Assembly: GCA_944381625.1 (NCBI GenBank)
Contig: CALWLW010000007.1
Span: 1 to 64,000 of the forward strand
Direction: 5' to 3'
Origin: an uncultured Lachnoclostridium sp.
Lineage (GTDB): Bacteria; Bacillota; Clostridia; Lachnospirales; Lachnospiraceae
DNA length: 64,000 nt
The position numbers and the translations under genes were made by a program. Each line of letters opens with the position of its first letter. Within the stretch, counting starts at the first letter, position 1. This document shows, piece after piece, positions 1 to 64,000 of the stretch. A model generated the notes under the pieces. The model was not told the origin of the DNA. It saw nothing but the letters and a program-made list of their open reading frames with translations, and made no database searches.

Positions 1-73
1 CGGGAATAAGTACGTTTTTTTACTAATTTTTGAACAAACTATGAACAAAAGTTGGTTTTTTTCCGAAGAAAGT

Positions 74-1519
74 TTATATTTTTACGGCGGGTATGACAAC
101 CTTCGTCTCCGTCCACTCTCCGTACCGGCTGTCGATCTCCAGTCCGTACTCCGCCCCGTAATTCAGCTGAAGGCGCTGCCACACGTTGAACAGACCGAAG
201 CCGGAAGACTGGTCCTTGGACTGCACCTCGCCCCGGATCATGCGCCGCACCAGCTCCAGCCGTTCCGGGCTCATACCCATGCCGTCGTCCCAGACCCGGA
301 ACACCAGGCATTCTCCCCGGGCCTGGCCGGTGACCCGGATATGCCCCAGCCCCCGTTTGTTCTTGATCCCATGGTACAGGGCGTTCTCCACCAGCGGCTG
401 CAGGGTGAGCTTCAGGATCTGAAAGCCGTAGAGTTCTTCCGGAATCTGGATCTCATATTCCAGAATATCCCGGTAGCGGAACTGCTGGATCTCCAGATAG
501 CTTCGGATGTGGGATTCCTCCTCCTCCACGGAAATATAGTCCCGGCCTTTGCTGAGGGTGGTTCGGAAGAAGTTGGAGAGTGAGGACACCATCCACACCA
601 CCTCTTCCTTTTTCCCGGCCTCTGCCAGCCATACGATGGTGTCCAGCGTATTGTACAGGAAATGCGGATTGATCTGCGCCTGCAGAAGCTTCAGCTCCGT
701 GGCCCTCAGGTTCAGCTGTTCCACCCGGATATCCTCCACCAGCTTGCCGATCTCCTCCACCATCTGGTTGAAGCTGGAGCCCAGCACGGCCAGCTCATTG
801 TTGCTGTCCTCGCTGGCACGCACCGCGAAATCTCCTTTCCCGGCCTGTTTCGTCACCTCGCAGAGCCGCTGGATCGGCTGGGTGATGTCCAGAGTGATTT
901 TGCGGCTGATCAGAAGCGCCCCTGTCAGGATGAAGGCATATACCACCACGCTCATCTGGAGCACGTTCACCACATCCTTACGGATCTCTTCCCGCAGCGC
1001 CTGCAGGTTCGTCGCTTCATAATAGATATACCTCTGGATCTGCTCCTGGATCAGTTCCGTCAGGATACGGATGTTCATGTCCAGCCGTTCCATATTTGTA
1101 TCGTAGGAACCGCTGACCAGCGCGTCCGTCTCGATCTCCTCCACCCGATCTTCCAGCGAGTTCAGGCTCTTCAGGATACCGTTCAGGCAGTTTCTGGCAT
1201 AATCCGCGTCCGCAGATTCGTACAGTTCCCGGAAATCCTCCCTGGCTTCCTCGATCATCAGGTATGGCTGCTCTGTATCCACCAGTTCTTCCGCCCGCTC
1301 CGAATTGACCACGATGATATACATCAGGTAATCCATCTCTTCCTTGAAGGTCAGATTATAAGCGTTGGCCCTGGTGATATTGGACACGATGCCGTCATAC
1401 CGGGCGGAGAAACGGTTCATCAAAAAGAGCAGATAGACGATCATCACCGTCAGCGGGATCAGGCACACCAGCAGGAGCATGTTCAGACGCTGTTTTAAGT
1501 AAGACTTGTTTCGTCCCAT
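74..1519 (-). CDS. Two-component sensor histidine kinase (YesM-like; N-terminal TM segments, HAMP-like linker, His-kinase and HATPase region)
   Basis: 481-aa ORF. N-terminal hydrophobic segments (LLLVCLIPLTVMIVYLLFL, VVVYAFILTGALLISR). C-terminal HATPase-like motifs (HGIKNKRGLGHIRV, DDGMGM, GFGL). Directly downstream of the AraC-type response regulator. Confidence 0.85.
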   Translation of the reverse strand: MGRNKSYLKQRLNMLLLVCLIPLTVMIVYLLFLMNRFSARYDGIVSNITRANAYNLTFKEEMDYLMYIIVVNSERAEELVDTEQPYLMIEEAREDFRELYESADADYARNCLNGILKSLNSLEDRVEEIETDALVSGSYDTNMERLDMNIRILTELIQEQIQRYIYYEATNLQALREEIRKDVVNVLQMSVVVYAFILTGALLISRKITLDITQPIQRLCEVTKQAGKGDFAVRASEDSNNELAVLGSSFNQMVEEIGKLVEDIRVEQLNLRATELKLLQAQINPHFLYNTLDTIVWLAEAGKKEEVVWMVSSLSNFFRTTLSKGRDYISVEEEESHIRSYLEIQQFRYRDILEYEIQIPEELYGFQILKLTLQPLVENALYHGIKNKRGLGHIRVTGQARGECLVFRVWDDGMGMSPERLELVRRMIRGEVQSKDQSSGFGLFNVWQRLQLNYGAEYGLEIDSRYGEWTETKVVIPAVKI

Positions 1520-1528
1520 TTCTCCCTC

Positions 1529-3142
1529 CTATGCCCCGGCTCGGAACTCCCTGGGCGTACATTCCTGGGTCTTTTTGAACAGATAGCTGAAATAGTGCGG
1601 GTCCTTGTAACCCACGGCGTAGGAGATCTCCGCCGTCTTCATGGTGGTGCTCCGGAGCAGTTCCTTGGCCTTTTCCATGCGCACGGAGGTCAGGTACTCG
1701 ATGAAGGTCTGCCCCATCTCCTGGCTGAAGATGGTACTGAAATGGTTGGGGCTTAAGTTTACGCTGGCCGCCACGCTGTTCAGCGAGATATCTTCATTAT
1801 CATAATGTTCTCCAATATAAGCCCTGGCGTCCTGGAGCAGGGAACGGTATTTCCTGCTGGAAGCTTTCTCCCTCAGGTCGATGGCCGTCTCGAATATTTT
1901 CTTCACATATTCCTTCGCCTGTTCCACCGTGGACAGCTCGGCGGTCATCTTCTGGAAATCTCCGCACCGGCTGACCAGCTCCTCCGTGCCGTACCCCATC
2001 TGCTCCAGCACAGACACAGTGGCGAAATACATGTCCATGGTCACATACTGGCGGAACAGCAGCGACTGCACGTTCCGTTCTCCCAGGCTGGCCAGATATT
2101 CGTCGATAAAATGGACGGCCTCACTCTTCAGGCCCGTCTTCAGGAAGTTCTCCACCACCCTGCGGTCCAGCTTTTCCACGTTCAGCGAACGCAGGGTCAG
2201 TTCCTCGTCCTCCGAGCCTTCCTCCGAGGCGCTGGCGCTGAAGATGATCTGGTTGCGCTTCTTCAGGTACCGGTACGCGAACGCACGGCTGGCCTCCTCA
2301 AAGCATCTGCCCAGTTCGCTTAACCGTCCCACCGGCTGGCCGGCGCCGCCGAAATATTCGATGCCCGTATGTCCCTGGAAAATGTTCTGGATCCGTTCCA
2401 GGAACTCCGTCTGGATCTGTTCCAGATCCTTCTCTTCTGTTTCCTTCAGGATAAACGCCCAGCCTTCCATACCCAGCTCAATCATCAGGATCTCGCCGGA
2501 ACGCTCCGTCATCTCCTCGATCACTGCCGTGACCGCATTCTGCTCTTCGGAATAGCCTTCCACCTTCCCTTCCATAAATACCTGGAACAGGACGATGTTA
2601 TACCGTTTGGCAGCCAGATCCATGCCCACGTCCCGCCCTTCTTTGAGCAGTTCCGACACGGGGCGTTTTCCGGAGATCAGGCCCCGGAAGAATTTCTGCC
2701 GGGCAAGCTGGGCGTTCTCCATGCGCTCTTTTTCAAAGGTATACAGAAAGTCCCTCTGCTGCCGCTCTTCCAGGATCAGCTTCTCCACCTTCTTCACGGC
2801 CGCCAGAAGCTGCGCGCCGGAGACCGGTTTTACCAGGTAATCCGTGATCCCGATGTTGATCGCTTCCTTCGCGTATTCAAATTCATCGTAGCCGCTCAGG
2901 ATGATGATCTTGATGTCCGGCATCTCCTGCCGGATCAGACGGCTCAGTTCCAGCCCGTCCATAAACGGCATCTTAATATCCGTGAGCAGGATATCCGGCC
3001 TGACCTTCTGGATCATGGGATATGCCAGTTCTCCGTCGCTGGCTTCCCCCGCAAACTCGAAGCCCTCCTCCGACCAGTTGATATTATTCTTAATGCCCTC
3101 CCGCATTACGATTTCATCTTCTACCAAAAATACTTTCAGCAT
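1529..3142 (-). CDS. Response regulator with CheY-like receiver and C-terminal AraC-type HTH (YesN-like)
   Basis: 537-aa ORF. The N-terminus MLKVFLVEDE...LLTDIKMPFMDGLEL is a typical receiver. The C-terminus has an AraC HTH signature (YLTSVRMEKAKELL...GYKDPHYFSYLFKK). It is separated from the kinase by 9 bp. Confidence 0.85.
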   Translation of the reverse strand: MLKVFLVEDEIVMREGIKNNINWSEEGFEFAGEASDGELAYPMIQKVRPDILLTDIKMPFMDGLELSRLIRQEMPDIKIIILSGYDEFEYAKEAINIGITDYLVKPVSGAQLLAAVKKVEKLILEERQQRDFLYTFEKERMENAQLARQKFFRGLISGKRPVSELLKEGRDVGMDLAAKRYNIVLFQVFMEGKVEGYSEEQNAVTAVIEEMTERSGEILMIELGMEGWAFILKETEEKDLEQIQTEFLERIQNIFQGHTGIEYFGGAGQPVGRLSELGRCFEEASRAFAYRYLKKRNQIIFSASASEEGSEDEELTLRSLNVEKLDRRVVENFLKTGLKSEAVHFIDEYLASLGERNVQSLLFRQYVTMDMYFATVSVLEQMGYGTEELVSRCGDFQKMTAELSTVEQAKEYVKKIFETAIDLREKASSRKYRSLLQDARAYIGEHYDNEDISLNSVAASVNLSPNHFSTIFSQEMGQTFIEYLTSVRMEKAKELLRSTTMKTAEISYAVGYKDPHYFSYLFKKTQECTPREFRAGA

Positions 3143-3265
3143 GCTAACTCCTGAACCTTTTCTTATTTTGTATCCCCGCCCGGAGAACTTTTATCCTGTG
3201 GGAAGGTTCTTTGAATCTTCCCACAGGACAAAAGGGACTGCCTCGGCAGCCCCTTCTCCTCCATC

Positions 3266-4312
3266 TTATCTGAATTTGTATACCGTTGTCGTATGATACG
3301 GCTGGCCTGCGTCAAATACCGGCTGGCGGAATTCCGGGGTATTGATACTGTTGGGGAAATACTGCGTCTCCAGGCACAGGGCATGGCGCTTACCGTAGGC
3401 GGCCCCGCCTTTTCCCGTCTGGGGCGTGATGCAGTTGCCGGCGTAGAACTGTACGCCCGGAAGATCCGTATAGACGTCCATGATCCTGCCCGCCTTCTCG
3501 TCTTCCACCTGGGCGATCTTCTCCACCTTGCCGAACTCCGTATCCAGCGCCCAGTTGTGGTCGTAGCCCTGCACCATGGTCAGCTGGTCCCAGTCCGCGT
3601 CGATCTCATCGCCGATACGCTTCGCCGTCCTGAAATCCATGGGCGTCCCTTCTACAGGAAGGATTTTTCCTGTGGGGATCGCGCCCGGAAGGATCTCGGC
3701 AAAACCGCTGGCGTTGATCGTCATCTTCTCGTCCTCGATGCTGCCCGCATCGTGTCCCGCTAGGTTGAAATATGTATGGTTCGTCACGTTGATCAGTGTC
3801 TTTTTATCGCTGACACCGTCGTAAGTGATCTGAATCCCGTTGTCCGGCAGCAGGGTATAGGTCACGGACATCTGAAGCGTCCCGGGAAAACCGTTCTCTC
3901 CGTCCGGGCTTACATAGGACAGCTTCAGCGCGTTGGCAGCCTCGTCCGGCTCCGCCTGCCACATCACCTTGTGGAATCCGTGATCAAAATCCGTGTGCAG
4001 GTTATTGCCATTCTCATTGGCCGCCAGGCTGTAGGTCTCTTTGTCCAGAGTGAAGGCCGCGCCGCCGATGCGGTTGGCGCTCCGTCCGATGACTGCCCCG
4101 AAGAAGCACCCGTTTTCCTCATAGTCTTCCAGGCGGTCGTAGCCCAGCACCACGTCGGTCTTGCTTCCGTCCGCTTCCGGAAGCAGGAGACTTACCAGGA
4201 TCGCGCCGTAATCCGTGATCACAGCCTCCATGCCGTTTTCATTGGTCAGGGTGTACAGATGTGCCTGCGCGCCGTTTTTTGTTACGCCAAATTCTTTTTT
4301 TGTAATCATCAT
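3266..4312 (-). CDS. galM: Aldose 1-epimerase (galactose mutarotase family)
   Basis: 348-aa ORF with a mutarotase-like length and motifs (HGF...W, NLAGHD). Confidence 0.75.
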   Translation of the reverse strand: MMITKKEFGVTKNGAQAHLYTLTNENGMEAVITDYGAILVSLLLPEADGSKTDVVLGYDRLEDYEENGCFFGAVIGRSANRIGGAAFTLDKETYSLAANENGNNLHTDFDHGFHKVMWQAEPDEAANALKLSYVSPDGENGFPGTLQMSVTYTLLPDNGIQITYDGVSDKKTLINVTNHTYFNLAGHDAGSIEDEKMTINASGFAEILPGAIPTGKILPVEGTPMDFRTAKRIGDEIDADWDQLTMVQGYDHNWALDTEFGKVEKIAQVEDEKAGRIMDVYTDLPGVQFYAGNCITPQTGKGGAAYGKRHALCLETQYFPNSINTPEFRQPVFDAGQPYHTTTVYKFR

Positions 4313-4325
4313 CTCTTAAGCTCCT

Positions 4326-4922
4326 TTACAGCTCCACGCGGCCTTCCAGCGCGCGGAGCAGCGTTACTTCGTCAATATATTCCAGGTCTCCGCCCACCGG
4401 CACCCCGCTGGCGATCCTCGTCACCTTGATCCCGGTGGGCTTCACCAGCTTGCTGATATACATGGCCGTGGTCTCCCCCTCCAGGCTGGAGTTGGTGGCG
4501 ATGATCACCTCGTCCACGTCCTTTTCCAGACGGTGCATCAGCTCTTTGAGCCGGATGTCCGCCGGGCCGATGCCCAGCATGGGCGAAATAGCCCCATGAA
4601 GCACATGATAGACTCCCTCATATTTCCCGGTCTTTTCATAAGCGGTCATATCTCTGGGGTTCTCCACAACCATAATTACTTTCTGGTTGCGTTTGGGATT
4701 GCCGCACACCGGGCAGAGCTCCCGATCCGTCAGGGTCAGGCACTGACGGCAGTAGCGGATCGTGCTCCTGGCCTTGACCATGGTGTCCGCCAGCTTTTCC
4801 ACCCGCTCTTTGGGCATGTCGATAATATGGAAAGCCAGCCTCTGCGCCGTCTTCGCCCCGATCCCCGGGAGCGACGACAGCTGTTCGATGAGCTGGCTGA
4901 TCTGACTGCTGTAATATTCCAT
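4326..4922 (-). CDS. recR: Recombination protein RecR
   Basis: 198 aa. Helix-hairpin-helix ([16 protein letters not shown]), C4 zinc finger (CRQC...CPVC) and Toprim region. Overlaps the ybaB stop. Confidence 0.9.
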
Positions 4923-5269
4923 CAGAACGGGAAGCCTCCGCCCAGACCGCCGGTGAGCTTCGCCATGCTGGCCGCGGACGCTTCATCCGCCTTGCGGAGC
5001 GCCTCGTTCACCGCCGCCATGACCAGGTCTTCCAGCATCTCCACGTCGTCCGGATCCACCGCTTCCGGATCCAGCTTCACCTTCGTCACTTCTTTTTTAC
5101 CGGTCACTGTCACTTCCACTGCTCCGCCTCCTGCGGCCGCCGTGAACTCTGCGGCTTCCAGCTCCTTCTGGTTCTCCTCCATCTGGCGCTGCATCCTCTG
5201 CGCCTGCTTCATCAGATTGTTCATGTTTCCAGGCATGCCGCCTCCCGGAAAGCCTCCTCTTTTTGCCAT
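4922..5269 (-). CDS. ybaB: Nucleoid-associated protein YbaB/EbfC
   Basis: 115 aa with G/P-rich ends and a central [13 protein letters not shown]...[17 protein letters not shown] motif. Canonical position between dnaX and recR. Confidence 0.85.
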
Positions 5270-5285
5270 ATGTTACATCCTCCTG

Positions 5286-6854
5286 TCATCCTTCAATCTC
5301 TATGTCCATATCTATGGAATCTCTCAGTTCGCCCATGTCAATCCATGGTTCCTTTGAGTCGGTATCCGTCTGGGGCGTGCGCACCTGCACCCGGATCTTC
5401 ATCTGAAATTCCTCCGCAGCCGTCTGCTGGATCTCTTCAGCCAGCGCCTGCTCATCCACCGCGTAATCTCTGCACAGGATGATCTGCACCCCGCTGTGAT
5501 CTGGCAGCTCCCGGTAACCGGCGTTCTTCAGTACCTGTCTGGCCCAGGAGCCGGTCTTTTTACGGATCTCCTGGAAGCGGTCCAGGAACATCCTGGTATC
5601 CGCCGGAAGCAGCCCGGCTGAGATCTTCTGCCCTTCCGGCTGAGGCGCTTCTCTTTTTTCCTCCTGTCCGCCTCCCTCCGAGGGGGCCGGAACAGGGATT
5701 CCCTGCTCCATCCGCTTCTCCAGTTCGGACAGCCTCTGCAGGATGGAATCATAATTAGGCTCCATGGCCGGACGGCACAGTTTCACCAGCGCCATCTCCA
5801 CCATCACCCGCTTCTGGGTGGCATAACGGATCTGTCCGGATAATTCGGAAAAAATCCGGATATAACGCATCAGTTCCTGGGGCTTCACCAGACGGGCTTC
5901 CTCTCTCATCCGCTCCAGATTTTCATCCGACGCGTCGATGACCGCTTCCATCTCCCGTCCGTTTTCCAGCATCAGAAGGTTCCGCAGGTACCAGATAAAG
6001 TCCGTCACAAACTGGGACAGTTCCCTTCCCTGCAGAATGATCTGATCCAGCTCCTGAATCACCGCCTTCAGATCCCTGGCGCAGACCTTCCGGAAGAAGC
6101 CGCTGAACACATCCATGTCCACGGCGCCCAGCACGTCCAGCACATGGTCATAGGTCAGCCGCTGTCCCAGATAGAACGCGATGCACTGGTCCAGAAGGCT
6201 CAGGGCGTCGCGCATGGAGCCGTCCGCCGCCTTCGCCACATATTCCAGCGCCCGGTCTTCCACCTCCACCTGTTCTTTCGCCATCAGATCCCGCAGGCGT
6301 CCGGCGATGGTCTCCACCGTGATCCGGCGGAAATCGTACCGCTGGCAGCGGGACAGGATCGTGATGGGGATCTTGTTCGCCTCCGTGGTGGCCAGGATAA
6401 AGATTACATAGGACGGAGGCTCTTCCAGGGTTTTCAGAAGCGCATTGAAGGCCCCGATGGAAAGCATATGAACCTCGTCGATAATATAGACCTTGTACCG
6501 TCCTTCTGTGGGCGAATATGCCACCTCATCCCGGATCTCCCGGATATTGTCCACGCCGTTGTTGGAGGCCGCGTCGATCTCGATCACATTCATGGACGTA
6601 CCCGCGGCGATGGATCGGCAGGACGCACACTCCCCGCAGGGATTGCCGTCCACCGGATGCTCGCAGTTCACCGCCTTGGCAAAGATCTTCGCGATCGTCG
6701 TCTTTCCGGTACCCCTGGTTCCGCAGAACAGATAGGCATGCCCGATGCGGTCAGCCCGGATCTGGTTCTTCAATGTTGTCACAATATGGTCCTGACCCTT
6801 TACATCCGAAAATTCCGCAGGGCGGAATTTTCGGTACAATGCAGTATAGGACAT
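5286..6854 (-). CDS. dnaX: DNA polymerase III subunit gamma/tau
   Basis: 522 aa. N-terminal YRKFRPAEFSDVKGQDHI, Walker A GTRGTGKTT and zinc module CGECASC. Confidence 0.9.
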   Translation of the reverse strand: MSYTALYRKFRPAEFSDVKGQDHIVTTLKNQIRADRIGHAYLFCGTRGTGKTTIAKIFAKAVNCEHPVDGNPCGECASCRSIAAGTSMNVIEIDAASNNGVDNIREIRDEVAYSPTEGRYKVYIIDEVHMLSIGAFNALLKTLEEPPSYVIFILATTEANKIPITILSRCQRYDFRRITVETIAGRLRDLMAKEQVEVEDRALEYVAKAADGSMRDALSLLDQCIAFYLGQRLTYDHVLDVLGAVDMDVFSGFFRKVCARDLKAVIQELDQIILQGRELSQFVTDFIWYLRNLLMLENGREMEAVIDASDENLERMREEARLVKPQELMRYIRIFSELSGQIRYATQKRVMVEMALVKLCRPAMEPNYDSILQRLSELEKRMEQGIPVPAPSEGGGQEEKREAPQPEGQKISAGLLPADTRMFLDRFQEIRKKTGSWARQVLKNAGYRELPDHSGVQIILCRDYAVDEQALAEEIQQTAAEEFQMKIRVQVRTPQTDTDSKEPWIDMGELRDSIDMDIEIEG

Positions 6855-6889
6855 GTCTGTCTGACCTCTTTCTAACGCAAAATTCTAAA

Positions 6890-7966
6890 TCAGTCGCCGA
6901 AGCTGATGCCCACGCGCTTCGCTTCTTTGATGATGCCCGCGTTGGGATCTACCATCTTCAGTTTTCCTGCCACGTCGCCCAGCGGCACCTTGCAGGTCTC
7001 GCCGTTGACGATGCCCACCATGTAGCCGTATTTGCCGTTGATGATCAGCTCTGCGGCCTTGGAGCCCAGCCTGGTGGAAAGTACGCGGTCATACGGGTTG
7101 GGGGAACCGCCCCTCTGCATATGTCCCGGTACGGTCACGCGCACGTCTGCGCCGGTGCGTTTCTGGATCTCGTCCGCCAGCTCATAGGATACGGACGGAT
7201 ATTCATAGTTGGCCAGCTTCGCCTTGTACTCTTTCTTGGACAGTTTGGCGTCTTCCTTGGAGATCGCGCCCTCGGCCACAGCCAGGATCGTGAAGCCTTT
7301 TCTGCCGCGGTTCCTCTTGGCAATGGCTTCGCATACTTTATCGATATCGTAGGGAATCTCAGGGATCAGCACGATGTCCGCTCCGCCGGCGATGCCTGCG
7401 TGCAGCGTAAGCCACCCCACCTTATGTCCCATAACCTCCACGATGAACACGCGTCCGTGGGATGCCGCCGTGGTATGGATACAGTCGATACAGTTGGTCG
7501 CCAGGTCCACCGCGCTCTGGAATCCGAAGGTCATGTCCGTGCCCCAGATATCGTTGTCAATGGTCTTGGGCAGATGGATCACGTTGAGTCCTTCCTCACG
7601 CAGCAGGTTCGCGGTCTTCTGGGTGCCGTTGCCGCCCAGGATCACCAGGCAGTCCAGCTCCAGACGGCGGTAGTTCTGCTTCATGGCCGCAACCTTGTCC
7701 AGCCCGTTCTCGTCCGGATTCCTCATGTTTTTAAAAGATTCCCTGGAGCTTCCCAGGATCGTCCCGCCCTTGGTCAGGATGCCGGAAAAATCGCTGTAGG
7801 ACATACGGCGGTACTCATTGTAGATAAGTCCACGGTAACCCTCCTCAAAACCGTAGATCTCCACTTCGGAACCCAGAGCGTTGTACAGTCCTTTTGCCAC
7901 GCCTCTCATGGTGGCGTTCAATGCCTGGCAGTCTCCTCCGCTCGTTAAAAACCCTACTCTTTTCAT
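6890..7966 (-). CDS. pfkA: 6-phosphofructokinase
   Basis: PFK signature MKRVGFLTSGGDCQALNA and GGDGS-like motifs. The start was moved to an internal ATG (MKRVGF) that has an AAGGAG RBS 8 nt upstream. The annotated upstream ATG at 7993 has no RBS. Confidence 0.85.
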   Translation of the reverse strand: MKRVGFLTSGGDCQALNATMRGVAKGLYNALGSEVEIYGFEEGYRGLIYNEYRRMSYSDFSGILTKGGTILGSSRESFKNMRNPDENGLDKVAAMKQNYRRLELDCLVILGGNGTQKTANLLREEGLNVIHLPKTIDNDIWGTDMTFGFQSAVDLATNCIDCIHTTAASHGRVFIVEVMGHKVGWLTLHAGIAGGADIVLIPEIPYDIDKVCEAIAKRNRGRKGFTILAVAEGAISKEDAKLSKKEYKAKLANYEYPSVSYELADEIQKRTGADVRVTVPGHMQRGGSPNPYDRVLSTRLGSKAAELIINGKYGYMVGIVNGETCKVPLGDVAGKLKMVDPNAGIIKEAKRVGISFGD

Positions 7967-8050
7967 AACTACATCTCCTTTGCCTTTTATCATTTCCCCA
8001 CACCCCGGGGGAGCATCGGCGCGGCCCCTGCGCGGCCGATATTTCTATTT

Positions 8051-8079
8051 ATTATACCCTATACAGAAGGTTTTCACAA
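8051..8079 (-). promoter_or_regulatory. Putative sigma-A promoter for pfkA (-35 TTGTGA, 17-nt spacer, -10 TATAAT)
   Basis: The minus strand reads cTTGTGAaaaccttctgtatagggTATAATaaa, about 85 nt upstream of the pfkA start. Confidence 0.4.
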
Positions 8080-8116
8080 GTGCGGAACAAGGTTTTCAAA
8101 CCGTTTTGAAGGGCGC

Positions 8117-8165
8117 GAAAACAGAATCCGCGCGAAGCCGGCCGGCCCCGCGCGGATTCTGTTTT
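8117..8165. terminator. Bidirectional intrinsic-terminator-like hairpin between pfkA upstream region and msmK-like gene end
   Basis: Perfect 17-bp inverted repeat aaaacagaatccgcgcg / cgcgcggattctgtttt. It is flanked by T-runs on both strands and lies 33 bp downstream of the ATPase stop (minus strand). Confidence 0.5.
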
Positions 8166-8197
8166 ATGAGGATCTTTCTGTCAGTAGAGAAAACAGG

Positions 8198-9310
8198 TCA
8201 GTCTACAATCGTTTTCTCTGTCACATTGTCAAAAATATGGATCTTGCTGGTATCCATGGCCAGACGGATCTTATCTCCTACCGCCGCTTTGGCAGACGCG
8301 TTCAGGGAAGCGACCCAGCTGGTATCGTCAATATCAAAGTACACCAGCGCTTCCGCGCCCAGCATCTCGTACACGCGCACCTCTGCGTCGAAACAGGATT
8401 TGCTGTATTTCTGCAGGCTGTCCGCATCGCCGTGAATATCGGAGGGACGGATGCCCAGCACAACCTTGCCTCCCACATAGCCGCCTTTTCTCAGCGCGTC
8501 CGCCCGGTCAGCATTCAGGGTGATCTTCTGCCCGGCGAATCTTAAGGAGACCTCGCCCTCTTCCTCCACCGCGTCCGCAGTGATCATATTCATCTGCGGC
8601 GAGCCGATGAAGCCGGCCACAAATTTATTGCAGGGATGCTCGTACAGGTTCTGGGGCGTATCGATCTGCTGAACCACACCGTCTTTCATTACTACGATCC
8701 TGGTGCCCAGCGTCATTGCCTCCGTCTGATCGTGGGTCACATAGATGATCGTACTGCCCAGGCGCTGATGGAGCTTGGAGATCTCCACACGCATCTGGCC
8801 CCTGAGCTTGGCGTCCAGGTTGGACAGCGGTTCGTCCATGAGAAATACTTTGGGATTACGCACAATCGCGCGCCCCATGGCGACACGCTGCCGCTGGCCG
8901 CCGGAGAGGGCTCTGGGCTTGCGGTCCAGCAGTTTCTCCAGATCCAGGATACGCGCCGCTTCCCGGACGGCCTTGTCGATCTCGTCCTTGGGAGTCTTTC
9001 TCAGCTTCAGGGAAAACGCCATATTGTCATACACGGTCATATGCGGATACAAAGCGTAACTCTGGAATACCATAGCGATATCCCTGTCCTTCGGTTCCAC
9101 ATCGTTTACCACTTTTCCGTCGATGATCAGTTCCCCGGAGGTGATGTCCTCCAGTCCCGCCACCATACGCAGGGTGGTGGATTTTCCGCAGCCGGACGGG
9201 CCTACGAAAATGATAAATTCTTTGTCCTGGATATCCAGGTTAAAATCTTTTACCGCCTCATATCCGTTGGGATATTTTTTACATACATTTTTCAGCTGAA
9301 CACTTGCCAT
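8198..9310 (-). CDS. Sugar ABC transporter ATP-binding protein (MsmK/MalK/UgpC type, with C-terminal TOBE-like domain)
   Basis: 370 aa. Walker A GPSGCGKST, ABC signature LSGGQRQR and Walker B VFLMDEPLSNLD. Confidence 0.85.
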   Translation of the reverse strand: MASVQLKNVCKKYPNGYEAVKDFNLDIQDKEFIIFVGPSGCGKSTTLRMVAGLEDITSGELIIDGKVVNDVEPKDRDIAMVFQSYALYPHMTVYDNMAFSLKLRKTPKDEIDKAVREAARILDLEKLLDRKPRALSGGQRQRVAMGRAIVRNPKVFLMDEPLSNLDAKLRGQMRVEISKLHQRLGSTIIYVTHDQTEAMTLGTRIVVMKDGVVQQIDTPQNLYEHPCNKFVAGFIGSPQMNMITADAVEEEGEVSLRFAGQKITLNADRADALRKGGYVGGKVVLGIRPSDIHGDADSLQKYSKSCFDAEVRVYEMLGAEALVYFDIDDTSWVASLNASAKAAVGDKIRLAMDTSKIHIFDNVTEKTIVD

Positions 9311-9356
9311 AATTTCCTCCTATATTGATGCGCCCGTACGGCGCCGCCGTTATTTC

Positions 9357-11204
9357 TTATTCATTATAAAGCATCCACCGTACGCCGTATGGCGGCATGG
9401 GGACGTTTCTGCCTTCCAGGGTCTCCCCCGATAAAAGATCCGTGCAGCTGCCCGGTTCGTCGATCCAGGCGGTCTTCCTCTCTCCCGAAAAGTTAAACAC
9501 GGCTGTCAGCTTCTGTCCATCCAGTTCTCTGACCAGGCATAACAGCGCCGGGTCATGGGTATCGGACGTCCGCACGGCTGCGGCGTTTAAAAACACCCGA
9601 TATGTTTTACGCAGTTCTTCCAGGAAAGAGATCCCATGAAACAGCCGGTACTGCGCCGTACCCTTCCTTCCGCGGTTTGCCGCCGTGCGCCAGCGGAACT
9701 GACCGCGGTGTACATAACGGGAATCGGCCGCCTTTGCCGGATTTTCTTTGTAGCTGTAATCATTTAGCTGACCGATCTCATCTCCGCTGTACAGCATGGG
9801 GATACCGGACAGCGTCATCATACAGGCATGGAGCATCAGATCGCAGTCCACCGCCCGGTCCGCCGCAGCTTTGTCCTGCTGGTCCAGCGCTCCCTCCAAT
9901 CCGCACAGGGAGGCGGTAGTACCGCACAGACGCGCGTCTCCGGAAGCGGGATCGTCGTTGTACAATTCTCCCCGTGCCATAGACCCCGGCCAGTTCCCTG
10001 TAAAATACGCGTTCAGGAATTTTTTATGGGGAACCTCCTCAATATTTTCCTGTTTCAGCCACGCGTACTCCAGTCCCCAGCCGATGTCGTCATGGCAGCG
10101 CAGATAGTTGAGGAACACATACTCTCTGGGCAGGCTGTTGATCACATCCATCTGATGGCGGAGCAGGGAGACGTTCCCTGTGGCCACCGTGTGCCAGATG
10201 GAGGCCATCGTGGTCACATTGTAGAGCATATGGCATTCCGGCTTCTCCACCGTCCCGAAATAGGGCACGACCTTGGCCGGTTCCATCACCACTTCGCCCA
10301 GCAGCAGGATGCCCGGGCATACAACTTCGCAGATCATACGGAGCATGCGCACAATGCTGTGCACCTGGGGCAGGTTACGGCAGCTGGTACCCAGTTCTTT
10401 CCAGATATAAGGCACCGCGTCGATCCTCAGGATATCCACCCCGTGATTGGCCAGATTGAGCAGATTGTCCGCCATCAGGTTGAACACCCGCGGATTGCGG
10501 TAATTCAGGTCCCACTGATATGGATAAAATGTGGTCATCACATACTGCTGCGCGTCTTCCAGCCAGGTAAAATTGCCGGGAGCTGTGGTGGGGAACACCT
10601 GCGGGCAGGTCTTCTCATACTGGGAAGGGATATCCCAGTTATCGAAGAAAAAGTACCTGTCCCTGTATTCCTGCTCCCCTGCCCTGGCCCGCACCGCCCA
10701 CTCATGTTCCTGGGAGGTATGGTTCATGACAAAATCCAGGCACACGCTGATATCTCTGCGGTGGCATTCGTCCGCCAGGTCTTTCAGATCCTCCATGGTT
10801 CCCAGACTTTTCTTAACTCTGGTAAAATCCGACACCGCATATCCGCCGTCGTTATCCACCTCCGGGGAATCCAGAAGCGGCATCAGATGCAGGCAGCGGA
10901 CGCCGCATTCTTCAATATAATCCAGCTTCTTTTTGACTCCCTTCAGGTTCCCGGCAAAGGCGTCCGTGTACATCATCATGCCCACCATGTCGTTTCCTTT
11001 GTACCACTCCGGGTTCTCTTCTCTTTTTTTATCCAGCCTTTTCAGCTTCGCGTCCCGTTCCCGGCCGCGCTGCTCCATAATCCGGCATAATTCCTCAAAA
11101 TATTCCGCTCCGCCCTCATACAGCTCGCAGTACAGCCACTTCAGCTCGTCGCGATGCCGGTTCAGCCTCCGGTTAAATACTGTTTCTCTCGCCATTTTAT
11201 TCAC
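9357..11204 (-). CDS. GH13 alpha-amylase-family glucanotransferase (amylosucrase / sucrose-phosphorylase-like)
   Basis: 615 aa with GH13 catalytic-region motifs (GVDILRIDAVPYIW, LLGEVV, CHDD). The length fits amylosucrase-like enzymes. Confidence 0.6.
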   Translation of the reverse strand: MNKMARETVFNRRLNRHRDELKWLYCELYEGGAEYFEELCRIMEQRGRERDAKLKRLDKKREENPEWYKGNDMVGMMMYTDAFAGNLKGVKKKLDYIEECGVRCLHLMPLLDSPEVDNDGGYAVSDFTRVKKSLGTMEDLKDLADECHRRDISVCLDFVMNHTSQEHEWAVRARAGEQEYRDRYFFFDNWDIPSQYEKTCPQVFPTTAPGNFTWLEDAQQYVMTTFYPYQWDLNYRNPRVFNLMADNLLNLANHGVDILRIDAVPYIWKELGTSCRNLPQVHSIVRMLRMICEVVCPGILLLGEVVMEPAKVVPYFGTVEKPECHMLYNVTTMASIWHTVATGNVSLLRHQMDVINSLPREYVFLNYLRCHDDIGWGLEYAWLKQENIEEVPHKKFLNAYFTGNWPGSMARGELYNDDPASGDARLCGTTASLCGLEGALDQQDKAAADRAVDCDLMLHACMMTLSGIPMLYSGDEIGQLNDYSYKENPAKAADSRYVHRGQFRWRTAANRGRKGTAQYRLFHGISFLEELRKTYRVFLNAAAVRTSDTHDPALLCLVRELDGQKLTAVFNFSGERKTAWIDEPGSCTDLLSGETLEGRNVPMPPYGVRWMLYNE

Positions 11205-11665
11205 CTGTCCGTAATGGGATAATATTTTTTCATCTCACTGATAAAGCCTTCCTCTGCTTCTATGCAGATCAGCCCGCCTCTGGTTCGGATGGTATACACC
11301 GGTTTATCCGGAAGCCCGGATGTAAAATCCCTGACCGGCGTCCCCCCGGGAGCCGCCCTCCCGGGGATCAGTTCCTCAAAATCCGTGCGGTCCATATGGC
11401 AGACGTCTTTCCGCCTGGATTTATGCAGGATCTTGGATATGGTAAAATCACCGTTTACATATACATATTCATATTCGTAGTTCCATCTTCGCGACAGGAT
11501 AAAACCTGCCAGCGCCAGCGCTGCCGCCGGAAACAGCATGGCCGCCATGAACAATACCGCGTCTATGAAAAACACGGCCGCCGCCGACACCGTCAGCGCC
11601 TTGACAAGTCTTTCCTTCTTGCTGAGTACGTGGGGTACATACCACTCAAATACCACATCCCGCAT
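11201..11665 (-). CDS. Hypothetical membrane protein (two TM helices then a small soluble domain)
   Basis: 154 aa. Hydrophobic segment AAAVFFIDAVLFMAAMLFPAAALALAGFIL. Overlaps the GH13 gene start by 4 bp. Confidence 0.45.
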   Translation of the reverse strand: MRDVVFEWYVPHVLSKKERLVKALTVSAAAVFFIDAVLFMAAMLFPAAALALAGFILSRRWNYEYEYVYVNGDFTISKILHKSRRKDVCHMDRTDFEELIPGRAAPGGTPVRDFTSGLPDKPVYTIRTRGGLICIEAEEGFISEMKKYYPITDR

Positions 11666-11680
11666 CCTTTTTTCCGCCTC

Positions 11681-13876
11681 TCATATCATCTTCAGCCCCA
11701 GCTGGATTCCTTCATACTCGCCCAGTTCAAACGGCACCGGAATTCCCGCGTTCATCAGGATCTTTCCGGAATACTTTCCCCTCCAGCCCTCGATCCGATA
11801 GAACGCGTCCTCTTTCAGCCCTCTCAGCTTCAGGAACCTCTGTGCGTCATTTCCCTCTTTGTCAGTGACCACGATACTTACCAGTGACTTTTTCTGATCC
11901 TGGGACACATGCTGCCAGGCTGTAAAATACTGGTTCTCGTAGGGGCTTGACAAACGGTAGTAGTCTCCGTCCATGATGGTCTTATAATATTTCTTATAGA
12001 AGCGGATCTGCTCCCTGCACATTTCTTTCTCTTCCGGCGTCAGTTTCGTGGGATCCAGCTCGTAGCCAAACATCCCGTCCATAGCTGTGATCCCCCTGGT
12101 GGAGAACGGTACGGACCGCCCGGTGATATGATTGGGGCAGACAGATACATGGGCTTCCATGGAACTGATGGGATAGGCGAAGGACGTGCCGTACTGGATC
12201 TTCAGCCGGTTGACCGCATCCGTATTGTCGCTGCACCAGATCTGCGGCTGATAATACAGCATGGCCGGGTCGAACCGCCCGCCTCCGCCGCTGCACCCGC
12301 AGAAGATAATCTCCGGATGTTTCAGGATAACCTGATCCATCACGTAATACAGTCCCAGCATGTACCGGTGAAGTACCTCGCCCTGTCGTTTTTCATCCAG
12401 CAGAGCGGACCAGGCTTCTGCAATACTGCGGTTCATATCCCATTTTACATATTCAATCTCCGCTTTTTCCAGCAGGCCATTCATAGTGCTGATCAGGTAA
12501 TCGCATACATCCCGCCTGGACAGGTCCAGCACCAGCTGATAACGTCCGCGGACTGCGGGGCGGCCCGGCTCGCGCAGGCACCAGTCCGGGTGGCGGCGGT
12601 AAAGTTCACTGTCTTCCGACACCATCTCCGGCTCGATCCAAAGACCGAACTGCATGCCCATTTCATGGATCTTCCGGGACATCCTGCCGATACCGATCTT
12701 GATCTTGTCCCTGTTCACCGTCCAGTCTCCCAGCCCGGCGCTGTCGTTATCCCGCTTGCCGAACCAGCCGTCGTCCAGTACAAACAGTTCCACGCCCATA
12801 TCGGCCGCTTCGCTGGCAATGTGCAGGATCTTCTCATCATCGAAATCAAAATACGCGGCTTCCCAGCTGTTGAGCAGTATGGGGCGCGATTTCTTCCTGT
12901 ACGGGGATCTGCACAGATTTTCCCGGAAGATCCGGTGATATATATGGCTCAGACCCGTCAGGCCCGTTCCCGACCAGGCAAGCACCGCCTGGGGCGCCTG
13001 AAACTCTTCTCCCGGCTCCAACAGGAACGAAAAGTTCTGAGGATTGATCCCCGCATGGACCCGGAGCTGCTTGTACTGGTCTTTTTCCGCCTCGATGATA
13101 AAATTGCCGCTGTAGACCAGTGAAAATCCCCAGCACTCTCCCTGATCTTCCCCGCATTCTTTCTCGCAGATAATGGCGAACGGATTGTACTGATGGGAGG
13201 ACGCCCCCCTTCCGCTTCCTATGGAGTGAACGCCGTCCCACACCGGGATACGGCGAAGCTCCCGTTCCATGGCATGTCTTCCTGTAAAATAGATCAGATC
13301 ATAATCGGAAGTACGAAAATCCACGGTGGCCGACATCAGCCGTTCCAGGCGCAGCTCTTTCTGTCCACGGTTGACCAGTTTTACCGAGCGGGCAATCACA
13401 TCTTTCTCTTCGAACACCACATAAGCCAGCTTAACTTCCGCCTGACTCACAGGATCCTCCAGCGTGATCTCCAGCGTATCGACCTTCTCCCCGGATGCAG
13501 CCCACAGGGCCGGCATGCCGTCGATCCGTTCCGCGCCCGGCCGGACCTCATATCCGGCCACCCGGCCGGAGAACGCCGCGCCCCCTTCGCCCCAGATCAG
13601 CTCCACGCTGGGATTACGGTAATCGCCGTTCCTGCTTGTGGAGAATTCCTGGGGCAGGAAGTCCAGGGAAAAGGTTCTGTCATTCCCCGCCTCGTTGGGA
13701 TTGGGGGAGAAGCCCCGGTCCTGAAACGTAAGGAGATAATCCAGATCCGTATCAGGAATCCGGGCTCCATAGTACATATGCAGCAGATTGCCGTACCTGC
13801 TGACCGCCATCACATAGGAACTGTGTTTTGTCTCCAGTATGAAGGTTTTTGTTTCCGCAACATATCTTACTGCCAT
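11681..13876 (-). CDS. Alpha-galactosidase, GH36 family
   Basis: 731 aa. GH36 hallmark regions (LDDGWFG, KWDMN, CGCSGGGGRFD). Confidence 0.85.
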   Translation of the reverse strand: MAVRYVAETKTFILETKHSSYVMAVSRYGNLLHMYYGARIPDTDLDYLLTFQDRGFSPNPNEAGNDRTFSLDFLPQEFSTSRNGDYRNPSVELIWGEGGAAFSGRVAGYEVRPGAERIDGMPALWAASGEKVDTLEITLEDPVSQAEVKLAYVVFEEKDVIARSVKLVNRGQKELRLERLMSATVDFRTSDYDLIYFTGRHAMERELRRIPVWDGVHSIGSGRGASSHQYNPFAIICEKECGEDQGECWGFSLVYSGNFIIEAEKDQYKQLRVHAGINPQNFSFLLEPGEEFQAPQAVLAWSGTGLTGLSHIYHRIFRENLCRSPYRKKSRPILLNSWEAAYFDFDDEKILHIASEAADMGVELFVLDDGWFGKRDNDSAGLGDWTVNRDKIKIGIGRMSRKIHEMGMQFGLWIEPEMVSEDSELYRRHPDWCLREPGRPAVRGRYQLVLDLSRRDVCDYLISTMNGLLEKAEIEYVKWDMNRSIAEAWSALLDEKRQGEVLHRYMLGLYYVMDQVILKHPEIIFCGCSGGGGRFDPAMLYYQPQIWCSDNTDAVNRLKIQYGTSFAYPISSMEAHVSVCPNHITGRSVPFSTRGITAMDGMFGYELDPTKLTPEEKEMCREQIRFYKKYYKTIMDGDYYRLSSPYENQYFTAWQHVSQDQKKSLVSIVVTDKEGNDAQRFLKLRGLKEDAFYRIEGWRGKYSGKILMNAGIPVPFELGEYEGIQLGLKMI

Positions 13877-13907
13877 AGATTCTTTTCCCGCCTGTCTTAT
13901 TTAAGTA

Positions 13908-14744
13908 TTATTTTCCTCCCGTCATGGCGACGCCTTCAATAAACTGCTTCTGGAAGAACAGGTACAGAACCACCATGGGGATCATCGCCAGCAGGGAGCC
14001 GGCCATCATCACCGGGAAGTTGGTGCTGAACTGTCCTCTTAAGGTAGCCAGCCCGGATGAGAGTGTCATCATATTCAAATCTGTGTTTACAATCAAAGGC
14101 CACATCAGGTCGCCGTATGCGAACACGGCGGTAAACACGGCCAGAGCGGCCATACTGGCTTTGGTCAGCGGCGCCATCACCTTCACAAAGGTCTGCCACT
14201 GGTTGCAGCCGTCCAGATAAGCCGCCTCCGCGATCTCATCCGGGATCCCCATATACGCCTGCCTCAGGAAAAAGGTTCCAAAGGCGCTGACGATGCCGGG
14301 GAATACCAGAGCAAAGATCGTGTTGGTCAGTCCCAGCTTGGCCAGCATCTGATACTGGGGCGTGATAAAGATCTGGGACGGAAGCATCATCTGCACCAGC
14401 ACCAGGGAGAACAAAAGGTTCTTTCCTTTGAATTTCAGCTTTGCAAACGCGTATCCTGCCATAGAGGAAAATACCACCGCGCAGACCACCCGCCAGAATA
14501 CCATCAGCGCCGTATTTTTATAAAGCGACAGAAACGGCAGCGAAGCCATAGCGTCTTTAAAATTGTCGAACTGCCAGCTGGCCGGGAGGATGCTGGGCGG
14601 AATCGCCATACTCTCCTCTACCGTCTTGAAGCTGGTGAGGAACATCCACACAAACGGGAATATCATAATAATGCTGCCGGCGATAAAAAACGCATAGATG
14701 CCGGCCGTACGTATCCGCCTGGATCTCTCTAATGATGAATTCAT
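13908..14744 (-). CDS. Carbohydrate ABC transporter permease (MsmG/MalG-like)
   Basis: 278 aa, six predicted TM segments, EAA-like loop (AAYLDGCNQWQTFVKV). Confidence 0.85.
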   Translation of the reverse strand: MNSSLERSRRIRTAGIYAFFIAGSIIMIFPFVWMFLTSFKTVEESMAIPPSILPASWQFDNFKDAMASLPFLSLYKNTALMVFWRVVCAVVFSSMAGYAFAKLKFKGKNLLFSLVLVQMMLPSQIFITPQYQMLAKLGLTNTIFALVFPGIVSAFGTFFLRQAYMGIPDEIAEAAYLDGCNQWQTFVKVMAPLTKASMAALAVFTAVFAYGDLMWPLIVNTDLNMMTLSSGLATLRGQFSTNFPVMMAGSLLAMIPMVVLYLFFQKQFIEGVAMTGGK

Positions 14745-14756
14745 ATGCTCCTCCTT

Positions 14757-15653
14757 CTATACCTCGTAATTAACCCATTTCTTCTGTCCCCAGAACTGAA
14801 CCGCCGTCACCAGGCCAATCAGGGCCACTGTCCAGATTACCACCGAGGAACCCAGGCCGCGGTTGCCGGTCACGAAGGATTCCCGGTAGAACAGGTACAT
14901 GAGCGACTGGGCTTTGCTCAGCGCGGGGTTGGCTTCTTCCACCAGCATATAGATCAGGTCATACACCTTCAGCGATGACATCAGTCTCATGATCATGACC
15001 ACGAAGAGCGTGGGGGAGACCATGGGCAGCGTGATGTAGAAAAACTGCTGGAGCTTTGTCGCCCCGTCCAAGCTGGCCGCTTCATAATAGGATTTGGAAA
15101 TATTCTGCAGGCCGGACAGCAGAAGCACCGCGTCGTAGCCGATGGCGGACCAGATCGCCACAATCGCACAGGTTACCATTACGATATTGGGATCCGTGAT
15201 CCAGTTCACCTTATTCATCAGGATCGTATTGATAATTCCATATTCGGTGTTGAACATCCATTTCCACACCATGGCCACGGCCGCAGGCGCCACCACCATA
15301 GGGAGGAAAAAGATGGCGCGGAAAGCGGTTTGGCCTTTGATCTTCGCGTTCAGCATCACTGCCACGATCAGGGACAGGAACAGCCCCAGCGGCACAGTCA
15401 GAACGCAGAAATACAGCGTATTCAGGTTCGCCCTCCAAAATTCCGGACTGGTGAACATCTCTATGTAGTTTTCCAGCCCTCTGAGCTCATACAGACCGAA
15501 CGGCAGAGTTTTGGAAAAACTCAGTTTAATGGTATCCAGGAACGGATAAATATTCAGTACCAGCAGTCCGATCACGGTGGGCGCCACCATCAGGTAAGCC
15601 CAGCGGCTTTCAGATCTTGCATGCTTGCTGGCTTTTACAGCCACGTTTGACAT
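14757..15653 (-). CDS. Carbohydrate ABC transporter permease (MsmF/MalF-like)
   Basis: 298 aa polytopic protein with an EAA loop (EAASLDGATKLQQFFYITLP). Confidence 0.85.
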   Translation of the reverse strand: MSNVAVKASKHARSESRWAYLMVAPTVIGLLVLNIYPFLDTIKLSFSKTLPFGLYELRGLENYIEMFTSPEFWRANLNTLYFCVLTVPLGLFLSLIVAVMLNAKIKGQTAFRAIFFLPMVVAPAAVAMVWKWMFNTEYGIINTILMNKVNWITDPNIVMVTCAIVAIWSAIGYDAVLLLSGLQNISKSYYEAASLDGATKLQQFFYITLPMVSPTLFVVMIMRLMSSLKVYDLIYMLVEEANPALSKAQSLMYLFYRESFVTGNRGLGSSVVIWTVALIGLVTAVQFWGQKKWVNYEV

Positions 15654-15666
15654 GATACCCCTCCTT

Positions 15667-16959
15667 TTAATCTTCTTCTGCGGCGGCCTTCAAAGCGTTC
15701 TGCATGCCCGCCATGCCGTCTTCGAAGCTCATCTCGCCAGAATAAATTTTCAACAGTATCTCGCTTACATCCGGTTTCCACACGGAACGGTATTTGTTGT
15801 TGACAGACTGTACGCTGTAGTCGAACATATCCACGAAACACTCCACGTTCAACCGGTAATCAAACTGGTCGAACACGTCGATCCAGGTCTGTTCCAGCCC
15901 CTCATAAGCCGGGATTGCCGCGCCGGATTCTCCCTGAATCCTCTGTCCTTCCTCCGATCCGAAGAAGCGCAGGACGTCCTTGACGATATCCAGATTCTTA
16001 TTGGCCGGCGACGTCGCGTAGCACAGACCATTGGAGATGGTCGCTCTTCCTTCGCCGGAAGCGGGATCCGGGCACATGGGCAGGACTGCCACGTCCCATT
16101 TTCCTTCCATATTCGGATAGTTGTTCATCTCGGCCAGGATGTTCCAGTTCCCTTCCAGGAACATGGCGCCCTGCTCGGAGAAGAATGCCGTACCCGGGGA
16201 AGTCTCCGCAAAATAATTCTGGTCGGGACACCAGTCTTCTTTCTGAAGATCGATATAGAACCTCATGGCGTCCTGGGTCGCCTGCTCGTCGAAGCCGCCG
16301 GTTACTCCGTCCTCTTTCAGGATGCAGCCCCCATTCTGGTATACAAAATTCCAGTATCCCAGCTGGTCGTCGCCGTATGCCATATAGCCGTATTTGCCGG
16401 TGGCGTCATAGATTTTCTGAGACGCCTCGCACAGGTCGTCCCATGTCCAGGTCTCGTCGGGATAAGCGACTCCCGCGGCGTCGAACATTTCCTTGTTGTA
16501 CACAAGTCCTACCGTGTCCTTGTCCTTGGGCACCCCATAGTAGCGCCCGTCGCTTCCCTGGACATTCATCAGCGATACTTCCGAGAAATGCTCCTCATAA
16601 TATCCCGGATCCGTCTCATCGTACAGATCCGTCAGATCGGCAATCTTGCCGTAATCTGCATATTTAAGGATCTCGTTGGTATGCATCCAGAAAATATCCG
16701 GCATCTGATTGGAGATCGCCGCAGCCTCCAGCTTGGTCCAATATTCGCTCCAGCTGGTTACCTGGACCTCTATCTCCACATCCGGATGTTCCGCCGTATA
16801 GGCGTCGCACATCATCTGCATGCCGTCTCTCTGGGCCACGTCCCAGATCTGGAATGTGAGATGGGTTTTCCCGTCCGCCGAACCGGTTCCACAGCCCCCC
16901 AGCGCAAGGGCAGCGGCGCACACCGCCGGCAGCACAGCCACTTTTTTCAGTTTCTTCAC
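15667..16959 (-). CDS. Sugar ABC transporter substrate-binding lipoprotein (family 1 SBP)
   Basis: The start was trimmed to a GTG (VKKLKKVAVLPAVCAAALALGGCG) with an AAGGAGGG RBS. The lipobox is LGGC. The ORF-track extension upstream lacks an RBS. Confidence 0.8.
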   Translation of the reverse strand: MKKLKKVAVLPAVCAAALALGGCGTGSADGKTHLTFQIWDVAQRDGMQMMCDAYTAEHPDVEIEVQVTSWSEYWTKLEAAAISNQMPDIFWMHTNEILKYADYGKIADLTDLYDETDPGYYEEHFSEVSLMNVQGSDGRYYGVPKDKDTVGLVYNKEMFDAAGVAYPDETWTWDDLCEASQKIYDATGKYGYMAYGDDQLGYWNFVYQNGGCILKEDGVTGGFDEQATQDAMRFYIDLQKEDWCPDQNYFAETSPGTAFFSEQGAMFLEGNWNILAEMNNYPNMEGKWDVAVLPMCPDPASGEGRATISNGLCYATSPANKNLDIVKDVLRFFGSEEGQRIQGESGAAIPAYEGLEQTWIDVFDQFDYRLNVECFVDMFDYSVQSVNNKYRSVWKPDVSEILLKIYSGEMSFEDGMAGMQNALKAAAEED

Positions 16960-17136
16960 GCCTTTCCCTCCTTTTTGTGAACTTGATACAGAAACTAAAA
17001 TCAAATGTGTATACGAATTATACCAATTCACCAATACAAGGTGATATGAACAAGAGAAATATTTATATACCAAAATGCAATATCTGTACAAATTTTGTAT
17101 GATATGCTATCATTTTGGTATATCAGGAGGATCTTA

Positions 17137-18047
17137 TGGAAAAGAACTTTAAATTCGGAGTATTTCAGAATGACAAAAACATCGACCTGACCATCTTCCA
17201 GTACGGCTGGGAAAAATGCGTGCCTCTGCATTCATACGGCCCGGCCCGGAGAAACCACTACCTGTTCCACTTTATCTTCTCAGGAAAGGGCTATTTAAGC
17301 TCCAATGATTCCTCCGGCAATACACATCTGCACCGCCTGGAAGCCTGTCAGGGTTTCCTGATCTGTCCCAATCAGGTGAATACCTATTATGCAGACGAGA
17401 ATCTGCCATGGGAATACGCCTGGGTGGAGTTTGACGGAGTAAAAGCAATGGAATTCATGGAAATGGCGGGACTGGATTACGACAATCCTGTATACCGGAC
17501 GAAAAAGCGGGAGTTCGCGTCCCTGATCCGGGATGAACTGATGTATATTGTGGATAATCCGGGGCAGTCCCCCATCTATCAGATCGGCCATCTGTACCTG
17601 CTGTTTGACCGTCTGATCCAGTGTTCTTCTTCCGCCAAGGTAAATCCTGCCGGCAAGATGAAAGATTTCTATGTGAAAGAAGCCATCTCTTTTGTGGAAC
17701 AGAACTACAGCCGCTCCATCACCGTGGAGGATATCGCCGCTTTCTGCAATTTAAACCGCAATTATCTGGGCAAACTGTTCCGGGAGGGCACCAACCAGAC
17801 ACTGCAGCATTTTCTGATGCACTACCGAATGAACCGGGCCGCCGAACTTTTAAAGTTCTCAGACATGAGCGTAAACGAAGTGGGAAAGATGTGCGGGTAT
17901 CCCAATCAGCTGCATTTTTCCAGGGCCTTCAAAACAATCTACGGCATCTCTCCCAATCACTGGAGAGAGGAAAACGGAACCCTGCCCAAATCCGGCAGAC
18001 GCAGCAAAAAAAGTTTTTCGCAGGATGGTCATGAGGGTACACCCTGA
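17137..18047 (+). CDS. AraC family transcriptional regulator (cupin sensor plus AraC HTH; MsmR-like) divergent from the msm/aga operon
   Basis: The start was set to ATG MEKNFKF with an AGGAGG RBS. The C-terminus has the AraC HTH (NLNRNYLGKLFRE...HFSRAFK). Confidence 0.8.
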
Positions 18048-18068
18048 CCGATGCAGAAAGGAGTTTTC

Positions 18069-19991
18069 ATGGTCCCAGAATATTCTCAGGCTCGAAAACT
18101 GGCGCAGAAAGCATACCGCCAGGATATGTACGCCAAACGCAACCCATACCTTCAGGTTCTGGATGAACTCCTCCCCCTGGTCAGGACTGCCGGGGAGATG
18201 GATCTGGGACTGGTGGAAATCCCCCTGTCACGCATCGCGGGCACAAAGACTTCCGGCCGCACCCGGGCTTTTGCCGGCAATTTCATGCCTCTGCTTCCGG
18301 AGGAATCTGAGTTCGCCGACAAATGGTGTTCTCTCTATCTGTCCCACCTGGAAGAAGGCATCCGGGAACCGGTCATCGCCTGCGAATTTATGAATTATTA
18401 TTACATTATAGAAGGAAATAAGAGGGTCAGCGTGTTAAAGTTTGCTGGCGCAGTCAGTGTGCCTGCTTACGTGACGCGCATCATACCCGCGCCGGGCGAC
18501 ACGCCGGAGCTTAAGATCTATTATGAATATATGGATTTTTACCGGGCGTCCGGCGTCAATACCATATATTTTACCAGAGAGGGGAGTTTTTCCCGGCTTT
18601 GCGGGTTTATGGGCAAAGATATCCACACCCCCTGGACCCGGGACGACCGGATGCTCTTTACTTCTGCCTTTTTTCGTTTCTCCCAAATCTACAGAGAAAA
18701 AGGCGGCGAAAAGCTGGCCCTCCAGCCGGGGGACGGATTCCTTCTGTACCTGAGCGTCTACGGGTGGGAAGGAATGCTGGATAAATCCATGGATCAGCTC
18801 CGCCGGGAGATCGTCCTGCTGTGGCCGGACCTGGAATCCATGGCGTCAGGAGGAGCCGTGCGCCTGATCACACAGCCGGCAAAGCCAAAGGAAAAATCCT
18901 TCATTAAAAAACTGATCCCCGCGTCCCGGCCCCGGCTGACCGTCGGCTTCATCCATTACGGCACAATCCATACCTCCGGCTGGACCTATGCCCACGACCT
19001 GGGCCGGCTCTATCTGGAGGATGTGATGGGAGACCAGATCACCACCCGCGTGTACGACGATATACAGGGAGATAAGGACGGGGGAGCCGCCATCGAGCAG
19101 GCCGTCGCAGACGGCTGTCAGGTGGTATTTACCACATCGGTGCGTTTTCTGGACGCCAGTATCCGCGCTTCCATCCGGCACCCGGAAATCCGGATCCTGA
19201 ATTGTTCCCTGAATACCTACACCGGGCATCTGCGCACTTATTACGGGCGGCTCTACGAAGCCAAGTTCCTGGTGGGCATGCTGGCGGGCATCCTCTCGGA
19301 CTGCGGAAGGATCGGCTACATCGCGGAGACGCCTCTGGGAGGGACAGCCGCCGCCGTCAACGCTTTTGCCCTGGGCGTGCAGACCGTATTCCCCGGGGCA
19401 AAAGTGGTGCTGGAGTGGTCTTCCGCGAGAGACGGGGATGCGGAGCAAAAACTGAAGGACGCGGGCGTCGGCCTGATCTCCGGTCCGGAGATGCTGGCTC
19501 CGTCCCATTCCCCCCGCCCTTACGGACTGTACCGTCCTGAGGGCAGCGGAGGCGTCAGTCTGGCCTCGTCCATATGGCACTGGGGAAAATTTTATCACCA
19601 GATCATGCAGACAATCCTCAACGGCAACTGGGGACGGGACGGACAGGGGATGGACGGGGATTCCATCAACTACTGGTGGGGAATCTCTTCCGGCATTATC
19701 GACGTGATTTTTTCCAAAAATGTCCCCCGCCGCTCCATACAGTTGGTGGAGCTGATGAAGCGGCAGATTGTCAACGGAAATTTCCAGATTTTCTCCGGCG
19801 GCGTCCGCAGCCAGGACGGAACGCTGCAGGTTCCCGACGGGACGCCCCTTACGCCGCCTCAGATCGTCCGCATGGACTGGCTGGCGGAGAATGTGGAGGG
19901 CAGGATTCCCTCCCCGGACGAGCTGAACGAGGAGGCCTCGCGCATGATGAAAAACCAGGGAATCTTCCCGGGAAAGGACGGAATTTTATGA
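18069..19991 (+). CDS. Hypothetical protein with an N-terminal ParB/Srx-like fold region and a C-terminal BMP-family (PnrA-like) binding domain, with no signal peptide
   Basis: The C-terminal 330 aa resemble BMP-family lipoprotein binding domains (TVGFIHYGTIHTSGWTYAHDLG...GYIAETPLGGTAAAVNAFALG). The N-terminal region has a VEIPLSRIAGT motif. The start was chosen at ATG 18069 with an AAAGGAG RBS. Confidence 0.5.
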   Translation: MVPEYSQARKLAQKAYRQDMYAKRNPYLQVLDELLPLVRTAGEMDLGLVEIPLSRIAGTKTSGRTRAFAGNFMPLLPEESEFADKWCSLYLSHLEEGIREPVIACEFMNYYYIIEGNKRVSVLKFAGAVSVPAYVTRIIPAPGDTPELKIYYEYMDFYRASGVNTIYFTREGSFSRLCGFMGKDIHTPWTRDDRMLFTSAFFRFSQIYREKGGEKLALQPGDGFLLYLSVYGWEGMLDKSMDQLRREIVLLWPDLESMASGGAVRLITQPAKPKEKSFIKKLIPASRPRLTVGFIHYGTIHTSGWTYAHDLGRLYLEDVMGDQITTRVYDDIQGDKDGGAAIEQAVADGCQVVFTTSVRFLDASIRASIRHPEIRILNCSLNTYTGHLRTYYGRLYEAKFLVGMLAGILSDCGRIGYIAETPLGGTAAAVNAFALGVQTVFPGAKVVLEWSSARDGDAEQKLKDAGVGLISGPEMLAPSHSPRPYGLYRPEGSGGVSLASSIWHWGKFYHQIMQTILNGNWGRDGQGMDGDSINYWWGISSGIIDVIFSKNVPRRSIQLVELMKRQIVNGNFQIFSGGVRSQDGTLQVPDGTPLTPPQIVRMDWLAENVEGRIPSPDELNEEASRMMKNQGIFPGKDGIL

Positions 19992-20578
19992 AGATCATGG
20001 CAATCTCGGATGTGGAATCGCCCGCGCTGTGGGATTATTTCCAGCCGGAACGGCTGAAGGATATTGATGTGATTCTCTCCTGCGGGGATCTGGATCCACG
20101 GTACCTGTCATTTCTGGCCACCTTCTTCTCCGGTCCGGTTCTTTATGTCCACGGCAATCACGACAGCTGCTACGGAACCACGCCGCCGGAGGGCTGTATC
20201 TCCATTGAAGACCGGATCTACGAATACAAAGGCGTGCGGTTCCTGGGGCTGGGCGGTTCCATGCGCTACAAACCCGGCCCTTTCCAGTACACCCAGTTCG
20301 AGATGAACCTTCGAGTCTTAAAACTCTGGTTCCAGCTGAAGCGCCGGAAGGGCTTCGACGTACTGGTTACACATGCCCCGGCCTACGGGCTGGGAGACGG
20401 CAAAAACCTCACCCACACAGGGTTTAAGGCGTTCCTGACGCTGATGGAACGATATCATCCGCCGTTCTTCATCCATGGCCATATTCACCTGTCTTACAAC
20501 CCCACGGCCAGGAGAATGAACCAGTACGAACACACAACCGTGATCAACGCATATGAAAAATACGTCTTTGAGATCTGA
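19988..20578 (+). CDS. Metallophosphoesterase (calcineurin-like phosphoesterase)
   Basis: MKIMAISDVESP...ILSCGDLD...GNHD...HGHIH motif series. Its ATG overlaps the upstream stop by 4 bp, which suggests translational coupling. Confidence 0.7.
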   Translation: MKIMAISDVESPALWDYFQPERLKDIDVILSCGDLDPRYLSFLATFFSGPVLYVHGNHDSCYGTTPPEGCISIEDRIYEYKGVRFLGLGGSMRYKPGPFQYTQFEMNLRVLKLWFQLKRRKGFDVLVTHAPAYGLGDGKNLTHTGFKAFLTLMERYHPPFFIHGHIHLSYNPTARRMNQYEHTTVINAYEKYVFEI

Positions 20579-20591
20579 ACAGACGCAAAAA

Positions 20592-20628
20592 CGGGCCCGC
20601 TGACGCGGACCCGCATATTTTTTTATAA
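20592..20628. terminator. Bidirectional intrinsic terminator (serves metallophosphoesterase on + and SRP RNA on -)
   Basis: gggcccgc tgac gcggaccc hairpin followed by T7 on the plus strand and by TTTTTG on the minus strand. Confidence 0.55.
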
Positions 20629-20896
20629 TTCCGTGCATCCTGCTTTGAACAGCCGGCGCGGAACGTTACCTGCGCAGCCAGCTCAGCCCAGGCGCCCTCA
20701 CGGCACACAGGAGCTCCCGCTTAGTGCTGCTTTGTTCCCAACCTGACACGGTTCACAGGTTCCTGTTGCGTAAGACCCGGACATCGGCGCCGCTTACACA
20801 GGGCAGCTTCCGACCGGACAGCCCGAGGCAGGATATCACCCCTACTATGGCGGATTGTAGGTACAGGGCTCCGCCGCTTCCCCGGCTGCACGGAAA
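20629..20896 (-). ncRNA. ffs: Signal recognition particle RNA, large Bacillus/Clostridium type with Alu domain (scRNA/ffs)
   Basis: The minus strand reads GCCCUGUACCUACAAUCCGCC...GUGUCAGGUUGGGAACAAAGCAGCACUAAGCGGGAGCUCCUGUGUGCCGUGAGGGCGCCUGGGCUGAGCUGGCUGCGCAGGUAACG. This closely matches domain IV (GUCAGGUCCGGAAGGAAGCAGC) and the Alu region of B. subtilis scRNA. The 5' and 3' ends pair (CCGUGCAGCCGGGG with CCGGCUG...GCACGG). Confidence 0.8.
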
Positions 20897-20920
20897 TCTT
20901 ATGACAATATAAAAATAAAT

Positions 20921-20949
20921 GCCTGTACAGTATAGCCTCTTTTCACGGA
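20921..20949 (-). promoter_or_regulatory. Consensus sigma-A promoter for the SRP RNA (-35 TTGACA, 17-nt spacer, -10 TATACT)
   Basis: The minus strand reads TTGACAaatccgtgaaaagaggcTATACT, about 25-30 nt upstream of the mature SRP RNA 5' end. Confidence 0.6.
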
Positions 20950-21003
20950 TTTGTCAAATTATAAGTTTGGCGCGCCGCCGGCAGTCCTTTCGGGAGCCGC
21001 GGT

Positions 21004-24000
21004 TTACCATTTCAGCGACTTGATCCAGAAATCCAGCACCCCCAGGGGACTTTTGGGATTCAGGTAGGTCAGACCGGCAAAGGTGTATCCTGCCGTCTCC
21101 ACTTTTCCGTCGTCCCGGAGGCCGAAGGAAGCCAGCTCGCCGGCCAGGACGGAGGTCACATGGCTCCAGTCCCCGGTTTCCAGCTCTTTTACACTATTCG
21201 CGCCCGCGGCCACTACGGTTCCGTCGCTCTTCAGGCCCAGCACGTGTCCGTTGGACACGGACACATCCACGATATCCGTCCAGGCGCTCACGCTGCCACT
21301 TACGCCAGGATTATTGCCGGCGCAGGCCACCGTACCGTCTGTACGGATCCCCAGTGTCACCAGATTATAAGCAGTATCCACCTTGACGATCTGGCTCCAG
21401 TCCCAGTCCTCCGTCTGGGTGACCTGACCCATGGTGTTGGCTCCCATGACCAGAAACGTGCCGTCTTTTAACTTTACCGCATAGGTGCCGGAACGCCCCG
21501 TCACGCTTTCGGCCTGGTATTTGCCCTCAGGGCCGAACTGTTCCTCCAGCGCGTCGCTGATGGCTTTCCAGTTCCACACGTCTCCGCTGCCGGCCAGGCA
21601 GGCCCTGCCGTCGGCGCAGACGCCGTACACCAGTTCCGAGTCCTCGCTGCCGTCGGGGTGACTGGTAGCCAGGATCTGCACCACGTCCGTCCAGCCGTCC
21701 ACGCCGTAGCCTTCGTCCATGGGCGTGCCTGCCGCCGCCACCGTGCCGTCTTCTCTCAGTCCTACGATCCGGTGAGCCGATACGCTGATGGCTTTTATAC
21801 CGGTCCACTCCGCCGCTTCCTGCACGGCCGCATCCTCTTTCGCGGCCACCAGGACCCTGCCGTCGGCGGTAAGGCCCGCGCTGAACTCCATGCCTGTGCC
21901 CACATCGATCACGTTTTCCCAATCCGATACGTTGCACTGGCCGCCCTGGTTCCTGCCGTTGGCTTTCACGGTCCCATCCTCACGAAGTCCCAGCACATGA
22001 TAATAGCTGTTGGCCACTTTTGTGATATGGTTCCATCCAGAGGCGTAGAGCATATTGTTCAGGCAGGTGACCGCCACTGTCATCACGGCCAGGAACCCCA
22101 CGGCCTGAAGAAAGTAGGTCAGCGGGGGAATCAGCCGCTTTTCCGCCTGGATCCCTTTGTAATGGGCGGAATGGCTGACCTGATAAGACGGGATCTCCGG
22201 CCTGGGAAGTTTATATTTTCCGCAGACGGCGTCCATGGCCTTCCGGTAGGCGTCTCCCAGCCTTATTTCCATATTTATGACGGCGTCCGCCGCCTCCCGT
22301 TTGTGCCTGATGGCCTCGGCAGCATTCCTGGCCCGCACCATCATCATGGCCCGGTCCACGAAGAGCAGCGCCGCAGGAAGCAGAAGCAGCACCAGCTGGG
22401 AACTGCGGATCTGAATCCTGGTAATTTTATAGAGTACCACCGCGCCGATCAGGCCCCCAATCAGCACATAGCTGTTGGGAACCAGGCAATACACCCAGAG
22501 TACAATCAGAGCCAGCGATACTCCGAAGAAGATTCGGGAAATATTATAGTAGCCGCTGGTGTAATTCGTGCTGTACGCAATGTTGGTCAGCAGGAACTGA
22601 AAGGACAGCAGCATGGCCGTCAAGGACAGCCCCAGCAGAATCGCCCGCAGGCGGGAACCGCCCCGGTCCACCGGCTGGGCCAGCTCCGTGTGCTCGTAGG
22701 CATACTCCAGTTTTTCCTGCTCCGCAAACAGCGGCTCCGCCGCCGTATCCCGCCGCTCATAGGCCGCGCGCACCGCGTCCAGCTCCTGCTGGCGGCGGAT
22801 GCCCGTATGCCAGTCGTCCAGTTTCTGGAAACGGTCGTCAAAAGCGGGCAGATAGAGTTTCACCCGCTCCTCGGCCTGCTCCACGTCCGCGTTCTCCCCG
22901 ACATGATAATCTGTGAGATTTTTCGTGGCGCGCAAAAGAGCGTCCCATGCCGCGTCCCCGCAGAGCGCCGTCATGGTCCGGGTGTACGCCTCCGCCTGGC
23001 CTTTATCCGCGTGCTGGAGGGCCTGACGGTAGTGGTGGTCGACCTCCTCTGAAAGCGCCGGTTTTTTCAGGTTCTCCGTCATGGCGCATACCATACCCCA
23101 GTGGGCCCGGTATTCCTGACCGTCGCTTAGGACGGCTTTTTCGAACATCTTTTTCGCCTTGTTCCAGTCTCCCTTTTCCAGCGCCTCAGAGCCCTGGCGC
23201 AGAAGCTCCAGATTCTTTTTCACCAGCGCCGCCGAGCGGTTCTGCCGACCGAACATCCGGTTGATCTCTTCGGTCACCCGGTTCTGGAAATCGCTGCCCT
23301 CGCAGGGAATGGACTGGAGCGTCTGCAGCTCCAGCGGCAGATCCTCCGGCCGTATGCCCCGGAACACGGACAGCATCTTACGGCCCGCGTCCTGTCTGCG
23401 GTAGGCCAGGAATCGCCGCCAGACCGCCTGGAACCGGGCGTCCTCCCATCTGGTGCCGGGAGCCGCCGTCACGATCATGGCCTCGGCCTTCTCCGCCGCC
23501 GCCATCTCATAGAGGTTCAGATCCTGGCGGGGAACGCCGGAGAGCATGCCCGGATGGAAGATCCGGTAACCCATGTCCTCCAGGGCTTTGCCCACCTGCA
23601 CGGACAGCAGGAAATCCTCCGTCCCCTGAGACGCGGTGCAGTCGATATAAATATCCGGGGCCGTGAGAGTCCTGGAGATGGCCATGAGCTTCTGATGCTG
23701 GGCGTCGATCCTCCGGGCCATCCCTTCATAATAGCAGCGGGACGCCTGGGGCACATAGGACATCATCTTTTCATAGGCCGGGTCCTTCACAAAGGAGCCG
23801 TGCTCCACCCGGTGGAAGATCACGCCGCCGTAATCCAGGGCGTTCTCGGACAGTTCCACGCCATATTTGCTCAAAAGATAGCCCCAGTTGGCCTCCGGCT
23901 CCGCGCCGTCCACCTTCAGGATCCGACTGTAGTAATTCAGCGCCACGTCGTAGTTTCCCGCGTGCCTTGCGTCGGAAGCCAGCAGATAGAGGTTTTCCTT

Positions 24001-24117
24001 CTGGGCAAACTGATTGGGCAGCACGAACAGGGCCTGGCAGGCGGGGCAGGTGCTCACCTTCACTCCCTCCGCCGCCTCGATCCGCGCTCCGCACTGGGTG
24101 CATCTGTATATGCTCAT
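21004..24117 (-). CDS. Large membrane protein: N-terminal CxxC...CxxC zinc ribbon, divergent TIR-like domain, TPR-like helical repeats, about 5 TM helices, and C-terminal RCC1-like repeats (paralog 3 of 3)
   Basis: 1037 aa. Zinc ribbon CTQCG...CPAC. TIR-like block DIYIDCTASQGTEDF...GYRIF...AEAMIVTAAPGTRWEDARF. Five hydrophobic helices at about aa 480-700. The C-terminus has about 6 repeats of the RCC1 pattern (HVLGLREDGTV.A.G.N..GQ). Confidence 0.7.
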   Translation of the reverse strand: MSIYRCTQCGARIEAAEGVKVSTCPACQALFVLPNQFAQKENLYLLASDARHAGNYDVALNYYSRILKVDGAEPEANWGYLLSKYGVELSENALDYGGVIFHRVEHGSFVKDPAYEKMMSYVPQASRCYYEGMARRIDAQHQKLMAISRTLTAPDIYIDCTASQGTEDFLLSVQVGKALEDMGYRIFHPGMLSGVPRQDLNLYEMAAAEKAEAMIVTAAPGTRWEDARFQAVWRRFLAYRRQDAGRKMLSVFRGIRPEDLPLELQTLQSIPCEGSDFQNRVTEEINRMFGRQNRSAALVKKNLELLRQGSEALEKGDWNKAKKMFEKAVLSDGQEYRAHWGMVCAMTENLKKPALSEEVDHHYRQALQHADKGQAEAYTRTMTALCGDAAWDALLRATKNLTDYHVGENADVEQAEERVKLYLPAFDDRFQKLDDWHTGIRRQQELDAVRAAYERRDTAAEPLFAEQEKLEYAYEHTELAQPVDRGGSRLRAILLGLSLTAMLLSFQFLLTNIAYSTNYTSGYYNISRIFFGVSLALIVLWVYCLVPNSYVLIGGLIGAVVLYKITRIQIRSSQLVLLLLPAALLFVDRAMMMVRARNAAEAIRHKREAADAVINMEIRLGDAYRKAMDAVCGKYKLPRPEIPSYQVSHSAHYKGIQAEKRLIPPLTYFLQAVGFLAVMTVAVTCLNNMLYASGWNHITKVANSYYHVLGLREDGTVKANGRNQGGQCNVSDWENVIDVGTGMEFSAGLTADGRVLVAAKEDAAVQEAAEWTGIKAISVSAHRIVGLREDGTVAAAGTPMDEGYGVDGWTDVVQILATSHPDGSEDSELVYGVCADGRACLAGSGDVWNWKAISDALEEQFGPEGKYQAESVTGRSGTYAVKLKDGTFLVMGANTMGQVTQTEDWDWSQIVKVDTAYNLVTLGIRTDGTVACAGNNPGVSGSVSAWTDIVDVSVSNGHVLGLKSDGTVVAAGANSVKELETGDWSHVTSVLAGELASFGLRDDGKVETAGYTFAGLTYLNPKSPLGVLDFWIKSLKW

Positions 24118-24173
24118 GGTTTATTCCTCCTCCGTCTCATAGGGATAGGGCATGCCCACATCTTCCATATCTT

Positions 24174-26825
24174 TCATGGCGTTGCGCATACCAATGTCCG
24201 AATCGGTGGTTCCATAGTCTCCCCGGTCAGATGGGCCCCTCTCTCACTTTTAACATAGACCGTTTCCTCATCCGTAGCGGCTATGGCCGCAAAGTAGAAA
24301 TAGTCGGCGTCGATGCTCACCGTGGCTATCTTTCCGCACCCCCGGTAAACGGCCAGCACACCAGTGTCTCCAAGTCCTGACTCCACGCCGCTTTCCAGAA
24401 GCCGCCCATCCGAGGTCACGGCCAGCACGCCGTTGCCAGTCTCTCCCCTGCGCCATTTCGCGGCCAGGATCTTCTCCTCGTCCGTCCACATCAGCTCCGG
24501 CAGCTTCGACAGTTCCTCCCTGCTTTTGGCCGGCGGCACCAGAATCGCGTAGGCAATGTCGCTCCAGTCTCCGGGAATCTCCACCGAAGCGTCCGTGCAA
24601 TAAATACTGCCGTCGCTTCGCACGGCAATCACATCGCCGCCGCACACATCGAACACGGACACGTCGGAAGCCACCTGGCCCCGGCCCGTCACATACAGGC
24701 CGCCGTCCGCCGTAAGTCCCGCCGCGATCTGGTCGCTCACATGGATAGACACCAGGTTGCTCCATCCATCCACGCCGCCGAAGTCTCTGGCTCTGCCCAG
24801 CAGATAGGCCGTCCCGTCCCGGCGCACCACGCCTCCGGAGGCGCCGCTGTCAGACAGGGACACGGAAAGTACCTTGCCCTCTTCCAGCCCGAAGCTCTCG
24901 TCCATGCCGTAGCTGAGCAGATCGCCGTCCTCATTAACTGCAAGGAGTTTATTGGGCGCGCCGCAGAGGTAGCCCCGGTTAAAGGCCTGCCTCCACGCCT
25001 TCAAAAACGCCTCTTTATCGCCGCGTTCGTCGCTGCTGTACATGTTCCTCAGAGTCTCCCAGGCTTCATAGAGCCTGCCTTCCTCCAGGTACTGCACGCC
25101 TTCCTCTTCCAGATCCTCCAGCTTGCCCTGGGCCTCCGCCACATAGGCGGTCGTTCCCCGGATATCGGACACCGCATCCGCCCGCAGCCTCATATCGTCC
25201 AAAGCTGCCACCGCATTGCTGTAAGTAATCTGCTTCATAATCGCCTTACACTGTTCCGCCATCTGGGCGCTGTCCTTGTAGTCCTCCAGATCCCTGTACA
25301 GATCGTAAGCCTCCTGCCATTGGCTGTGGTTGAAGGCCGTGGTGGCTTCCTTGTACTGCTTCGCCGCCACGCCCGCCGGAGATTTGGTATAAGAAATATA
25401 GGCGATCAGCCCGGCCACGGCGATCACCGGAACGGCGATGAGAAAAGCCCGGATACGCATGGCCCGCTTTCTTTTTCTCCACTCCTCCATCTGCCGCTTC
25501 TGCTCCTCGGCCTTCAGAACCTCCTCTTCTTTCCGCCTCCGCTCTTCTTCCTGCTCGGCCTCCAGACGCTGACGCTCCTTTTCCTGCTCGGCATAGACGG
25601 ACGCCATCTCCCGCACCCGCTCCGCCACGTCCCGGTAGGTCTGCTGCTCCCGCTCGCTGGCGAAGGCCAGGGCGCTGCGGTAATTCCCTTCTTCCGTGAT
25701 CTCCCGGCCGCTTTCGATCAGCGCCTCCTCCGAAGGGCACTCCCGTTCACAGAGCAGGAGTCCCCAGTAGGCCTGGCTCTCGGTGGGGTTCTTCAGCAGA
25801 ATCTCCTCGTATTCCCCGGCCGCCGCCTTAAAGTCCCTTTTCTCCAGAGTCTGTCTGGCTTTCAGGAGCAGGTTGGCATAGGTGAAGCTGCCGTGGGTCC
25901 CCGCCTGCTCCTTCAGCGCGCCCCGGTAGTCGGCCAGGGCGTCCTCCACTGCCGTGCGCAGATCCGCTGCAAAGGAGGGCAGAGCCATATTCAGCCTCCG
26001 GTCGATACCGTCGAAATAGCTGTCGGGAATATCCTCGTATTCATCCAGGTTTTCAAAGGCAGTCACCAGAGACGGGATCTGTCCCTTCGCCGCCCGGACG
26101 GCTTTCTCCTTCCGGTACAGGAAACGCTCCGCGTTAAAATTCACCTCGTCCGTAAACGCCGAAGGCTCCGACGCCGCCAGCACCATCAGCTTCGCCGTGG
26201 AATACGCCCGGTAAAGAGCGATCTCCTGGGCTTCCCCTTGCGGCAGTTCCGGCTCCAGCGCCTGGCAGAACACCGACAGGTTCATGGATTCCAGGAGCTG
26301 ACGGATCTGGACGGCGCGGTTCAGGGAGACCAGGCTGTCCCCGGACACCTCCAGCCATACATCCACAGGGGGATGGGATTTAGCGTAGGCAATGACCTGC
26401 TCCTGGAGCCGGTGGATCCGCTGCGCCTCCGCCTGGTATTTCTCTTTCTGGGGGTCCTCCGCCAGAGACAACGCCTTCTTCACATCCGCATACTGCAGGA
26501 AATCTCCCTTCTCCGCCTGGTGGCAGATCAGGCGGTAGGTACCGTCCTCCAGCTTTTCATATTCCACTTCATAGACCGCCATGGCGCGCCGGAACCAGGC
26601 GTCCGCGCGGTCCGGGTGCGCCTTGACAATGTCTCCGTAGGCCTGGGCCGCGCCGGCGAAATCCCGCCTCTGCACCGCCTCCGCCGCAAAAAGATAACCA
26701 CTTTCCAGCTCTGTATAGCCCTGGGGCACCGTCACCACCTTTCCGCAGTTTTTACAGACGGCTTCCCGCTGGCCGTCCCCCAGCTCCAAAAGTCCGTTGC
26801 AGACCGGACAATCAATACGCAGCAT
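24174..26825 (-). CDS. Large membrane protein: N-terminal zinc ribbon, divergent TIR-like domain, TPR-like repeats, charged coiled coil, single TM helix, C-terminal RCC1-like repeats (paralog 2 of 3)
   Basis: 883 aa. Zinc ribbon CPVCNG...CKNCG. TIR-like block VDVWLEVSGDS...NLSVF...AKLMVLAAS...NFNAERF. E/R/K-rich coiled coil (EQEKERQRLEAEQEEERRRKEEEV). TM helix AFLIAVPVIAVAGLIAYI. RCC1-like repeats at the C-terminus. Confidence 0.7.
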   Translation of the reverse strand: MLRIDCPVCNGLLELGDGQREAVCKNCGKVVTVPQGYTELESGYLFAAEAVQRRDFAGAAQAYGDIVKAHPDRADAWFRRAMAVYEVEYEKLEDGTYRLICHQAEKGDFLQYADVKKALSLAEDPQKEKYQAEAQRIHRLQEQVIAYAKSHPPVDVWLEVSGDSLVSLNRAVQIRQLLESMNLSVFCQALEPELPQGEAQEIALYRAYSTAKLMVLAASEPSAFTDEVNFNAERFLYRKEKAVRAAKGQIPSLVTAFENLDEYEDIPDSYFDGIDRRLNMALPSFAADLRTAVEDALADYRGALKEQAGTHGSFTYANLLLKARQTLEKRDFKAAAGEYEEILLKNPTESQAYWGLLLCERECPSEEALIESGREITEEGNYRSALAFASEREQQTYRDVAERVREMASVYAEQEKERQRLEAEQEEERRRKEEEVLKAEEQKRQMEEWRKRKRAMRIRAFLIAVPVIAVAGLIAYISYTKSPAGVAAKQYKEATTAFNHSQWQEAYDLYRDLEDYKDSAQMAEQCKAIMKQITYSNAVAALDDMRLRADAVSDIRGTTAYVAEAQGKLEDLEEEGVQYLEEGRLYEAWETLRNMYSSDERGDKEAFLKAWRQAFNRGYLCGAPNKLLAVNEDGDLLSYGMDESFGLEEGKVLSVSLSDSGASGGVVRRDGTAYLLGRARDFGGVDGWSNLVSIHVSDQIAAGLTADGGLYVTGRGQVASDVSVFDVCGGDVIAVRSDGSIYCTDASVEIPGDWSDIAYAILVPPAKSREELSKLPELMWTDEEKILAAKWRRGETGNGVLAVTSDGRLLESGVESGLGDTGVLAVYRGCGKIATVSIDADYFYFAAIAATDEETVYVKSERGAHLTGETMEPPIRTLVCATP

Positions 26826-28850
26826 TTATATCCTCCCCCTCTCGCACGCTTCCAGCTCTGCCTCCAGCTCGTTTATGGCTCCCGCCACCTTTTCTTCCGC
26901 GGCCTTGTACCATACTTCCTGCTGTTTTCCAAAATCCGGGTAATACCGTCTGTACGGCTCCGCCGCCTGGTCAATGCCTGTTTTCAGCCCGGCCAGCAGG
27001 TCTTCTGACAGGGCGGGAAGGCTTCTTCTCTGGGCAGCCGCCCAGCCCCTGGTCCCGGAGAGCTTTTTCATCGCTCCGCCTTCCTTCGCGAAGCTGACTG
27101 CCCAGAAGACAACCGTCACAATCAGCGCCACAATCCCCGCAAGCTTCGCGTCCCCGCTCTCCAGGACGGTGATCAGCAGGGAATACCCCAGCATCATGAG
27201 GAACAGACGGATACCGTAGGTGACGCAGCCGGTATCCAGAATCATCAGATCATTCATGATCAGCCACAGAAGGACAAAGAATGCCAGTGTGGAAACCATA
27301 TTGACGATCCCCATCTCATACAGGAACCCTTCCACCAGAAGGGGAAGCGCCACGCCCAGGGTGAGGAAAAGCCCTATTTTCAGCAGAAGGTCTTTTCCCT
27401 GGGCTGATTCCCTGGTATCCATCCGGAGCACATTGTACTCCTGAGACTGCTTTAAGAGCTGCTGGTAATTTCCCGCCGCCGCCGAACTGCCCAGCGTTTT
27501 CAGGACGCCTTCCACCTTCCGGCCGCACTCGTCGCGCCTGGTCCTGCTTTCCGCCTCCCAGTCCTGATTCTCCCGGCAGGTTTTCGCGGTCTTATGTAAA
27601 TCTTTCTTTTGCTCCTCCGACGCGCAGGCCAGCGCTTTCTTAAAATTCTCATCCTCCTCGATGGGAGACGCATACCGGGCCAGCGCTTCTCTGCCGGGGA
27701 TTTCCCGCGCGCACATCAGAAGGCCCAGATAATTCTCCGGGTCGTTTTTACCTCCCGACTGGGTCAACGCCCGCCGGAACAGCTTCTCCGCTTCTTTGTA
27801 CTCCCCGTTTACCAGGCGCACCGTGGCCAGAATCCGCGTCTTCTCCGCGCTCTCCTTTAAATCTCCTTCCGAAGAGATCTCCCCGCGCGCCTGCCTTCCG
27901 CTCTCCCTCACCTGTCTGGTAATATGGGATACGTCTTCCGTCCCGCCGCTGGCAAAATGGCCGGCCACCAGATTTAAAAGCTCGCTCCTGGCGTTGGCGG
28001 AGGTATCCATCTCCACATACGCGTCCATCTGCCGCAGAGCCTCCGGCAGATCCTCATGCCCCATATGCTGGTACACCGGTATCAGGAGACGCTGTGTGCT
28101 TCCCTTTTCTTTCCTGTCCTGGGCGATCAGATCCGCGTAGCGGCTCCACTCGTTGCGCACCCAGACCGCGTCGTAATACTCTTTCCGGGAGGCGAAGGCC
28201 AGCATGACCCTGGCGCTCTGCAGCGCCGCGAAAATACGGGGCTCGTATTCTTCGCCCACTGTCAGGGATTCCTCCGCGAAGAACACCTGATAGCCCCGGC
28301 GGGTCAGCTCCCGGTAATAATCCGCCGCCATACGGCTGTCCGCCGTCCGCTTCTCTCCTTCCGCCGTCCGCTTGTAGCAGATGAACACATCCACCGGGAC
28401 CTCCTGCCCGGAGATGGACAGGCTCTTGGACTGGATATCGTCAATATATGAACTCTGTCTCAGATAGAACTCCCGGTCCAGGGAATTCCAGGCCAGATCA
28501 ATGGCTTTTTTCACGTACAGGTATTCGCTGAATTTCTGTGTGGACAGGCGGTGCAGAGTGGGAAGCAGGTCGGCCGTGGCCGGGTCTTCCACATATTCGA
28601 TGCCGTAAACGCTCAGCGCCATCCCCCAGCATACCGCCGCGTCCGACGGATTCTCGATCAGCAGTTCCTGGAATAATTCTATGGCCTCGTCAAACCGGCT
28701 CTCCCGCAGGAGCCCGGACGCTTTCTCATAAACGCCGCCCTGGACTTCCTCCCTGGGCATGGGGTTTTCCGCCATACAGCGGGTGCAGATCCCGATGCTT
28801 CCGCCCGGTTCCGCCAGTACCTCGCCTCCGCAGTGGATACATCTTACCAT
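26826..28850 (-). CDS. Membrane protein with N-terminal zinc ribbon, canonical TIR domain, TPR-like repeats and 4 C-terminal TM helices (paralog 1 of 3)
   Basis: 674 aa. Zinc ribbon CIHCGG...CTRC. The TIR block (aa ~152-290) is VDVFICYKRTAEGEKRTADSRMAADYYRELTRRGYQVFFAEESLTVGEEYEPRIFAALQSARVMLAFASRKEYYDAVWVRNEWSRY, with a conserved glutamate in the WxxxE position. Four hydrophobic helices near the C-terminus. Its stop abuts the paralog-2 start (26825/26826). Confidence 0.75.
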   Translation of the reverse strand: MVRCIHCGGEVLAEPGGSIGICTRCMAENPMPREEVQGGVYEKASGLLRESRFDEAIELFQELLIENPSDAAVCWGMALSVYGIEYVEDPATADLLPTLHRLSTQKFSEYLYVKKAIDLAWNSLDREFYLRQSSYIDDIQSKSLSISGQEVPVDVFICYKRTAEGEKRTADSRMAADYYRELTRRGYQVFFAEESLTVGEEYEPRIFAALQSARVMLAFASRKEYYDAVWVRNEWSRYADLIAQDRKEKGSTQRLLIPVYQHMGHEDLPEALRQMDAYVEMDTSANARSELLNLVAGHFASGGTEDVSHITRQVRESGRQARGEISSEGDLKESAEKTRILATVRLVNGEYKEAEKLFRRALTQSGGKNDPENYLGLLMCAREIPGREALARYASPIEEDENFKKALACASEEQKKDLHKTAKTCRENQDWEAESRTRRDECGRKVEGVLKTLGSSAAAGNYQQLLKQSQEYNVLRMDTRESAQGKDLLLKIGLFLTLGVALPLLVEGFLYEMGIVNMVSTLAFFVLLWLIMNDLMILDTGCVTYGIRLFLMMLGYSLLITVLESGDAKLAGIVALIVTVVFWAVSFAKEGGAMKKLSGTRGWAAAQRRSLPALSEDLLAGLKTGIDQAAEPYRRYYPDFGKQQEVWYKAAEEKVAGAINELEAELEACERGRI

Positions 28851-29305
28851 CTCTCTTCCCCCTCGCTCTCCCTGTTATTTTTCTGTCCGGCACGCCGCTT
28901 TCCTTCCCGATCCAGCTCCGTCATCCGAAGAGCCGCGGAGCCGGCGGCGATGGCGAAGACCGCGGCCAGCGCCAGAATCAGGATCTCCAGAAAGGCAACC
29001 ATCCTCCAGCTGCTCCCCGGCAGGAAGCTCCCGATGATCCCGACCCCGATGGTCAGCACCGGATAGAGCCACAGCGGATACATGGTATCCTCAAAATTGG
29101 CCGCTGTCTGGAGACTGTCCGCTCTGGCCACGCCGAACCAGAGCCCGCCTCCCGTAAGCACCAGGGACAGCACCGAAAATCCGAATCCAATCCAGGAACC
29201 GGCCTTTTCCATATCCACGAACAGGAAAAATGCCGCCAGATACACTGCCAGCAGGATTCCCGCAATCACCAGCACACGAATTCCATAAGAACTTTGCTTC
29301 TTCAT
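28844..29305 (-). CDS. Small integral membrane protein (4 TM helices) with charged C-terminal tail
   Basis: 153 aa. Hydrophobic segments VLVIAGILLAVYLAAFFLFV, IGFGFSVLSLVLTGGGLWFGV, LWLYPVLTIGVGIIGSFL, AFLEILILALAAVFAIAAG. It overlaps the TIR paralog-1 start by 7 bp and follows the SPFH gene by 3 bp. Confidence 0.6.
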   Translation of the reverse strand: MKKQSSYGIRVLVIAGILLAVYLAAFFLFVDMEKAGSWIGFGFSVLSLVLTGGGLWFGVARADSLQTAANFEDTMYPLWLYPVLTIGVGIIGSFLPGSSWRMVAFLEILILALAAVFAIAAGSAALRMTELDREGKRRAGQKNNRESEGEERW

Positions 29306-29308
29306 AAC

Positions 29309-30778
29309 CTATTCCTCCCCTCTCTTTTTGCCGCATCCGCCGCAGAACAGGGAATCCGCCGGATTCTCCCGTCCGCAGGCACAGGTCCAGGGGCCTTCCG
29401 GCTCCGGCCGTTTGCTGCCGCAGCCTCCGCAGAACCGCGCGTCTTCCGGGTTCACCCGCCCGCAGGCGCAGGTCCAGCCGGCCGGCGCGGCAGGCGCCTG
29501 CGGGGCTTCCTGGGCGGGCGCACCCTGGGACGAGGCCTGCGCGGACGCACCCTGGGGCGCCGCCCCGTAGGGATTGTTCATACCCGCGTAAGGATTCGGT
29601 ATCTCCCCTGATCCGGGCGGCACAACCGCTCCGCCGGGAGCCTGCGCTCCCATGTTCATGGCTCCTGCCATATTGGAGCCCGCCGCGCCCGCGCTGTTCA
29701 TGGTATCTTTCATGATACCGCCCATATTTTTCATCATTTCCAGGCCGATGCCCATCTTCATCACGTCGCCGAAAAAGCCTGTCATGTCTCCCATGCCGCC
29801 TCCCGCGCCGCCGGAACTGCCTTCTGCCTGGCCGCCTCCCAGCGCGCCGGCATCCACCATCCGATTCATGGTGTCGAACTGATGCTCCTGTACCGAGGTG
29901 ATGCCTTCCAGGGAACGTCTGACAGCCTCGCCCTGGGCGCCCATCACCGTCGTCCGGGCCGCCACATCGGCTTCCACCAGCTTCTTCTCCCCTTCCAGCC
30001 GGGCAAGCTGAGCCTCCTGCTCCGCCTGCTTCCTGCGCAGCTCGTACTCCAGATCCAGCTTACCGTGCTGGATATAACGGCCTTCAGCCAGAAGCCGCGC
30101 TTCCTGAAAGGCGTGGTTGTCTTCCGGCAGCGCGAACGCGTCCACGTAGAACTCCCGAAGCTGGATCCCGTACTGCAGGAACTCCGGCTTCAGCACCTCC
30201 AGCAGTCCCTGGCTGATATCGTTCAGGTGCTGATCCAGCGTAAACGCGTTCATGCTGCACTGCTGGATCACCCTTGCCAGATAGGTCTTGATCTTGGTAT
30301 TGAGCATGCTGTTAAACATATCCCGCATGCTCATGGCAGTCAGTTCCTGCCCTGTTCCCAGCAGCCAGCACAGCATCTCCTTCACCTGGTTCGGGTCAGG
30401 CTGTACGTTCATGGTGCCGCTGGCGCCCACGTTCAAGGGCATGGCTTTCCCCGGCTCCACCTCCAGCATCATGTTGACCCTCTCCCTGGTCCCCCAGGGA
30501 ATGGACATCTGTACGGCTAAATTTACAAAATAGACTTCACAGTGGAAATATCTCCCGAATCGGAGTTTTGTGAAAAATCGAAGAAAAGGGTAATTCCGGG
30601 TCTCCAGGACATGCATGCCCGGCCCCAGCACTTCCACGGCCTGCCCGTCACGGAAAAAGACCGCGGCCTGAGACTCATGCACCACAAGCCTCGCGCCGAA
30701 CTCAAAATCCTCTGTGGCGCACTTCCACGCCATCACATCAGTCCTTCCCTCATCTACCATCATGCTTCCTAACGCCAT
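29309..30778 (-). CDS. SPFH/band-7 domain protein with Gly/Met/Ala-rich low-complexity linker and two tandem C-terminal zinc ribbons (COG4260-like)
   Basis: 489 aa. The N-terminal 300 aa match SPFH-family proteins (ARLVVHESQAAVFFRDGQ...). A coiled-coil segment follows (KQAEQEAQLARLEGEKK). The C-terminus is WTCACGRVNPEDARFCGGCGSKR followed by WTCACGRENPADSLFCGGCGKKR. GGGGGA RBS before the ATG. Confidence 0.75.
   Translation of the reverse strand: MALGSMMVDEGRTDVMAWKCATEDFEFGARLVVHESQAAVFFRDGQAVEVLGPGMHVLETRNYPFLRFFTKLRFGRYFHCEVYFVNLAVQMSIPWGTRERVNMMLEVEPGKAMPLNVGASGTMNVQPDPNQVKEMLCWLLGTGQELTAMSMRDMFNSMLNTKIKTYLARVIQQCSMNAFTLDQHLNDISQGLLEVLKPEFLQYGIQLREFYVDAFALPEDNHAFQEARLLAEGRYIQHGKLDLEYELRRKQAEQEAQLARLEGEKKLVEADVAARTTVMGAQGEAVRRSLEGITSVQEHQFDTMNRMVDAGALGGGQAEGSSGGAGGGMGDMTGFFGDVMKMGIGLEMMKNMGGIMKDTMNSAGAAGSNMAGAMNMGAQAPGGAVVPPGSGEIPNPYAGMNNPYGAAPQGASAQASSQGAPAQEAPQAPAAPAGWTCACGRVNPEDARFCGGCGSKRPEPEGPWTCACGRENPADSLFCGGCGKKRGEE
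29330..29485. repeat. Tandem direct repeat (period about 78 bp, 2 copies) encoding the duplicated zinc ribbon at the 3' end of the SPFH gene
   Basis: Two adjacent near-identical segments are visible in the nucleotide sequence (ccgcagaac...ccgcaggc[a/g]caggtccag...). They are mirrored in the protein as two WTCACGR..P.D..FCGGCG.KR units. Confidence 0.6.
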
Positions 30779-30854
30779 AGCTTTTATCCCCCTGCGTTTA
30801 AATATTAAGAATCATGATGCCCCTTTTATTCATATTTTGTCAATGATGTGAACT

Positions 30855-32180
30855 TTAACATTTTCCAGAACTGTCCCGCTTCCGGCGTACCTGTCCCAAA
30901 AGAAACGGCGCCGCAAACAGCAGGGCTTTGCAGATATTATCCGCGATCATGCAGTACCACACGGCGCGCAGTCCCAGCCCCCAGACCCGCACGCAGAGGA
31001 ACGTGGACAGGATGCGCACGCCCCACATCCCCGCCGTCTCCACGCCGAACGCATAGCGTGTCCGCCCCAGGCCGTAGAAAACGCCTTCCAGCACGATCAT
31101 CAGGCCAAAAAACGGCTCGGACAGAGCCACGATGCGGAGCATCTCCCCGCCCAGCCGCACCACCTCCCCGCTGGTGGTAAACAGTCTCATAAGCGGGTAT
31201 GCCCCCGCGTACAGGACCGCGCCGCTGGCAAACATGACGGCCAGGGTCAGAAAGACGCTCAGCTTCCCCACTGCCCGGATCTTTTCTCCGTCCTGTTCTC
31301 CCCTGGCCGTCCCAATCAGAGCCGAGGTTGCCGTCCGCAGGCCGTAGCCCGGCACATAGAAAATGGTCTCTGCCGTCACCGCGATAGAATGAGCCGCGAA
31401 TACCGTCGTGCCCATGCCGGAGACCAGGCTGGCAAACACCACGTATCCCAGGCAGGAGACCACGCTGGTGCCCAGCACCGGGAGCCCGGCGTCCGCGCAT
31501 TCCTCCAGCAGTCCCCGGTCTGCGGAGAAATCCTTCCATTCCCAGGCAAGCTCCCGTTTCCGCCGGTACGCGGCGTACATGAGGATTCCCGAAAGGGCAT
31601 AAGATACGGCGGACGCCGCTGCCGCCCCGCTGACCCCCATCCCCAGGGCATAGATCAGAACATAGTTGAGCACAATATTCAGCACGTTGGCCGCCACGCT
31701 GATCAGCATGGGCGTCTTCGTATCCTGCACTGCCCGCAGGGCGTCGCCCAGCACGGAGCCGGCCGTGCGGAACACCATGGGCAGACTGACGATCAGGAAA
31801 TACCGGGACGCTTCGGCACGGATGCCGGGATCTGCGCCCATCCATCCGGGAATGTACGGGCTCAGCACGACTGAAAAGCCGCCCAGCGCCAGGCCGGACA
31901 GCACAGACAGCAGCAGAGCCTGCTGCGACAGCTTTTTCACTTGTTTCTGGTCGCCTGCTCCGGCGGCTCTTGAGATCAAAATCAGCATGGCGGTGCCGAT
32001 GGCCCCCGGAACGCTGTTGACCAGCCAGGTCACGGTGGTGGTCGTACTCACCGCCGCCGTGGCCTCCTCGCCCAGCCGCCCCACCATGGCCGTATCCACA
32101 TACTGGAGCAGTGTGGCCAGGATCTCCTCTATGACCGTCGGAAGCGACAGCATCAGAAGCCTGGCCGCGTATTTTCTCAT
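30855..32180 (-). CDS. MATE family efflux transporter
   Basis: 441 aa, 12 predicted TM helices, MATE-like N-terminus (LPTVIEEILATLLQYVDTAMVGRLGEEATAAV). Confidence 0.85.
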   Translation of the reverse strand: MRKYAARLLMLSLPTVIEEILATLLQYVDTAMVGRLGEEATAAVSTTTTVTWLVNSVPGAIGTAMLILISRAAGAGDQKQVKKLSQQALLLSVLSGLALGGFSVVLSPYIPGWMGADPGIRAEASRYFLIVSLPMVFRTAGSVLGDALRAVQDTKTPMLISVAANVLNIVLNYVLIYALGMGVSGAAAASAVSYALSGILMYAAYRRKRELAWEWKDFSADRGLLEECADAGLPVLGTSVVSCLGYVVFASLVSGMGTTVFAAHSIAVTAETIFYVPGYGLRTATSALIGTARGEQDGEKIRAVGKLSVFLTLAVMFASGAVLYAGAYPLMRLFTTSGEVVRLGGEMLRIVALSEPFFGLMIVLEGVFYGLGRTRYAFGVETAGMWGVRILSTFLCVRVWGLGLRAVWYCMIADNICKALLFAAPFLLGQVRRKRDSSGKC

Positions 32181-33040
32181 GACGCCTCCGGACAGCGCAG
32201 GATAATCTCCCCTCCGGCCCGTTCGTCATCCCGGATAATCTCGCCCACGGACGGTACATAAATATGTCCTGCACAGGGGTTCTTGATGCTCAGTACCGGC
32301 GCGGTCAGCTCCGCCTCCACCTCGGACTTTTCGAAGGCCAGATCTGTATCGACCATCTCACAGTTTATCAGCTTCAGACCCTTGCAGTAACACAGAGGCT
32401 GCGTACCGATGATCTTACAGTTATCAAAGGTCACATCCTCGCAGTACCAGGCCAGATATTCACCTTTCACCACGCTGTTTTTCACCAGCACATGCTTCGC
32501 GTGCCAGAACGCATCCTTGGTATCGAACTCGCAGTTTTCAAAAACAGAATTCTCAATATACTGGAAAGAGTATTTTCCTTTCATATGTACATTCTCAAAG
32601 TTCAGGTGTTCTGAACGCATCATGAAGTATTCGCTCTCCACCGTGCAGTCCTTCATGCGGACGCCGCTCACGGACCAGCCGAACTCCGGCGATATAATAT
32701 CACATCTTTCCAGGGACGCGTCCCTGCACTCTCTCAGCGCCTTGATCCCATGCAGCTTCGTATCCATAATCTGGATCTGCTCCGAATACCACAGCGCCGC
32801 CCGGCACAGTTCGGTCATCTGGGAATCCTTCACTTTCAGCCCCTGCACATGCCAGAACGGGTACCTCAGGTTGAAAAAACAGTGTTCCGCCTGAATATCC
32901 CCGCATTCCTTAAACGCGCTTTCTCCATCCGCAGGCCCGTCAAAGGAACAGTCCTTTACCAGCAGCTCCCTGCTCCCATACAGCGCCCTTTCCTCGTCAA
33001 ACGTCTGATTCTCTATGATTTTCAATGTCAACGCCTCCAT
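32177..33040 (-). CDS. DUF3737-like right-handed beta-helix repeat protein
   Basis: Repetitive Cys/Asp-rich beta-helix pattern (CSFDG, CFFN, CDII, CTVE, CEFD, DNCKI, INCEM). The start was trimmed to ATG MEALTLKII (288 aa). The ORF-track start at 33151 is a GTG that overlaps the upstream gene by 16 bp. Confidence 0.6.
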   Translation of the reverse strand: MEALTLKIIENQTFDEERALYGSRELLVKDCSFDGPADGESAFKECGDIQAEHCFFNLRYPFWHVQGLKVKDSQMTELCRAALWYSEQIQIMDTKLHGIKALRECRDASLERCDIISPEFGWSVSGVRMKDCTVESEYFMMRSEHLNFENVHMKGKYSFQYIENSVFENCEFDTKDAFWHAKHVLVKNSVVKGEYLAWYCEDVTFDNCKIIGTQPLCYCKGLKLINCEMVDTDLAFEKSEVEAELTAPVLSIKNPCAGHIYVPSVGEIIRDDERAGGEIILRCPEAS

Positions 33041-33135
33041 TTCTGCATGAAAAAAGTATAGATCTTCTCTGTGAAAATGGCAAATACCTGTTCTCAATGG
33101 CGCTGTATAGAAAAAACGTATGGGAGGGGCAGCTG

Positions 33136-34092
33136 TTATGCGTTCCTGCACTTCTCCAGTATCCGCACCACTTCCAGCGTGTTTTTCAGATTCTTATAAC
33201 AAGTCTCATAATCTTCCTCCTGCACCAGGCGGGCCAGTTCCTGAACTTCATAGAACCACTGATCCTCCTCCAGATGTACGCTCTGGGTCTCTCCGCCTTT
33301 CTGCACCAGGCACACATCCTTCAGCTGATTGCTGGTGGGAGTTACCCGGATATAGCCCTGATCCCCCATGATCTGTACGTTATTTTCACACCAGGTATCT
33401 TTCGCGCCGGTACACTGGCAGATCACATCTTTATATCTCATAAGGAGGACTCCGTGAATATCCACGTCGTTCTCATGGCGCCCCGCAAAGTATGCCGTCT
33501 CGTCGGGCGCGCCCAAAAGCCCCACCACAAAATGAAGGTTATATACGTTGATATCCATCAGCGACCCGCCGGCAAATTCCGGATTGAAAATATTGGTAAC
33601 CTCTCCGTCCTTCAAAAGATCGTACCGGCTGGAATACTGGCAGAAAGTACAGGAGATCATTTTCAGGTCTCCGATATCTGTCATATGTTCCCGAACCCAG
33701 GAATAATGCGGATGGTATAAGGTAGTAACGCCTTCAAACAAAAACAGATGCCTGTCCTTCGCCATGCGGATCAGTTCCTCCGCCTCCGCGGCGGTGGGCG
33801 TAAACGGCTTTTCACAGATGACATTTTTCCCATATTCCAGCGCCTTTTTCACCTGTCCATAGTGAAGGCTGTTGGGCGACGCCACATAGATAAAATTCAG
33901 CTCCTCATCCTGGCACATGGCGTCCAGATCTGTATAGACCTTTTCCACCCCGAACTCATCCGCCAGTTTCCTGCCCGTCTCTTCCTTTCTGGAATAAACG
34001 GCTTTGCAGGTAATCCCCTCCGTACGTTCTACCCCCTTCAGAATGTGCCGGACGATGACGCCGCTTCCGATGGTTCCCATTCTTATCTCCAT
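33136..34092 (-). CDS. Gfo/Idh/MocA family NAD(P)-dependent oxidoreductase
   Basis: 318 aa. N-terminal Rossmann fold (MGTIGSGVIVRH) and the EKP motif (ICEKPF). Confidence 0.8.
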   Translation of the reverse strand: MEIRMGTIGSGVIVRHILKGVERTEGITCKAVYSRKEETGRKLADEFGVEKVYTDLDAMCQDEELNFIYVASPNSLHYGQVKKALEYGKNVICEKPFTPTAAEAEELIRMAKDRHLFLFEGVTTLYHPHYSWVREHMTDIGDLKMISCTFCQYSSRYDLLKDGEVTNIFNPEFAGGSLMDINVYNLHFVVGLLGAPDETAYFAGRHENDVDIHGVLLMRYKDVICQCTGAKDTWCENNVQIMGDQGYIRVTPTSNQLKDVCLVQKGGETQSVHLEEDQWFYEVQELARLVQEEDYETCYKNLKNTLEVVRILEKCRNA

Positions 34093-34301
34093 ATCCCTGT
34101 TCCTCCCTGGTTCTGCATTTTTACCGAATCCCCGGCGGGTGACCTGCCGGCCTCCGGTTTCTTCTTATTGTACACCATTACAACTCATTCGTCAGTTTAA
34201 ACCTGACGATTACCGTTCACTTGTCAGCCTGAACCTAACATCCTGTCATTGTGAAAACCCCTTAAATATGTTATGGTAAAAGCACAGAGAGGTGCAAGCC
34301 T

Positions 34302-35165
34302 ATGATCATGGAAAAGCTGAAAGAGCAAAAAGATTTCACAAGCCACGAAAGAGATGTGGCCCGCTATATACTGGAGCATCCGGAGCAGGTGCCCGTCATG
34401 TCCGCGGGCGAGCTGGCGCAGGCGTCTTTTACCAGCAAGGCCACCGTCGTGCGGCTCATCCAGAAGCTGGGGATGGGAGGCTATCAGGAATTCAAGCTGA
34501 AGCTGGTGGAGGAAAACATCCAGAAACGCCGCCTGGATCAGCTCCTGGCCAACGAACCCATCACCGGGGACAGTTCCTGCTCGGACATTATCAACACGCT
34601 CCCGGTCCTCTACGACAGGGCCATCACCAATACGCGGCTTGCTCTGGACAAAAATGTCCTGAACCGCATCAACAACGTGCTTCAGAAGGCAGAATGCATC
34701 GATTTCTACGGAACCGGCATCAGCTATGTCCTGGCCCAGTCCGCCGCCTTCAAGTTCGGCACCCTGGGTGTGGAATGTTCCGCCTACGAGAGCATCAACG
34801 CCTACTATCTGGCGGCACGCAACCGCAAGAAGACCGTGGCGTTCCTGATCAGCTTCACCGGGGCGAACCATGCCGTAACCCGCATGGCCCGGTATTTAAG
34901 AGAAGCCACCAAAAACTATGTGGTGGGGATCGTTGGCCCGCATAATGAAGCCATCCGGGAATGGTGCCATGAGATCGTGGAAGTGGCCAACCGTGATTCC
35001 CTGCTCAGCCTGGACGTCATCACCTCTTTTACCGGCACCACCTACGTGATGGATATCTTCTTCTCCCTGCTTCTGGTGGGCCGCTACGACGAGCATGCCC
35101 AGTCGTCTCTGGACATTCTGAATCATATGCACCTTCTGTGGGATGAATCCTATCACAAGACCTGA
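34302..35165 (+). CDS. MurR/RpiR family transcriptional regulator (HTH plus SIS domain)
   Basis: 287 aa. N-terminal HTH region (SAGELAQASFTSKATVVRLIQKLG). C-terminal SIS domain (IDFYGTGISYVLAQSAAFKF). Confidence 0.8.
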   Translation: MIMEKLKEQKDFTSHERDVARYILEHPEQVPVMSAGELAQASFTSKATVVRLIQKLGMGGYQEFKLKLVEENIQKRRLDQLLANEPITGDSSCSDIINTLPVLYDRAITNTRLALDKNVLNRINNVLQKAECIDFYGTGISYVLAQSAAFKFGTLGVECSAYESINAYYLAARNRKKTVAFLISFTGANHAVTRMARYLREATKNYVVGIVGPHNEAIREWCHEIVEVANRDSLLSLDVITSFTGTTYVMDIFFSLLLVGRYDEHAQSSLDILNHMHLLWDESYHKT

Positions 35166-35178
35166 GAATCTTCCTGAA

Positions 35179-35216
35179 CCGCTGTTGCAGAAACGGCGGT
35201 TTTTTTCTGTCTTTTT
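35179..35216 (+). terminator. Intrinsic terminator downstream of the MurR/RpiR gene
   Basis: CCGCUGUU / AACGGCGG stem with a 5-nt loop, followed by UUUUUUUCUGUCUUUUUU. Confidence 0.5.
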
Positions 35217-35373
35217 TGAAACGGTGAAACAATCCCCCTGGATTCCATTGTATCCGGACGGTTCCCCATGATAAGATCCTTTACAGAAATCCGGAGGCAC
35301 GCCGCGGGAACAAGCCGCCGGATACGGCACAGATGACGTGCCTGCCGCCATTAACCGGCGGAGTTGATACTGA

Positions 35374-38705
<3,332 letters not shown>

Positions 38706-38723
38706 ACGGAAGATGAATCATAG

Positions 38724-38752
38724 AAAAGAAAAGTCCCGGCGGGGTTGAAAAC
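38724..38752. terminator. Bidirectional terminator-like hairpin between the GH1 gene (+) and the ParE-like toxin gene (-)
   Basis: cccggcgg...ccgccggg stem with T-rich flanks on both strands. Confidence 0.45.
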
Positions 38753-38774
38753 CGCCGGGGCTTAAAATTCTATT

Positions 38775-39080
38775 TTAATAAAACAATTTGGGATAATCCG
38801 TCTGTGTATCAGCTATATGATAAACATATACAATATCTTCAATCAATCGGTATACCGCCACATGTCTTTTGCAAATCACCATACGGTATCCCAGTTTATT
38901 TAACCATGGATCAGGCGTGATAGAACCAGAATCTGGAAAACTTTCCAGTCTGGAGATTGTATTCAGGATGGAATCTCCCACTTTCAATGCTGTTTCAGCT
39001 CCAAATTTCAGCAAATACCAGTCCTGTATTGCCTTCAGATCTTCCCATGCCGTTGGAAGGATCTCGACCTTATAGCTCAT
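38775..39080 (-). CDS. Type II toxin-antitoxin system toxin, ParE/RelE family
   Basis: 101 aa with a ParE-like profile (KVEILPTAWEDLKAIQDWY...RMVICKRHVAVYRLIEDIVYVYHI). It overlaps the upstream antitoxin gene by 11 bp. Confidence 0.8.
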   Translation of the reverse strand: MSYKVEILPTAWEDLKAIQDWYLLKFGAETALKVGDSILNTISRLESFPDSGSITPDPWLNKLGYRMVICKRHVAVYRLIEDIVYVYHIADTQTDYPKLFY

Positions 39081-39336
39081 AGATCCGCTCCCTCAACTTT
39101 TTCTGTGCCTCAGAAATACTCATTGTTTTATCGCCGCGCAACCGTTCCTCCTCCGCTTGAAGAATTTTAGAACGCAATTCTAGTACCTGTTCGCGCCGTT
39201 CAAATGCGTCAATATCCATCACAACCAGATCGCCTTCCCCATTTTTTGTAATATAGATGGGTTCTTTGGTGTCTTTCGCCATGGTGGATATGCTTGCATA
39301 GTCATTTCTTAATGTTGCAGAATTTTTTATAATCAT
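39070..39336 (-). CDS. Type II antitoxin, Phd/YefM-like
   Basis: 88 aa (ISTMAKDTKEPIYITKNGEGDLVVMDIDAFERREQ). Typical antitoxin-first gene order with an overlapping stop and start. Confidence 0.7.
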   Translation of the reverse strand: MIIKNSATLRNDYASISTMAKDTKEPIYITKNGEGDLVVMDIDAFERREQVLELRSKILQAEEERLRGDKTMSISEAQKKLRERIYEL

Positions 39337-39405
39337 AAAATCACCCTCATATCTATTTTATGATATAATTATATCATTATTATATTATTCCGCAAAGAAC
39401 CATTT

Positions 39406-40095
39406 TTATAAAATTTTCTTAATCTCCTGCAGATTCCGAATCTCATAATCGATCTTCTCCGGCGTAGCACATGGGAGCCCTTCCGGATTATACCAGCAGG
39501 TTTTGATCCCTGCCCGGAAGCCCCCTTCCATATCGCTGGTGAGGGAATCGCCCACGATCAGCACCCGGTTTTTATCCGGAGCCTGAATCTCCTGAAAAAC
39601 CTGATCGAAAAATTCTATGGCCGGTTTCTCATATCCCAGTTCCTCCGACAGAAAGACGCCGTCCATCAGCTGATCGAAGCCGGAACGGCGAAGTTTCTTC
39701 GTCTGTGCCGTCACCGTCCCGTTGGACACCACATACTGCCTGACCTTTCCCCGCAGGGACTCCACCAGAGCCTTGCTGTCGTCGCAAAATACAATGGTAT
39801 CTCCCAGGCGCACCTGGTAAGCCGCATTGAACGCTTCTCCCAACAAGACGTCCAATCCTTCCTCCCGGAAAAAATCCTCAAACCGCTTTACCAGGATCTG
39901 CTGTTTGGACATCTCTCCCCGCTCCAGCTTCCTCCAGTATTCTCTGTTGATTTCCGAATAACGGGCCAGCATTCCATCCGTACACCTGCCCAGTCCAAAT
40001 TCTTGAAACAGGCTTTGAATCGCCGCCTTTTCCGCCGCCAGGAAATCCAGCAGCGTCCCGTCCACGTCCCATAACACGACGTCAAATCGATCCAT
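39406..40095 (-). CDS. HAD-IA family hydrolase (YjjG-like nucleotidase)
   Basis: 229 aa. HAD motif I DVVLWDVDGTLLDF and motif IV GDSLTSD. Confidence 0.8.
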   Translation of the reverse strand: MDRFDVVLWDVDGTLLDFLAAEKAAIQSLFQEFGLGRCTDGMLARYSEINREYWRKLERGEMSKQQILVKRFEDFFREEGLDVLLGEAFNAAYQVRLGDTIVFCDDSKALVESLRGKVRQYVVSNGTVTAQTKKLRRSGFDQLMDGVFLSEELGYEKPAIEFFDQVFQEIQAPDKNRVLIVGDSLTSDMEGGFRAGIKTCWYNPEGLPCATPEKIDYEIRNLQEIKKIL

Positions 40096-40591
40096 CTTCT
40101 TTCTCCTCCAGGTTCTTTTGTTTTTCTTTCTTTTTCTCCCGCAGTTCCCGGAAAAAATTCGTCAGCATGACGGAGCATTCCTCCTCCAGCACGCCCTCCC
40201 GAATCTCCACCTGATGGTTAAACGCCGGTACCTGCAAAAGATTCAGCACGGAGCCCGCACAGCCCGCCTTGGGATTGCGGCTGCCGATCACCAGCCGGGG
40301 AATCCTGGCCTGCACGATAGCTCCTGCGCACATCTGGCACGGTTCCAGCGTCACGTAAATCGTGCAGTCCTCCAGCCGCCAGTCTCCGGCAATCCGGCTG
40401 GCCCGGCGGATCGCCTGCAGCTCCGCATGCGCCAGGGTATTCTTGTCTGTATTCCTCCGGTTATAACCCCTGGCTATGATCCGGCCATCCCTTACAATCA
40501 CACATCCGATGGGCACCTCCCCCAGCTTCCAGGCTTTATGTGCCTGCCGGATGGCTTCCTTCATATACTTTTCCTCTTCCGTCAGCGGCAT
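40082..40591 (-). CDS. tadA: tRNA adenosine(34) deaminase
   Basis: CDA-fold zinc motifs HAELQAI and TLEPCQMCAGAI. The start was set to ATG MPLTEEE with a GAGAGGAG RBS. The ORF-track start is a TTG 27 nt upstream. Confidence 0.85.
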   Translation of the reverse strand: MPLTEEEKYMKEAIRQAHKAWKLGEVPIGCVIVRDGRIIARGYNRRNTDKNTLAHAELQAIRRASRIAGDWRLEDCTIYVTLEPCQMCAGAIVQARIPRLVIGSRNPKAGCAGSVLNLLQVPAFNHQVEIREGVLEEECSVMLTNFFRELREKKKEKQKNLEEKEDGSI

Positions 40592-41045
40592 GCTCCATGC
40601 TCCTCTCACAATTTCCAAACCACGGGCAGCGGATACATTTCTTTCCGCCGCTGGGAAACAGCAGAAACCGCCTCACATCCACCAGATCATCCTCCCAGCC
40701 CGCCACATAGTCCCGGTATCCCGGCCTGCGGAGCCAGATCCCCCTGGTCTCTGCAAACGAGATCCCTTTGTCCAGGATGTTCTCCGCGTCTATGGTTCCC
40801 TGCCATTCCAAAGCGCCGTTACGGCTCTCAAGTTCGCCCAGGCAGATCCCCACCGGATATCTGTCGTGATAAAAATAGATATAAACGCTCCCGGCCTCCT
40901 CGCCGGGAGGGCAATCGCTTTTCAGATGAATATCAATCCGGCAGACGCCGCCGCGTTCTTCCACTTTCACAAATCCCGCGCTCCGCAGCTGCTCCCCATC
41001 CTCATATTCATGAAGATATGCAATCCTTCTCCTGTATCCCTGCAT
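40536..41045 (-). CDS. Hypothetical protein (169 aa, no recognisable domain)
   Basis: This ORF lies between rsmA and tadA. Its last 56 nt overlap the tadA start in another frame. A CxxC...C motif sits near the C-terminus. Confidence 0.4.
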   Translation of the reverse strand: MQGYRRRIAYLHEYEDGEQLRSAGFVKVEERGGVCRIDIHLKSDCPPGEEAGSVYIYFYHDRYPVGICLGELESRNGALEWQGTIDAENILDKGISFAETRGIWLRRPGYRDYVAGWEDDLVDVRRFLLFPSGGKKCIRCPWFGNCERSMEHAADGRGKVYEGSHPAGT

Positions 41046-41094
41046 AGAATCCCCTCCTGTCCTTCCGGTTCATTCTATGCCTCTCTGATATCTC

Positions 41095-41982
41095 TTATGA
41101 CTTCGCCCGCAATACCGCCGCCCGGTTGGCAAAATCCGCGAACTGCTCCAGCGTCAGGGCTTCCCCCCGCACGGAAACCGGCAGACCCATAGCTTCCAGG
41201 ATCTGCGCCGTCATCTCCTTGGAGATTCCCAGCTCCGGCACATGGCCGAGCCCATTCTGGAGCGTCTTGCGCCTCTGGTTAAAGGACGCGCGGATAATGG
41301 CAAAGAGCAGTTTTTCATCCACGGCTTTCACCGGAGGTTCTTTGTAAACCGACAGGCGGATCACCGCAGAGCCCACATTGGGACGGGGCATAAAGCAGTT
41401 GGGCGGCACATTGGCCATAATCTCCGGCCTGGCATAATACTGGACCGCCAGGGAAAGCGCCCCGTAATCCTTTGTCCCCGGCCCCACCTGCATCCGGTCC
41501 GCCACTTCCTTCTGCACCATCACCGTGATGCTCTCCGCCGGGACATGATTTTCAAACAGCCCCATGATAATCGGCGTAGTGATGTAATAGGGAAGATTTG
41601 CCACCACCTTCACCGGCCGGCCCCCGTTCATCTCCTCTGCCAGCTTCTTCAGATCCACCTTCATCACGTCTTCGTTGATCACTGTCACATTGTCATATCC
41701 GCTGAGCGTATCCTTCAGAATGGGGATCAGCGCCCGGTCGATCTCAATGGCGGCCACCCCCCTGGCCGCGGCCGCAAGGTACTGGGTCATGGTTCCGATG
41801 CCGGGGCCGATCTCCACCACAAAATCATCCTGGGTGATTCCGGCGGCACGGATGATCTTTTCCAGCACATGGGGATCAATCAGAAAATTCTGTCCGAATT
41901 TTTTCTGAAATACAAATTTATACTTATTCAGAATCTCTATGGTATTCTGGGGATTTCCCAGATCAGGTACCGGACGGCTCAT
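41095..41982 (-). CDS. rsmA: 16S rRNA (adenine1518/1519-N6)-dimethyltransferase
   Basis: 295 aa. FGQNFLIDPHVLEKI and the SAM motif VVEIGPGIGTMT. Confidence 0.9.
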   Translation of the reverse strand: MSRPVPDLGNPQNTIEILNKYKFVFQKKFGQNFLIDPHVLEKIIRAAGITQDDFVVEIGPGIGTMTQYLAAAARGVAAIEIDRALIPILKDTLSGYDNVTVINEDVMKVDLKKLAEEMNGGRPVKVVANLPYYITTPIIMGLFENHVPAESITVMVQKEVADRMQVGPGTKDYGALSLAVQYYARPEIMANVPPNCFMPRPNVGSAVIRLSVYKEPPVKAVDEKLLFAIIRASFNQRRKTLQNGLGHVPELGISKEMTAQILEAMGLPVSVRGEALTLEQFADFANRAAVLRAKS

Positions 41983-42770
41983 CGTTCTTCCTCCTGTCTC
42001 AGCCGGAAAAATCTTCTGGCATTTTCTTCTGTAATCCGGATCACCTCCTGGGCGGAAATCCCTTTGATTCTGCCCAGTTCTTCCGCCACCAGCATCAGTT
42101 TCCCGGAATCGTTGCGCTTTCCCCGGTACGGCACCGGCGCCAGATACGGACAGTCCGTCTCCAAAAGGAGCCGTTCCATGGGCGCCTCCGCCACCGTTTC
42201 TTTCAGCTTCTTCCCATTTTTAAAGGTCAGTACACCGCCGATGCCCAGATAAAAGCCCATCTTCAGATACTCTTTCGCCATCTCCGGGGAATACGAATAA
42301 CAGTGCATCACCGCCGGACACCCCGGATCCCTCTCCCGTTTCAGTATCTCCAGGGTATCCGCCGCAGCCTCCCGGCTGTGGATAATCACCGGAAGCTTCA
42401 GCTCCTCCGCCATATGGAGCTGGCGCACGAACCATTCCTTCTGCATGGAACGGTCCTCTTTATCCCAATAATAATCCAGGCCGATCTCGCCCACCGCCAC
42501 GATCTTCTCCCGGCGGCACTGGTCCTTCAGCCACTGAAAATTTTCTTCATTCAGCGCGCCCACCTCATCCGGGTGCACGCCTGCCGCCCCGTATACAAAC
42601 GGATACGCTTCCGTCAGTTCCACCGTCCGGCGGACACCCTCCAGGCTGGCCCCCACGTTGACCACTGTCCCCACGCCCGCATCCACAAGCCCGTTCAGCA
42701 GTTCTTCTCTATCCTCATCAAACGCCGCATCGTCGTAATGCGCATGGCTGTCAAATATCACACGTTTCAC
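41979..42770 (-). CDS. tatD: TatD family metal-dependent hydrolase
   Basis: 263 aa. IFDSHAHYDD...GEIGLDYYW...HCYS. Overlaps the rsmA start by 4 bp. Confidence 0.85.
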   Translation of the reverse strand: MKRVIFDSHAHYDDAAFDEDREELLNGLVDAGVGTVVNVGASLEGVRRTVELTEAYPFVYGAAGVHPDEVGALNEENFQWLKDQCRREKIVAVGEIGLDYYWDKEDRSMQKEWFVRQLHMAEELKLPVIIHSREAAADTLEILKRERDPGCPAVMHCYSYSPEMAKEYLKMGFYLGIGGVLTFKNGKKLKETVAEAPMERLLLETDCPYLAPVPYRGKRNDSGKLMLVAEELGRIKGISAQEVIRITEENARRFFRLRQEEER

Positions 42771-42938
42771 TCCTGTTCTGCATATTGATTCCAGTATAAC
42801 GGATCAAGATAGCTTGCGCAACATCCACTGAACGGATTTAGGCAAAAACCATTTACGCAAAAATGGAATGACCCCCGCTTTTATGTAGTTTCACATAAAT
42901 GTCGGATTTCATTCCATTCTTACTAGAGTCGTACAGAA

Positions 42939-43859
42939 TCAGCGAAGCACCTGCTGTCCGCTCGCCGTATAGATCTCATACCATTCATAGTGCTCCAGCT
43001 TCACGTCCAGCGCGCGAAGAGCCAGATCCAGCCTGTCCAGTTTATTGCTGCCGGAAATGGGCGCGGCTCCTACCGGATGGTATTTCAGCCAGGCGTATAT
43101 AATTGTCGATGGGTCTTCCCCGTGCCGCCTGGCCACCTCATGAATCTTTTCCATCGCCTTCCGGCACTGCTCGTCTTCTCCTTTAAAGAGACGCCCTCCT
43201 GCCAGCGGGGACCAGATCATGGGATGAATCTTGTGTACCATAAGGTAATCCATCATACCGGTATTGAAATGTTCAAAGCAAACCGGATTCCACTCAATCT
43301 GATTCGTTACCAGAGTTCCATCCATAGCTGTGTTTATGGCATCAAATTTAAACGGATCAAAATTCGATACGCCGGCTTCCCGTATCAGCCCCTCTTTTTT
43401 CAAGTCTTTCAGCGCCCTTGCGGTCTCCCATGGATCAAAACACGGATCTTCCCGATGAATCAGATACAAGTCCAGATGATCTGTATGCAGCCTCTGAAGA
43501 CTTTCTTTACAGGAAGCCACCACACGGTCATATGTTGTGTTGTAATACCCAAAAGAATCTTTTTTAAAAATTCCCGTCTTGGAAACCAACTGAATCCGAT
43601 CACGAATTGTGGGATCTGCGGCAAACGCCTTCCCCATCATCTCTTCGCAGAGCGTATCAGAATAGATCTCCGCCGTATCAAACGTCGTAACGCCTTTTTC
43701 GATACAGGCATTCATAAAAGCCGCCAGCTCTTTCTCATTCCATTTCCAATCTTCCAATCTCCAAAATCCCTGAACGATTGGAGAAAGGGAAAGCGTTTCC
43801 GAAAGCTTTATTCTGTTCTTATCCATAACTGTTTCCTTTCGTGCATTATTTTCCTTCAT
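42939..43859 (-). CDS. Aldo/keto reductase family oxidoreductase
   Basis: 306 aa with an AKR fold signature (FDTAEIYSD, LDLYLIHRED). Confidence 0.85.
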   Translation of the reverse strand: MKENNARKETVMDKNRIKLSETLSLSPIVQGFWRLEDWKWNEKELAAFMNACIEKGVTTFDTAEIYSDTLCEEMMGKAFAADPTIRDRIQLVSKTGIFKKDSFGYYNTTYDRVVASCKESLQRLHTDHLDLYLIHREDPCFDPWETARALKDLKKEGLIREAGVSNFDPFKFDAINTAMDGTLVTNQIEWNPVCFEHFNTGMMDYLMVHKIHPMIWSPLAGGRLFKGEDEQCRKAMEKIHEVARRHGEDPSTIIYAWLKYHPVGAAPISGSNKLDRLDLALRALDVKLEHYEWYEIYTASGQQVLR

Positions 43860-43863
43860 TTCA

Positions 43864-44853
43864 TTAGGCGTTCTTTCTCATATCCAGAGCTACCGCAATA
43901 CAGATGATTAAACCTTTAATAATGAGCTGCCAGTTGGCATTGACTCCGATGAACGCCAGGCCGTAGCTTATGATGGTAAAGATGATCACTCCGATCACCG
44001 CTCCTGAGACTTTGCCTACGCCTCCGCTTAACGACACACCGCCTACCACACAGGAAGAAATAGCATCAAATTCGTATGCGTTTCCATAAGAGCTGTTTGC
44101 TCCTCCGGTTCTGGCAACCTCCATGATACCGGCAAGACCCACGAGGCAGCTCTCGATGATAAACACAGCGATAATCACTTTATGTACATTGATGCCGGAT
44201 ACCTTCGCTGCCTCCGTACTGCCTCCCACAATATAAATATTCTTTCCGAATACCGTCTTATTTAAAACGAACCATACAATGACCACCGCCACAACCGCGA
44301 TTACCACGAGCAGGCTGATCTGGCCAAACAGCTTATAACTGCTGAGAAATTTTAAATCTTCCCGTATACCGCCGATGGGCTGAGAGTTATTGGGCTCCTT
44401 TGAGAAATACAGACAGTTAATTCCATACACAATCGTTGACATACCATAGGTGGCAATGAACGGAAGCATCTTCAGCTTTGCGATCATAAAACCGTTTACA
44501 GCGCCGATCACCGCCACAACTGCCAATGTAATCAAAATGGGAACAATAATCGGCAAATAGGGAAGGTTCGGCCAGAACCGGTTGGAATAGTCCATCATCT
44601 GGGACATGGATGCTACCAGTACTGCGGCAAGGCCTACCTGGCGGCCGCCCGACAAATCGGTTCCTCCCAGCAGAAGCGGAAACATCAGTCCTAAAGCGCA
44701 GATCATCTTTACCGCGGACTGTGTCAGAATATCAGTAAATACTCTCCACTGCAGAAAGGAAGGTTCAATAATAATCATACCCACGATCATGAGAAGCAAA
44801 ACGATGATCAGGGATTTGTCAATGAGCAGTTTTTTCAAATTCGCAGTTTTCAT
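43864..44853 (-). CDS. Monosaccharide ABC transporter permease (MglC/RbsC type)
   Basis: 329 aa with about 10 TM helices. Belongs to the branched-chain/ribose-type permease family. Confidence 0.85.
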   Translation of the reverse strand: MKTANLKKLLIDKSLIIVLLLMIVGMIIIEPSFLQWRVFTDILTQSAVKMICALGLMFPLLLGGTDLSGGRQVGLAAVLVASMSQMMDYSNRFWPNLPYLPIIVPILITLAVVAVIGAVNGFMIAKLKMLPFIATYGMSTIVYGINCLYFSKEPNNSQPIGGIREDLKFLSSYKLFGQISLLVVIAVVAVVIVWFVLNKTVFGKNIYIVGGSTEAAKVSGINVHKVIIAVFIIESCLVGLAGIMEVARTGGANSSYGNAYEFDAISSCVVGGVSLSGGVGKVSGAVIGVIIFTIISYGLAFIGVNANWQLIIKGLIICIAVALDMRKNA

Positions 44854-46379
44854 TGGGATATCACCTCTTTCGCTTTATTGGAGAACTTCGTTGCAAATTT
44901 CATAACTTCTTCCTGCGTCACTTCCTCCCTGTTCAGGACTCCGGAAAGACGGCCTTCACACATAACCATAACCCGGTCGGACATTCCCAGAAGCTCCGGC
45001 ATCTCAGAAGAAACCATGATAATTGCTTTCCCGTTTCTCGCAAGATCTCTCATGATTTTATATATTTCATATTTGGCTCCCACGTCCACGCCGCGGGTGG
45101 GCTCGTCCAGAATCAGGATGTCGCAGTCTGACAGCAGCCACCTTCCCACCAGCACCTTTTGCTGATTTCCTCCGGACAGGTTTTTAATCAGTGTATCCAT
45201 GCTTGCAGTGCGGACATCCAGGTCTTTACAGACAGTTTCCACAGGGGCTCCAAGTTTTTTCTTATCTATAAATCCGATGAAATTATCGGCAAGTTTTCCA
45301 TAGGCGACTGCCAGGATATTATCCCACACAGATAACATGGGGATAATGCCGGTAGCCCGGCGTTCTTCTGTGAGAAGGGCAAATTTATTGCGGATCGCAT
45401 CCTGAGGCGTATGATTGTGAATCTCATTGCCATTCAGGAAAAGCCGGCCGCTGGAAATTTTCCTGAGACCGAATACCGCTTCCATCAGTTCAGTTCTCTG
45501 AGCCCCTACCAGGCCTCCCACGCCCAGAATTTCTCCTTTATGCAGTTCAAAACTCACATGCTGAAAAGAATGTTCATCCCCACTAGTAAAATCTTCCACC
45601 TTCAGGATTACATCTTTCGTGACAACATTTTCCGCAGGAGGGAATCGTTCTTCCATGTCCCGCCCCACCATCTGATGAATCAGTTCATCAATAGTAATAT
45701 CTGATATGGCCCACTTTCCCACATACTGTCCGTCCCGCATAACCGTGATTTCATCCGCCACTTCAAAAATCTCTTCCAGCTTATGGGAAATGTAAATGAT
45801 AGACCGTCCTTCTTCTCTCAGTCTTTTTATAATTTGGAAAAGATGCTGCGTCTCCGCCACAGTCAGGGAAGAGGTCGGCTCGTCCATAATAATCACTCGG
45901 GCATTGTAGGACACCGCTTTGGCGATCTCCACCGCCTGAAGCTGAGACACGGACAAATCTTTTGCCAGCACATCCGGCGAAATATCAAAATCCAGATCCT
46001 TTAATAATGCCTCCGTCTTGGAGCGCATTTTCGCTTCATCCACAATGATTCCTTTTTTCTCAAATCTTCCCACCCAAATATTGTCCGTAATATTCCTGTA
46101 TGGAATCGGATTCAATTCCTGATGGATCATGGATATTCCTAATTTGAGCGCCGTGTGGGGATTATCGATCTCCACCTGCTCTCCATCCAGCTCAATCGTT
46201 CCTTCATCCGCATGATAAAGTCCGAACAGGCATTTCATCAGCGTGGATTTCCCTGCCCCGTTTTCTCCAATCAGCGCATGGACAGATCCCGGCCGAACCT
46301 CCAGTTTCACCTTGTCAAGCGCTTTTACGCCAGGGAAGGATTTGGATATATTACTTACTTTTAATCTGTATTGTTCCAA
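44850..46379 (-). CDS. Monosaccharide ABC transporter ATP-binding protein with duplicated ABC domains (MglA/RbsA type)
   Basis: 509 aa. Two Walker A sites (GENGAGKST and a degenerate second site), LSGGNQQK, DEPTRGVD. Confidence 0.85.
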   Translation of the reverse strand: MEQYRLKVSNISKSFPGVKALDKVKLEVRPGSVHALIGENGAGKSTLMKCLFGLYHADEGTIELDGEQVEIDNPHTALKLGISMIHQELNPIPYRNITDNIWVGRFEKKGIIVDEAKMRSKTEALLKDLDFDISPDVLAKDLSVSQLQAVEIAKAVSYNARVIIMDEPTSSLTVAETQHLFQIIKRLREEGRSIIYISHKLEEIFEVADEITVMRDGQYVGKWAISDITIDELIHQMVGRDMEERFPPAENVVTKDVILKVEDFTSGDEHSFQHVSFELHKGEILGVGGLVGAQRTELMEAVFGLRKISSGRLFLNGNEIHNHTPQDAIRNKFALLTEERRATGIIPMLSVWDNILAVAYGKLADNFIGFIDKKKLGAPVETVCKDLDVRTASMDTLIKNLSGGNQQKVLVGRWLLSDCDILILDEPTRGVDVGAKYEIYKIMRDLARNGKAIIMVSSEMPELLGMSDRVMVMCEGRLSGVLNREEVTQEEVMKFATKFSNKAKEVISQ

Positions 46380-46406
46380 AGTAATACTCCCCCTCTCTTT
46401 CTATTA

Positions 46407-46434
46407 TGCGGCGCCTGTGTACACAGACGCCGCA
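46407..46434. other. Intercistronic GC-rich hairpin (13-bp stem, no U-tract) between SBP and ATPase genes
   Basis: tgcggcgcctgtgt / acacagacgccgca inverted repeat, 28-60 nt downstream of the SBP stop on the minus strand. Confidence 0.4.
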
Positions 46435-46466
46435 TGGCTGTAAAGATATCAGTTTTTCTTTTCTTA

Positions 46467-47639
46467 TTACTCAGACAGTGCGCTCATCTGTTCCAGGGTC
46501 GCGTCCAGATTGCTGTCGTCTACGATAACATACGGTACCCAGATATATTTTCCGTCCACAGTACAGTCAACTCCTACCGTTTCCTCTGTAATTTCCTGTC
46601 CCGCATTCACGGCTTTGATCACATTGATGATGGCAATGGACTGATTCTGACGGTCATTCAAAACGGTGCCCAGCAGAGATCCGGCCTTCATGGCTTCCAG
46701 AGCGTCAATATTGGCGTCAATACCCACGATGGGAACAAATTTCTCCGGATCGCCGGAATTATAACCGTTGTTGATACATGCCTGCACTGCTCCCATGGCC
46801 ATACTGTCGTTGTTGCACAGCACGCCTTCAATACCGTCAATGCCGTATGCGGTGATCCATGCGTTCATCTTATCCAGCGCCTGGGCCTGATCCCAGTTTG
46901 CTGTATCCATCGCCAGGATCTCATACTCGATCCCCTGCGCTTTCAGCGTATCTTCATACGCCTGGGTCCTAAGCTGCACATCCTGCTGTCCAATCTCACC
47001 CTGAAGGACTACAAGCTGAAGAACGCCGTCGCCGTTTTTATCCGCAATTTCCGTATTCTCATTCCAGTAATTGATCAGCGCCTGCGCGCACATCTCGCCG
47101 GACTGTGCCGCCTCTGCTCCCACATACCAGATGTTTTCATAGCTCTCCATCGTGGATTCCATGGGCTCCATATTGAAGAAAACAGCCGGCACTCCATCTG
47201 TATCGCATTTCTGTGCCATCGTCTCCGTGCTTTCCCTGTCCGGTGCACAGATTGCAACCACATCCGTTCCTTTCGTCAGCGCAGCATCCAGCTTATTGTT
47301 AGCTGTGGACACGTCATTCGCCGCATCCTGCATATCCAGGGCAATACCGCCCAGTTCTCCTGCCTGTCCTTCCATAATAATACGGAAGCCGCTCTGGAAC
47401 TGATCGTCGAAAGCTCTCCAGATCACAGTTGCACTGACGTCCTCACCTGCGCCCGCTTCCGCCGTCTCATCCGCAGTCTCTTCCACCGCATCGGAAGCTG
47501 CATCTTCCGTCTCATTAGTCGAAGCTTCTGAATCCGCCGGTTCCGTCGCCGCCGTATCAGAAGAGCCACATGCTGCCAAAGAGAATACCATGGCAGTCGC
47601 CAACAGGGTGCTGATAACTTTCCTTTTCATACCTTTCAT
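46467..47639 (-). CDS. Monosaccharide ABC transporter substrate-binding lipoprotein (MglB/RbsB-like) with long acidic N-terminal linker
   Basis: Signal peptide plus lipobox LAAC. D/E/T/A-rich linker about 60 aa long. Periplasmic-binding-protein type I fold motifs. Confidence 0.85.
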   Translation of the reverse strand: MKGMKRKVISTLLATAMVFSLAACGSSDTAATEPADSEASTNETEDAASDAVEETADETAEAGAGEDVSATVIWRAFDDQFQSGFRIIMEGQAGELGGIALDMQDAANDVSTANNKLDAALTKGTDVVAICAPDRESTETMAQKCDTDGVPAVFFNMEPMESTMESYENIWYVGAEAAQSGEMCAQALINYWNENTEIADKNGDGVLQLVVLQGEIGQQDVQLRTQAYEDTLKAQGIEYEILAMDTANWDQAQALDKMNAWITAYGIDGIEGVLCNNDSMAMGAVQACINNGYNSGDPEKFVPIVGIDANIDALEAMKAGSLLGTVLNDRQNQSIAIINVIKAVNAGQEITEETVGVDCTVDGKYIWVPYVIVDDSNLDATLEQMSALSE

Positions 47640-47737
47640 CCTCCAGTTTGTATATATATTTACCGGTTACCCGGGCGGCGCTCATTGATCTAAGATGTCT
47701 TAACTTTCAAGCAGCCATGAGCGCCGGTCGAGTCAAA

Positions 47738-48589
47738 TCACTCGTTTTCAAATCTGAAATCTTTCATCTTGCCTTTAATAAATTCTTTTGCAGTGTTCTT
47801 AGAGTTGATGAACATAGCCGTATTGTATTTGAAACCGGGCTGCTTTTTCAGCGTCTCAAAGGAATCGGCCACTGCCGTCAGCACATCGGTAGCCACGTTG
47901 ATCTTGCGGATACCGCAGCGGATTGCTTCCTGCACCTGATCCAGTGGCGTACCGGATCCCCCGTGCAGCACCAGCGGCACATCCACCACTTCTTTGATCG
48001 CTTTCAGCCTTTCAATATTCAAATGCGGCGCCGCCACATAATGCCCATGCTGGGTACCAATGCTGACCGCCAGGCAGTCCACTCCCGTACGCTCCACAAA
48101 TTCTTTCGCCTCCTGCGGATCGGTCTGCGCCGCTTCCGGTCCTTTCACAATGAGATCGCCTTCTTCTCCCACCAGTTTCCCCAGTTCACCTTCTACAGTA
48201 ATTCCAAGCGTATGCGCATAATCTACTACTTTTTTGGTAAGGGCTACATTTTCTTCAAACGGCAGAGAAGAACCGTCAATCATTACAGACGAGTATCCTG
48301 CCTGAATTGCCTGCACACACTCTTCATAAGTACGGCAATGATCCAGATGCAGCGCAACGGGCACGGTCGCGTGAGCCATAGCTCTTTTTACTGTCTCTAC
48401 CGTTCCTTTAAATCCTCCCATCAGATCGCAGCAATCGGTTCCCGTGATGAAAATAACCGGACAATCGATCTCGCTTCCCGCCTCGATAGCCGCCAGAGCC
48501 GTCTCATAAGATACCGTTACAAAAGCTCCATAAGCAATTTTTCGCTCCTCGGCCAGTTCCAGAATCTCTTTCATTGGTGCAAATCTCAT
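47738..48589 (-). CDS. Class II ketose-bisphosphate aldolase (tagatose/fructose-bisphosphate aldolase family)
   Basis: 283 aa. ALHLDHC, GYSSVMIDGS and HGGSG motifs of class II aldolases. Confidence 0.8.
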   Translation of the reverse strand: MRFAPMKEILELAEERKIAYGAFVTVSYETALAAIEAGSEIDCPVIFITGTDCCDLMGGFKGTVETVKRAMAHATVPVALHLDHCRTYEECVQAIQAGYSSVMIDGSSLPFEENVALTKKVVDYAHTLGITVEGELGKLVGEEGDLIVKGPEAAQTDPQEAKEFVERTGVDCLAVSIGTQHGHYVAAPHLNIERLKAIKEVVDVPLVLHGGSGTPLDQVQEAIRCGIRKINVATDVLTAVADSFETLKKQPGFKYNTAMFINSKNTAKEFIKGKMKDFRFENE

Positions 48590-48650
48590 AATAATTCTTC
48601 CTTTCTCTATAGGGGCTTTTACCCTCTCATGTATTTATGCAAACAGCAAG

Positions 48651-49601
48651 CTATAAGAAATCCTTCCATTTCTCATAGAACTGCTCTGCTTCTGTAAAAT
48701 CAGGGATGCCGGATGTGCCTCCCACCGCTCCCACATTCAGGGTCGCCACACAGGATGCAAAGCGGACTGCGGAGAATGTAGCCCAGCCTCTCAGCAGGGC
48801 ACAGGTAAGTCCTGCCATAAAAGAATCTCCTGCTCCTGTAGTGTCCACTACAGGCATGCCCGAAGGGCATCCTATATAATGTTCTTCCTTAAAGTTTGTG
48901 GCGAAACATCCATTTCCTCCCAATTTAATTCCAAAAAGTTTCATCGGGAAACGTTTAAAATATCCGGCAATCTTCTCTGGTTCTGTCTCTCCTGTCAGCT
49001 TGGACGCCTCCCCCAGACTGGGAAAAAACACATCCGTCTCTTCAAAAGCGGGAGCCAGCAGAGTCATCCAGTCTTTTTCCGGGTCTTCCATATTGACCGC
49101 CGCGTCCATAACCGTAAGCTTTCCCAGGCGATGCGCCCTCGCAAACACATCCTTGATCCCGCCTTCATCCATTTTTTGAAGCGCCATAGCCGAGCCTATA
49201 TAAACAGCGTCGGCCGCCTCTATTGCGGCGTCGCGTACATCATCTCCCGATATTCTGTAAAAAACCGATTTCTCCGTCAAAAAGTGCCGCTCACCCTTTT
49301 TATCAATCAATGCATAGGAAGCCGCAGTTCCGCACTGGTCGTCATGTATGACGCCTGAAGTATCCACACCGGATCTCCGGCACTCTTCCAGGATAAACTT
49401 TCCATTGGAATCCTCCCCGATCCGTCCTACAATGGATACTGTCCCTCCCAACTTTGATACACCCAGAGCCACATTTAAAGCGTCGCCTCCGCAGCATACC
49501 CGCGGTCTTTCAATCCTGACACTGTCCAATTCTAAAATATCCTCAGGAACGGGAGAAATTAAGGTATCGCATACCATCATTCCTACACAAAGTACTTTCA
49601 T
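48651..49601 (-). CDS. PfkB-family carbohydrate kinase
   Basis: 316 aa. N-terminal VGMMVCDTL and C-terminal DTTGAGDSF motif. Confidence 0.8.
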   Translation of the reverse strand: MKVLCVGMMVCDTLISPVPEDILELDSVRIERPRVCCGGDALNVALGVSKLGGTVSIVGRIGEDSNGKFILEECRRSGVDTSGVIHDDQCGTAASYALIDKKGERHFLTEKSVFYRISGDDVRDAAIEAADAVYIGSAMALQKMDEGGIKDVFARAHRLGKLTVMDAAVNMEDPEKDWMTLLAPAFEETDVFFPSLGEASKLTGETEPEKIAGYFKRFPMKLFGIKLGGNGCFATNFKEEHYIGCPSGMPVVDTTGAGDSFMAGLTCALLRGWATFSAVRFASCVATLNVGAVGGTSGIPDFTEAEQFYEKWKDFL

Positions 49602-49965
49602 GACCCATCATCCTTATTAACATCGTTGCTTTTCCAAATGTTTTATTATATAGTTCGTTTGTTCCTTTGTTCGTACATATGTATAATTGCATAATAAACA
49701 ATAAAAGTCAACACCTTTTTGTAAAAAATATCAAAAAAGCATATTTCTACACCTTAAAAGATGTTTTTTCTGTGTATTTTTACTCCAATTAGAGAATTGA
49801 CAAATATAACAGATTGAACTCCAACTTTTTTCCACTGATTAAGAGGAAAATTATAGTTGCTTTTTCCTTCTTTATAGCATATGATAAGTATATATTTGTT
49901 TTATTGTCCGTACATTATGATTCATAATGTTTCAATATGACAAAAACAACGCAGGGAGAAAAAGA

Positions 49966-50721
49966 ATGCAGTTATTTCAAAAAGGACTTGACAGAAGCAC
50001 ACCGATTCCATTGTATTTTCAGTTAAAAACAATCATTCTGGACGATATTAAAAACAACGTTTTCACAGAAGGAGACGCTATACCTACAGAAAATGAGCTG
50101 GTTGACCATTATCAGATCAGCCGTTCTACTGTCCGCCAGGCCATCTCGGCACTAGTTCAGGAGGGATGGCTCACCAGAAAAGCCAGCAAGGGAACTTTTG
50201 TCACACATCCGAAGCAAGAATCAGGCTTTATACGCTCTTTTGAGCCGTTCTATCAGCAGATCGAAAAGCAAGGGAAAGTTCCGCGGACAGAGCTGATCGA
50301 TCTTAACGTTATTACGCCTACACCCGAAATATCCAAAGCGCTGAATCTGGAGCCGGAACAAAAGGTAATCTCTATGTTCCGCCGCCGTTTTGCCGATGAG
50401 GTTCCTCTTGTCACTCTTCAAAATTATATTCCATATGATCTCTGTTCTTTTATTCTGAGTTACGATTTCCGGGTTCATTCTTTATATGAACTCCTGATGT
50501 CCAATCCCAGCACTCAGATTTCCAGTACAAAGACGATCGTATCCGCACGGAATGCCACTTCCGAAGACCGGGAACTGATGAATGTAAAGGTCAATACCCC
50601 TATGCTGTGTTTTCACACCATGTCCACCACCTCCGAGGGAAGAATTATTGATTATGCGTTCTCCCATTACCGGGGCGATCTAAACCAATTTGAGTTTGAC
50701 GAAAGTCCTAAGATTCGTTAG
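49966..50721 (+). CDS. GntR family transcriptional regulator (HutC/UTRA subfamily)
   Basis: HTH (LVDHYQISRSTVRQAISALVQEGWL) plus a UTRA domain. The start was set at ATG MQLFQKG with a GGGAGA RBS. Confidence 0.8.
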   Translation: MQLFQKGLDRSTPIPLYFQLKTIILDDIKNNVFTEGDAIPTENELVDHYQISRSTVRQAISALVQEGWLTRKASKGTFVTHPKQESGFIRSFEPFYQQIEKQGKVPRTELIDLNVITPTPEISKALNLEPEQKVISMFRRRFADEVPLVTLQNYIPYDLCSFILSYDFRVHSLYELLMSNPSTQISSTKTIVSARNATSEDRELMNVKVNTPMLCFHTMSTTSEGRIIDYAFSHYRGDLNQFEFDESPKIR

Positions 50722-50738
50722 ATATTCATAAGCTTGAA

Positions 50739-50770
50739 GGGACAGCCTCCATTGGGTTGTCCCTCTATTT
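50739..50770 (+). terminator. Possible intrinsic terminator after the GntR gene
   Basis: GGGACAGCC / GGUUGUCCC stem (one G-U pair) followed by UCUAUUU. Confidence 0.35.
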
Positions 50771-50809
50771 GGGCATAACATTTTTGTTATCTTAAAATTC
50801 CTCCCCCGC

Positions 50810-51859
50810 CTAGAACTGCGCCTCATACTCCGCCCCTGCAAACAGGATCCTGCTGCCGTTTTTCAGCGGACACAGCTCATAAGGGTTCAGCTGCACCTGA
50901 TCCACCCATGTCCCGTTGGTGGAGTTCAGATCCTCCACATGATAGACAGCCCCGTCAAAGGTGATACGGGCATGGAGCCTGCTGACTGTGGGAGACGCGA
51001 TACATCCGTCAGCCCCCTCCTTGTTTTTCCCAATAATGAAAGTATCCGAGCCCACGGCAAAATCCGGATATTCCGGGTTCAGGCTGCGCAGTACCAGCCC
51101 CTCCTTCTTATCTTCTCCCAGGTACGCGGTCTCTTTGGACGGCTGTTCCCGAAGAAACAGCATCGATCCGCTGTTCAGTTGTTCCGCCTCCGCCACATAG
51201 TCCTCTATCTGAGGCCTCCTGTTTTTCTTCCGGAAGAAGTCTTTCCAGCCTCCGTTCTTCTCCGAGGGCTCCTCCTGTATCTCTTCCGGTTCTTTCCGCA
51301 TATATAAAGGTTCTGATTCTTTCTCCTCCGTATGCCTGCGGAGGATTTCCATCAGGCTGAAGTTTGGCTCCAGCGCGCTCTGATACAGTTCATAGCCGAA
51401 GGCAATCCCATCCGAATCGCTCTTATCCAGTTTTCCCAGCAGATATTCCGCCCAGTCCAGAAAAGCTTCCCGCATATCGCCTTCATACGCCGGATCAAAA
51501 CAAAGGAACAGCTTTTCTGTCCTGGTATGCAGATACATATATTCCGGTTTCAGTAAAAAATGATCAGGGTTCAGCAGGTATTCCCCGGCTGCTTCCAGGA
51601 TTTTTTCCAGATCTTTCAGAAGGCTTTTCAACTGCCTGCAGTTCAGCTTCCGGCGTTCATACATCAGGTTCATGCTCTGTTTGCCCGTTATTTCATAATA
51701 GTATTCCGTGCAGCCTTCCCGTTTCTGACAGACACAGGGAAGAAACCCGCCGATCCGGTTTTCTGTAACCATCCGCACCTCATAGTTCTCCTCCTCCTGC
51801 CCCCTCTCCGTCAGGATCATATAATTGCTGTTCAAATCTCTTTTGTATCTCACATCCAC
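50810..51859 (-). CDS. FHA domain-containing protein (C-terminal FHA; N-terminal domain of unknown function), last gene of the Tad pilus locus
   Basis: The C-terminus (RLHARITFDGAVYHVEDLNSTNGTWVDQVQL) matches the FHA phosphopeptide-binding fold. Confidence 0.75.
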   Translation of the reverse strand: MDVRYKRDLNSNYMILTERGQEEENYEVRMVTENRIGGFLPCVCQKREGCTEYYYEITGKQSMNLMYERRKLNCRQLKSLLKDLEKILEAAGEYLLNPDHFLLKPEYMYLHTRTEKLFLCFDPAYEGDMREAFLDWAEYLLGKLDKSDSDGIAFGYELYQSALEPNFSLMEILRRHTEEKESEPLYMRKEPEEIQEEPSEKNGGWKDFFRKKNRRPQIEDYVAEAEQLNSGSMLFLREQPSKETAYLGEDKKEGLVLRSLNPEYPDFAVGSDTFIIGKNKEGADGCIASPTVSRLHARITFDGAVYHVEDLNSTNGTWVDQVQLNPYELCPLKNGSRILFAGAEYEAQF

Positions 51860-51872
51860 GATAACACTCCCC

Positions 51873-52277
51873 CTATTCTCTCAGCCATCTGCTCCTGCGT
51901 ATCGTCTCGCACGGAGCAATCCTGTATATTGTCCTTTCTACGTCGATCTCCTCCTCCGGAAAAAAATATCCGCCGCCGGCCACACGGATCTTCACACGCA
52001 GGGGATTTACCTGTACCTCTATTTCCTCGCCGCCCATCCACAGAAGCCGGGAGGCAAGCTTTCGCTCCAGATCCGCCCTGATATTCTCCTCTATGTTCCG
52101 GTCTCCGGTTCCATCCCGGTAGATCCCTTTCACCCCGGCTTCCATCACCGCATGAGCACAGACCGCATAGTCATGGGCATATAACGTGAAAAACACAGCA
52201 TACACCAGCAGCAGACAGATTCCCGGCACAAGCAGAGCCGCCTCTACCACAAATCTTCCCCGTCTCTTCCATTTCAT
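51873..52277 (-). CDS. TadE/TadG-like pseudopilin
   Basis: 134 aa. N-terminal RRGRFVVEAALLVPGICLLL motif. Confidence 0.65.
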   Translation of the reverse strand: MKWKRRGRFVVEAALLVPGICLLLVYAVFFTLYAHDYAVCAHAVMEAGVKGIYRDGTGDRNIEENIRADLERKLASRLLWMGGEEIEVQVNPLRVKIRVAGGGYFFPEEEIDVERTIYRIAPCETIRRSRWLRE

Positions 52278-52295
52278 TGCAATGACGCCATCCTC

Positions 52296-52691
52296 TCAAT
52301 TCCAGCCCCTCAATACATATGCCGCAGTCAAAAACGGGACCAGCGGCATCTCTTTTCTCCTCATCAGGAACGCCGCCCCTGCCGCATACAGGATACCTGT
52401 CCCCACCATGCCCAGCAGTTCCGGCATACTCATCCAGGTTCCCAGCGACAAAACCAGGAAGCCGTCCCCATACCCGATCCTTTCTCCGCTCAGATAACCT
52501 ATGGCCAGAAGTCCAAGTCCGGGCAGCGCGTTTATCGTTCTACCCGCCAGAAGAGCCGACACGGTACCGCTGACACCCAGCGTTCCTATCAGGCACACAG
52601 ACACGAATCCACTGTACAGGTCTTCCGCGCTGAGCGCCGTCAGATGCAGCAGTACCCAGCACCAGCCTATTCTCCCCCACATTTTGAGCAC
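52296..52691 (-). CDS. A24-family prepilin peptidase (CpaA/TadV-like)
   Basis: 131-aa polytopic protein with conserved Asp residues (LSAEDLY, GYGDGFL). Confidence 0.75.
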   Translation of the reverse strand: MLKMWGRIGWCWVLLHLTALSAEDLYSGFVSVCLIGTLGVSGTVSALLAGRTINALPGLGLLAIGYLSGERIGYGDGFLVLSLGTWMSMPELLGMVGTGILYAAGAAFLMRRKEMPLVPFLTAAYVLRGWN

Positions 52692-53419
52692 GCACGCCTT
52701 CCCGCCGCTTCCCTGAGCGGAACCATCATCACGGTTCTTTTCAGACCGCTGCAGGATCTTCGATTGTGATACCGGTCCCCGTAATCGGTTACATAGACGC
52801 TGCCGCCCGGCGCCTCGTTCTTCACGCAGGTTTCACAGGGATCATATCTGCTTCCCGACAGGTTTCTCGCCGTTTCCAGGCCTCCCGCCGGAATGCTCCG
52901 GATACTCAGTCTCAAGTATGTGCAGTCTGCACTTTTATGGTATACGGTACCCTCCGGCGTAATATACACAAAGGTCTCTGCCCTGCCAAAATCTTCTTCT
53001 CCGGCGTATCCTATCCAGGCCCGCACCACCGCCTTCTGCACGGTACTCTGGGATCCAAAACCCAGCATCCCGTAGGGAAGGGACAGGCCGCTGTAATCAT
53101 ATAATTTTATATAGGGATCTGACTGAGAAGCGCCCACAGTAACGGCCAGAGTCTGCGCACGTTCCATCAGGGCCCGGGCTTTTCTGCCCTGGACTGCGGT
53201 CATGGAAAAGATACTCAGCAGCGCAGCCACTGCGCAGAGTAAAAACGGGAGCGCCAGCGCCGTTTCCAGCGTCAGGCTTCCCCGGCAGGAGGCATGCGGG
53301 GAACCCCTTCTTTCCGCATTACATCTGACATTGTGGGGTGTCTGGAGATTTTTATTTATTGGCGGAAAGCATCCATCAGGCTCCCCCGCATACCCCCTGC
53401 CGGTTTTATTCATATCCAT
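52667..53419 (-). CDS. TadE-like pilus assembly protein with Cys-rich C-terminal module
   Basis: The TadE motif GSLTLETALALPFLLCAVAALL lies about 45 aa into the ORF, so the true start may be an internal non-ATG codon. The C-terminus has CxxC...CxxC (DPCETC...CSKCGG). Confidence 0.5.
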   Translation of the reverse strand: MDMNKTGRGYAGEPDGCFPPINKNLQTPHNVRCNAERRGSPHASCRGSLTLETALALPFLLCAVAALLSIFSMTAVQGRKARALMERAQTLAVTVGASQSDPYIKLYDYSGLSLPYGMLGFGSQSTVQKAVVRAWIGYAGEEDFGRAETFVYITPEGTVYHKSADCTYLRLSIRSIPAGGLETARNLSGSRYDPCETCVKNEAPGGSVYVTDYGDRYHNRRSCSGLKRTVMMVPLREAAGRRACSKCGGE

Positions 53420-54839
53420 ACGTCCTTTCTAAAAAAACCCCCTCAAACCACACCTGAGCCGTCAACCGGTCCACACAATGATCCAGGTGGATACGTCCGC
53501 ATCCCTCCATGTGCTGCAGTTCCCCTTCTATCACATCCAGCGTCCGCATGGCCAGCGTCTCCGGCGGCAGAAGGGTCAAAAACATCCTCAGATAGTCCTC
53601 ATAATCCGCTCCTTTTTGTTCTCCTCCCTGGCCGTCATACTTTCCGGGATTTTCAATCAGAGCCAGAAGACCGGACAGCGGTACCTGCCAGTCCTCCTCT
53701 GTTTTCCAGAGTGCCAGTTCATGCCCCGCCAAAAGCTGCCTGAGTTCTGCCACGCTCTCCCCATAGGCCCAGCTTAGAAGGATCAACTGTTCCAATGCGT
53801 GTATCACCTCCGCGTTTCCTGTGAGCACGCCCAACAGAGATGCCAGAATCTGAGCCTGGTTCGACAAAGCAGGATGGGTGAGAAGAAACACATAATTTAC
53901 TCCTTCCCTCAAAAGCAGTATTCTCAAAATCACCTGATCCAGATTTTCCTGATCAGACGCTTTCCCGCACAGCACATACTCCATCTGATAATCCAGCCAT
54001 CCCTCCCGTTCCTCGGCCGCAAGCCCTTCCTGGGCCTGCCGCAGATATTCGCAAAGATAGCTGATAAACCACTGCTTTTCCATCAGGTTTCCCTCTGTCC
54101 CCTCTGTCTGTCCGCTTCCCACGGACAATTCCCGGACAGACGGCGCCTGAGACAGATCTACCGTCTTGCCGGATATCTCCTGATGTCCCGGAACCGCCAT
54201 GGAACACAGGAAACTTTTGCGCAGGCCATCCCACTGTAGCGCCTCCTCTTCCAGTTCCCCGTCTTCTCCGTCTTCGTATTCCCGCACAATCCCTTCATAT
54301 TTTTCACAATCCTCCTCATAACGCTGCGCGTTATTTTCTGCTTCTTTCAGGAACTCCTGCTGCATGAGCCAGTCCTGCGCCAGAGAGACTCCGCTTCTTT
54401 CCTTCATAATCCTGACCGCCTGCCGGTAGAATACCGCCCCCTGGCCGTCCGTCAGCCGCTCGCAGTCCTGAACCTGCACCCCCTGCAGATCCAGTCCTGC
54501 CGGAAGGCTGCCTCCCACATCTTCCAGCTGCATGGTCAAATATTTCCAAAGATGGGCACATGCCCTGTCCTCCCTCTGTACGCCGCTTCCATACGAAAGA
54601 TCCAGGCAAAACAGATCGTACTCTTCCAGAAGATGCGTTTCATATTCTGAAAAAACGGAAAACATTCCCGCTTCCACCGCCTGTTCCGCTCTTTGCCTGA
54701 GATACTGCTTCTGGACAGACTGCAGGCAGACGAGATACAGAGTCAGAAATACCAGGAAGCAAAGAGAAAGCCACACCGTAACCTGCCCGGACTCCTCAGA
54801 TACTGCCGCTCTGCGAAACGATTTTATCGAAAATATCAT
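53406..54839 (-). CDS. Hypothetical pilus-locus protein with N-terminal TM anchor
   Basis: 477 aa. TM helix VTVWLSLCFLVFLTLYLVCL. Its position inside the tad locus is conserved in Clostridia-type loci. Confidence 0.5.
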   Translation of the reverse strand: MIFSIKSFRRAAVSEESGQVTVWLSLCFLVFLTLYLVCLQSVQKQYLRQRAEQAVEAGMFSVFSEYETHLLEEYDLFCLDLSYGSGVQREDRACAHLWKYLTMQLEDVGGSLPAGLDLQGVQVQDCERLTDGQGAVFYRQAVRIMKERSGVSLAQDWLMQQEFLKEAENNAQRYEEDCEKYEGIVREYEDGEDGELEEEALQWDGLRKSFLCSMAVPGHQEISGKTVDLSQAPSVRELSVGSGQTEGTEGNLMEKQWFISYLCEYLRQAQEGLAAEEREGWLDYQMEYVLCGKASDQENLDQVILRILLLREGVNYVFLLTHPALSNQAQILASLLGVLTGNAEVIHALEQLILLSWAYGESVAELRQLLAGHELALWKTEEDWQVPLSGLLALIENPGKYDGQGGEQKGADYEDYLRMFLTLLPPETLAMRTLDVIEGELQHMEGCGRIHLDHCVDRLTAQVWFEGVFLERTYGYE

Positions 54840-54978
54840 TCACCACCCCTGTAATCTGATTTTTAAATATAATAACCAGGCCAATCAGGACGACGATAAT
54901 CAGGATCACCTCCACAACGCCCATACCGTTCTCATTTTTCCAAAAAACATTCCAAAAATTTCTCATTCTGTTCTTCAT
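54796..54978 (-). CDS. Flp/Fap family type IVb pilin
   Basis: 60-aa product MKNRMRNFWNVFWKNENGMGVVEVILIIVVLIGLVIIF. It has the G/XXXXEY-like Flp processing motif and an AAGGGAGAG RBS. The ORF-track N-terminal extension was discarded. Confidence 0.7.
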   Translation of the reverse strand: MKNRMRNFWNVFWKNENGMGVVEVILIIVVLIGLVIIFKNQITGVVNDIFDKIVSQSGSI

Positions 54979-55007
54979 TCTATCTCTCCCTTTTTCTCCG
55001 GCCGCCC

Positions 55008-56237
55008 CTAGAATTGAAAGGACACGGCAGCCGGATACATTACCATTGCCAAAATCGTGACCAACAGCAGCAGCATGGGAAACAACAGCTTGCTCTCGCA
55101 TTCCTCCCCCAGCTTCTTCGCCAGCGCCTTCCGATCCTCGAACGCTTCCCTCGCCTCCTCCTCCAACAGACGGGGCAGGTCCTTATTCCCTTTCCGCAGA
55201 TTCTGTCCCAGCAAAGTTCCCAACTTCAGATAAGAAGGAATCCGGCATCTGATCCCAAACCGCTCATAGGCGTTTGTCTCAGGAACGCCGCTCTGCATCT
55301 CATGCAGTGTGGTGAGCATCTCTTCATAGGCTGGCCTGCTGCCTTTGCGCCGGCGTTTTTCATAGCCGTCCGCAATCCGCTCCCAGGCGCTTCGCGTACT
55401 CATGCCCGCATTCATATACAGACTCAGTCGGCTGATAATATCCGGATAATCCATCTGCATACTCCGCTCCCGCTCCTTTTCCTTCTGTTCCTCCTCCCGG
55501 CGCCTGCCCACAATCAGGAAACATACTGCCGCTGCTGTCAGCATCCCCATATACATCCATCTGTCATCCATCTGCGCATACCAGGACACCGGTTCCCCGT
55601 ATACCGCATCCGGCAGCGCCAGCGTCCCGGACGCTTCCTCCTGCGCCTCCTGCACCTGATACTGAAGCATCCGAATCTTTTGCTCCGGCGAAGGAGACGT
55701 CACCGGACAGACAATCATCTCCCGTTCCCACTCCAGAGTCTCCCCCTGCAGGCTTAAGACCGCCTGAACCCGCACCGGCGTTTCTTCCTTTATCCGTTCT
55801 CCCTGAACGGTCCCGTCCGGCTTAATCAGCTCCCAGGAATCCAGATACCACTGAATCTGGACGGATGTCCCCGGAAATTCTGAAGGCAGATAAAGATCTG
55901 TCTGTATATGTTGTAAATCTTTATTTCCGTTCAGCATCGTTTCTTCCAGAAGCTTAGCCGCCTCCGAGAGCTGTTTTGAAACTTCCTCGCTCTCCATGGG
56001 TGTTTCTGTTAAGAGCAGCCGCACTGTATAGTCCTTCTCTCCCATACGCACCTGCAGTCTTTGTTCCAGGTCTCCTTCCCCATACTGAGGACGTTCCATC
56101 TCCCACAGCTGCTCCCGTCCGGCAAAACTGAATGCCCCGAAGGCCAGGGTCAGCAGCGCCCCAACCGATGCTATGCAAATGACTTTTGTTCTATATTTCA
56201 ATATCCACCAGCCTCTTTCCCAATATATATGCCGCAA
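55008..56237 (-). CDS. TadC-like pilus assembly protein (T2SS-F domain) with extra N-terminal extracytoplasmic domain
   Basis: 409 aa. The C-terminal 150 aa form a T2SSF-like module. Confidence 0.65.
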   Translation of the reverse strand: MRHIYWERGWWILKYRTKVICIASVGALLTLAFGAFSFAGREQLWEMERPQYGEGDLEQRLQVRMGEKDYTVRLLLTETPMESEEVSKQLSEAAKLLEETMLNGNKDLQHIQTDLYLPSEFPGTSVQIQWYLDSWELIKPDGTVQGERIKEETPVRVQAVLSLQGETLEWEREMIVCPVTSPSPEQKIRMLQYQVQEAQEEASGTLALPDAVYGEPVSWYAQMDDRWMYMGMLTAAAVCFLIVGRRREEEQKEKERERSMQMDYPDIISRLSLYMNAGMSTRSAWERIADGYEKRRRKGSRPAYEEMLTTLHEMQSGVPETNAYERFGIRCRIPSYLKLGTLLGQNLRKGNKDLPRLLEEEAREAFEDRKALAKKLGEECESKLLFPMLLLLVTILAMVMYPAAVSFQF

Positions 56238-56922
56238 GATAAACCGCCAGGCAGGCCGTCATCACCGCAGCTCCGGGCAGACAGTGGTACAGGCCTTCCA
56301 GAAACTCTGCGGACCCCACGCGCAGATACAATAGGATCGCGGCCGGCATAATCGACATGATCTTCTGTTCATACGCCCTGGCAGACAGCAGGGTCTCGAT
56401 CTCTCTGCGGGTATCCAGTATCTCCGTCATCTGCCCGGCAGTACTGCGTATCACTGAATTTAAACCGCCGCCGCTTCTTTTTGCCGTGCAGAATACCTCC
56501 ACAAAGCTCTGAATCTCCGGCAGCGGATACGCAGCCGCAAACTCTTTAAGCATCTCCTCCGCGCCCTGGTTATTCTCTGACCTGGCCAGCATATCCTTCA
56601 GCGCGTCCAGCATCGGTCCCCCGGACGGGAACATCAGCTGCAGTTCCCGGTAAGACTGACGAAAAGCGTTCTCCACAGAATATCCCGCGGAAAGCGAGCC
56701 TGCCAATAACAGAATCCATTCCCGGAACATCTTTCTTAACCGCGCCTGCTCCTTCTTCCTCCTGGACTCCCGCCGCTCCCTGTGCCACAGCCAGGCCAGG
56801 GGGCTCATGGGAATTGCCGCCAGCAGCGTATCGTAAAACAAAAGCGCCCCGGCCGCGGTAAGAAGCAGCCCCTGAAGGATATCCGCGGCCAGTTCTTTTC
56901 TATCCGGCCTCCATACCGGCAC
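56191..56922 (-). CDS. TadB-like pilus assembly protein (T2SS-F domain)
   Basis: 243 aa with 3-4 TM helices and a T2SSF pattern. Confidence 0.7.
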   Translation of the reverse strand: MPVWRPDRKELAADILQGLLLTAAGALLFYDTLLAAIPMSPLAWLWHRERRESRRKKEQARLRKMFREWILLLAGSLSAGYSVENAFRQSYRELQLMFPSGGPMLDALKDMLARSENNQGAEEMLKEFAAAYPLPEIQSFVEVFCTAKRSGGGLNSVIRSTAGQMTEILDTRREIETLLSARAYEQKIMSIMPAAILLYLRVGSAEFLEGLYHCLPGAAVMTACLAVYLAAYILGKRLVDIEI

Positions 56923-58132
56923 GCAGAAATTTTTCCGTATGTTTCATCTCCCCCATCCTCTCCTGTACTCCGACAATCCTGCCGGACACTTCCCCGGTTT
57001 CCCGGAAGGAAAACAGCGGATTAAACGCCACCTGTTCTCCCTCCATACCGGTCACTTCCGTGATTTCCAGAAGCCTGCGGCTCTTATCCCGCAGCCTCCC
57101 CAGATAAACGATTACATCAATTCCGGACGCAATCTGCCTCCGGATCGCCTGCAAAGGCAGTTCCATACCCATCAGGACCATGGTCTCCAGCCGGGTGACC
57201 GTATCCCTGGTGCTGTTGGCGTGACAGGTGCAAATGCCCCCGTCATGCCCCGTATTCAGGCAGGTCAGCAGTTCGAAAGCTTCGGCTCCGCGTACTTCTC
57301 CTACGATGATCCTGGAGGGTCTCATACGCAGGGAGGCCCGGATCAGATCCCGGATCGTAATCTCCCGGCTGTCCTCCATAACGGCGGATCTCGTCTCCAG
57401 ACGCACCAGATTCTCCACGCTTCGGATCTGCAGTTCTGCCGTATCCTCAATGACGATGACTCTCTCATCCGAAGGGATATACTCCGAAAGCGCATTTAAG
57501 AATGTGGTCTTTCCGGAGCCTGTCCCACCGGCCACCAGGATGGAATAACCGGCACGTACCGTTTTCTCCAAGAAAGAGGCTTCCTCCTCCGATATGCTCT
57601 CCAGCTCCATCAGGCGCTTCATCGTCATGGGCTCTTTAGGGAATCTTCGTATTGTGATAATCGGCCCATTAACCGCCACCGGCGGAAGTACCACATGCAG
57701 CCGGTCTCCATTCTCCAGCCTGGCGTCCACAATGGGCTGTGATTCATTCACTGTCCGGTTGCAGGCCGCCGTCATCTGTCGGACAATGTCCTGAATCCGG
57801 TCTGCGGAACGAAAACGCTTTTCACTGCGGGTAAGCCGCCCGTTTTTCTCCACGAAAATACCGTCCATGCCGTTTACCATGATCTCCGTCACATCCGGCT
57901 CATCCAGCAGCTCCTGCAGCACATCCAGGCGCCGCAGCGCATGAAACAGTTCTTTTCTCAGCCGGCACCGCTCATCCAGCGGAATATGCCGCTCGCTTTT
58001 ACATGCAAGGATCACCTGGTCGATGAGATCCTGTATCTCTTCATCTGGGACTTCCCTGCTCAGATCAATCCGCTCCAGTATCTGTTCCTTCAGACGGATA
58101 AAAACCTCCGCTTCTTCCTGCACATAATCCAT
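56900..58132 (-). CDS. CpaF/TadA family pilus assembly ATPase
   Basis: Walker A GGTGSGKTT. His box and Asp box of VirB11/CpaF ATPases. The start was trimmed to MDYVQEE with a GGAGGAAGC RBS. The 111-codon ORF-track extension overlaps the upstream gene and has no RBS. Confidence 0.85.
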   Translation of the reverse strand: MDYVQEEAEVFIRLKEQILERIDLSREVPDEEIQDLIDQVILACKSERHIPLDERCRLRKELFHALRRLDVLQELLDEPDVTEIMVNGMDGIFVEKNGRLTRSEKRFRSADRIQDIVRQMTAACNRTVNESQPIVDARLENGDRLHVVLPPVAVNGPIITIRRFPKEPMTMKRLMELESISEEEASFLEKTVRAGYSILVAGGTGSGKTTFLNALSEYIPSDERVIVIEDTAELQIRSVENLVRLETRSAVMEDSREITIRDLIRASLRMRPSRIIVGEVRGAEAFELLTCLNTGHDGGICTCHANSTRDTVTRLETMVLMGMELPLQAIRRQIASGIDVIVYLGRLRDKSRRLLEITEVTGMEGEQVAFNPLFSFRETGEVSGRIVGVQERMGEMKHTEKFLRAGMEAG

Positions 58133-58140
58133 GCTTCCTC

Positions 58141-59139
58141 CTACTCCTTCAGCAGTCCCCGGATATAAGTCCCCAGCCCCTGCCATGGCAGCGCGGACAG
58201 TTCCTCCACGCTGCCGACTCTTCCTTCGGCAGCGGGCAGCTCCAATACCTGCAGTTTTTCCAATACATCCACTCCGTCTAAGATCTGAATGTATTTCTGC
58301 CACTGGGCAAGCTTTGCCTGGGAGATCAGATCTGTCCCTGCCGGCACATAGATGCCGTCGCATTGACGGAGCAGATCCGGCTCGTGCCCTGCCATATTCC
58401 CCATGTCCAGGATCACCGCCTGGTAATCGCTCTGGACACGGATCAGATGCAGAAGCTTCTGCCACTCTTCCACAGTGATCTGCCGAAAGTCCATATAAGA
58501 GTCACAGGCCGGGACATAGTCTAACCGGTCCCATTTGCGGACCATACTGTTCAGCCGATAGAGAAATGACGATTTTTTTTGTCTGAAAAAATAGATCAAG
58601 TCGGAAAGATTCCAGCTGTTGTTCCCGGAAAGCTCTGACAGCCCGGAACATTCTTCCAGATTTAGATATAAAACATTCTTGCTTTCCGCGAGAATCTGCC
58701 CCAATGTAAGGGCAAACACCGTTTTCCCGCTTCCACCGACCGGCGAATATACTCCGATCACCCGGTTGTCCCTGCGGATGCCAGTCAGGCAGATGTCTTC
58801 TTCACACTGCTCTGAATAATAGTAGAGAACTTCCCTGAGAATATTTTCTGCGGACTGGTACTTGTACACGGCTGGATACATGCGCAGTTCTGACGGCAGA
58901 CTGCCTTCGGACAGAAAGATCACACACTCTCCTTTGATCCGGTCCTTGCACACCGGATACCACTCTGCTGTTATCAGCAATATTTCGATCTCTTCTCCGG
59001 CAAACGCCTGCAGCAGCTGCTCCTTCTCCGTGCACATCCTTACCTGAAACAATCGGTCTTCTTTCAGATTCGCATATTCCATAAAAGCCTTTGCAAAGGC
59101 CTCCTGTGAATCTGCAATCCATAATCCTGTGCTTTTCAC
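58141..59139 (-). CDS. CpaE/TadZ-like protein: degenerate receiver-like N-domain plus ParA/MinD-type ATPase
   Basis: P-loop GVYSPVGGSGKT. The start was chosen at GTG (VKSTGLWIADS) with an AGGAGG RBS. Confidence 0.7.
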   Translation of the reverse strand: MKSTGLWIADSQEAFAKAFMEYANLKEDRLFQVRMCTEKEQLLQAFAGEEIEILLITAEWYPVCKDRIKGECVIFLSEGSLPSELRMYPAVYKYQSAENILREVLYYYSEQCEEDICLTGIRRDNRVIGVYSPVGGSGKTVFALTLGQILAESKNVLYLNLEECSGLSELSGNNSWNLSDLIYFFRQKKSSFLYRLNSMVRKWDRLDYVPACDSYMDFRQITVEEWQKLLHLIRVQSDYQAVILDMGNMAGHEPDLLRQCDGIYVPAGTDLISQAKLAQWQKYIQILDGVDVLEKLQVLELPAAEGRVGSVEELSALPWQGLGTYIRGLLKE

Positions 59140-59325
59140 AATAACCTCCTGCAACACAAAGCTTTTCTCCACGCTGCAATAAAATAATGGAATTTGGCTC
59201 AGAAAATATCGTTGAGCCTGTGGCGAATGCCACATCTGGATAAACGTTTATCTTGATTTTATTATAATGAATCTTGTCCCCCAAGTCTATGCACTTTACA
59301 GTTTGTTTACAATTTTAGGAAATAC

Positions 59326-59598
59326 TCACAAAAAATGAAAAGCTGTTACCGCATAAAGCAGAGAAACCCCGTTAAAACCAAGGGTTCCGGACATCAAAAG
59401 ACTTAAGGGATTGATCCCCACCTCCCATGTGATCCCCATGGATTTCAGCGCCATATTCACACCGCAGATGGCGATTCCCCCCATCACTGCCCGCAGGCAG
59501 AAATTCAGGATAAATTCTGCCTTATTTTTCACCGCCACCAAAAAAAGCACCAGCAGGCACGCGCCCGCAATCACGATCATTCCCGCTTCTTTTTCCAT
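59326..59598 (-). CDS. bofA: Pro-sigmaK processing inhibitor BofA family protein
   Basis: About 90-aa two-TM protein ending in GINPLSLLMSGTLGFNGVSLLYAV, which is characteristic of BofA. Confidence 0.6.
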   Translation of the reverse strand: MEKEAGMIVIAGACLLVLFLVAVKNKAEFILNFCLRAVMGGIAICGVNMALKSMGITWEVGINPLSLLMSGTLGFNGVSLLYAVTAFHFL

Positions 59599-59726
59599 GC
59601 CGTTCCTCAAGAGTCCTTTTGCTTCAATATATGAGGACATCCTGAAAATATTCCTTCCTGCTGTATAAATATGGAATCCCGAGACTATACTTTTAGTAAC
59701 CCGATTTTCCCAGAACAGGAAGGAAG

Positions 59727-59954
59727 ATGCAGATGAAACGTTCGGAACAGAAAGAAAATATGGATTCACGTAAAAAACAGCTCCTGGAAGACATCCGAAA
59801 AACAAAGTACGCGCTGGACTGCGCCTACTCCAATTTTGAAAACGTGGTTGACCCGGACCTGATCGACTGTTCCATCTACGAACTGCAGGCCGTACAGATG
59901 CGTTATCGTTTTCTTCTGAGACAGGCGGAGCTTCTGGACTCCATCTCCGGCTGA
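59727..59954 (+). CDS. YaaL family protein (DUF2508)
   Basis: 75 aa (KTKYALDCAYSNFENVVDPDLIDCSIYELQAVQMRYRFLLRQA). Confidence 0.65.
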   Translation: MQMKRSEQKENMDSRKKQLLEDIRKTKYALDCAYSNFENVVDPDLIDCSIYELQAVQMRYRFLLRQAELLDSISG

Positions 59955-60101
59955 AAGATTTTACTCCCCTTTACCGTTTTTTCGAATCATTTTACATGCA
60001 TTTTACCTGGCTTTTCTCCCTTTTTACACCCGCTGGAAACCTTTGTTTAATGTACACAATCATGAGCAAAAATCTTTGTGGTTATAGCGAATTGAAATTG
60101 G

Positions 60102-60130
60102 CCGTTATATATGCTAGTATGAAATCAACA
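60102..60130 (+). promoter_or_regulatory. Near-consensus sigma-A promoter (-35 TTGAAA, 17-nt spacer, -10 TAGTAT) for a short leader and the downstream ABC operon
   Basis: TTGAAAttggccgttatatatgcTAGTATgaaatc. Confidence 0.5.
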
Positions 60131-60161
60131 GAAGTTCTAGCGTATGGGTAAGGACAAGATG

Positions 60162-60201
60162 TTACTGGGGTAGCATTTTGTCCTTTTTTTTCGGACATAA
60201 A
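60162..60201 (+). terminator. Strong intrinsic terminator (14-bp stem, UGGG loop, U8) in the leader 45 nt upstream of the SBP start codon
   Basis: GGACAAGAUGUUAC UGGG GUAGCAUUUUGUCC UUUUUUUU. Confidence 0.7.
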
Positions 60202-60247
60202 GCCCATGCCAGACTCTGCACCACACATTCTAAGGAGGAAAAAGTTT

Positions 60248-61573
60248 ATGAAGTTCAAGAAAATGTTATCTGTGCTCCTGATTACCGCTGCGGCTGTAAG
60301 CCTTACCGCCTGCGGCGGGGGATCAGATTCCGCCGGGAGTTCTTCCGATACGGCGGAAGGCGAAGACGGCGAAGTGGTCATCCACCTGATGATGAGCAAT
60401 TCCCAGGAACTGGGCGTCAGCGCCGCAGTAGAAGCCTTCAACGAGGCTTATGCGGGAAAGATCCGCTGCGAGGCAGACTATGTAGCCTTCGACAACGTAT
60501 TTGAAAACCTGGAGGTGCTGATGAGCAACCAGTCCACCGAATACGATATATTTGCCGCTGACGGCCCCAACGTATCCGCTTATGTGCACCGCGGTTATCT
60601 GGAACCTCTGAACACATGGTTCAGCGACGACGAGATCGCCATGTTCACGGATTCTATGATCACCGAAGGTACGGTCAACGACCAGTTCTATGGAGCTCCC
60701 ATGGGCGACTCTTCACTGGTTCTGTATTATAACACGGCCCTTTTGGAGCAGGCCGGCCTGAATATTGATTTTGCGTCCATTACCCCGGACAACCGTCTGA
60801 CCTGGGAACAGCTTCTGGACTATGCCCGGCAGGCGCTGGACGTGCTGGACCCGGACGGCTCCAATGGTATCTACGGCGTTGAGTTCCAGCAGGTGGGACG
60901 GGTATATCAGATGAACGTCCTTCCCAACTCCCTGGGCGGAGCTCAGATCAGCGAGGACGGCCTGAGTGTGGACGGCGTTATCAATACCGATCCGTGGTAT
61001 GAAGCACTGCAGTTCTATCAGGATAACGTGAACGCAGGCCTGTTCACCAGAGGCATCTCCGCTACCGAGACCAGCAGCTACTTCCAGTCCGGACAGATCC
61101 TTTTCTATCTGGGAACCACCGCGCTTCCGGCCACTTTTGAGTCCAACGGGTTCACCGATTACGGATACACCTACGTTCCCTGCTTCGAAGGCCATGAGGA
61201 CGACGTCAGGACCTCCTGCGGAAGCTGGACTATCGGAATGAACGTCTACTCCGACAAAAAGGATGCGGCGGCAGAATTTATCAAATATCTGACTCTGTAT
61301 GAAGGCGCCGACGTATATATTAACGCTTCCGGTATGGTACCGGCCCTGACCCGCCAGTTCACCGACGAACTGATCGCAGAGAAACCTTTTATGGAAATGG
61401 CCCAGTATGAAGTTATGAATACCTCCCTGGTCCGTGCCATCACCCCGGCATACAACGAGTATTCCACCACTATGGACGCCATGTGGGACAACGTGCGCAA
61501 CGGCGCAGATATTCAGGAGTCTGTGGACAACTGTATCGCAGATCTGAAGACAGCGTTTGCAGAATATCAGTAA
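60248..61573 (+). CDS. Sugar ABC transporter substrate-binding lipoprotein (family 1 SBP)
   Basis: The start was set to MKFKKMLSVLLITAAAVSLTACGG with an AAGGAGG RBS. The lipobox is LTAC. Confidence 0.85.
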   Translation: MKFKKMLSVLLITAAAVSLTACGGGSDSAGSSSDTAEGEDGEVVIHLMMSNSQELGVSAAVEAFNEAYAGKIRCEADYVAFDNVFENLEVLMSNQSTEYDIFAADGPNVSAYVHRGYLEPLNTWFSDDEIAMFTDSMITEGTVNDQFYGAPMGDSSLVLYYNTALLEQAGLNIDFASITPDNRLTWEQLLDYARQALDVLDPDGSNGIYGVEFQQVGRVYQMNVLPNSLGGAQISEDGLSVDGVINTDPWYEALQFYQDNVNAGLFTRGISATETSSYFQSGQILFYLGTTALPATFESNGFTDYGYTYVPCFEGHEDDVRTSCGSWTIGMNVYSDKKDAAAEFIKYLTLYEGADVYINASGMVPALTRQFTDELIAEKPFMEMAQYEVMNTSLVRAITPAYNEYSTTMDAMWDNVRNGADIQESVDNCIADLKTAFAEYQ

Positions 61574-61659
61574 TCATATCCGCGGCGGGGCTGCGCAGTC
61601 CGCGCAGCCCTCGCCCTGCGGCGATTTTATGAATATCCATACGACTAAGGAGGGAGAAA

Positions 61660-62541
61660 GTGACTGACCAACCGACAAAGACCCTGCGAGGCAAGTTTTC
61701 CGTCCCCCGGAAACTCCTGCCATATTTGATGCTCTCACCGGCGCTGATTATTATCTTCATATTTAAAATCTATCCGATTATATCCGTCATCGTGACGTCT
61801 TTCATCCGCGACGGACATTTTACTTTCCGTACATACGAGATCCTTCTGGGAGACCGGACCTTCTGGATGTCCCTGTGGACGACCCTTAAAATGAATCTGG
61901 TTATGATACCGCTCCAGATCGTACTGTCCCTGATCCTGGCCCTTCTGGTCAATTCCACGGTGAAAGGCATCGGGATTTTCCGGAGCGTCTATTACCTTCC
62001 CGTAACCATGGCCATCTCCGTGGCGGCCATCACCTGGGAACTCATGGCCAACTACAACAACGGCGTTTTCAACAGCCTCTTCAGTTTTCTGGGCATCGGC
62101 CGCCAGGGGCTTTTTACTGACTCCAAACAGGCGCTCTGGTGTATTGTAATCATGGCCACCTGGAAAGGCTGCGGCATGTGGATGATGTATCTCCTTGCCG
62201 GTCTCAAGGGCGTGGATACCTCTATCTATGAATCCGCCCGTCTGGATGGCGCGGGCTATTTCCGCACTCTGTTCAGCATCACGCTTCCATTGATCAAAAG
62301 GACTCTGCTGTTTGTTATTGTGGCCAACACTTCGGCAAACATGCTTTTATTTGCTCCCATGCAGCTGATCACCGAAGGCGGCCCCCAGAACAGCACAAAC
62401 GTGCTCATGTACGAGGTCTACAAATCCGCGTTCCAGAACGGAAACGCGTCCCGCGCAGGCGCCCTGACCGCTATCCTTTTGATCATTGTCCTGACCGTGG
62501 TCATCCTGCAGTTCCGGATGTTAAATGAAAAAGAAGAGTAG
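61660..62541 (+). CDS. Sugar ABC transporter permease (MalF/UgpA-like)
   Basis: 293 aa with 6 TM helices and an EAA loop (ESARLDGAGYFRTLFSITLP). GTG start with a GGAGGGAG RBS. Confidence 0.85.
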   Translation: MTDQPTKTLRGKFSVPRKLLPYLMLSPALIIIFIFKIYPIISVIVTSFIRDGHFTFRTYEILLGDRTFWMSLWTTLKMNLVMIPLQIVLSLILALLVNSTVKGIGIFRSVYYLPVTMAISVAAITWELMANYNNGVFNSLFSFLGIGRQGLFTDSKQALWCIVIMATWKGCGMWMMYLLAGLKGVDTSIYESARLDGAGYFRTLFSITLPLIKRTLLFVIVANTSANMLLFAPMQLITEGGPQNSTNVLMYEVYKSAFQNGNASRAGALTAILLIIVLTVVILQFRMLNEKEE

Positions 62542-62552
62542 GGAGAAGAACG

Positions 62553-63395
62553 ATGCAGAAACATAAGACGTTAAAAAACATACTATTATATCTTGTACTT
62601 GTCTGTATTGCCGTCGTCGCCATTTTCCCGCTTTTTTACATTGTGATGGCGTCCTTTCGGACCAATATAGAGATATTTGACTACGCGCTTCCCTTTACCT
62701 GGAAAACGCTCATTCCCCAGGAATGGACGATCAGCAATTACATCGCTATTTTCGAAGAGTTTCATTTTGGACTGGCCATCCGCAACACCCTGATCGTGGT
62801 TGCAGTTCTGGTCCCCCTGTCCTTAAGCATCTCAGCTTTGGGCGGATTTGTATTCGCTTTCTTTGATTTCAAAGGGAAAAATGTGCTTTTCGCCCTGTGC
62901 CTGATCTCCTTCATGGTTCCTGTAGACGCGATTGTACTGCCCTTGTACAATCTGATCTCCAAAATGGGCCTTGTGAACTCCTACGCGTCCCTGATCCTGC
63001 CCAGCGCGGCCAGCGGACTTGCCATGTTCCTGTTCACCCAGTTTTTCAAGGAGATTCCCAAAAGCCTGCTGGAAGCGGCGCGCATCGACGGAGCCAACTG
63101 GCTGCAGGTATTTGTAAAGATTGTACTGCCCCTGTCCGTTCCGGTGACCATCACCGCGGGCCTGATGGTATTTGTCAATGAGTGGAACAATTTCTTCTGG
63201 CCCCTGCTGGTGGCAAGGACGGAGGAGTTCCGGACCATTCAGGTGGCGCTCTCTTACTTCCAGGATGAAAATGCCGTTTATTTCAGCTATATTTTCGCAG
63301 GCTCCGCCATATCGGCCATTGTTCCTGTGCTCCTGTTCCTGCCACTGCAGAAATATTTTGTTCAGGGCATCACCAGCAGCGGAGTGAAAGGTTAA
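62553..63395 (+). CDS. Sugar ABC transporter permease (MalG/UgpE-like)
   Basis: 280 aa with an EAA loop (EAARIDGANWLQVFVKIVLP). Confidence 0.85.
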   Translation: MQKHKTLKNILLYLVLVCIAVVAIFPLFYIVMASFRTNIEIFDYALPFTWKTLIPQEWTISNYIAIFEEFHFGLAIRNTLIVVAVLVPLSLSISALGGFVFAFFDFKGKNVLFALCLISFMVPVDAIVLPLYNLISKMGLVNSYASLILPSAASGLAMFLFTQFFKEIPKSLLEAARIDGANWLQVFVKIVLPLSVPVTITAGLMVFVNEWNNFFWPLLVARTEEFRTIQVALSYFQDENAVYFSYIFAGSAISAIVPVLLFLPLQKYFVQGITSSGVKG

Positions 63396-63436
63396 GCAAC
63401 GTACCAACGATCCATTTTCATCAGGAGAACAAACCC

Positions 63437-64000
63437 ATGAAAGCAACTGACACGACTTATCTCAGACGCCTTGAAAAACCCGGGCAGCCTGTCGATGTAG
63501 TGATCGATACAGACGCTTACAATCAGGTGGACGATCTGTACGCCATCGCCTATCTGCTCTTATCCCAGGACAAACTGAACCTGCAGGCTATCCTGGCGGC
63601 TCCGTTCTACAGCCCGCCCAGCCTTGGGCGGCTGCGTCAGAATACCAGCGCCAAAGAAGGCATGGAGCAAAGCTACCAGGCCATCCAGGATCTGCTTCAT
63701 ATTATGGGGAAGGACAGCTTCTCTTCCAGAGTATTCCGCGGTTCTGAAGCCAGCCTGCCGGATGAGCATACACCCGTTGATTCCCCTGCTGTGCAGGAAT
63801 TGATCCGGCTGGCCAGGGAGCACAGCCCGGAACGCCCCCTTTACATCATATCCATCGCGGTGCTCACCAATGTGGCCTCCGCGATTCTGGCCGCTCCGGA
63901 TATTGTCGACCGCATCGTCATCATCTGGCTGGGCGGGCACAGCCTGGACTGGGGCACCTGCGACGATTTTAACGCGTTTCAGGATATCGCCGCCGCCCGT
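63437..64000 (+). CDS. Nucleoside hydrolase family protein (N-terminal part; ORF runs off the window)
   Basis: ATG at 63437 with an AGGAGAA RBS. The product MKATDTTYLRRLEKPGQPVDVVIDTDAYNQVDDLYAIAYLL carries the DTDxxxDD motif of IU-nucleoside hydrolases. The frame stays open to the window end. Confidence 0.7.
   Translation, partial: MKATDTTYLRRLEKPGQPVDVVIDTDAYNQVDDLYAIAYLLLSQDKLNLQAILAAPFYSPPSLGRLRQNTSAKEGMEQSYQAIQDLLHIMGKDSFSSRVFRGSEASLPDEHTPVDSPAVQELIRLAREHSPERPLYIISIAVLTNVASAILAAPDIVDRIVIIWLGGHSLDWGTCDDFNAFQDIAAAR

Follow-up and report, generated by a model that had tools for sequence, protein, structure and literature searches.

Characterised bacterial TIR enzymes mostly serve conflict systems, and retroelement-diversified surface proteins are known outside immunity too. 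In Bacillus subtilis, the SPFH protein YdjI of the pspA-ydjGHI genes requires membrane partners (PMC8581546); YdjH is the second membrane protein and anchors YdjI (PMC8581546; PMC9239133), and the YdjG gene opens with a zinc-ribbon-like CxxC (MIISYKCPNC, read from a published primer, PMC8581546). The conflict systems of multicellular bacteria that use retroelement-diversified lectin-fold sensors are built on STAND or MoxR NTPases (PMC10907252).

The locus described here lies in a 64,000-nt stretch of DNA from an uncultured Lachnoclostridium sp. (hereafter, the window). It is a clade-specific variant of a widespread three-gene module, composed of a soluble SPFH protein with zinc ribbons (S), a protein with four transmembrane (TM) helices (M) and one to five tandem TIR membrane proteins (T). 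No description of the module was found in PADLOC 2.0.0, NCBIfam or the searched literature, and the architecture, which the first-pass annotation had considered a candidate for novelty, is apparently undescribed so far.

Layout of the five-gene locus

Five co-directional ORFs on the minus strand (21004-30778; Table 1) follow one another with inter-gene gaps of +3, -7, 0 and +56 nt. The +56 gap, between G4 and G5, is due to a 1-nt frameshift near codon 870 (nt ~24215) of the window's G4 allele; the conspecific G4 alleles encode 901 aa and stop 4 nt short of the G5 ATG. The candidate promoter of G1 sits in the 76 bp that separate the G1 start from the stop codon of MatE, and the consensus scan found the TTGACA -35 together with a weak -10. 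On the other side the block is flanked by the SRP RNA gene, which belongs outside the system; downstream of G5, no strong terminator precedes that of the SRP RNA. The compact layout, the GGGGGA ribosome-binding site of the first gene, the TTGACA hexamer and the position between the SRP RNA and MATE genes had all been read from the sequence earlier, and each was found again, both flanks being identified. The proposal of a single operon-like unit also holds: in addition to the tight spacing, when the window is compared with the orthologous loci of three further genera (Merdimonas, Lachnoclostridium An131 and An138, Acetatifactor), these five genes alone are common. The five genes are one genetic unit.

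Table 1. Coordinates of the genes and signals of the locus and of its flanks
Feature	Position	Strand	Length, evidence or remark
G1 (S)	29309-30778	-	489 aa
G2 (M, short form)	28844-29305	-	153 aa
G3 (T paralog 1)	26826-28850	-	674 aa
G4 (T paralog 2)	24174-26825	-	883 aa
G5 (T paralog 3)	21004-24117	-	1037 aa
Candidate promoter upstream of G1 (TTGACA, 18 nt spacer, CATCAT)	30814..30843	-	consensus scan, 10/12
GGGGGA ribosome-binding site, 8 nt ahead of G1 ATG	30787..30792	-	sequence read directly
SRP RNA gene	20631-20893	-	Rfam Bacteria_large_SRP, 185.5 bits
SRP RNA promoter-like site	20929-20957	-	11/12 matches
SRP RNA terminator, 10-pair stem	20591-20614	-	within SRP region 20591..20957
MatE gene	30855-32180		neighbour on G1 side of block

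Proteins encoded by the locus

Pfam searches matched G1 to Band_7_1 (SPFH, E 6e-28) and DZR/Zn_Ribbon_1. The SPFH domain (residues ~22-220) is followed by a long helix (222-290), a Gly/Ala/Met-rich disordered stretch (314-431) and a C-terminus containing two CxxC...CxxC zinc ribbons (434-489); hydropathy analysis revealed no TM helix, and the protein is soluble. The Foldseek search with the AlphaFold 2 model of G1 listed HflK/C, prohibitin, erlin, stomatin, flotillin and QmcA as top matches, and the predicted SPFH fold with its long helix resembles that of the cage-forming HflK/C, flotillin and QmcA. G2 contains four TM helices by hydropathy and received no family assignment in Pfam, NCBIfam or PADLOC; comparison with the M family (hhalign probability 97.6%, E 2.9e-12; HMM match 1.4e-12) indicates a shortened form of this ~233-aa family, where the ~100-aa cytoplasmic tail is missing.

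The first reading of the last three genes as paralogs agrees with the BLASTP searches (4e-18, 1e-14 and 2e-21 over the N-terminal ~400 aa, with 4e-18 for G4 against G3) and with profile-profile comparisons to the T family (hhalign E 1e-50 for G4 and 7.5e-45 for G5). All three share a cytoplasmic module of ~420 aa with the order zinc ribbon-TPR-TIR-TPR; the 'WG..L..YG.EY' motif, previously described as a helical region, is actually the end of a TPR helix and a subsequent β-hairpin. Counting from the N-terminus, G3 contains the zinc ribbon (1-30), TPR and β-hairpin (38-148), a canonical TIR domain (152-301; nt ~27948-28397), TPR (335-439), four TM helices (488-588) and a cytoplasmic tail; by hydropathy both termini are cytoplasmic and the ectodomain is absent. 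The TIR domain of G3, earlier called a textbook one, deserves this name: Pfam TIR_2 matched residues 155-282 with 46.5 bits against a cut-off of 28 (TPR was also matched), the catalytic-type glutamate is present, and in structure comparison the domain came closest to TIRAP, SARM1, MyD88 and a Hydra Toll-related receptor, with TIR-SAVED, SpbK and the TIR domains of RPS4 and RRS1 also among the matches.

G4 and G5 have the same N-terminal plan, with a degenerate TIR-like domain between the TPR regions. G4 has one TM helix (460-478), preceded by a strongly basic stretch, read directly from the sequence, which places the N-terminus inside the cell; its C-terminus is a ~400-aa RCC1-like domain, predicted to be extracellular, which remains sub-threshold in Pfam (RCC1_2, 17.6 vs 22), and the C-terminal part of G4 aligns with the RCC1 region of G5. 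G5 has five TM helices and an RCC1 β-propeller (residues ~691-1037; RCC1_2, 58.3 bits vs 22), also predicted to be extracellular. Pfam found no TIR match in G4 or in G5. The TIR motifs of the T family are missing from G4, where the conserved E233 is aligned to the catalytic position by BLAST and is offset by two residues by hhalign, the alignment of this residue being ambiguous; in G5 the stretch with the catalytic glutamate is deleted (a five-residue query gap opposite the family 'VKNEW' in hhalign). Comparison with the family profile supports a derivation of both domains from TIR with loss of the motifs, as the earlier description of divergent TIR-like cores had suggested. The orthologs are 43-59% identical for G4 and 42-61% for G5, and the arrangement of one intact and two degenerate TIR domains is particular to the window's small clade.

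Among 94 homologs with only 33-70% identity, W230-x3-E234 is invariant together with about 20 further positions, and E234 is kept in 107 of about 110 aligned T proteins; with such conservation, the TIR domain of canonical T proteins is likely enzymatic. An alternative is a structural role only, in which TIR and TPR would be platforms for oligomerisation without catalysis, as in TIRAP or MyD88 filaments, keeping long surface proteins in SPFH-bounded membrane patches. The persistence of G4 and G5 under purifying selection without catalytic motifs fits such a role, but packing alone is hard-pressed to explain why the WxxxE-type glutamate and tryptophan, with many surrounding residues, are invariant in canonical members, and we consider this explanation improbable.

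The module in Clostridia and its genomic context

The T family comprises about 3,100 clusters at 50% identity, mostly from Clostridia, and is concentrated in gut and rumen representatives. In a sample of 80 loci, drawn from matches to the TIR module, S stands beside T in 55; where at least 4 kb was available on both sides (25 loci), S was found in 20 and M in 18, and a minority of the T genes among the 80 loci have no S or M within 10 kb. The genes are arranged as S-M-T(n) or T(n)-S-M. A search started from S homologs found both T and M adjacent in 3/3 cases, and both matches in viral contigs contain T with S alongside (M was detected in one of them; the other contig ends within S). Beyond S, M and T, no gene cluster is common to more than 5 of the 80 loci, and no conserved nearby effector that could read a TIR-made signal was found in them. 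The gene partnership is beyond chance, since it recurs in dozens of unrelated genomic contexts. The weak -10 of the putative promoter would suit a group of genes that are merely adjacent and do not cooperate, but this explanation is very improbable and is already contradicted by the conservation data, namely by partnership in at least 55 loci of many genera, with unrelated flanks and with conserved order and strand.

Throughout the module, TM helices are missing from S and number about four in M; in 75 of 110 T proteins there is just one TM helix, near residue 547, with about 295 residues after it. The T proteins combine the cytoplasmic N-terminal zinc ribbon-TPR-TIR-TPR module with a C-terminus that is in most cases a variable domain at the cell surface. 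The ectodomains of T include DUF6273, RCC1, LRR_5, Flg_new (Listeria-Bacteroides repeats) and FGE-sulfatase types. In relatives, diversity-generating retroelements (DGRs) target the DUF6273 C-terminus of T, and DUF6273 is already known as a DGR target in receptor-binding proteins of phages. In three loci, 19/20, 21/21 and 18/21 of the mismatches between TR and VR fall at template adenines; in a fourth, the retroelement genes are present with only short flanking matches. The ectodomain is hypermutated in at least three relatives, probably four; the window contains no retroelement. Judging by these features, the ectodomains look like ligand binders under diversification.

Such ectodomains might also belong to surface receptors or adhesins of gut commensals engaged in non-immune outside-in signalling or adhesion, with host glycans, mucus, dietary polymers or neighbouring cells as ligands; TIR would then tune metabolism through the NAD+ level or a nucleotide messenger, and SPFH would cluster the receptors. 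LRR_5/BspA, Listeria-Bacteroides repeats, RCC1 and lectin-like DUF6273 are domain types characteristic of adhesins and surface proteins in Firmicutes; the gut and rumen distribution, the occurrence of retroelement-diversified surface proteins outside immunity and the lack of a defence-island context point the same way. However, bacterial TIR enzymes characterised so far mostly serve conflict systems, G3, the one window paralog whose TIR is intact, lacks an ectodomain altogether, and a conserved downstream signalling partner was not found near the sampled loci, so this role seems rather unlikely.

In a sister taxon, the MATE and metallophosphoesterase genes are 15 bp apart and the block is absent. 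The block is accessory at this site. The first-pass annotation suggested an insertion, but the event was not a clean insertion 'next to ffs', because the SRP RNA gene is missing from the empty site too. In all 14 contigs with an identical MATE protein, a gene starts at the G1 start, every contig that extends far enough contains the block, and the block looks fixed within the species. Judging by the gene coordinates, one strain has lost most T genes and retained S and M in an integrative-element context, and among conspecific alleles T and M are more polymorphic than the flanking genes. Most of the 144 genes in the flanks of related loci have housekeeping functions; one restriction-modification pair and a few recombinases are also among them. 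The anti-phage role suggested earlier can only be inferred; the flanks of the 80 related loci consist mostly of housekeeping genes and are not defence islands. No system among the PADLOC 2.0.0 defence models matched the block proteins; TIR profile matches to ThsB1, ThcB4 and FxsC were weak, all scores being far under the family cut-offs.

The housekeeping flanks and the apparent fixation in the species would also suit an envelope-stress or membrane-maintenance module, a Clostridial counterpart of YdjGHI, where SPFH is recruited by the zinc-ribbon protein and a second membrane protein and organises membrane regions or cell-wall synthesis under stress, TIR being regulatory or involved in assembly, with no immunity. 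G1 indeed repeats the YdjI layout (Band_7_1, then a low-complexity stretch and a zinc finger at the C-terminus, with no anchor), YdjG starts with a zinc-ribbon-like CxxC, and YdjH, the second membrane protein, anchors YdjI. On the other hand, a PspA/IM30 gene is not part of the module, the WxxxE-type TIR site is near-invariant across thousands of proteins, which points to catalysis, an empty site exists in the sister taxon, and tandem copy-number variation, interchangeable surface domains and retroelement hypermutation are unexpected in a housekeeping stress module; we regard a pure maintenance role as unlikely.

A possible receptor complex and known systems

The explanation that we favour, with a little less than even confidence, is a transmembrane TIR receptor complex organised by SPFH and serving in conflict or immunity, the function being the inferred part. 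S would oligomerise as a ring or cage, like other SPFH proteins, and, because it has no membrane anchor of its own, would be tethered via M and/or T, as YdjG/YdjH tether YdjI. The T proteins would be clients of S; their ectodomains (in the window, the RCC1-type ones of G4 and G5) would bind an extracellular or envelope target, and this binding or a membrane disturbance would alter T clustering and activate TIR, with NAD+ cleavage or a nucleotide signal leading to growth arrest or abortive infection. In the window variant, G4 and G5 may act as sensors, because they have lost the catalytic TIR motifs and kept the ectodomains, and G3 as the executor, because its TIR is intact and its ectodomain absent; the three would be joined via their common TIR/TPR modules. 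This sensor/executor split appears from the motif loss in G4/G5, which is its only basis. Against the immune reading are the location of the module outside defence islands, the lack of a conserved signal-reading effector, the lack of matches to PADLOC defence models, the minority of T genes with neither S nor M nearby and the apparent fixation of the block in the species. Since the module pairs a flotillin-like scaffold with Toll-like-receptor-like membrane proteins, it may represent a novel type of bacterial device that senses at the cell surface and acts in immunity or signalling.

Like pspA-ydjGHI, the module encodes a soluble SPFH protein of the Band_7_1 type that has a low-complexity stretch and ends in a zinc finger; the likeness is one of layout, with the SPFH gene adjoining a zinc-ribbon-first membrane protein and a small second one. 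Unlike in B. subtilis, PspA is absent, and the membrane proteins with the zinc ribbon also contain TPR, TIR and large surface domains and form tandem arrays. The G1 model shares the SPFH fold and the cage-building long helix with the SPFH cages (HflK/C-FtsH, QmcA-YbbJ, flotillin, prohibitin), but G1 has no membrane anchor, NfeD partner or protease client, and its clients would be TIR proteins. Thoeris and other TIR defence systems (ThsB, TIR-SAVED, TIR-STING, retron-TIR) also have TIR with a conserved catalytic-type glutamate; in the window, however, there is no ThsA, SAVED, STING or cyclase partner, and TIR sits in an integral membrane protein with an ectodomain and an SPFH partner. As in the retroelement-diversified sensors of multicellular bacteria (PMC10907252), a retroelement rewrites a C-terminal domain, DUF6273 in the TIR-bearing relatives, but those systems have no SPFH, zinc-ribbon or TPR parts. 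The paired plant TIR receptors RPS4/RRS1, in which one TIR partner keeps the catalytic glutamate and others have diverged, offer an analogy only, the window proteins being membrane proteins without NB-ARC. Animal Toll-like/interleukin-1 receptors and SARM1 are similar in having an ectodomain (LRR in some T), one TM helix and a cytoplasmic TIR; the resemblance is one of architecture and fold, with no common descent of the whole receptor implied. Unlike in Toll-like receptors, the order in T is inverted, with TIR N-terminal and the ectodomain C-terminal, and the zinc ribbon and TPR flanks are particular to the T family.

Gene content and domain architecture of the block

The five minus-strand open reading frames that the first-pass annotation had outlined, here called G1 to G5 in their order of reading, were recovered at the stated place; the gaps between them are +3, -7, 0 and +56 nt, and the block is flanked by the SRP RNA gene (ffs) and a MatE gene. 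The GGGGGA ribosome-binding site and the TTGACA hexamer reported earlier are both present, though the matching -10 element is poor, and the GC content of the block (0.58–0.64, compared with 0.46–0.63 in the flanks) shows a modest and indecisive excess. Pfam searches clearly supported the description of G1 as an SPFH/zinc-ribbon protein (Band_7_1, PF13421, 98.3 bits at a cut-off of 24, E 6e-28, plus a double zinc ribbon) and found a TIR domain in G3 (TIR_2, PF13676, residues 155–282, 46.5 bits at a cut-off of 28), with the flavodoxin-like fold that defines the TIR domain superfamily. The three last genes are indeed tandem paralogs over their first ~400 residues (BLASTP E 4e-18, 1e-14 and 2e-21). 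The proposal that all three carry a TIR domain stands in part: G3 exceeds the TIR_2 threshold, whereas G4 and G5 match no TIR model, but both are homologous to the family of G3 across the whole module in profile-profile comparison (E 1e-50 and 7.5e-45, respectively). The RCC1_2 repeats of G5 score 58.3 bits at a cut-off of 22; G4 remains below this cut-off (17.6 bits) and aligns to the G5 repeats.

Coordinates of the genes of the block in the window and of the retroelement components found in related loci (L handles)
Feature	Coordinates	Strand	Assignment and basis
G1	29309-30778	minus	SPFH, Band_7_1 and double zinc ribbon (Pfam)
G2	28844-29305	minus	four TM helices (hydropathy); short M
G3	26826-28850	minus	TIR_2 above threshold and TPR (Pfam)
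G4	24174-26825	minus	sub-threshold RCC1_2; no TIR-model match (Pfam)
G5	21004-24117	minus	RCC1_2 above threshold; no TIR-model match (Pfam)
Retroelement components (probable in L026)	L058:12440-14529; L033:2676-3508; L068:12416-13244; L026:5625-7799		bAvd and template repeat

Hydropathy predicts no transmembrane (TM) helix in G1, four in G2, four in G3, one in G4 and five in G5. Both termini of G3 are predicted to be intracellular and the RCC1 propeller of G5 extracellular; the C-terminal ~400 residues of G4 are probably outside, since the segment preceding its TM helix is strongly basic. No relation was detectable between the TM regions of G3 and G5, and PDB sequence searches with G3 and G1 found nothing.

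In the window, G4 carries a 1-nt frameshift near codon 870 (24118–24230, at the 3' end of the gene), so that 14 different residues stand in place of the final 32 of the 901-aa conspecific form and a 56-nt gap opens before G5; read in the other frame, the ORF stops 4 nt short of the G5 ATG. The resulting 883-aa form is a real variant, because it is present on eight contigs. A repeated motif of ~40 residues (Y..A....g.y.eA...F..L.DYKDS......C) occurs on both sides of the TM helix in many homologs of G3, and the copy in G4 spans residues ~488–530 (window ~25236–25364). A gene for a ParE-family toxin, with no evident link to the block, lies ~8 kb from it, past sugar-utilisation genes (window ~38800–39100, a position inferred from the L001:1-76 offset).

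A conserved partnership of SPFH, four-helix and TIR membrane proteins

Homologs of G3 number in the thousands, with the first ~420 residues conserved and the C-terminal parts variable; an exhaustive search (E 1e-30 or better) placed this family of TIR membrane proteins (T) in 3,117 clusters at 50% identity. Across 94 aligned members, only 33–70% identical to G3, the invariant positions are the four cysteines of the zinc ribbon, D154, F156, Y159, K160, R168, T169, D171, G199, Y202, E203, P204, W230, N233, E234, W235 and R237. Among them, W230-x3-E234 constitutes a WxxxE-type motif at the start of helix C in G3, the place where the catalytic glutamate of NAD+-cleaving TIRs (SARM1, AbTir, plant TIRs) lies. 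The T proteins have the TIR fold and, within it, an invariant site of catalytic type; their NADase or cyclase activity is putative. E234 is kept in 107 of the ~110 aligned T proteins from 80 loci, and the only full-length exceptions are orthologs of G4 and G5, so the combination of an intact TIR with two degenerate ones is specific to this small clade. Both paralogs have lost the family TIR motif set; in G5 the glutamate-bearing stretch is deleted and the catalytic glutamate with it, and in G4 a conserved glutamate remains, in a register that is ambiguous relative to the catalytic position. They are not decaying genes, because their orthologs are well conserved (42–61% identity). A TIR domain with a purely structural role, a reading to which G4 and G5 lend themselves, seems very unlikely for a family with such retention of E234.

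A scan of one genome per species gave more than 588 T-family matches among the matches listed, nearly all of these from gut or rumen Clostridia (Lachnospiraceae, Oscillospiraceae, Ruminococcus, Christensenellales and others), and 80 loci were kept. A same-strand SPFH homolog adjoins the TIR gene or genes in 55 of the 80; where at least 4 kb is available on both sides (25 loci), an SPFH gene is found in 20 and a third gene in 18. Clustering of all flanking genes returned only three conserved families, namely T (one to five tandem copies), the soluble SPFH protein S (G1 in the window) and M, a protein of ~233 aa with four TM helices and a cytoplasmic tail of ~100 aa, for which there is no Pfam or NCBIfam family; the genes run S-M-T(n) or T(n)-S-M. 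In the window, M is represented by G2, a short form without the tail (hhalign probability 97.6%, E 2.9e-12), and when searched from the SPFH side, T and M adjoin all three homologs (3/3). S, M and T are conserved genetic partners. The idea that the four-helix region of G3 is a fused copy of M was dropped, the hhalign probability (33%) being too weak.

RCC1-only proteins that lack the TIR module are encoded between or beside S and M in some loci (L091:9861-11540; L065:5884-9293). Family members also occur in a few metagenome-assembled genomes labelled planctomycete, Sphaerochaetaceae, Bacteroidaceae, Thermoguttaceae, Holophagales and Alistipes (L021, L029, L058, L060, L071, L076), which could reflect horizontal transfer or binning error. 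A phage origin of T was rejected and the family is considered cellular, since only two of 2.9 million viral contigs (L097, L098) carry a member, both with S alongside; these contigs look like prophage-adjacent or misclassified host DNA and do not suggest a phage gene family. L097 carries S, M and T; on L098, which carries T, S runs off the contig end and M was not detected.

The predicted structure of G1 has four parts, an SPFH domain, a helix of ~70 residues, a disordered Gly/Ala/Met-rich stretch and two zinc ribbons, and Foldseek matches its fold to the cage-forming proteins HflK/C (E 8e-9), prohibitin, erlin, stomatin, flotillin and QmcA. The layout of G1 is that of YdjI of Bacillus subtilis, an SPFH protein that is soluble, ends in a zinc finger (PMC8581546) and depends on the membrane proteins YdjG and YdjH for its recruitment to the membrane (PMC8581546; PMC9239133); the first ten residues of YdjG, as encoded by a published primer, include a zinc-ribbon-like CxxC (PMC8581546). 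An envelope-stress role like that of PspA-YdjGHI would agree with this likeness, but none of the five proteins has a PspA/IM30 domain, and the 80 loci have no further conserved neighbour; we consider such a role unlikely. Our preferred reading, offered tentatively as one of slightly less than even probability, is that S, M and T form a membrane complex in which the SPFH oligomer would organise or restrain the T proteins; ligand binding or a disturbance of the envelope would alter T clustering, whereupon the TIR domain would cleave NAD+ or make a signal and growth would be arrested. In the clade of the window, sensing would fall to G4 and G5 and execution to G3.

Accessory distribution and the SRP RNA neighbourhood

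With the orthologous loci of Merdimonas, Lachnoclostridium (An131 and An138) and Acetatifactor, the 64-kb window has only the five genes in common, and no SRP RNA lies within reach of these four orthologous blocks, so synteny with ffs was rejected. In a sister taxon, the contigs L099 and L100 have the arrangement DUF3737–MatE–15 bp–metallophosphoesterase–Bmp–AraC, with flank proteins 79–85% identical to those of the window. They carry neither the block nor SRP RNA at the syntenic site, and window ~20579–30854 is therefore missing in the sister taxon. The block is accessory at this site. What the first-pass annotation suggested, an inserted or accessory block, is supported by this empty site and not by the argument made for it; the event also took in ffs. 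The SRP RNA gene, together with a strong promoter-like site and a terminator of its own, falls inside the missing segment (window 20579–20957 compared with L099:5149-5164), which suggests that this essential gene moved along with the block or beside it.

In the source species, the block appears to be fixed, and no empty site was found. In one lineage, the same SPFH allele accompanies three T genes in one locus (L094); in another (L093), judging from gene coordinates, the first and second T genes are apparently missing, as is half of the third. Both loci lie beside genes for a serine recombinase, a WYL protein, an HTH_3/M78 peptidase and a helicase, a setting that suggests an integrative element, and a gene for a group-II-intron-type reverse transcriptase is located further upstream in L093. 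Polymorphic sites among conspecific alleles, in small and uneven samples, amount to 7–12% in T and M, 1.7% in the SPFH domain and 2–4.5% in flanking genes; the higher values of T and M are only suggestive of accessory behaviour.

Variable ectodomains and comparison with known systems

In most T proteins, a single TM helix near residue 547 precedes ~295 further residues, and the predicted topology places the N-terminus inside and the C-terminus outside. The C-terminal parts contain DUF6273, RCC1, BspA-type LRR, Listeria-Bacteroides repeats and FGE-sulfatase domains, which are typical Firmicute surface modules. Retroelements came to light because three bAvd genes surfaced among the 144 flanking proteins scanned. 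A bAvd gene is situated just downstream of a T gene in L058, L033, L068 and probably L026; a reverse transcriptase (RT) gene is also present in L058 and L026, and the L033 contig does not reach far enough to reveal one. In L058, L033 and L068, the last codons of the DUF6273 ectodomain form a ~125-nt repeat pair with a downstream template copy, which in L058 lies between bAvd and the RT gene. As the mismatches fall almost exclusively at template adenines (19/20, 21/21 and 18/21, respectively), these are diversity-generating retroelements; L026, with short flanking matches only, probably has one as well. No RT or bAvd gene was found in the block or its annotated flanks in the window. The T ectodomains are variable and sometimes hypermutated. 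DUF6273 is a known retroelement target in phage receptor-binding proteins (PMC11792537), and in other bacteria, lectin sensors that retroelements diversify and that are fused to effectors, TIR among them, have been put forward as sensors of antigens (PMC10907252). Non-immune surface sensing or adhesion, which would suit such surface modules, is an unlikely role of the module.

The proposed S-M-T complex might, more specifically, work as a bacterial counterpart of Toll-like receptors in function, a reading that we regard as rather doubtful. Bait or sensor ectodomains, which paralogs exchange and which diversity-generating retroelements rewrite in some lineages, would detect phage particles or other attackers from outside at the cell surface, and the SPFH-caged TIR NADase would fire before or at genome entry, with G4 and G5 as the sensors and G3 as the executor of this clade. 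Several observations stand against an immune role: the module has no defence-island context, the only signals among the 144 flanking proteins compared with Pfam and PADLOC being one HaeIII restriction-modification pair, a few integrases/resolvases and the three bAvd proteins; flank clustering in the 80 loci found no conserved reader of a TIR signal near the module; and no known system is matched. To our knowledge, nearly all known bacterial TIR systems sense infection intracellularly. Were the module to work in the proposed way, it would give a first indication that bacteria, like animals, link recognition at the surface to TIR signalling, and would provide a concrete bacterial client for SPFH or flotillin-like proteins and a testable route to the purpose of the retroelement-diversified surface proteins of gut Firmicutes. 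Even without an immune role, the module makes up an important part of the gut microbiome that is still uncharacterised: T comprises many conserved TIR proteins, integral to the membrane, of dominant gut and rumen bacteria (~3,100 clusters, hundreds of species), with exchangeable, sometimes hypermutated surface domains genetically tied to an SPFH scaffold, and both its active site (E234) and its partners are defined well enough for a direct test.

Searches of PADLOC, NCBIfam and PHROGs with the five proteins and their canonical relatives gave no system-level match to a known defence system. In PADLOC 2.0.0, no component matches a system model, S and M have no match, and the remaining hits are weak TIR-domain matches and one weak match outside TIR, PD-T4-6 on G4 (E 0.003). 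The block differs from Thoeris in that its ThsB-family scores lie below the cut-offs (PADLOC ThsB1, E 0.044; NCBIfam ThcB4, 25.6 bits at a cut-off of 220) and the five proteins contain no domain of a ThsA-type effector (SIR2, Macro, SLOG or signal-reading TM effector), no other gene being conserved next to the module in the 80 loci. Searches of PADLOC 2.0.0, NCBIfam and open-access papers and preprints found no description of a TIR-SPFH module or of this zinc ribbon-TPR-TIR membrane family; a description elsewhere is possible. The TIR effector and the SPFH scaffold are known parts; their combination, the receptor-like topology and the link to retroelements are new within the literature and databases searched.

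What the first reader, a model, noticed from the sequence alone, without database searches (positions are those of the whole stretch)
21004..22110. RCC1-like repeat domain predicted to be extracytoplasmic in paralog 3 (and in paralog 2 at 24174-25100): a TIR protein with a surface-exposed sensor-like domain?
In paralog 3 the N-terminal zinc ribbon, TIR and TPR portion is followed by five hydrophobic helices. About 370 aa of six RCC1-type repeats follow ([HV]VLGL[RK].DGTV.A.G.N..GQ...W). An odd helix count places the repeats outside the membrane if the N-terminus is cytoplasmic. Paralog 2 has a single TM helix and about 400 aa of similar repeats. Coupling an external RCC1-repeat domain to an internal TIR module would allow outside-in signalling, for example sensing cell-envelope perturbation or phage adsorption. 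This is not a described arrangement for bacterial TIR proteins. Paralog 1 lacks the repeats and ends after 4 TM helices.
Basis: inference. Interest (0 to 1): 0.6.

Follow-up and report, generated by a model that had tools for sequence, protein, structure and literature searches.

The report
Membrane TIR-like proteins with outward-facing propellers
Two of three neighbouring paralogous membrane proteins in a gut Clostridia genome carry a beta-propeller that is predicted to sit outside the cell membrane, joined to an inactive-looking TIR-like domain inside, an arrangement that recalls animal Toll-like receptors, is common in gut bacteria and appears unstudied.

Summary
Paralog 3 (21004-24117, minus strand) has five TM helices followed by about 346 aa of eight (not six) short RCC1_2/BLIP-II-type repeats, modelled as beta-rich with BLIP-II/RCC1-type propellers as closest folds. 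Paralog 2 has one TM helix, then about 135 aa of helices and about 250 aa of a more divergent beta-propeller. Charge distribution across 24 and 18 orthologues and single-TM relatives (one with added FMN_bind domains) all place these domains outside the membrane.

Only paralog 1, which has no ectodomain, keeps the canonical TIR motifs, including the catalytic Glu. Paralogs 2 and 3 are clear homologues (hhalign 99.9%) but have lost those motifs.

The arrangement is not rare. At least 3,787 database proteins, those with organism names being Clostridia, share the Zn-ribbon/TPR/TIR module. Most of those sampled have one TM helix and a variable C-terminal domain (RCC1 propeller, LRR, C-type-lectin-like DUF6273). 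Some TIR-RCC1 relatives have no TM helix.

In 7 of 9 unrelated contexts examined, the gene sits beside a YdjI-like SPFH protein and a homologous 4-TM protein, as in the window. No known defence system matches and I found no paper describing it.

Outside-in signalling through TIR assembly is plausible but untested.

The parts
21007..22044 (-). p3 C-terminal RCC1_2/BLIP-II-type beta-rich repeat domain (closest folds beta-propellers; aa 692-1037). Eight repeats of about 38-49 aa, plus a C-terminal helix at 1024-1036. Predicted extracytoplasmic.
   Evidence: Pfam RCC1_2 58.3 bits. Repeat positions. AF2 strands in eight groups of three. Foldseek BLIP-II E 2e-12. PDB profile hit to BLIP-II E 2e-9.
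22045..22125 (-). p3 TM5 (aa 665-691), the helix that carries the chain from inside to outside.
   Evidence: Hydropathy 1.95. AF2 helix 665-691. Lys+Arg 2.8 in the N-flank against 0.8 in the C-flank over 24 orthologues.
22126..22335 (-). p3 cytoplasmic helix and linker between TM4 and TM5 (aa 595-664), rich in Lys and Arg.
   Evidence: 12.2 Lys+Arg on average in 71 aa. AF2 helix 579-634 continues from TM4.
22336..22665 (-). p3 TM1-TM4 bundle (aa 485-594).
   Evidence: p1 has a four-helix bundle at the same relative position, also reading in-to-in by charge.
22678..23232 (-). p3 cytoplasmic TPR-like helical region (aa 296-480).
   Evidence: Weak Pfam TPR hits. AF2 helices. hhalign to p1.
23233..23667 (-). 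p3 degenerate TIR-like domain (aa 151-295). It lacks the catalytic-Glu motif yet is the best conserved part of the protein.
   Evidence: No Pfam TIR hit. hhalign to the p1 TIR region 99.9%, with the WVKNE segment deleted. Foldseek TIR-APAZ 8i87_G E 0.011, probability 1.0. Motif absent in all 24 orthologues. 62% mean pairwise identity.
23668..24117 (-). p3 N-terminal zinc ribbon (CxxC...CxxC, aa 1-32) and helical region (aa 38-150).
   Evidence: C6, C9, C24 and C27 are nearly invariant. Weak Pfam Zn-ribbon and TPR hits.
24177..24977 (-). p2 C-terminal divergent beta-propeller-like repeats (aa 617-883). Predicted extracytoplasmic.
   Evidence: BLASTP to the p3 repeats E 6e-7. Five DG repeats. 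AF2 strands 620-868. Foldseek HERC2 RLD2 E 1.4e-4. Pfam RCC1_2 is sub-threshold at 17.6 bits.
24978..25382 (-). p2 extracytoplasmic helical (TPR/Sel1-like) region (aa 482-616).
   Evidence: AF2 helices 483-616 with pLDDT about 90.
25383..25454 (-). p2 single TM helix (aa 458-481).
   Evidence: Hydropathy 2.42. AF2. Lys+Arg 6.2 in the N-flank against 2.4 in the C-flank over 18 orthologues.
25455..26825 (-). p2 cytoplasmic module: zinc ribbon, helical region, degenerate TIR-like domain, TPR and a charged coiled coil.
   Evidence: hhalign to p1 99.9%, E 6e-34. Foldseek TIR-STING 9lmq_B E 0.015. Signature motifs replaced.
26826..28850 (-). p1: zinc ribbon, TPR, canonical TIR_2 (aa 153-295, nt 27966-28394), TPR, four TM helices (aa 488-588, nt 27087-27389) and an 85-aa cytoplasmic tail. 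No ectodomain.
   Evidence: Pfam TIR_2 46.5 bits. DVFICYK and AVWVRNEW are conserved in all orthologues. The Glu aligns with the WCLxEL Glu of plant TIRs. Charge pattern.
28844..29305 (-). Small 4-TM protein (153 aa), a conserved partner gene.
   Evidence: Four hydrophobic segments. Homologues lie next to the SPFH gene in L001, L005, L006, L008, L010 and L011.
29309..30778 (-). Soluble SPFH (Band_7_1) protein with a low-complexity linker and a C-terminal double zinc ribbon. Same architecture as B. subtilis YdjI/SamI.
   Evidence: Pfam Band_7_1 98.3 bits and DZR 28.1 bits. No TM segment. YdjI is described in PMC8581546 and PMC11237479.
30814..30843 (-). Promoter-like site upstream of the SPFH gene.
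   Evidence: TTGACA-18-CATCAT, 10 of 12 matches. This is a consensus match only.
20591..20614 (-). Terminator-like hairpin downstream of p3.
   Evidence: 10-bp stem with 8 GC pairs, followed by a T run. This is a consensus match only.

Best explanation
The five minus-strand genes 30778-21004 form one operon. It encodes a membrane-embedded, receptor-like complex.

**Shown by prediction**
- p3 and p2 span the cytoplasmic membrane.
- Their N-terminal halves (zinc ribbon, helical region, TIR-like domain, TPR) are in the cytoplasm.
- Their C-terminal BLIP-II/RCC1-type beta-propellers face the cell wall.
- Their TIR-like domains have lost the catalytic motif.
- p1 has no ectodomain and keeps a canonical TIR with the catalytic Glu.

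**Inferred**
- The propellers bind something outside the membrane, such as a cell-wall component or a foreign surface protein.
- Binding, or a disturbance of the envelope, changes how the cytoplasmic TIR and TPR modules of p1, p2 and p3 pack together.
- The packing takes place on a sub-membrane scaffold formed by the YdjI-like SPFH protein, which is held at the membrane by the 4-TM protein and by zinc-ribbon contacts.
- The change switches on p1's TIR. The most likely output is NAD+ cleavage, causing either NAD+ depletion or production of a nucleotide signal.
- On this reading p2 and p3 are sensor subunits with pseudo-TIR adaptors, and p1 is the catalytic subunit.

My confidence in the topology alone is about 0.85. 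My confidence in the whole signalling scheme is much lower. The score given covers both together.
For: **Operon**
- The genes are tightly packed, with a 7-nt overlap, gaps of 0 and 3 nt and one of 56 nt.
- A promoter-like site and a terminator-like site flank them.
- The same five-gene order occurs in Lachnoclostridium (L001), Acetatifactor (L005) and Oscillospiraceae (L006).

**Topology**
-.
- Twelve relatives have a canonical TIR, one TM helix and RCC1_2 repeats. In the 90 family members scored, the first TM helix after the TIR has 6.2 Lys+Arg in its N-flank and 1.8 in its C-flank.
- One relative has a TIR, one TM helix, RCC1_2 repeats and three FMN_bind domains. FMN_bind is an extracytosolic domain (PMC8238504).

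**Fold**
-. The closest solved relative, BLIP-II, is a secreted binding protein (that it is secreted is from my own knowledge).
- Among the best 148 relatives of the propeller, 67 start with a hydrophobic segment resembling a signal peptide. Another 23 match the Ser/Thr-kinase-like N-terminus of P0050 at E <= 1e-3; in the five spot-checked a TM helix precedes the repeats. The propeller is therefore often used outside the membrane as a sensor.

**Division of labour**
-.
- p3's pseudo-TIR is its most conserved region at 62% identity, which indicates a retained non-catalytic role.

**SPFH and 4-TM partners**
- They lie next to TIR-module genes with different ectodomains in 7 of 9 unrelated contexts.
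- The 4-TM proteins are homologous to each other.

**Variable binding-type ectodomains in the family**
- RCC1_2, LRR and C-type-lectin-like DUF6273 (PMC10743442).
Against: - There is no experimental or dedicated topology-predictor result. The parity argument rests on TM3 and TM4, whose hydrophobic cores are short, and the TM3-TM4 loop carries 1.2 Lys+Arg on the predicted outside.
- Nine TIR-RCC1_2 relatives have no TM helix, so this propeller also works in the cytoplasm.
- No ligand is known.
- Nothing shows that p1, p2, p3 and the SPFH protein interact, or that p1 cleaves NAD+.
- There is no hit to known defence systems: PADLOC gave nothing meaningful.
- The module was not found in phage collections.
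- The flanking genes are housekeeping or transport genes, not a defence island.
- No PspA gene is adjacent, so the YdjGHI parallel is partial.
Confidence: 0.45

Rival explanations
1. This is an envelope-stress or membrane-organisation module of the YdjGHI/SamGHI type. The SPFH protein is recruited to the membrane by zinc-ribbon membrane proteins (here p1-p3) and the 4-TM protein. The propellers tether the complex to, or monitor, the cell wall. The TIR and TIR-like domains act only as protein-protein scaffolds, and no NAD+ chemistry is involved.
For: - The SPFH protein has the YdjI architecture: Band_7_1, a low-complexity stretch, a C-terminal zinc ribbon and no TM helix (PMC8581546; PMC11237479).
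- YdjG is also a membrane protein with N-terminal zinc ribbons.
- Two of the three paralogues have lost the TIR catalytic motif.
- The chromosomal neighbourhood is not defence-related and PADLOC gives no match.
Against: - p1 and at least 3,787 relatives share the module; p1's orthologues and all of the about 40 wider relatives aligned keep the TIR signature with the catalytic-position Glu essentially unchanged. That argues for retained enzymology.
- No pspA gene and no TPM-domain YdjH equivalent is present in the operon.
- Homology of p1-p3 to YdjG could not be tested, because no B. subtilis sequence was available.
Confidence: 0.25
2. These are surface-binding proteins without signalling. The outward propellers bind host, dietary or neighbouring-cell glycans or proteins for adhesion or nutrient capture. 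The cytoplasmic part only anchors or assembles them.
For: - Ectodomains in the family are typical binding modules: RCC1 propeller, LRR and C-type-lectin-like DUF6273 (PMC10743442).
- The organisms are gut Clostridia.
- Sugar and peptide ABC transporters lie nearby in several loci.
Against: - A conserved cytoplasmic module of about 450-690 aa, including a highly conserved TIR, is hard to explain as a mere anchor.
- The strict linkage to an SPFH protein and a 4-TM protein suggests a regulated intracellular function.
- TM-less versions exist.
- The transporter neighbours differ between loci.
Confidence: 0.12
3. The topology is misread. TM2 and TM3, or TM3 and TM4, of p3 act as one span or as a re-entrant hairpin. 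The RCC1 repeats are then cytoplasmic, as in the TM-less TIR-RCC1_2 relatives.
For: - TM3 and TM4 have short hydrophobic cores, and the loop between them (KITRIQIRSSQ) is basic.
- Nine relatives fuse a TIR to RCC1_2 repeats with no TM helix.
Against: - TM5's own flanks (2.8 Lys+Arg on the N side, 0.8 on the C side) and the 71-aa loop before it (12.2 Lys+Arg) orient it inside-to-outside whatever the upstream count.
- p1's equivalent four-helix bundle reads in-to-in.
- p2 and 12 relatives reach the same domain through one unambiguous TM helix preceded by a poly-Lys/Arg stretch.
- One relative carries FMN_bind domains on the same side.
Confidence: 0.08

Closest known systems
BLIP-II (beta-lactamase inhibitory protein II of Streptomyces; PDB 1jtd, 3qhy, 3qi0)
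   Same: It is the closest solved relative of the p3 C-terminal domain, by sequence profile (E 2e-9) and by fold (Foldseek E 2e-12, TM 0.60-0.65). Both have short RCC1-like repeats of about 40 aa with three strands each. From my own knowledge, BLIP-II is a secreted protein-binding propeller.
   Different: BLIP-II is a small soluble protein with seven blades and no membrane anchor or cytoplasmic module. p3 has eight repeats and is tethered by TM5. No beta-lactamase or PBP target is implied here.
Eukaryotic RCC1 and RCC1-like domains (RCC1, HERC2 RLD, UVR8)
   Same: Same repeat superfamily: Pfam RCC1_2 and WD40_RLD hits. Fold matches at E 1e-9 to 1e-7 for p3 and 1.4e-4 for p2.
   Different: Canonical RCC1 has seven blades of about 51-68 aa (my own knowledge) and works inside the cell, for example as a Ran exchange factor. 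The repeats here are about 38-49 aa, number eight, and are predicted to lie outside the membrane.
Animal Toll-like and IL-1 receptors
   Same: Same logic: a ligand-binding repeat ectodomain, a membrane span and a cytoplasmic TIR-fold domain. Signalling uses heteromeric TIR-TIR assemblies in which some TIRs are non-catalytic adaptors (PMC7075850). A relative, P0048, even has an LRR ectodomain.
   Different: The order is inverted, with the TIR N-terminal and the ectodomain C-terminal. The ectodomains are not homologous. p3 has five spans. The bacterial proteins add a zinc ribbon and TPR, and they are linked to an SPFH protein. No evidence of common descent of the whole architecture.
Bacterial TIR defence proteins (Thoeris ThsB, TIR-APAZ/SPARTA, TIR-STING)
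   Same: p1 has a TIR_2 domain with the catalytic-position Glu. The p3 and p2 models match TIR-APAZ and TIR-STING TIR folds. NCBIfam gives weak ThcB4 and FxsC TIR-like hits for p1.
   Different: From my own knowledge, the known systems sense their triggers in the cytoplasm and have defined partners (ThsA, Argonaute, STING). None of these partners is present. PADLOC gives no significant match. Here the TIR module is membrane-anchored with an ectodomain.
B. subtilis PspA-YdjGHI (SamGHI) envelope-stress module
   Same: The window's SPFH protein has the same architecture as YdjI/SamI: soluble Band_7_1, a low-complexity stretch and a C-terminal zinc finger. YdjI depends on membrane partners, one of which (YdjG) begins with zinc ribbons (PMC8581546, PMC11237479).
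   Different: There is no pspA gene and no TPM-domain YdjH. The membrane partners here carry TIR, TPR and ectodomains. The gene order differs. Sequence homology to YdjG, YdjH and YdjI was not tested.
Firmicute Ser/Thr-kinase-like proteins with C-terminal RCC1_2 repeats (found here); Mycobacterium PknD as a characterised analogue
   Same: A cytoplasmic signalling domain, one TM helix and RCC1_2 repeats after it. 23 of the best 148 relatives of the p3 propeller match the kinase-like N-terminus of P0050; a TM helix before the repeats was spot-checked in five.
   Different: The signalling domain is a kinase, not a TIR. The PknD propeller is of the NHL type (my own knowledge).
Dictyostelium TirE
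   Same: It combines RCC1 repeats with two diverged TIR domains that Pfam models miss (PMC13142454).
   Different: It is a eukaryotic protein, and no membrane span between the TIR domains and the RCC1 repeats is reported.

Membership tests
RCC1_2 / BLIP-II-type beta-propeller repeats (Pfam PF13540) | Repeat profile score above the Pfam gathering threshold. | tested here: met
   p3 scores 58.3 bits against a cut-off of 22, E 5e-16. p2 scores only 17.6 bits and so does not meet it on its own. p2 is linked through BLASTP to the p3 repeats at E 6e-7.
RCC1_2 / BLIP-II-type beta-propeller repeats (Pfam PF13540) | Beta-propeller fold built from tandem blades. | tested here: met
   The p3 AF2 model (pLDDT 84) has eight groups of three strands. 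Foldseek gives BLIP-II E 2e-12 and UVR8/HERC2/RCC1 at 1e-9 to 1e-7. p2 is weaker: HERC2 RLD2 E 1.4e-4, TM 0.37.
Canonical eukaryotic RCC1 | Seven blades of about 51-68 aa acting as an intracellular Ran exchange factor. | tested here: not met
   Eight repeats of about 38-49 aa, in a bacterium, predicted to be extracytoplasmic. Exchange-factor activity cannot be tested here.
TIR domain (Pfam PF13676 / PF01582) | Profile score above the gathering threshold. | tested here: met
   Met for p1 only: TIR_2 46.5 bits against a cut-off of 28. p2 and p3 give no hit even at E 0.1. One p3 orthologue, P0007, has a precomputed PF13676 hit.
TIR domain (Pfam PF13676 / PF01582) | Homology and fold of the p2 and p3 region to a bona fide TIR. 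| tested here: met
   hhalign of p3 and of p2 against the p1 family gives 99.9% (E 5e-35 and 6e-34) and spans the TIR region. Foldseek gives TIR-APAZ E 0.011 for p3 and TIR-STING E 0.015 for p2, both with probability 1.0.
Catalytic TIR NADases | Conserved catalytic Glu in the W-x-x-x-E motif. | tested here: not met
   Not met for p3: 0 of 24 orthologues, and the segment is deleted in hhalign. Not met for p2: the window protein has Asn and the consensus Asp at that column, and the Trp is lost. Met for p1: AVWVRNEW in all orthologues, with the Glu aligned to the WCLxEL Glu of plant TIRs L6 and AtTIR. Enzyme activity itself cannot be tested here.
Thoeris and other catalogued TIR defence systems | Presence of the cognate partner (ThsA, Argonaute, STING, cyclase) and a match to defence-system models. 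| tested here: not met
   PADLOC gives no hit for p3, the 4-TM protein or the SPFH protein, and only marginal hits (E 5e-4 to 9e-3) for p1 and p2. The operon partners are an SPFH protein and a 4-TM protein.
TLR / IL-1R-type receptors | Ligand-binding ectodomain, membrane span and cytoplasmic TIR in one chain. | tested here: inconclusive
   Predicted for p2 and p3 and for relatives with a canonical TIR, but the domain order is inverted. It is a prediction only, and there is no homology of the ectodomain or the transmembrane region.
YdjGHI/SamGHI SPFH module | Soluble Band_7_1 SPFH protein with a C-terminal zinc ribbon. | tested here: met
   Band_7_1 98.3 bits and DZR 28.1 bits, with no TM segment. 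This matches the description of YdjI.
YdjGHI/SamGHI SPFH module | Linked pspA gene and a TPM-domain YdjH partner. | tested here: not met
   No PspA or TPM hit among the operon proteins, and the neighbours are MatE and Metallophos genes.

The most novel reading that the evidence does not exclude
The window holds one example of a large, unstudied family of bacterial transmembrane TIR receptors in gut Clostridia. Interchangeable ectodomains (RCC1 propeller, LRR, C-type-lectin-like DUF6273) would detect events at the cell surface, for example phage adsorption or cell-wall damage. They would relay the signal across the membrane to a TIR NADase held in check by an SPFH scaffold. This would be a bacterial counterpart of Toll-like-receptor logic, with pseudo-TIR sensor subunits (p2, p3) and a catalytic subunit (p1).
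Probability: 0.25. Interest if true: 0.85.

Novelty: new variant of a known kind. Interest (0 to 1): 0.62.

Why it matters
To my knowledge, every characterised bacterial TIR system senses its trigger inside the cell. A TIR module wired through the membrane to an outward-facing binding domain would let bacteria respond to events at the surface before or without cytoplasmic invasion. It would also extend the parallel between bacterial and animal TIR signalling from the domain to the receptor layout.

The family is abundant in human and animal gut Clostridia: at least 3,787 database proteins share the module. It has a fixed pair of partner genes, so it is a well-defined target for experiments. 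The split into one catalytic paralogue and two pseudo-TIR paralogues gives a directly testable model of heteromeric TIR signalling.

Tried and rejected
- **PADLOC defence models** on all five operon proteins gave nothing significant.
- **NCBIfam** gave only weak TIR-like hits for p1 and nothing for the others.
- **phmmer of the p1 TIR against PDB sequences** gave only marginal plant TIR hits (E 0.2-0.3). These were useful only for locating the catalytic Glu.
- **Phage origin** was tested with tblastn of the p1 N-terminal module against 50,697 phage records (no match) and a scan of IMG/VR (no confirmed relative). A prophage or phage-borne origin is not supported. The IMG/VR patterns were specific to p1, so that scan had limited reach.
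- **No tRNA** is present in the window.
- **Literature searches** for TIR+RCC1, TIR+extracellular+TM, SPFH+TIR, TIR+Lachnospiraceae and TIR architecture surveys found no description of this architecture or cassette. The library lacks many subscription papers, so absence is not proof.
- **RCC1 repeats as a marker of location**: I considered using their presence as evidence for an outside location and rejected it, because TM-less TIR-RCC1_2 proteins exist.
- **Opposite-strand ORFs** across the region (for example 21658-23052+ and 24741-27008+) are mirror-frame artefacts of the high-GC coding strand and were ignored.


Full report
**What is in the sequence**

On the minus strand, five ORFs run head to tail from 30778 to 21004:
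- a 489-aa SPFH protein (29309-30778);
- a 153-aa protein with four hydrophobic segments (28844-29305);
- three large paralogues: p1 (26826-28850, 674 aa), p2 (24174-26825, 883 aa) and p3 (21004-24117, 1037 aa).

The genes overlap by 7 nt or are separated by 0, 3 or 56 nt. A promoter-like site lies upstream at 30843-30814 and a terminator-like hairpin downstream at 20614-20591. The flanking genes encode an AraC regulator, a Bmp-domain protein, a metallophosphoesterase, a MatE transporter and DUF3737. No tRNA is present.

The paralogues share 22-25% identity over roughly their first 400-470 residues (BLASTP E 3e-16 to 1e-22). Profile-profile comparison of orthologue alignments gives 99.9% probability, with E 5e-35 for p3 against p1 and 6e-34 for p2 against p1.

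**The repeats**

Pfam finds RCC1_2 in p3 at 58.3 bits against a cut-off of 22, E 5e-16. Reading the sequence gives eight DG[TRK]-centred repeats, not six, at residues 714, 752, 790, 836, 885, 927, 965 and 1003.

An AlphaFold2 model built on 24 orthologues has a mean pLDDT of 84. It shows eight groups of three strands between residues 698 and 1009, followed by a terminal helix. The best structural match is BLIP-II (Foldseek E 2e-12, TM 0.60-0.65), followed by UVR8, HERC2 RLDs and RCC1. BLIP-II is also the best PDB hit for the sequence profile (E 2e-9).

p2 is different in detail. After its TM helix come about 135 aa of helices (483-616) and then about 250 aa of strands (620-868; pLDDT 81.7). 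Pfam RCC1_2 is sub-threshold there at 17.6 bits. BLASTP links this region to the p3 repeats at E 6e-7. The best fold match is HERC2 RLD2 at E 1.4e-4, TM 0.37. It is therefore a more divergent propeller of the same general kind.

**Topology**

Hydropathy analysis and the AF2 model agree on five helices in p3: 485-515, 522-545, 549-568, 570-594 (continuing as a cytoplasmic helix to 634) and 665-691. Both also agree on one helix in p2 (458-481), and hydropathy gives four in p1.

Charge counts across orthologues are as follows.

| Protein | Orthologues | Comparison | Lys+Arg |
|---|---|---|---|
| p3 | 24 | predicted inside vs outside, N-in/5-TM/C-out | 8.8 vs 2.8 |
| p3 | 24 | TM5 N-flank vs C-flank | 2.8 vs 0.8 |
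| p3 | 24 | 71-aa loop before TM5 | 12.2 |
| p2 | 18 | TM N-flank vs C-flank | 6.2 vs 2.4 |
| p1 | 20 | N-flank, loop 1, loop 2, loop 3, C-flank | 2.6, 0.1, 1.4, 0.7, 5.6 |

The p1 pattern reads as an in-to-in bundle, which matches p3's TM1-4.

The weak point is that TM3 and TM4 of p3 have short hydrophobic cores, and the loop between them is mildly basic. However, the orientation of TM5 does not depend on the upstream helix count.

No dedicated topology predictor or experiment was available. The outside location is therefore a well-supported prediction, not a demonstration.

**Independent support from relatives**

An exhaustive HMMER search with the p3 propeller found 15,613 cluster representatives at E <= 1e-3. 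Among the best 148:
- 67 begin with a hydrophobic segment resembling a signal peptide;
- 23 match the Ser/Thr-kinase-like N-terminus of P0050 at E <= 1e-3; in the five spot-checked a TM helix precedes the repeats;
- 15 carry the same zinc-ribbon/TIR N-terminal module.

In the wider TIR-module family, 80 of 103 sampled proteins have exactly one TM helix after the TIR. Its flanks hold 6.2 Lys+Arg on the N side and 1.8 on the C side. Twelve proteins combine a canonical TIR, one TM helix and RCC1_2 repeats.

One of them (L011 8627-12856) also has three FMN_bind domains after the repeats. That domain is characteristic of extracytosolic flavinylated proteins (PMC8238504).

Nine TIR-RCC1_2 relatives have no TM segment at all; their maximum 19-residue hydropathy is 1.43 or lower. 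The propeller is therefore used on both sides of the membrane, and its presence alone says nothing about location.

**The TIR question**

Only p1 has a Pfam TIR domain (TIR_2, 46.5 bits, E 6e-12). Its orthologues and the wider family keep DVFICYK and AVWV[KR]NEWSRY almost unchanged. The Glu of that motif aligns with the Glu of WCLxEL in the plant TIRs L6 and AtTIR. From my own knowledge, that is the catalytic residue in TIR NADases.

All 24 p3 orthologues lack the motif, and hhalign deletes the WVKNE segment. In p2 the Trp is lost, and the Glu column holds Asp in the consensus and Asn in the window protein.

The region is nonetheless homologous and TIR-folded. Foldseek gives TIR-APAZ E 0.011 for p3 and TIR-STING E 0.015 for p2, both with probability 1.0. 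In p3 it is the most conserved part of the protein, at 62% mean pairwise identity against 44% for the propeller.

I therefore read p2 and p3 as pseudo-TIR proteins under strong constraint, and p1 as the likely enzyme.

**Distribution and gene context**

Full-length p3 orthologues form 24 clusters at 36-97% identity. Named genomes include Lachnoclostridium sp. An138 and An131, and Merdimonas, Acetatifactor and Oscillospiraceae MAGs. The five-gene order is conserved in L001, L005 and L006.

A search with p1 returned at least 3,787 proteins sharing the zinc-ribbon/TPR/TIR module. Their C-terminal domains include:
- DUF6273, which has a C-type-lectin-like fold and is known as a DGR target in phage receptor-binding proteins (PMC10743442);
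- RCC1_2;
- LRR, including P0048, which has a TIR, one TM helix and LRRs;
- FGE-sulfatase and Sel1.

Where sources name these proteins, they are called only "TIR domain-containing protein" or "tetratricopeptide repeat protein".

Of nine such genes looked up in unrelated contigs, seven sit next to a Band_7_1 SPFH gene, six of them with a 213-233-aa protein lacking any Pfam hit directly after it (in the seventh, L012, the calls between are fragmented) (L008, L010, L011, L012, L013, L015, L016). Two do not (L007, L014). The small proteins are homologous to the window's 4-TM protein.

The cassette of SPFH, 4-TM protein and TIR-module protein(s) is therefore a conserved unit.

**The SPFH partner**

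The SPFH protein has no TM segment. It has a Band_7_1 domain, a Gly/Ala/Met-rich linker and a C-terminal double zinc ribbon.

This is the architecture described for B. subtilis YdjI/SamI. YdjI is soluble and is recruited to the membrane by YdjG and YdjH; YdjG is a membrane protein that begins with zinc ribbons. The module links PspA and envelope-stress signalling to the membrane (PMC8581546; PMC11237479; bioRxiv 10.64898/2026.02.06.704340).

The parallel is partial. The window's operon has no pspA gene and no TPM-domain protein, and I could not test sequence homology to YdjG, YdjH or YdjI.

**Most likely mechanism**

This part is inference. I propose a heteromeric, membrane-embedded receptor:
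- p2 and p3 present propellers to the cell wall.
- Their cytoplasmic pseudo-TIR and TPR modules associate with p1's catalytic TIR on an SPFH scaffold.
- A surface event changes the assembly state and turns on p1's NAD+ cleavage.

The rivals are a YdjGHI-like envelope-stress scaffold without TIR chemistry, a non-signalling surface binder, and a misread topology. None of the four is excluded. I rank them 0.45, 0.25, 0.12 and 0.08.

Evidence against a classical defence role:
- no PADLOC match;
- no phage-borne copies in two collections;
- housekeeping neighbours.

Points in favour of a conflict or sensing role:
- the variable binding-type ectodomains;
- tandem paralogues (window, L011, L016);
- occasional mobile-element neighbours (L010, L012, L014, L015).

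**Novelty**

The parts are known: TIR, RCC1/BLIP-II propeller, SPFH. Database annotation already records TIR plus RCC1_2 in single proteins.

What I could not find described is the membrane-spanning layout with an outward-facing binding domain, the division into catalytic and pseudo-TIR paralogues, and the fixed SPFH and 4-TM partners. The nearest published combination is Dictyostelium TirE, which joins RCC1 repeats to two diverged TIR domains in a eukaryote (PMC13142454).

I class this as a new variant of a known kind and score interest at 0.62. It is real, widespread and testable, but its function is wholly inferred.

Noticed in passing
window 28844-30778; L008 6040-7964; L010 3515-5979; L011 2075-4566; L013 3520-5979; L015 4121-5965; L016 9025-10864: A Band_7_1 SPFH gene followed by a homologous small 4-TM gene lies next to zinc-ribbon/TIR-module genes with different ectodomains. 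This holds in 7 of 9 unrelated contexts examined (L012, with a fragmented Band_7_1 call, is the seventh). It looks like a conserved three-component cassette that no catalogue I searched lists.
   Followed up: partly
L008 8001-10775 (protein P0048): A relative has a canonical TIR, one TM helix and a C-terminal leucine-rich-repeat domain. This is Toll-like-receptor domain content in inverted order. It also sits next to SPFH, 4-TM and MatE genes.
   Followed up: partly
L011 8627-12856: A 1409-aa relative has a zinc ribbon, TIR_2, TPR, one TM helix (743-761), RCC1_2 repeats (821-1082) and three FMN_bind domains. It combines a TIR module with domains typical of extracytosolic flavinylated redox proteins.
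   Followed up: partly
L016 6001-8520 (protein P0235) and eight other proteins: These TIR-RCC1_2 proteins of the same family have no TM segment, so the same propeller is also used in the cytoplasm. In L016 a separate 543-aa zinc-ribbon/RCC1_2 protein without a TIR lies in the same cluster.
   Followed up: partly
proteins P0225-P0316: The commonest C-terminal domain in the wider TIR-module family is DUF6273. It has a C-type-lectin-like fold and is reported as a target of diversity-generating retroelements in phages. I did not check whether any bacterial TIR-DUF6273 gene is a DGR target.
   Followed up: no
window 23233-23667 (p3 aa 151-295): The catalytically degenerate TIR-like domain is the most conserved part of p3 (62% mean pairwise identity). 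It has its own invariant residues, for example N201, E204, E209 and the MFGR motif at 288-291. This suggests a conserved non-canonical function.
   Followed up: partly
window 21007-21045 (p3 aa 1024-1036): A short amphipathic C-terminal helix (GVLDFWIKSLKW) follows the propeller, and W1031 is nearly invariant. It could close the propeller or lie on the membrane surface.
   Followed up: no
window 18001-32000: GC content is 0.57-0.62 across the cassette and its immediate neighbours, against 0.45-0.56 over most of 32-64 kb. This could reflect horizontal acquisition or simply protein composition.
   Followed up: no
proteins P0050, P0071, P0075, P0092, P0103 and others: Many proteins with Ser/Thr-kinase-like N-termini (some preceded by a zinc ribbon) have a TM helix followed by RCC1_2 repeats of the same type. 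This looks like a large, apparently uncharacterised class of receptor kinases.
   Followed up: partly
window 18051-19991: In this 646-aa protein only residues 297-458 match the Bmp/PnrA substrate-binding family. The first roughly 290 residues have no Pfam match at E <= 1e-4.
   Followed up: no

Follow-up and report, generated by a model that had tools for sequence, protein, structure and literature searches.

Three adjacent genes of an uncultured Lachnoclostridium sp. encode paralogous proteins, here called P1, P2 and P3. The original prediction held that P1 carries a canonical TIR domain with the glutamate that TIR NADases require, and that in P2 and P3, which would serve as sensors or scaffolds, an acidic residue persists in a drifted context. 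This raises the question of whether P1 is an NAD+-cleaving enzyme, and of what its paralogs and neighbors might contribute. By 'the window' we mean the whole stretch of DNA that was analyzed, 64,000 nucleotides of contig CALWLW010000007.1 (assembly GCA_944381625.1, positions 1 to 64,000). The three genes belong to a five-gene minus-strand operon at about 20.6-30.8 kb of the window, encoding in order an SPFH/zinc-finger protein, a small membrane protein, P1, P2 and P3, with neighboring genes overlapping or abutting. Its features are:

30814-30843, minus strand: promoter-like site TTGACA-18-CATCAT just 5' of the operon's first gene, a consensus-scan hit alone (10 of 12 matches) and not evidence of function
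29309-30778, minus strand: SPFH protein, 489 residues (Pfam and hydropathy)
28844-29305, minus strand: membrane protein, 153 residues, with four hydrophobic helices (hydropathy)
26826-28850, minus strand: P1, 674 residues (open reading frame)
27981-28397, minus strand: TIR domain of P1, residues 152-290
28149-28151, minus strand: codon gag of E234, the predicted catalytic glutamate of W230-V-R-N-E234 (read directly)
24174-26825, minus strand: P2, 883 residues, its start abutting the P1 stop
25938-26384, minus strand: predicted pseudo-TIR of P2, residues 148-296 (hhalign and AlphaFold2)
21004-24117, minus strand: P3, 1037 residues (Pfam, hydropathy and paralogy)
23251-23685, minus strand: predicted pseudo-TIR of P3, residues 145-289 (hhalign)
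20591-20614, minus strand: terminator-like hairpin with a 10-bp stem, 8 G-C pairs and a T run (consensus scan alone)

The hairpin lies about 390 nt past the P3 stop and is common to a convergent gene at 19574-20578. The gene for the 153-residue protein, which has no significant match to a Pfam family, overlaps the P1 start by 7 nt at its stop, and its homologs sit between SPFH and TIR genes in related loci. The five-gene order is conserved in Lachnospiraceae and in one Oscillospiraceae genome, being the same in Merdimonas, Lachnoclostridium An131 and An138, Acetatifactor and one Oscillospiraceae MAG.

P1 carries a normal, canonical TIR domain, as had been predicted. From its N terminus the protein consists of a CxxC...CxxC zinc ribbon, a TPR region, the TIR domain, a second TPR/helical region, four membrane helices (residues 488-588) and an 86-residue tail; the helices are predicted from hydropathy, which also indicates that P1 has no extracytoplasmic domain. 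The interval originally proposed for the domain corresponds exactly to residues 152-290, which translate as PVDVFICYK...ANARSE, and within it Pfam TIR_2 (PF13676) matches residues 155-282 (window 28005-28388) at 46.5 bits (gathering score 28; E = 6.1e-12). A single-sequence PDB search gave weak matches (E >= 0.17); a profile built from 15 family sequences matches solved TIRs, best that of TLR15/TLR2 (2.3e-6), then AbTir (3.9e-5), as well as Roq1, AtTIR, RUN1, TIR-STING, TcpB and PdTIR. In an AlphaFold2 model of residues 143-300 (pLDDT 89.8, pTM 0.86) the strands and helices follow the TIR-type order from A to E, and the best 50 Foldseek matches of this model in the PDB are all TIR domains, including those of the NAD+-cleaving SARM1, AbTir and SPARTA. 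P1 orthologs in six other genomes share 41-55% identity, and the TIR is the best-conserved part of the protein, at 70% identity compared with 47% for the whole.

At the level of individual motifs the original description needs adjustment. Its DVFISY-like start is there, with Cys in place of the Ser found in beta-A of many TIRs, a substitution shared by 119 of 120 relatives. The GxxVFxD motif is recognizable as G186-Y-Q-V-F-F-A192, minus its last residue: the Asp that follows beta-B is Ala or Ser throughout this family. The strand assigned to beta-D, VMLAFA (215-220), comes third in the model, as beta-C.

The account of the putative active site holds up better. WVRNEW begins at residue 230, which gives W230-x-x-x-E234 with the glutamate codon at the position proposed (28151-28149, read on the minus strand). 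In the alignment to AbTir and plant TIRs that had been suggested as a check, E234 falls in the catalytic column, with the WxxxE Glu of AbTir (WTNYE), Roq1 (WCLEE), AtTIR (WCLDE), L6 and SNC1, and in the P1 model it is the sixth residue of helix alpha-C. Both W230 and E234 are invariant: all 120 relatives from the database have them, and so does every one of the 127 ordinary family TIRs in the retrieved loci. Positions neighboring the two on the surface vary across the family. It is important to note that the same Glu is also present in animal receptor TIRs (TLR15/TLR2 alignment), long viewed as adaptors, so that conservation alone is no proof of catalysis by P1. We take P1 to be a membrane-anchored, cytoplasmic, NAD+-cleaving TIR enzyme with an intact W-x-x-x-E motif. 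That P1 has a TIR domain with the catalytic Glu is correct but routine, since databases already label close homologs 'TIR domain-containing'.

P2 is composed of a zinc ribbon, a TPR region, a pseudo-TIR, a second TPR region, a coiled coil, one membrane helix (460-478) and a 405-residue part with RCC1-like repeats that hydropathy predicts to be extracytoplasmic. P3 has a zinc ribbon, TPR, pseudo-TIR and TPR/helical region followed by about five membrane helices and a C-terminal RCC1-type beta-propeller (approximately residues 690-1037, window 21007-22050; Pfam RCC1_2, 5.3e-16), likewise predicted from hydropathy to lie outside the cell. Ectodomains are confined, within P1-P3, to P2 and P3. P3 is recognizably paralogous to P1 (E = 1e-14) and P2 (E = 2e-21). 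Neither P2 nor P3 has a Pfam TIR match at E <= 1, and a Pfam TIR match is found in 0 of about 21 orthologous clusters of P2. Compared with the P1-family TIR by hhalign, the pseudo-TIRs score 96.8% (E = 2.8e-10) for P2 and 98.3% (E = 1.7e-14) for P3. The AlphaFold2 model of the P2 pseudo-TIR (pLDDT 91.7) has the same strand and helix order as P1, and in the PDB it is matched best by TIRs (E = 1e-4 to 1e-3), less strongly than P1 and with other flavodoxin-like folds interspersed. P2, judging by hhalign and this model, and P3, judging by hhalign, retain a TIR-derived fold.

Of the three paralogs, P1 alone has a Glu at the catalytic TIR column. The FNAERF of P2 (residue 230) and RWEDARF of P3 (residue 223) occur at the places given in the original prediction; the acids within them, proposed as retained equivalents of E234, do not align as such. 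In P3, for which orthologs were taken from neighboring loci, profile alignment puts V232 in the catalytic column, Val or Ile in all orthologs, and E225 of RWEDARF 7-9 residues upstream, opposite P1 D227 and always Glu or Asp. In P2 the column holds a gap or a variable residue: hhalign leaves a gap there and sets E233 opposite P1 S236. Of 17 orthologs, 12 have Glu at position 233 (the rest K, K, Q, L and G) and 12 have Asp at position 231, the register of these acidic residues being derived from profile alignments and secondary-structure positions. The Trp of WxxxE and the beta-A motif DVFICYK are gone from both proteins. Among orthologs, the pseudo-TIRs have a mean identity of 65% in P3 and 50% in P2, compared with 45-47% for whole proteins (47% for whole P3). 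On these alignments the TIR folds of P2 and P3 have lost the active site and are still under constraint. The proposal of one catalytic and two sensor or scaffold paralogs accordingly survives in part: it fits the retained folds, the failure to match Pfam TIR and the RCC1-like ectodomains, and it loses the acidic residue that all three were thought to share. Since P1 has no outer domain and P2 and P3 have RCC1-like ones, a division into one enzyme and two sensor or regulator pseudo-TIRs is supported.

The first gene of the operon encodes a protein with a Band_7_1 domain (22-220, 6.1e-28), a Gly/Ala/Met-rich low-complexity stretch and a C-terminal double zinc ribbon (438-483, DZR 2.3e-6), in which hydropathy reveals no hydrophobic segment or membrane helix. 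Every complete copy of the module includes an ortholog. In 49 of 80 metagenome loci, which are the most similar ones and not independent samples, and in 12 of the 13 that extend >=4 kb on both flanks, an SPFH gene of the same direction is found <=1.5 kb from a TIR open reading frame. This protein recalls the SamGHI (YdjGHI) system of Bacillus subtilis, whose YdjI we take to belong to PF13421. [quoted passage not shown] In both cases the SPFH protein is encoded with a small membrane protein and zinc-ribbon membrane proteins. The two systems differ in that the SPFH gene comes first here and that the zinc-ribbon membrane proteins carry TPR, TIR and large outer domains; the likeness drawn here is one of layout. 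No PspA family match was found among the operon and flanking genes scanned.

P1 to P3 represent a wider, unnamed family of zinc-ribbon-TPR-TIR-membrane proteins of Clostridia, listed by NCBI as 'TIR domain-containing protein'. P1 shows the family architecture (N-terminal CxxC...CxxC, TPR, TIR_2, TPR, membrane helices) and is matched from residue 2-5 onward. At 50% identity 3,112 representatives (about 3,100 clusters) match with E <= 1e-30, the match beginning at residue 2-7 for nearly all of the best 150 of these 3,112; clustering at 90% leaves >3,787 matches, with TIR_2 in all 120 listed. Outside this clade, members carry a variable outer domain (LRR_5, RCC1 or DUF6273) in the same chain as membrane helices and a cytoplasmic TIR. 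Gut metagenomes of humans and animals contain the family in abundance, and a literature search for TIR proteins of this SPFH-linked membrane architecture found no paper on the family. Some relatives are located near Fic, PIN-TPR or HicAB genes. DUF4760 was considered as a partner and dropped, being present in two distant loci and not found elsewhere. A prophage or mobile-element origin was also rejected: among 2.9 million viral contigs 2 carry a relative, and housekeeping genes flank the operon, which argues against such an origin without settling it.

The operon is surrounded by genes for sugar transport, GH36, MATE and DUF3737, with no defense island. All five proteins, when scanned with PADLOC and NCBIfam, showed sub-threshold TIR likeness alone (Aga TIR, PDC-S66, ThsB, FxsC, ThcB4), and the operon is therefore not filed under any named defense system; nor did Pfam, PADLOC and NCBIfam detect an effector or signal-binding domain in the five genes, and no effector domain was found in their neighbors. 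With Thoeris the operon shares a bacterial TIR with a conserved catalytic Glu, and tandem TIR genes are also known from some Thoeris loci. It differs from Thoeris in having no ThsA-type effector and, more generally, no effector with a SLOG, Macro, SIR2, SLATT or other signal-binding domain, and the relevant models fall far below their thresholds (PADLOC ThsB, E = 0.044; NCBIfam type III ThcB4, 25.6 bits against a cut-off of 220). Its location outside defense islands separates it from Thoeris and from TIR signaling defense generally.

We hypothesize that P2 and P3 are sensor or regulator subunits that would read an envelope or extracellular cue and control assembly of the P1 TIR through TIR-TIR and zinc-ribbon/TPR contacts. 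TIR enzymes need assembly to form an active site. The SPFH protein may be recruited to the zinc-ribbon membrane proteins, much as SamI is to SamG and SamH, and may there organize or restrain the complex; both the heteromers and the SPFH binding are suggested by gene linkage and by the likeness to SamGHI. The output would be NAD+ hydrolysis, either depleting the cofactor or producing an ADP-ribose-derived signal, depletion being the simpler reading because the operon contains no recognizable signal-binding effector. Taken whole, an NAD+-cleaving TIR enzyme, P1, under the pseudo-TIR sensors P2 and P3 and organized by the SPFH protein is the best explanation we have for this operon, and we give it a probability of roughly 0.45, a little short of even.

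Much of the same evidence can be read without NAD+ chemistry, the TIRs and pseudo-TIRs being interaction modules of a SamGHI-like membrane-stress sensor and the Glu a structural or interface residue. The SamI layout of the SPFH protein and the resemblance of P1-P3, as zinc-ribbon membrane proteins, to SamG (PMC8581546; PMC9239133) would agree with this, as would the housekeeping context, an operon without an effector gene, the retention of the Glu in TLR TIRs and the fact that two of the three paralogs do without it. However, W230 and E234 are absolutely invariant in samples from a family of thousands, amid variable neighboring surface positions, the closest structural matches include proven NAD+-cleaving TIRs, and motif loss is confined to paralogs that co-occur with an intact copy, a pattern expected if one active site must stay. 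We consider such a scaffold unlikely, albeit a serious contender. Far less credible is the opposite departure, in which P2 or P3, or both, would also be catalytic by way of a shifted acid (D/N231 or E233 in P2, E225 in P3). No more than one or two helical turns separate these acids from the catalytic column, P1 E234 is paired with P2 E233 by BLAST, and position 225 of P3 is always Glu or Asp; yet the two P2 positions are each conserved in 12/17 orthologs, the WxxxE Trp and DVFICYK have disappeared, the column itself holds Val/Ile in P3 and a gap in P2, and neither protein reaches a Pfam TIR match. We regard catalysis by either paralog as highly improbable.

A more specific version of the main reading makes the operon a dedicated anti-phage abortive infection system, in which P2 and P3 would sense phage adsorption or a breach of the envelope through their outer domains and P1 would deplete NAD+ and kill or arrest the cell. 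Characterized bacterial TIR NAD+-cleaving proteins are mostly anti-phage (PMC11350192; bioRxiv 10.64898/2025.12.03.692087), and the highly variable ectodomains of the family (DUF6273, RCC1, LRR_5) would suit this role, DUF6273 also featuring in the literature on phage receptor-binding proteins and DGR targets; the Fic, PIN-TPR or HicAB genes near some relatives point the same way. The window nevertheless offers no defense-island context, no PADLOC model is significant beyond weak TIR similarity, and the family is nearly absent from viral contigs (2 loci), which speaks against a mobile origin without deciding it. We judge this version distinctly unlikely. The occurrence of a TIR protein in gut-associated Clostridia, with TcpB and PdTIR among its sequence and fold matches, could also suggest a secreted virulence or host-mimicry factor that interferes with host Toll-like receptor signaling in the manner of TcpB/BtpA or TcpC. 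P1 has no signal peptide, its N terminus is a zinc ribbon and its TIR precedes four membrane helices, so the TIR should stay cytoplasmic; moreover, the gene sits within a conserved operon with membrane and SPFH partners. Rejected on topology, secretion seems to us scarcely tenable.

Returning to P1 as an enzyme governed by P2 and P3, its TIR shares the fold of the NAD+-cleaving TIRs of SARM1/TIR-1, AbTir, SPARTA TIR-APAZ, RUN1, L6 and Roq1 (Foldseek TM about 0.55-0.72) and the same W-x-x-x-E with aligned Glu; the SARM1 motifs DVFISYRR and WVHKE closely resemble DVFICYKR and WVRNE of P1. Unlike them it has the beta-A Cys for Ser, is set between a zinc ribbon/TPR region and a second TPR region, is predicted to be tethered to the membrane by four helices, and has no ARM/SAM, Argonaute, NB-ARC or SAVED partner. 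The arrangement of an intact TIR gene adjoining Glu-less paralogs that bear the sensing parts is that of plant sensor/executor receptors such as RRS1/RPS4 and of pseudoenzyme-enzyme pairs, and the best fold matches of the P2 pseudo-TIR include the RPS4/RRS1 TIR heterodimer. In contrast to those cytosolic NLRs, P1-P3 are membrane proteins with predicted extracytoplasmic sensors, and they arose by independent duplication within Clostridia. In architecture only, family members outside this clade resemble animal Toll-like receptors by joining an outer domain to membrane helices and a cytoplasmic TIR. They are oriented the other way round, the TIR lying N-terminal to the membrane segment; zinc-ribbon and TPR modules are added, P1 itself has no outer domain, and there is no evidence that the whole architecture shares descent. 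We would tentatively extend the argument, with more doubt than conviction, to a very large class of surface receptors in gut Clostridia that would couple a variable outer domain across the membrane to an enzymatic cytoplasmic TIR, be TLR-like in function and work within an SPFH (SamI-like) scaffold, the receptor being split here into the executor P1 and the sensors P2 and P3 in parallel to the plant TIR pairs.

To our knowledge, nearly all bacterial TIRs studied are parts of cytosolic anti-phage systems or secreted virulence factors. P1 is set apart from these by the combination of a predicted membrane tether and an intact motif, by pseudo-TIR paralogs predicted to face outward, and by gene linkage to a SamI-type, flotillin-like SPFH protein. 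If the proposed mechanism is true, it would represent a bacterial case of outside-in signaling to a TIR enzyme, would tie SPFH scaffolds to NAD+ chemistry, and would provide a natural division of labor between enzyme and pseudoenzyme among TIRs beyond plants. Given its abundance in gut metagenomes, the family may influence the response of dominant commensals to envelope stress, phages or host factors.

Four independent lines of evidence identify a TIR domain in P1, one of three tandem paralogous membrane proteins (P1, P2 and P3) encoded on the minus strand downstream of genes for an SPFH/zinc-finger protein and a small membrane protein. Translation of 27981-28397 and direct codon reading agree, so the coordinates of the original prediction, which placed the domain at P1 residues 152-290 with WVRNEW and E234 inside it, are exact.

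Features of the operon and of the P1 TIR domain, in order of transcription
29309-30778, minus strand: SPFH protein, 489 aa (Band_7_1, 6.1e-28)
28844-29305, minus strand: four-helix membrane protein, 153 aa (hydropathy)
26826-28850, minus strand: P1, 674 aa (ORF)
27981-28397, minus strand: P1 TIR region, residues 152-290 (exact translation)
28151-28149, minus strand: E234 codon, gag (direct reading; WVRNEW begins at residue 230)
24174-26825, minus strand: P2, 883 aa (ORF)
21004-24117, minus strand: P3, 1037 aa (ORF)

P1 residues 155-282 match Pfam TIR_2 at 46.5 bits against a gathering score of 28 (E = 6.1e-12), with a weaker match to the classical TIR model in the Pfam scan. A profile combining 15 diverse relatives of the region, compared with solved TIR domains, matched TLR15/TLR2 (2.3e-6) and AbTir (3.9e-5), as well as Roq1, AtTIR, RUN1, TIR-STING, TcpB/BtpA, PdTIR, L6 and SNC1. 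An AlphaFold2 model of residues 143-300 (pLDDT 89.8, pTM 0.86) has the expected five strands alternating with helices, and every one of its best 50 Foldseek matches in the PDB is a TIR domain, among them the NAD+-cleaving SARM1/TIR-1, AbTir and SPARTA TIR-APAZ. The canonical TIR domain claimed for P1 is thus real and correctly placed. Minor details required amendment: the strand VMLAFA, first called beta-D, is beta-C in the model; the supposed GxxVFxD is GYQVFFA, its Asp replaced by Ala or Ser family-wide; and the Ser of the DVFISY start is Cys in P1.

In every residue-level alignment obtained, W230-V-R-N-E234 lies opposite the W-x-x-x-E of known TIRs, including WCLME of L6, WCLDE of AtTIR and WCLNE of SNC1 and, with the family profile, WTNYE of AbTir, WCLEE of Roq1 and WCQYE of TLR15. 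Helix alpha-C begins at residue 229 in the model, making E234 its sixth residue. Both W230 and E234 are invariant among database relatives (120/120), where the surrounding motif is A-V-W-V-[KR]-N-E-W-S-R-[YF], and the 127 ordinary family TIR domains from the fetched loci all keep both. Alignment, helix position and invariance all bear out the assignment of E234 to the catalytic position, and P1 almost certainly carries a bona fide TIR domain with this glutamate.

The three proteins are true paralogs across their first 400-450 residues (BLASTP E = 4e-18, 1e-14 and 2e-21). Neither P2 nor P3 has a Pfam TIR match; profile-profile comparison nonetheless recovers homology to the P1-family TIR in P2 residues 148-296 (96.8%, E = 2.8e-10) and P3 residues 145-289 (98.3%, E = 1.7e-14). 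The P2 model (pLDDT 91.7) keeps the element order of P1 and its best structural matches remain TIRs (SARM1, L7, RPS4/RRS1, SPARTA), with weaker scores than for P1 and other flavodoxin-like folds mixed in. The original prediction held that both paralogs retain an acidic residue in a drifted context, a claim that the profile alignments do not sustain. All P3 orthologues have Val or Ile in the E234 column, and the Trp column is Arg; E225 of the P3 RWEDARF, always Glu or Asp, lies 7-9 residues upstream, opposite P1 D227. For P2, hhalign places a gap opposite E234 and sets E233 against P1 S236, whereas an HMM alignment assigns residue 231 to the catalytic column; both positions vary, with E at 233 in 12/17 orthologues (K, K, Q, L and G in the others) and D at 231 in 12/17. 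The beta-A motif DVFICYK is gone from both. Judged from these alignments the active site is absent in P2 and P3, and both are very probably non-catalytic. The pseudo-TIRs are not in decay: their mean identity across six genomes (65% in P3, 50% in P2) exceeds the 45-47% of the whole proteins; for comparison, the P1 TIR is 70% identical versus 47% for the full protein. P2 orthologues have an invariant motif of their own, E-Y-x-D-I-P-D-x-x-F. The longer acidic motif L-D-E-Y-E-D-I-P-D-S-x-F-D-G-x-D-x-R (25992-26045, P2 residues 261-278), past strand beta-D and likewise invariant among P2 orthologues, is the best-conserved feature of this pseudo-TIR and may be an interaction surface; E-D-[LI]-P is common to all three paralogs there.

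Membrane topology was predicted from hydropathy only. In P1, four hydrophobic helices (residues 488-588) precede a tail of 86 residues, leaving no sizeable outer domain. The single P2 helix (residues 460-478) leads into a 405-residue stretch containing RCC1-like repeats, and P3 has about five helices ahead of an RCC1-type propeller (RCC1_2, 5.3e-16). With cytoplasmic zinc-ribbon N-termini, TIR and pseudo-TIR domains alike would be intracellular and the C-terminal domains of P2 and P3 extracellular, so that in this predicted topology P1, which alone keeps an intact active site, is also the one paralog that lacks a sensor-like ectodomain. This division lends support to the general idea of a single catalytic paralog with two that sense or scaffold.

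The genes are closely packed: 3 nt separate the SPFH and membrane-protein genes, the latter overlaps P1 by 7 nt, P2 starts directly after the P1 stop, and P2 and P3 are 56 nt apart. Scans found a promoter-like site 5' of the SPFH gene and, about 390 nt past the P3 stop, a strong terminator-like hairpin; the interval between P3 and the hairpin (20615-21003, minus strand) holds no convincing ORF. In Lachnoclostridium An131 a 64-aa CxxCxGxG-type ORF follows P3 instead (17920-18114 of its locus, L001). The same five-gene order occurs in Lachnoclostridium sp. An131 and An138, two Merdimonas MAGs, an Acetatifactor MAG and an Oscillospiraceae MAG, with otherwise differing flanks. In the related genome GCA_054271675.1, P1 and P3 flank two tandem P2-like genes of 876 and 868 aa (12042-17331 of its locus, L003), so the pseudo-TIR paralogs are not fixed in number. 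G+C is 0.59-0.62 across 20000-32000, versus 0.45-0.57 in most of the window, which may reflect a separate origin. No genes of mobile elements were seen beside the region.

We propose that P1 is a membrane-tethered TIR NAD+ hydrolase, and it probably does cleave NAD+. P2 and P3 would be non-catalytic partners whose outer RCC1-like domains sense an envelope or extracellular cue, and whose pseudo-TIRs control the TIR-TIR assembly that forms the active site; such assembly is needed in SARM1, AbTir and plant TIRs. The arrangement recalls plant RRS1/RPS4, in that an intact TIR stands beside paralogs that lack the Glu and bear the sensing part; the RRS1/RPS4 TIR heterodimer ranks with the best fold matches of the P2 pseudo-TIR. 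Within the membrane, the complex would be organised or restrained by the SPFH protein and its small membrane-protein neighbour. Thoeris and other TIR signalling systems depend on an effector that a signal activates, whereas the P1 operon has none, which makes NAD+ depletion the simpler output; models of ThsB and ThcB4 scored far below threshold against the operon proteins. We put the whole scheme at roughly 45%.

[quoted passage not shown] The operon's SPFH protein has the same layout, with a Gly/Ala/Met-rich low-complexity stretch, a C-terminal double zinc ribbon and no membrane helix by hydropathy, and P1-P3 are likewise membrane proteins with an N-terminal zinc ribbon, a likeness to SamG of layout, by description. 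No pspA was seen among the scanned operon and flanking genes. The leading alternative to our scheme, that the operon proteins serve only as a scaffold in a SamGHI-like stress complex, we regard as unlikely. A specifically anti-phage role is possible, if quite unlikely, and genomic context gives it no support: the flanks (sugar ABC transport, GH36, a calcineurin-like phosphoesterase, a MATE pump, DUF3737) are not a defence island. Carbohydrate-use genes at 11681-17091 and 35392-37284 (GH36 alpha-galactosidase, sugar ABC transporter, AraC regulator), with a likely RpiR regulator and PTS EIIBCA judged by eye, are ordinary chromosomal context.

P1 residues 1-460 match 3,112 representatives (50% identity level) at E <= 1e-30; among the best 150, nearly all matches start at residue 2-7, and the proteins are 228 to about 1,900 aa long. 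In the 90% clusters among the matches listed, TIR_2 is present throughout, followed by variable C-termini (DUF6273, RCC1_2, LRR_5, extra TPR), and a typical member has ectodomain and intact TIR in one chain. P2 orthologues form only about 21 clusters, so the three-paralog set is a narrow offshoot of this large family. Scans found at least 516 relatives on metagenome contigs and 2 among 2.9 million viral contigs; both of the latter (IMG/VR) also carry an SPFH gene, and may be host regions or prophage flanks misclassed as viral. A co-directional SPFH gene accompanies the TIR ORF in 49 of the 80 metagenome loci kept (median gap 722 nt, maximum 1,504 nt) and in 12 of the 13 with at least 4 kb of flank on each side, usually with a small-membrane-protein homologue in between, and 28 of the 80 contain two or three TIR ORFs. 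Because the set consists of the most similar loci, which are not independent, the linkage is a strong tendency and not a corrected statistic. A DUF4760 protein lies between the Band_7_1 and TIR genes in two distant loci (L010, 5359-5784; L011, 9538-10011), with no such neighbour found in other family loci.

As domain annotation the TIR claim is ordinary, because close homologues are already named 'TIR domain-containing protein' at NCBI; our literature search on the zinc-ribbon/TPR/TIR/membrane family of P1 found nothing. The added value lies in the split between a putative executor and pseudo-TIR paralogs, with its predicted outside-in topology, and in the family-wide linkage to a SamI-like SPFH protein across a very large uncharacterised family of gut Clostridia.
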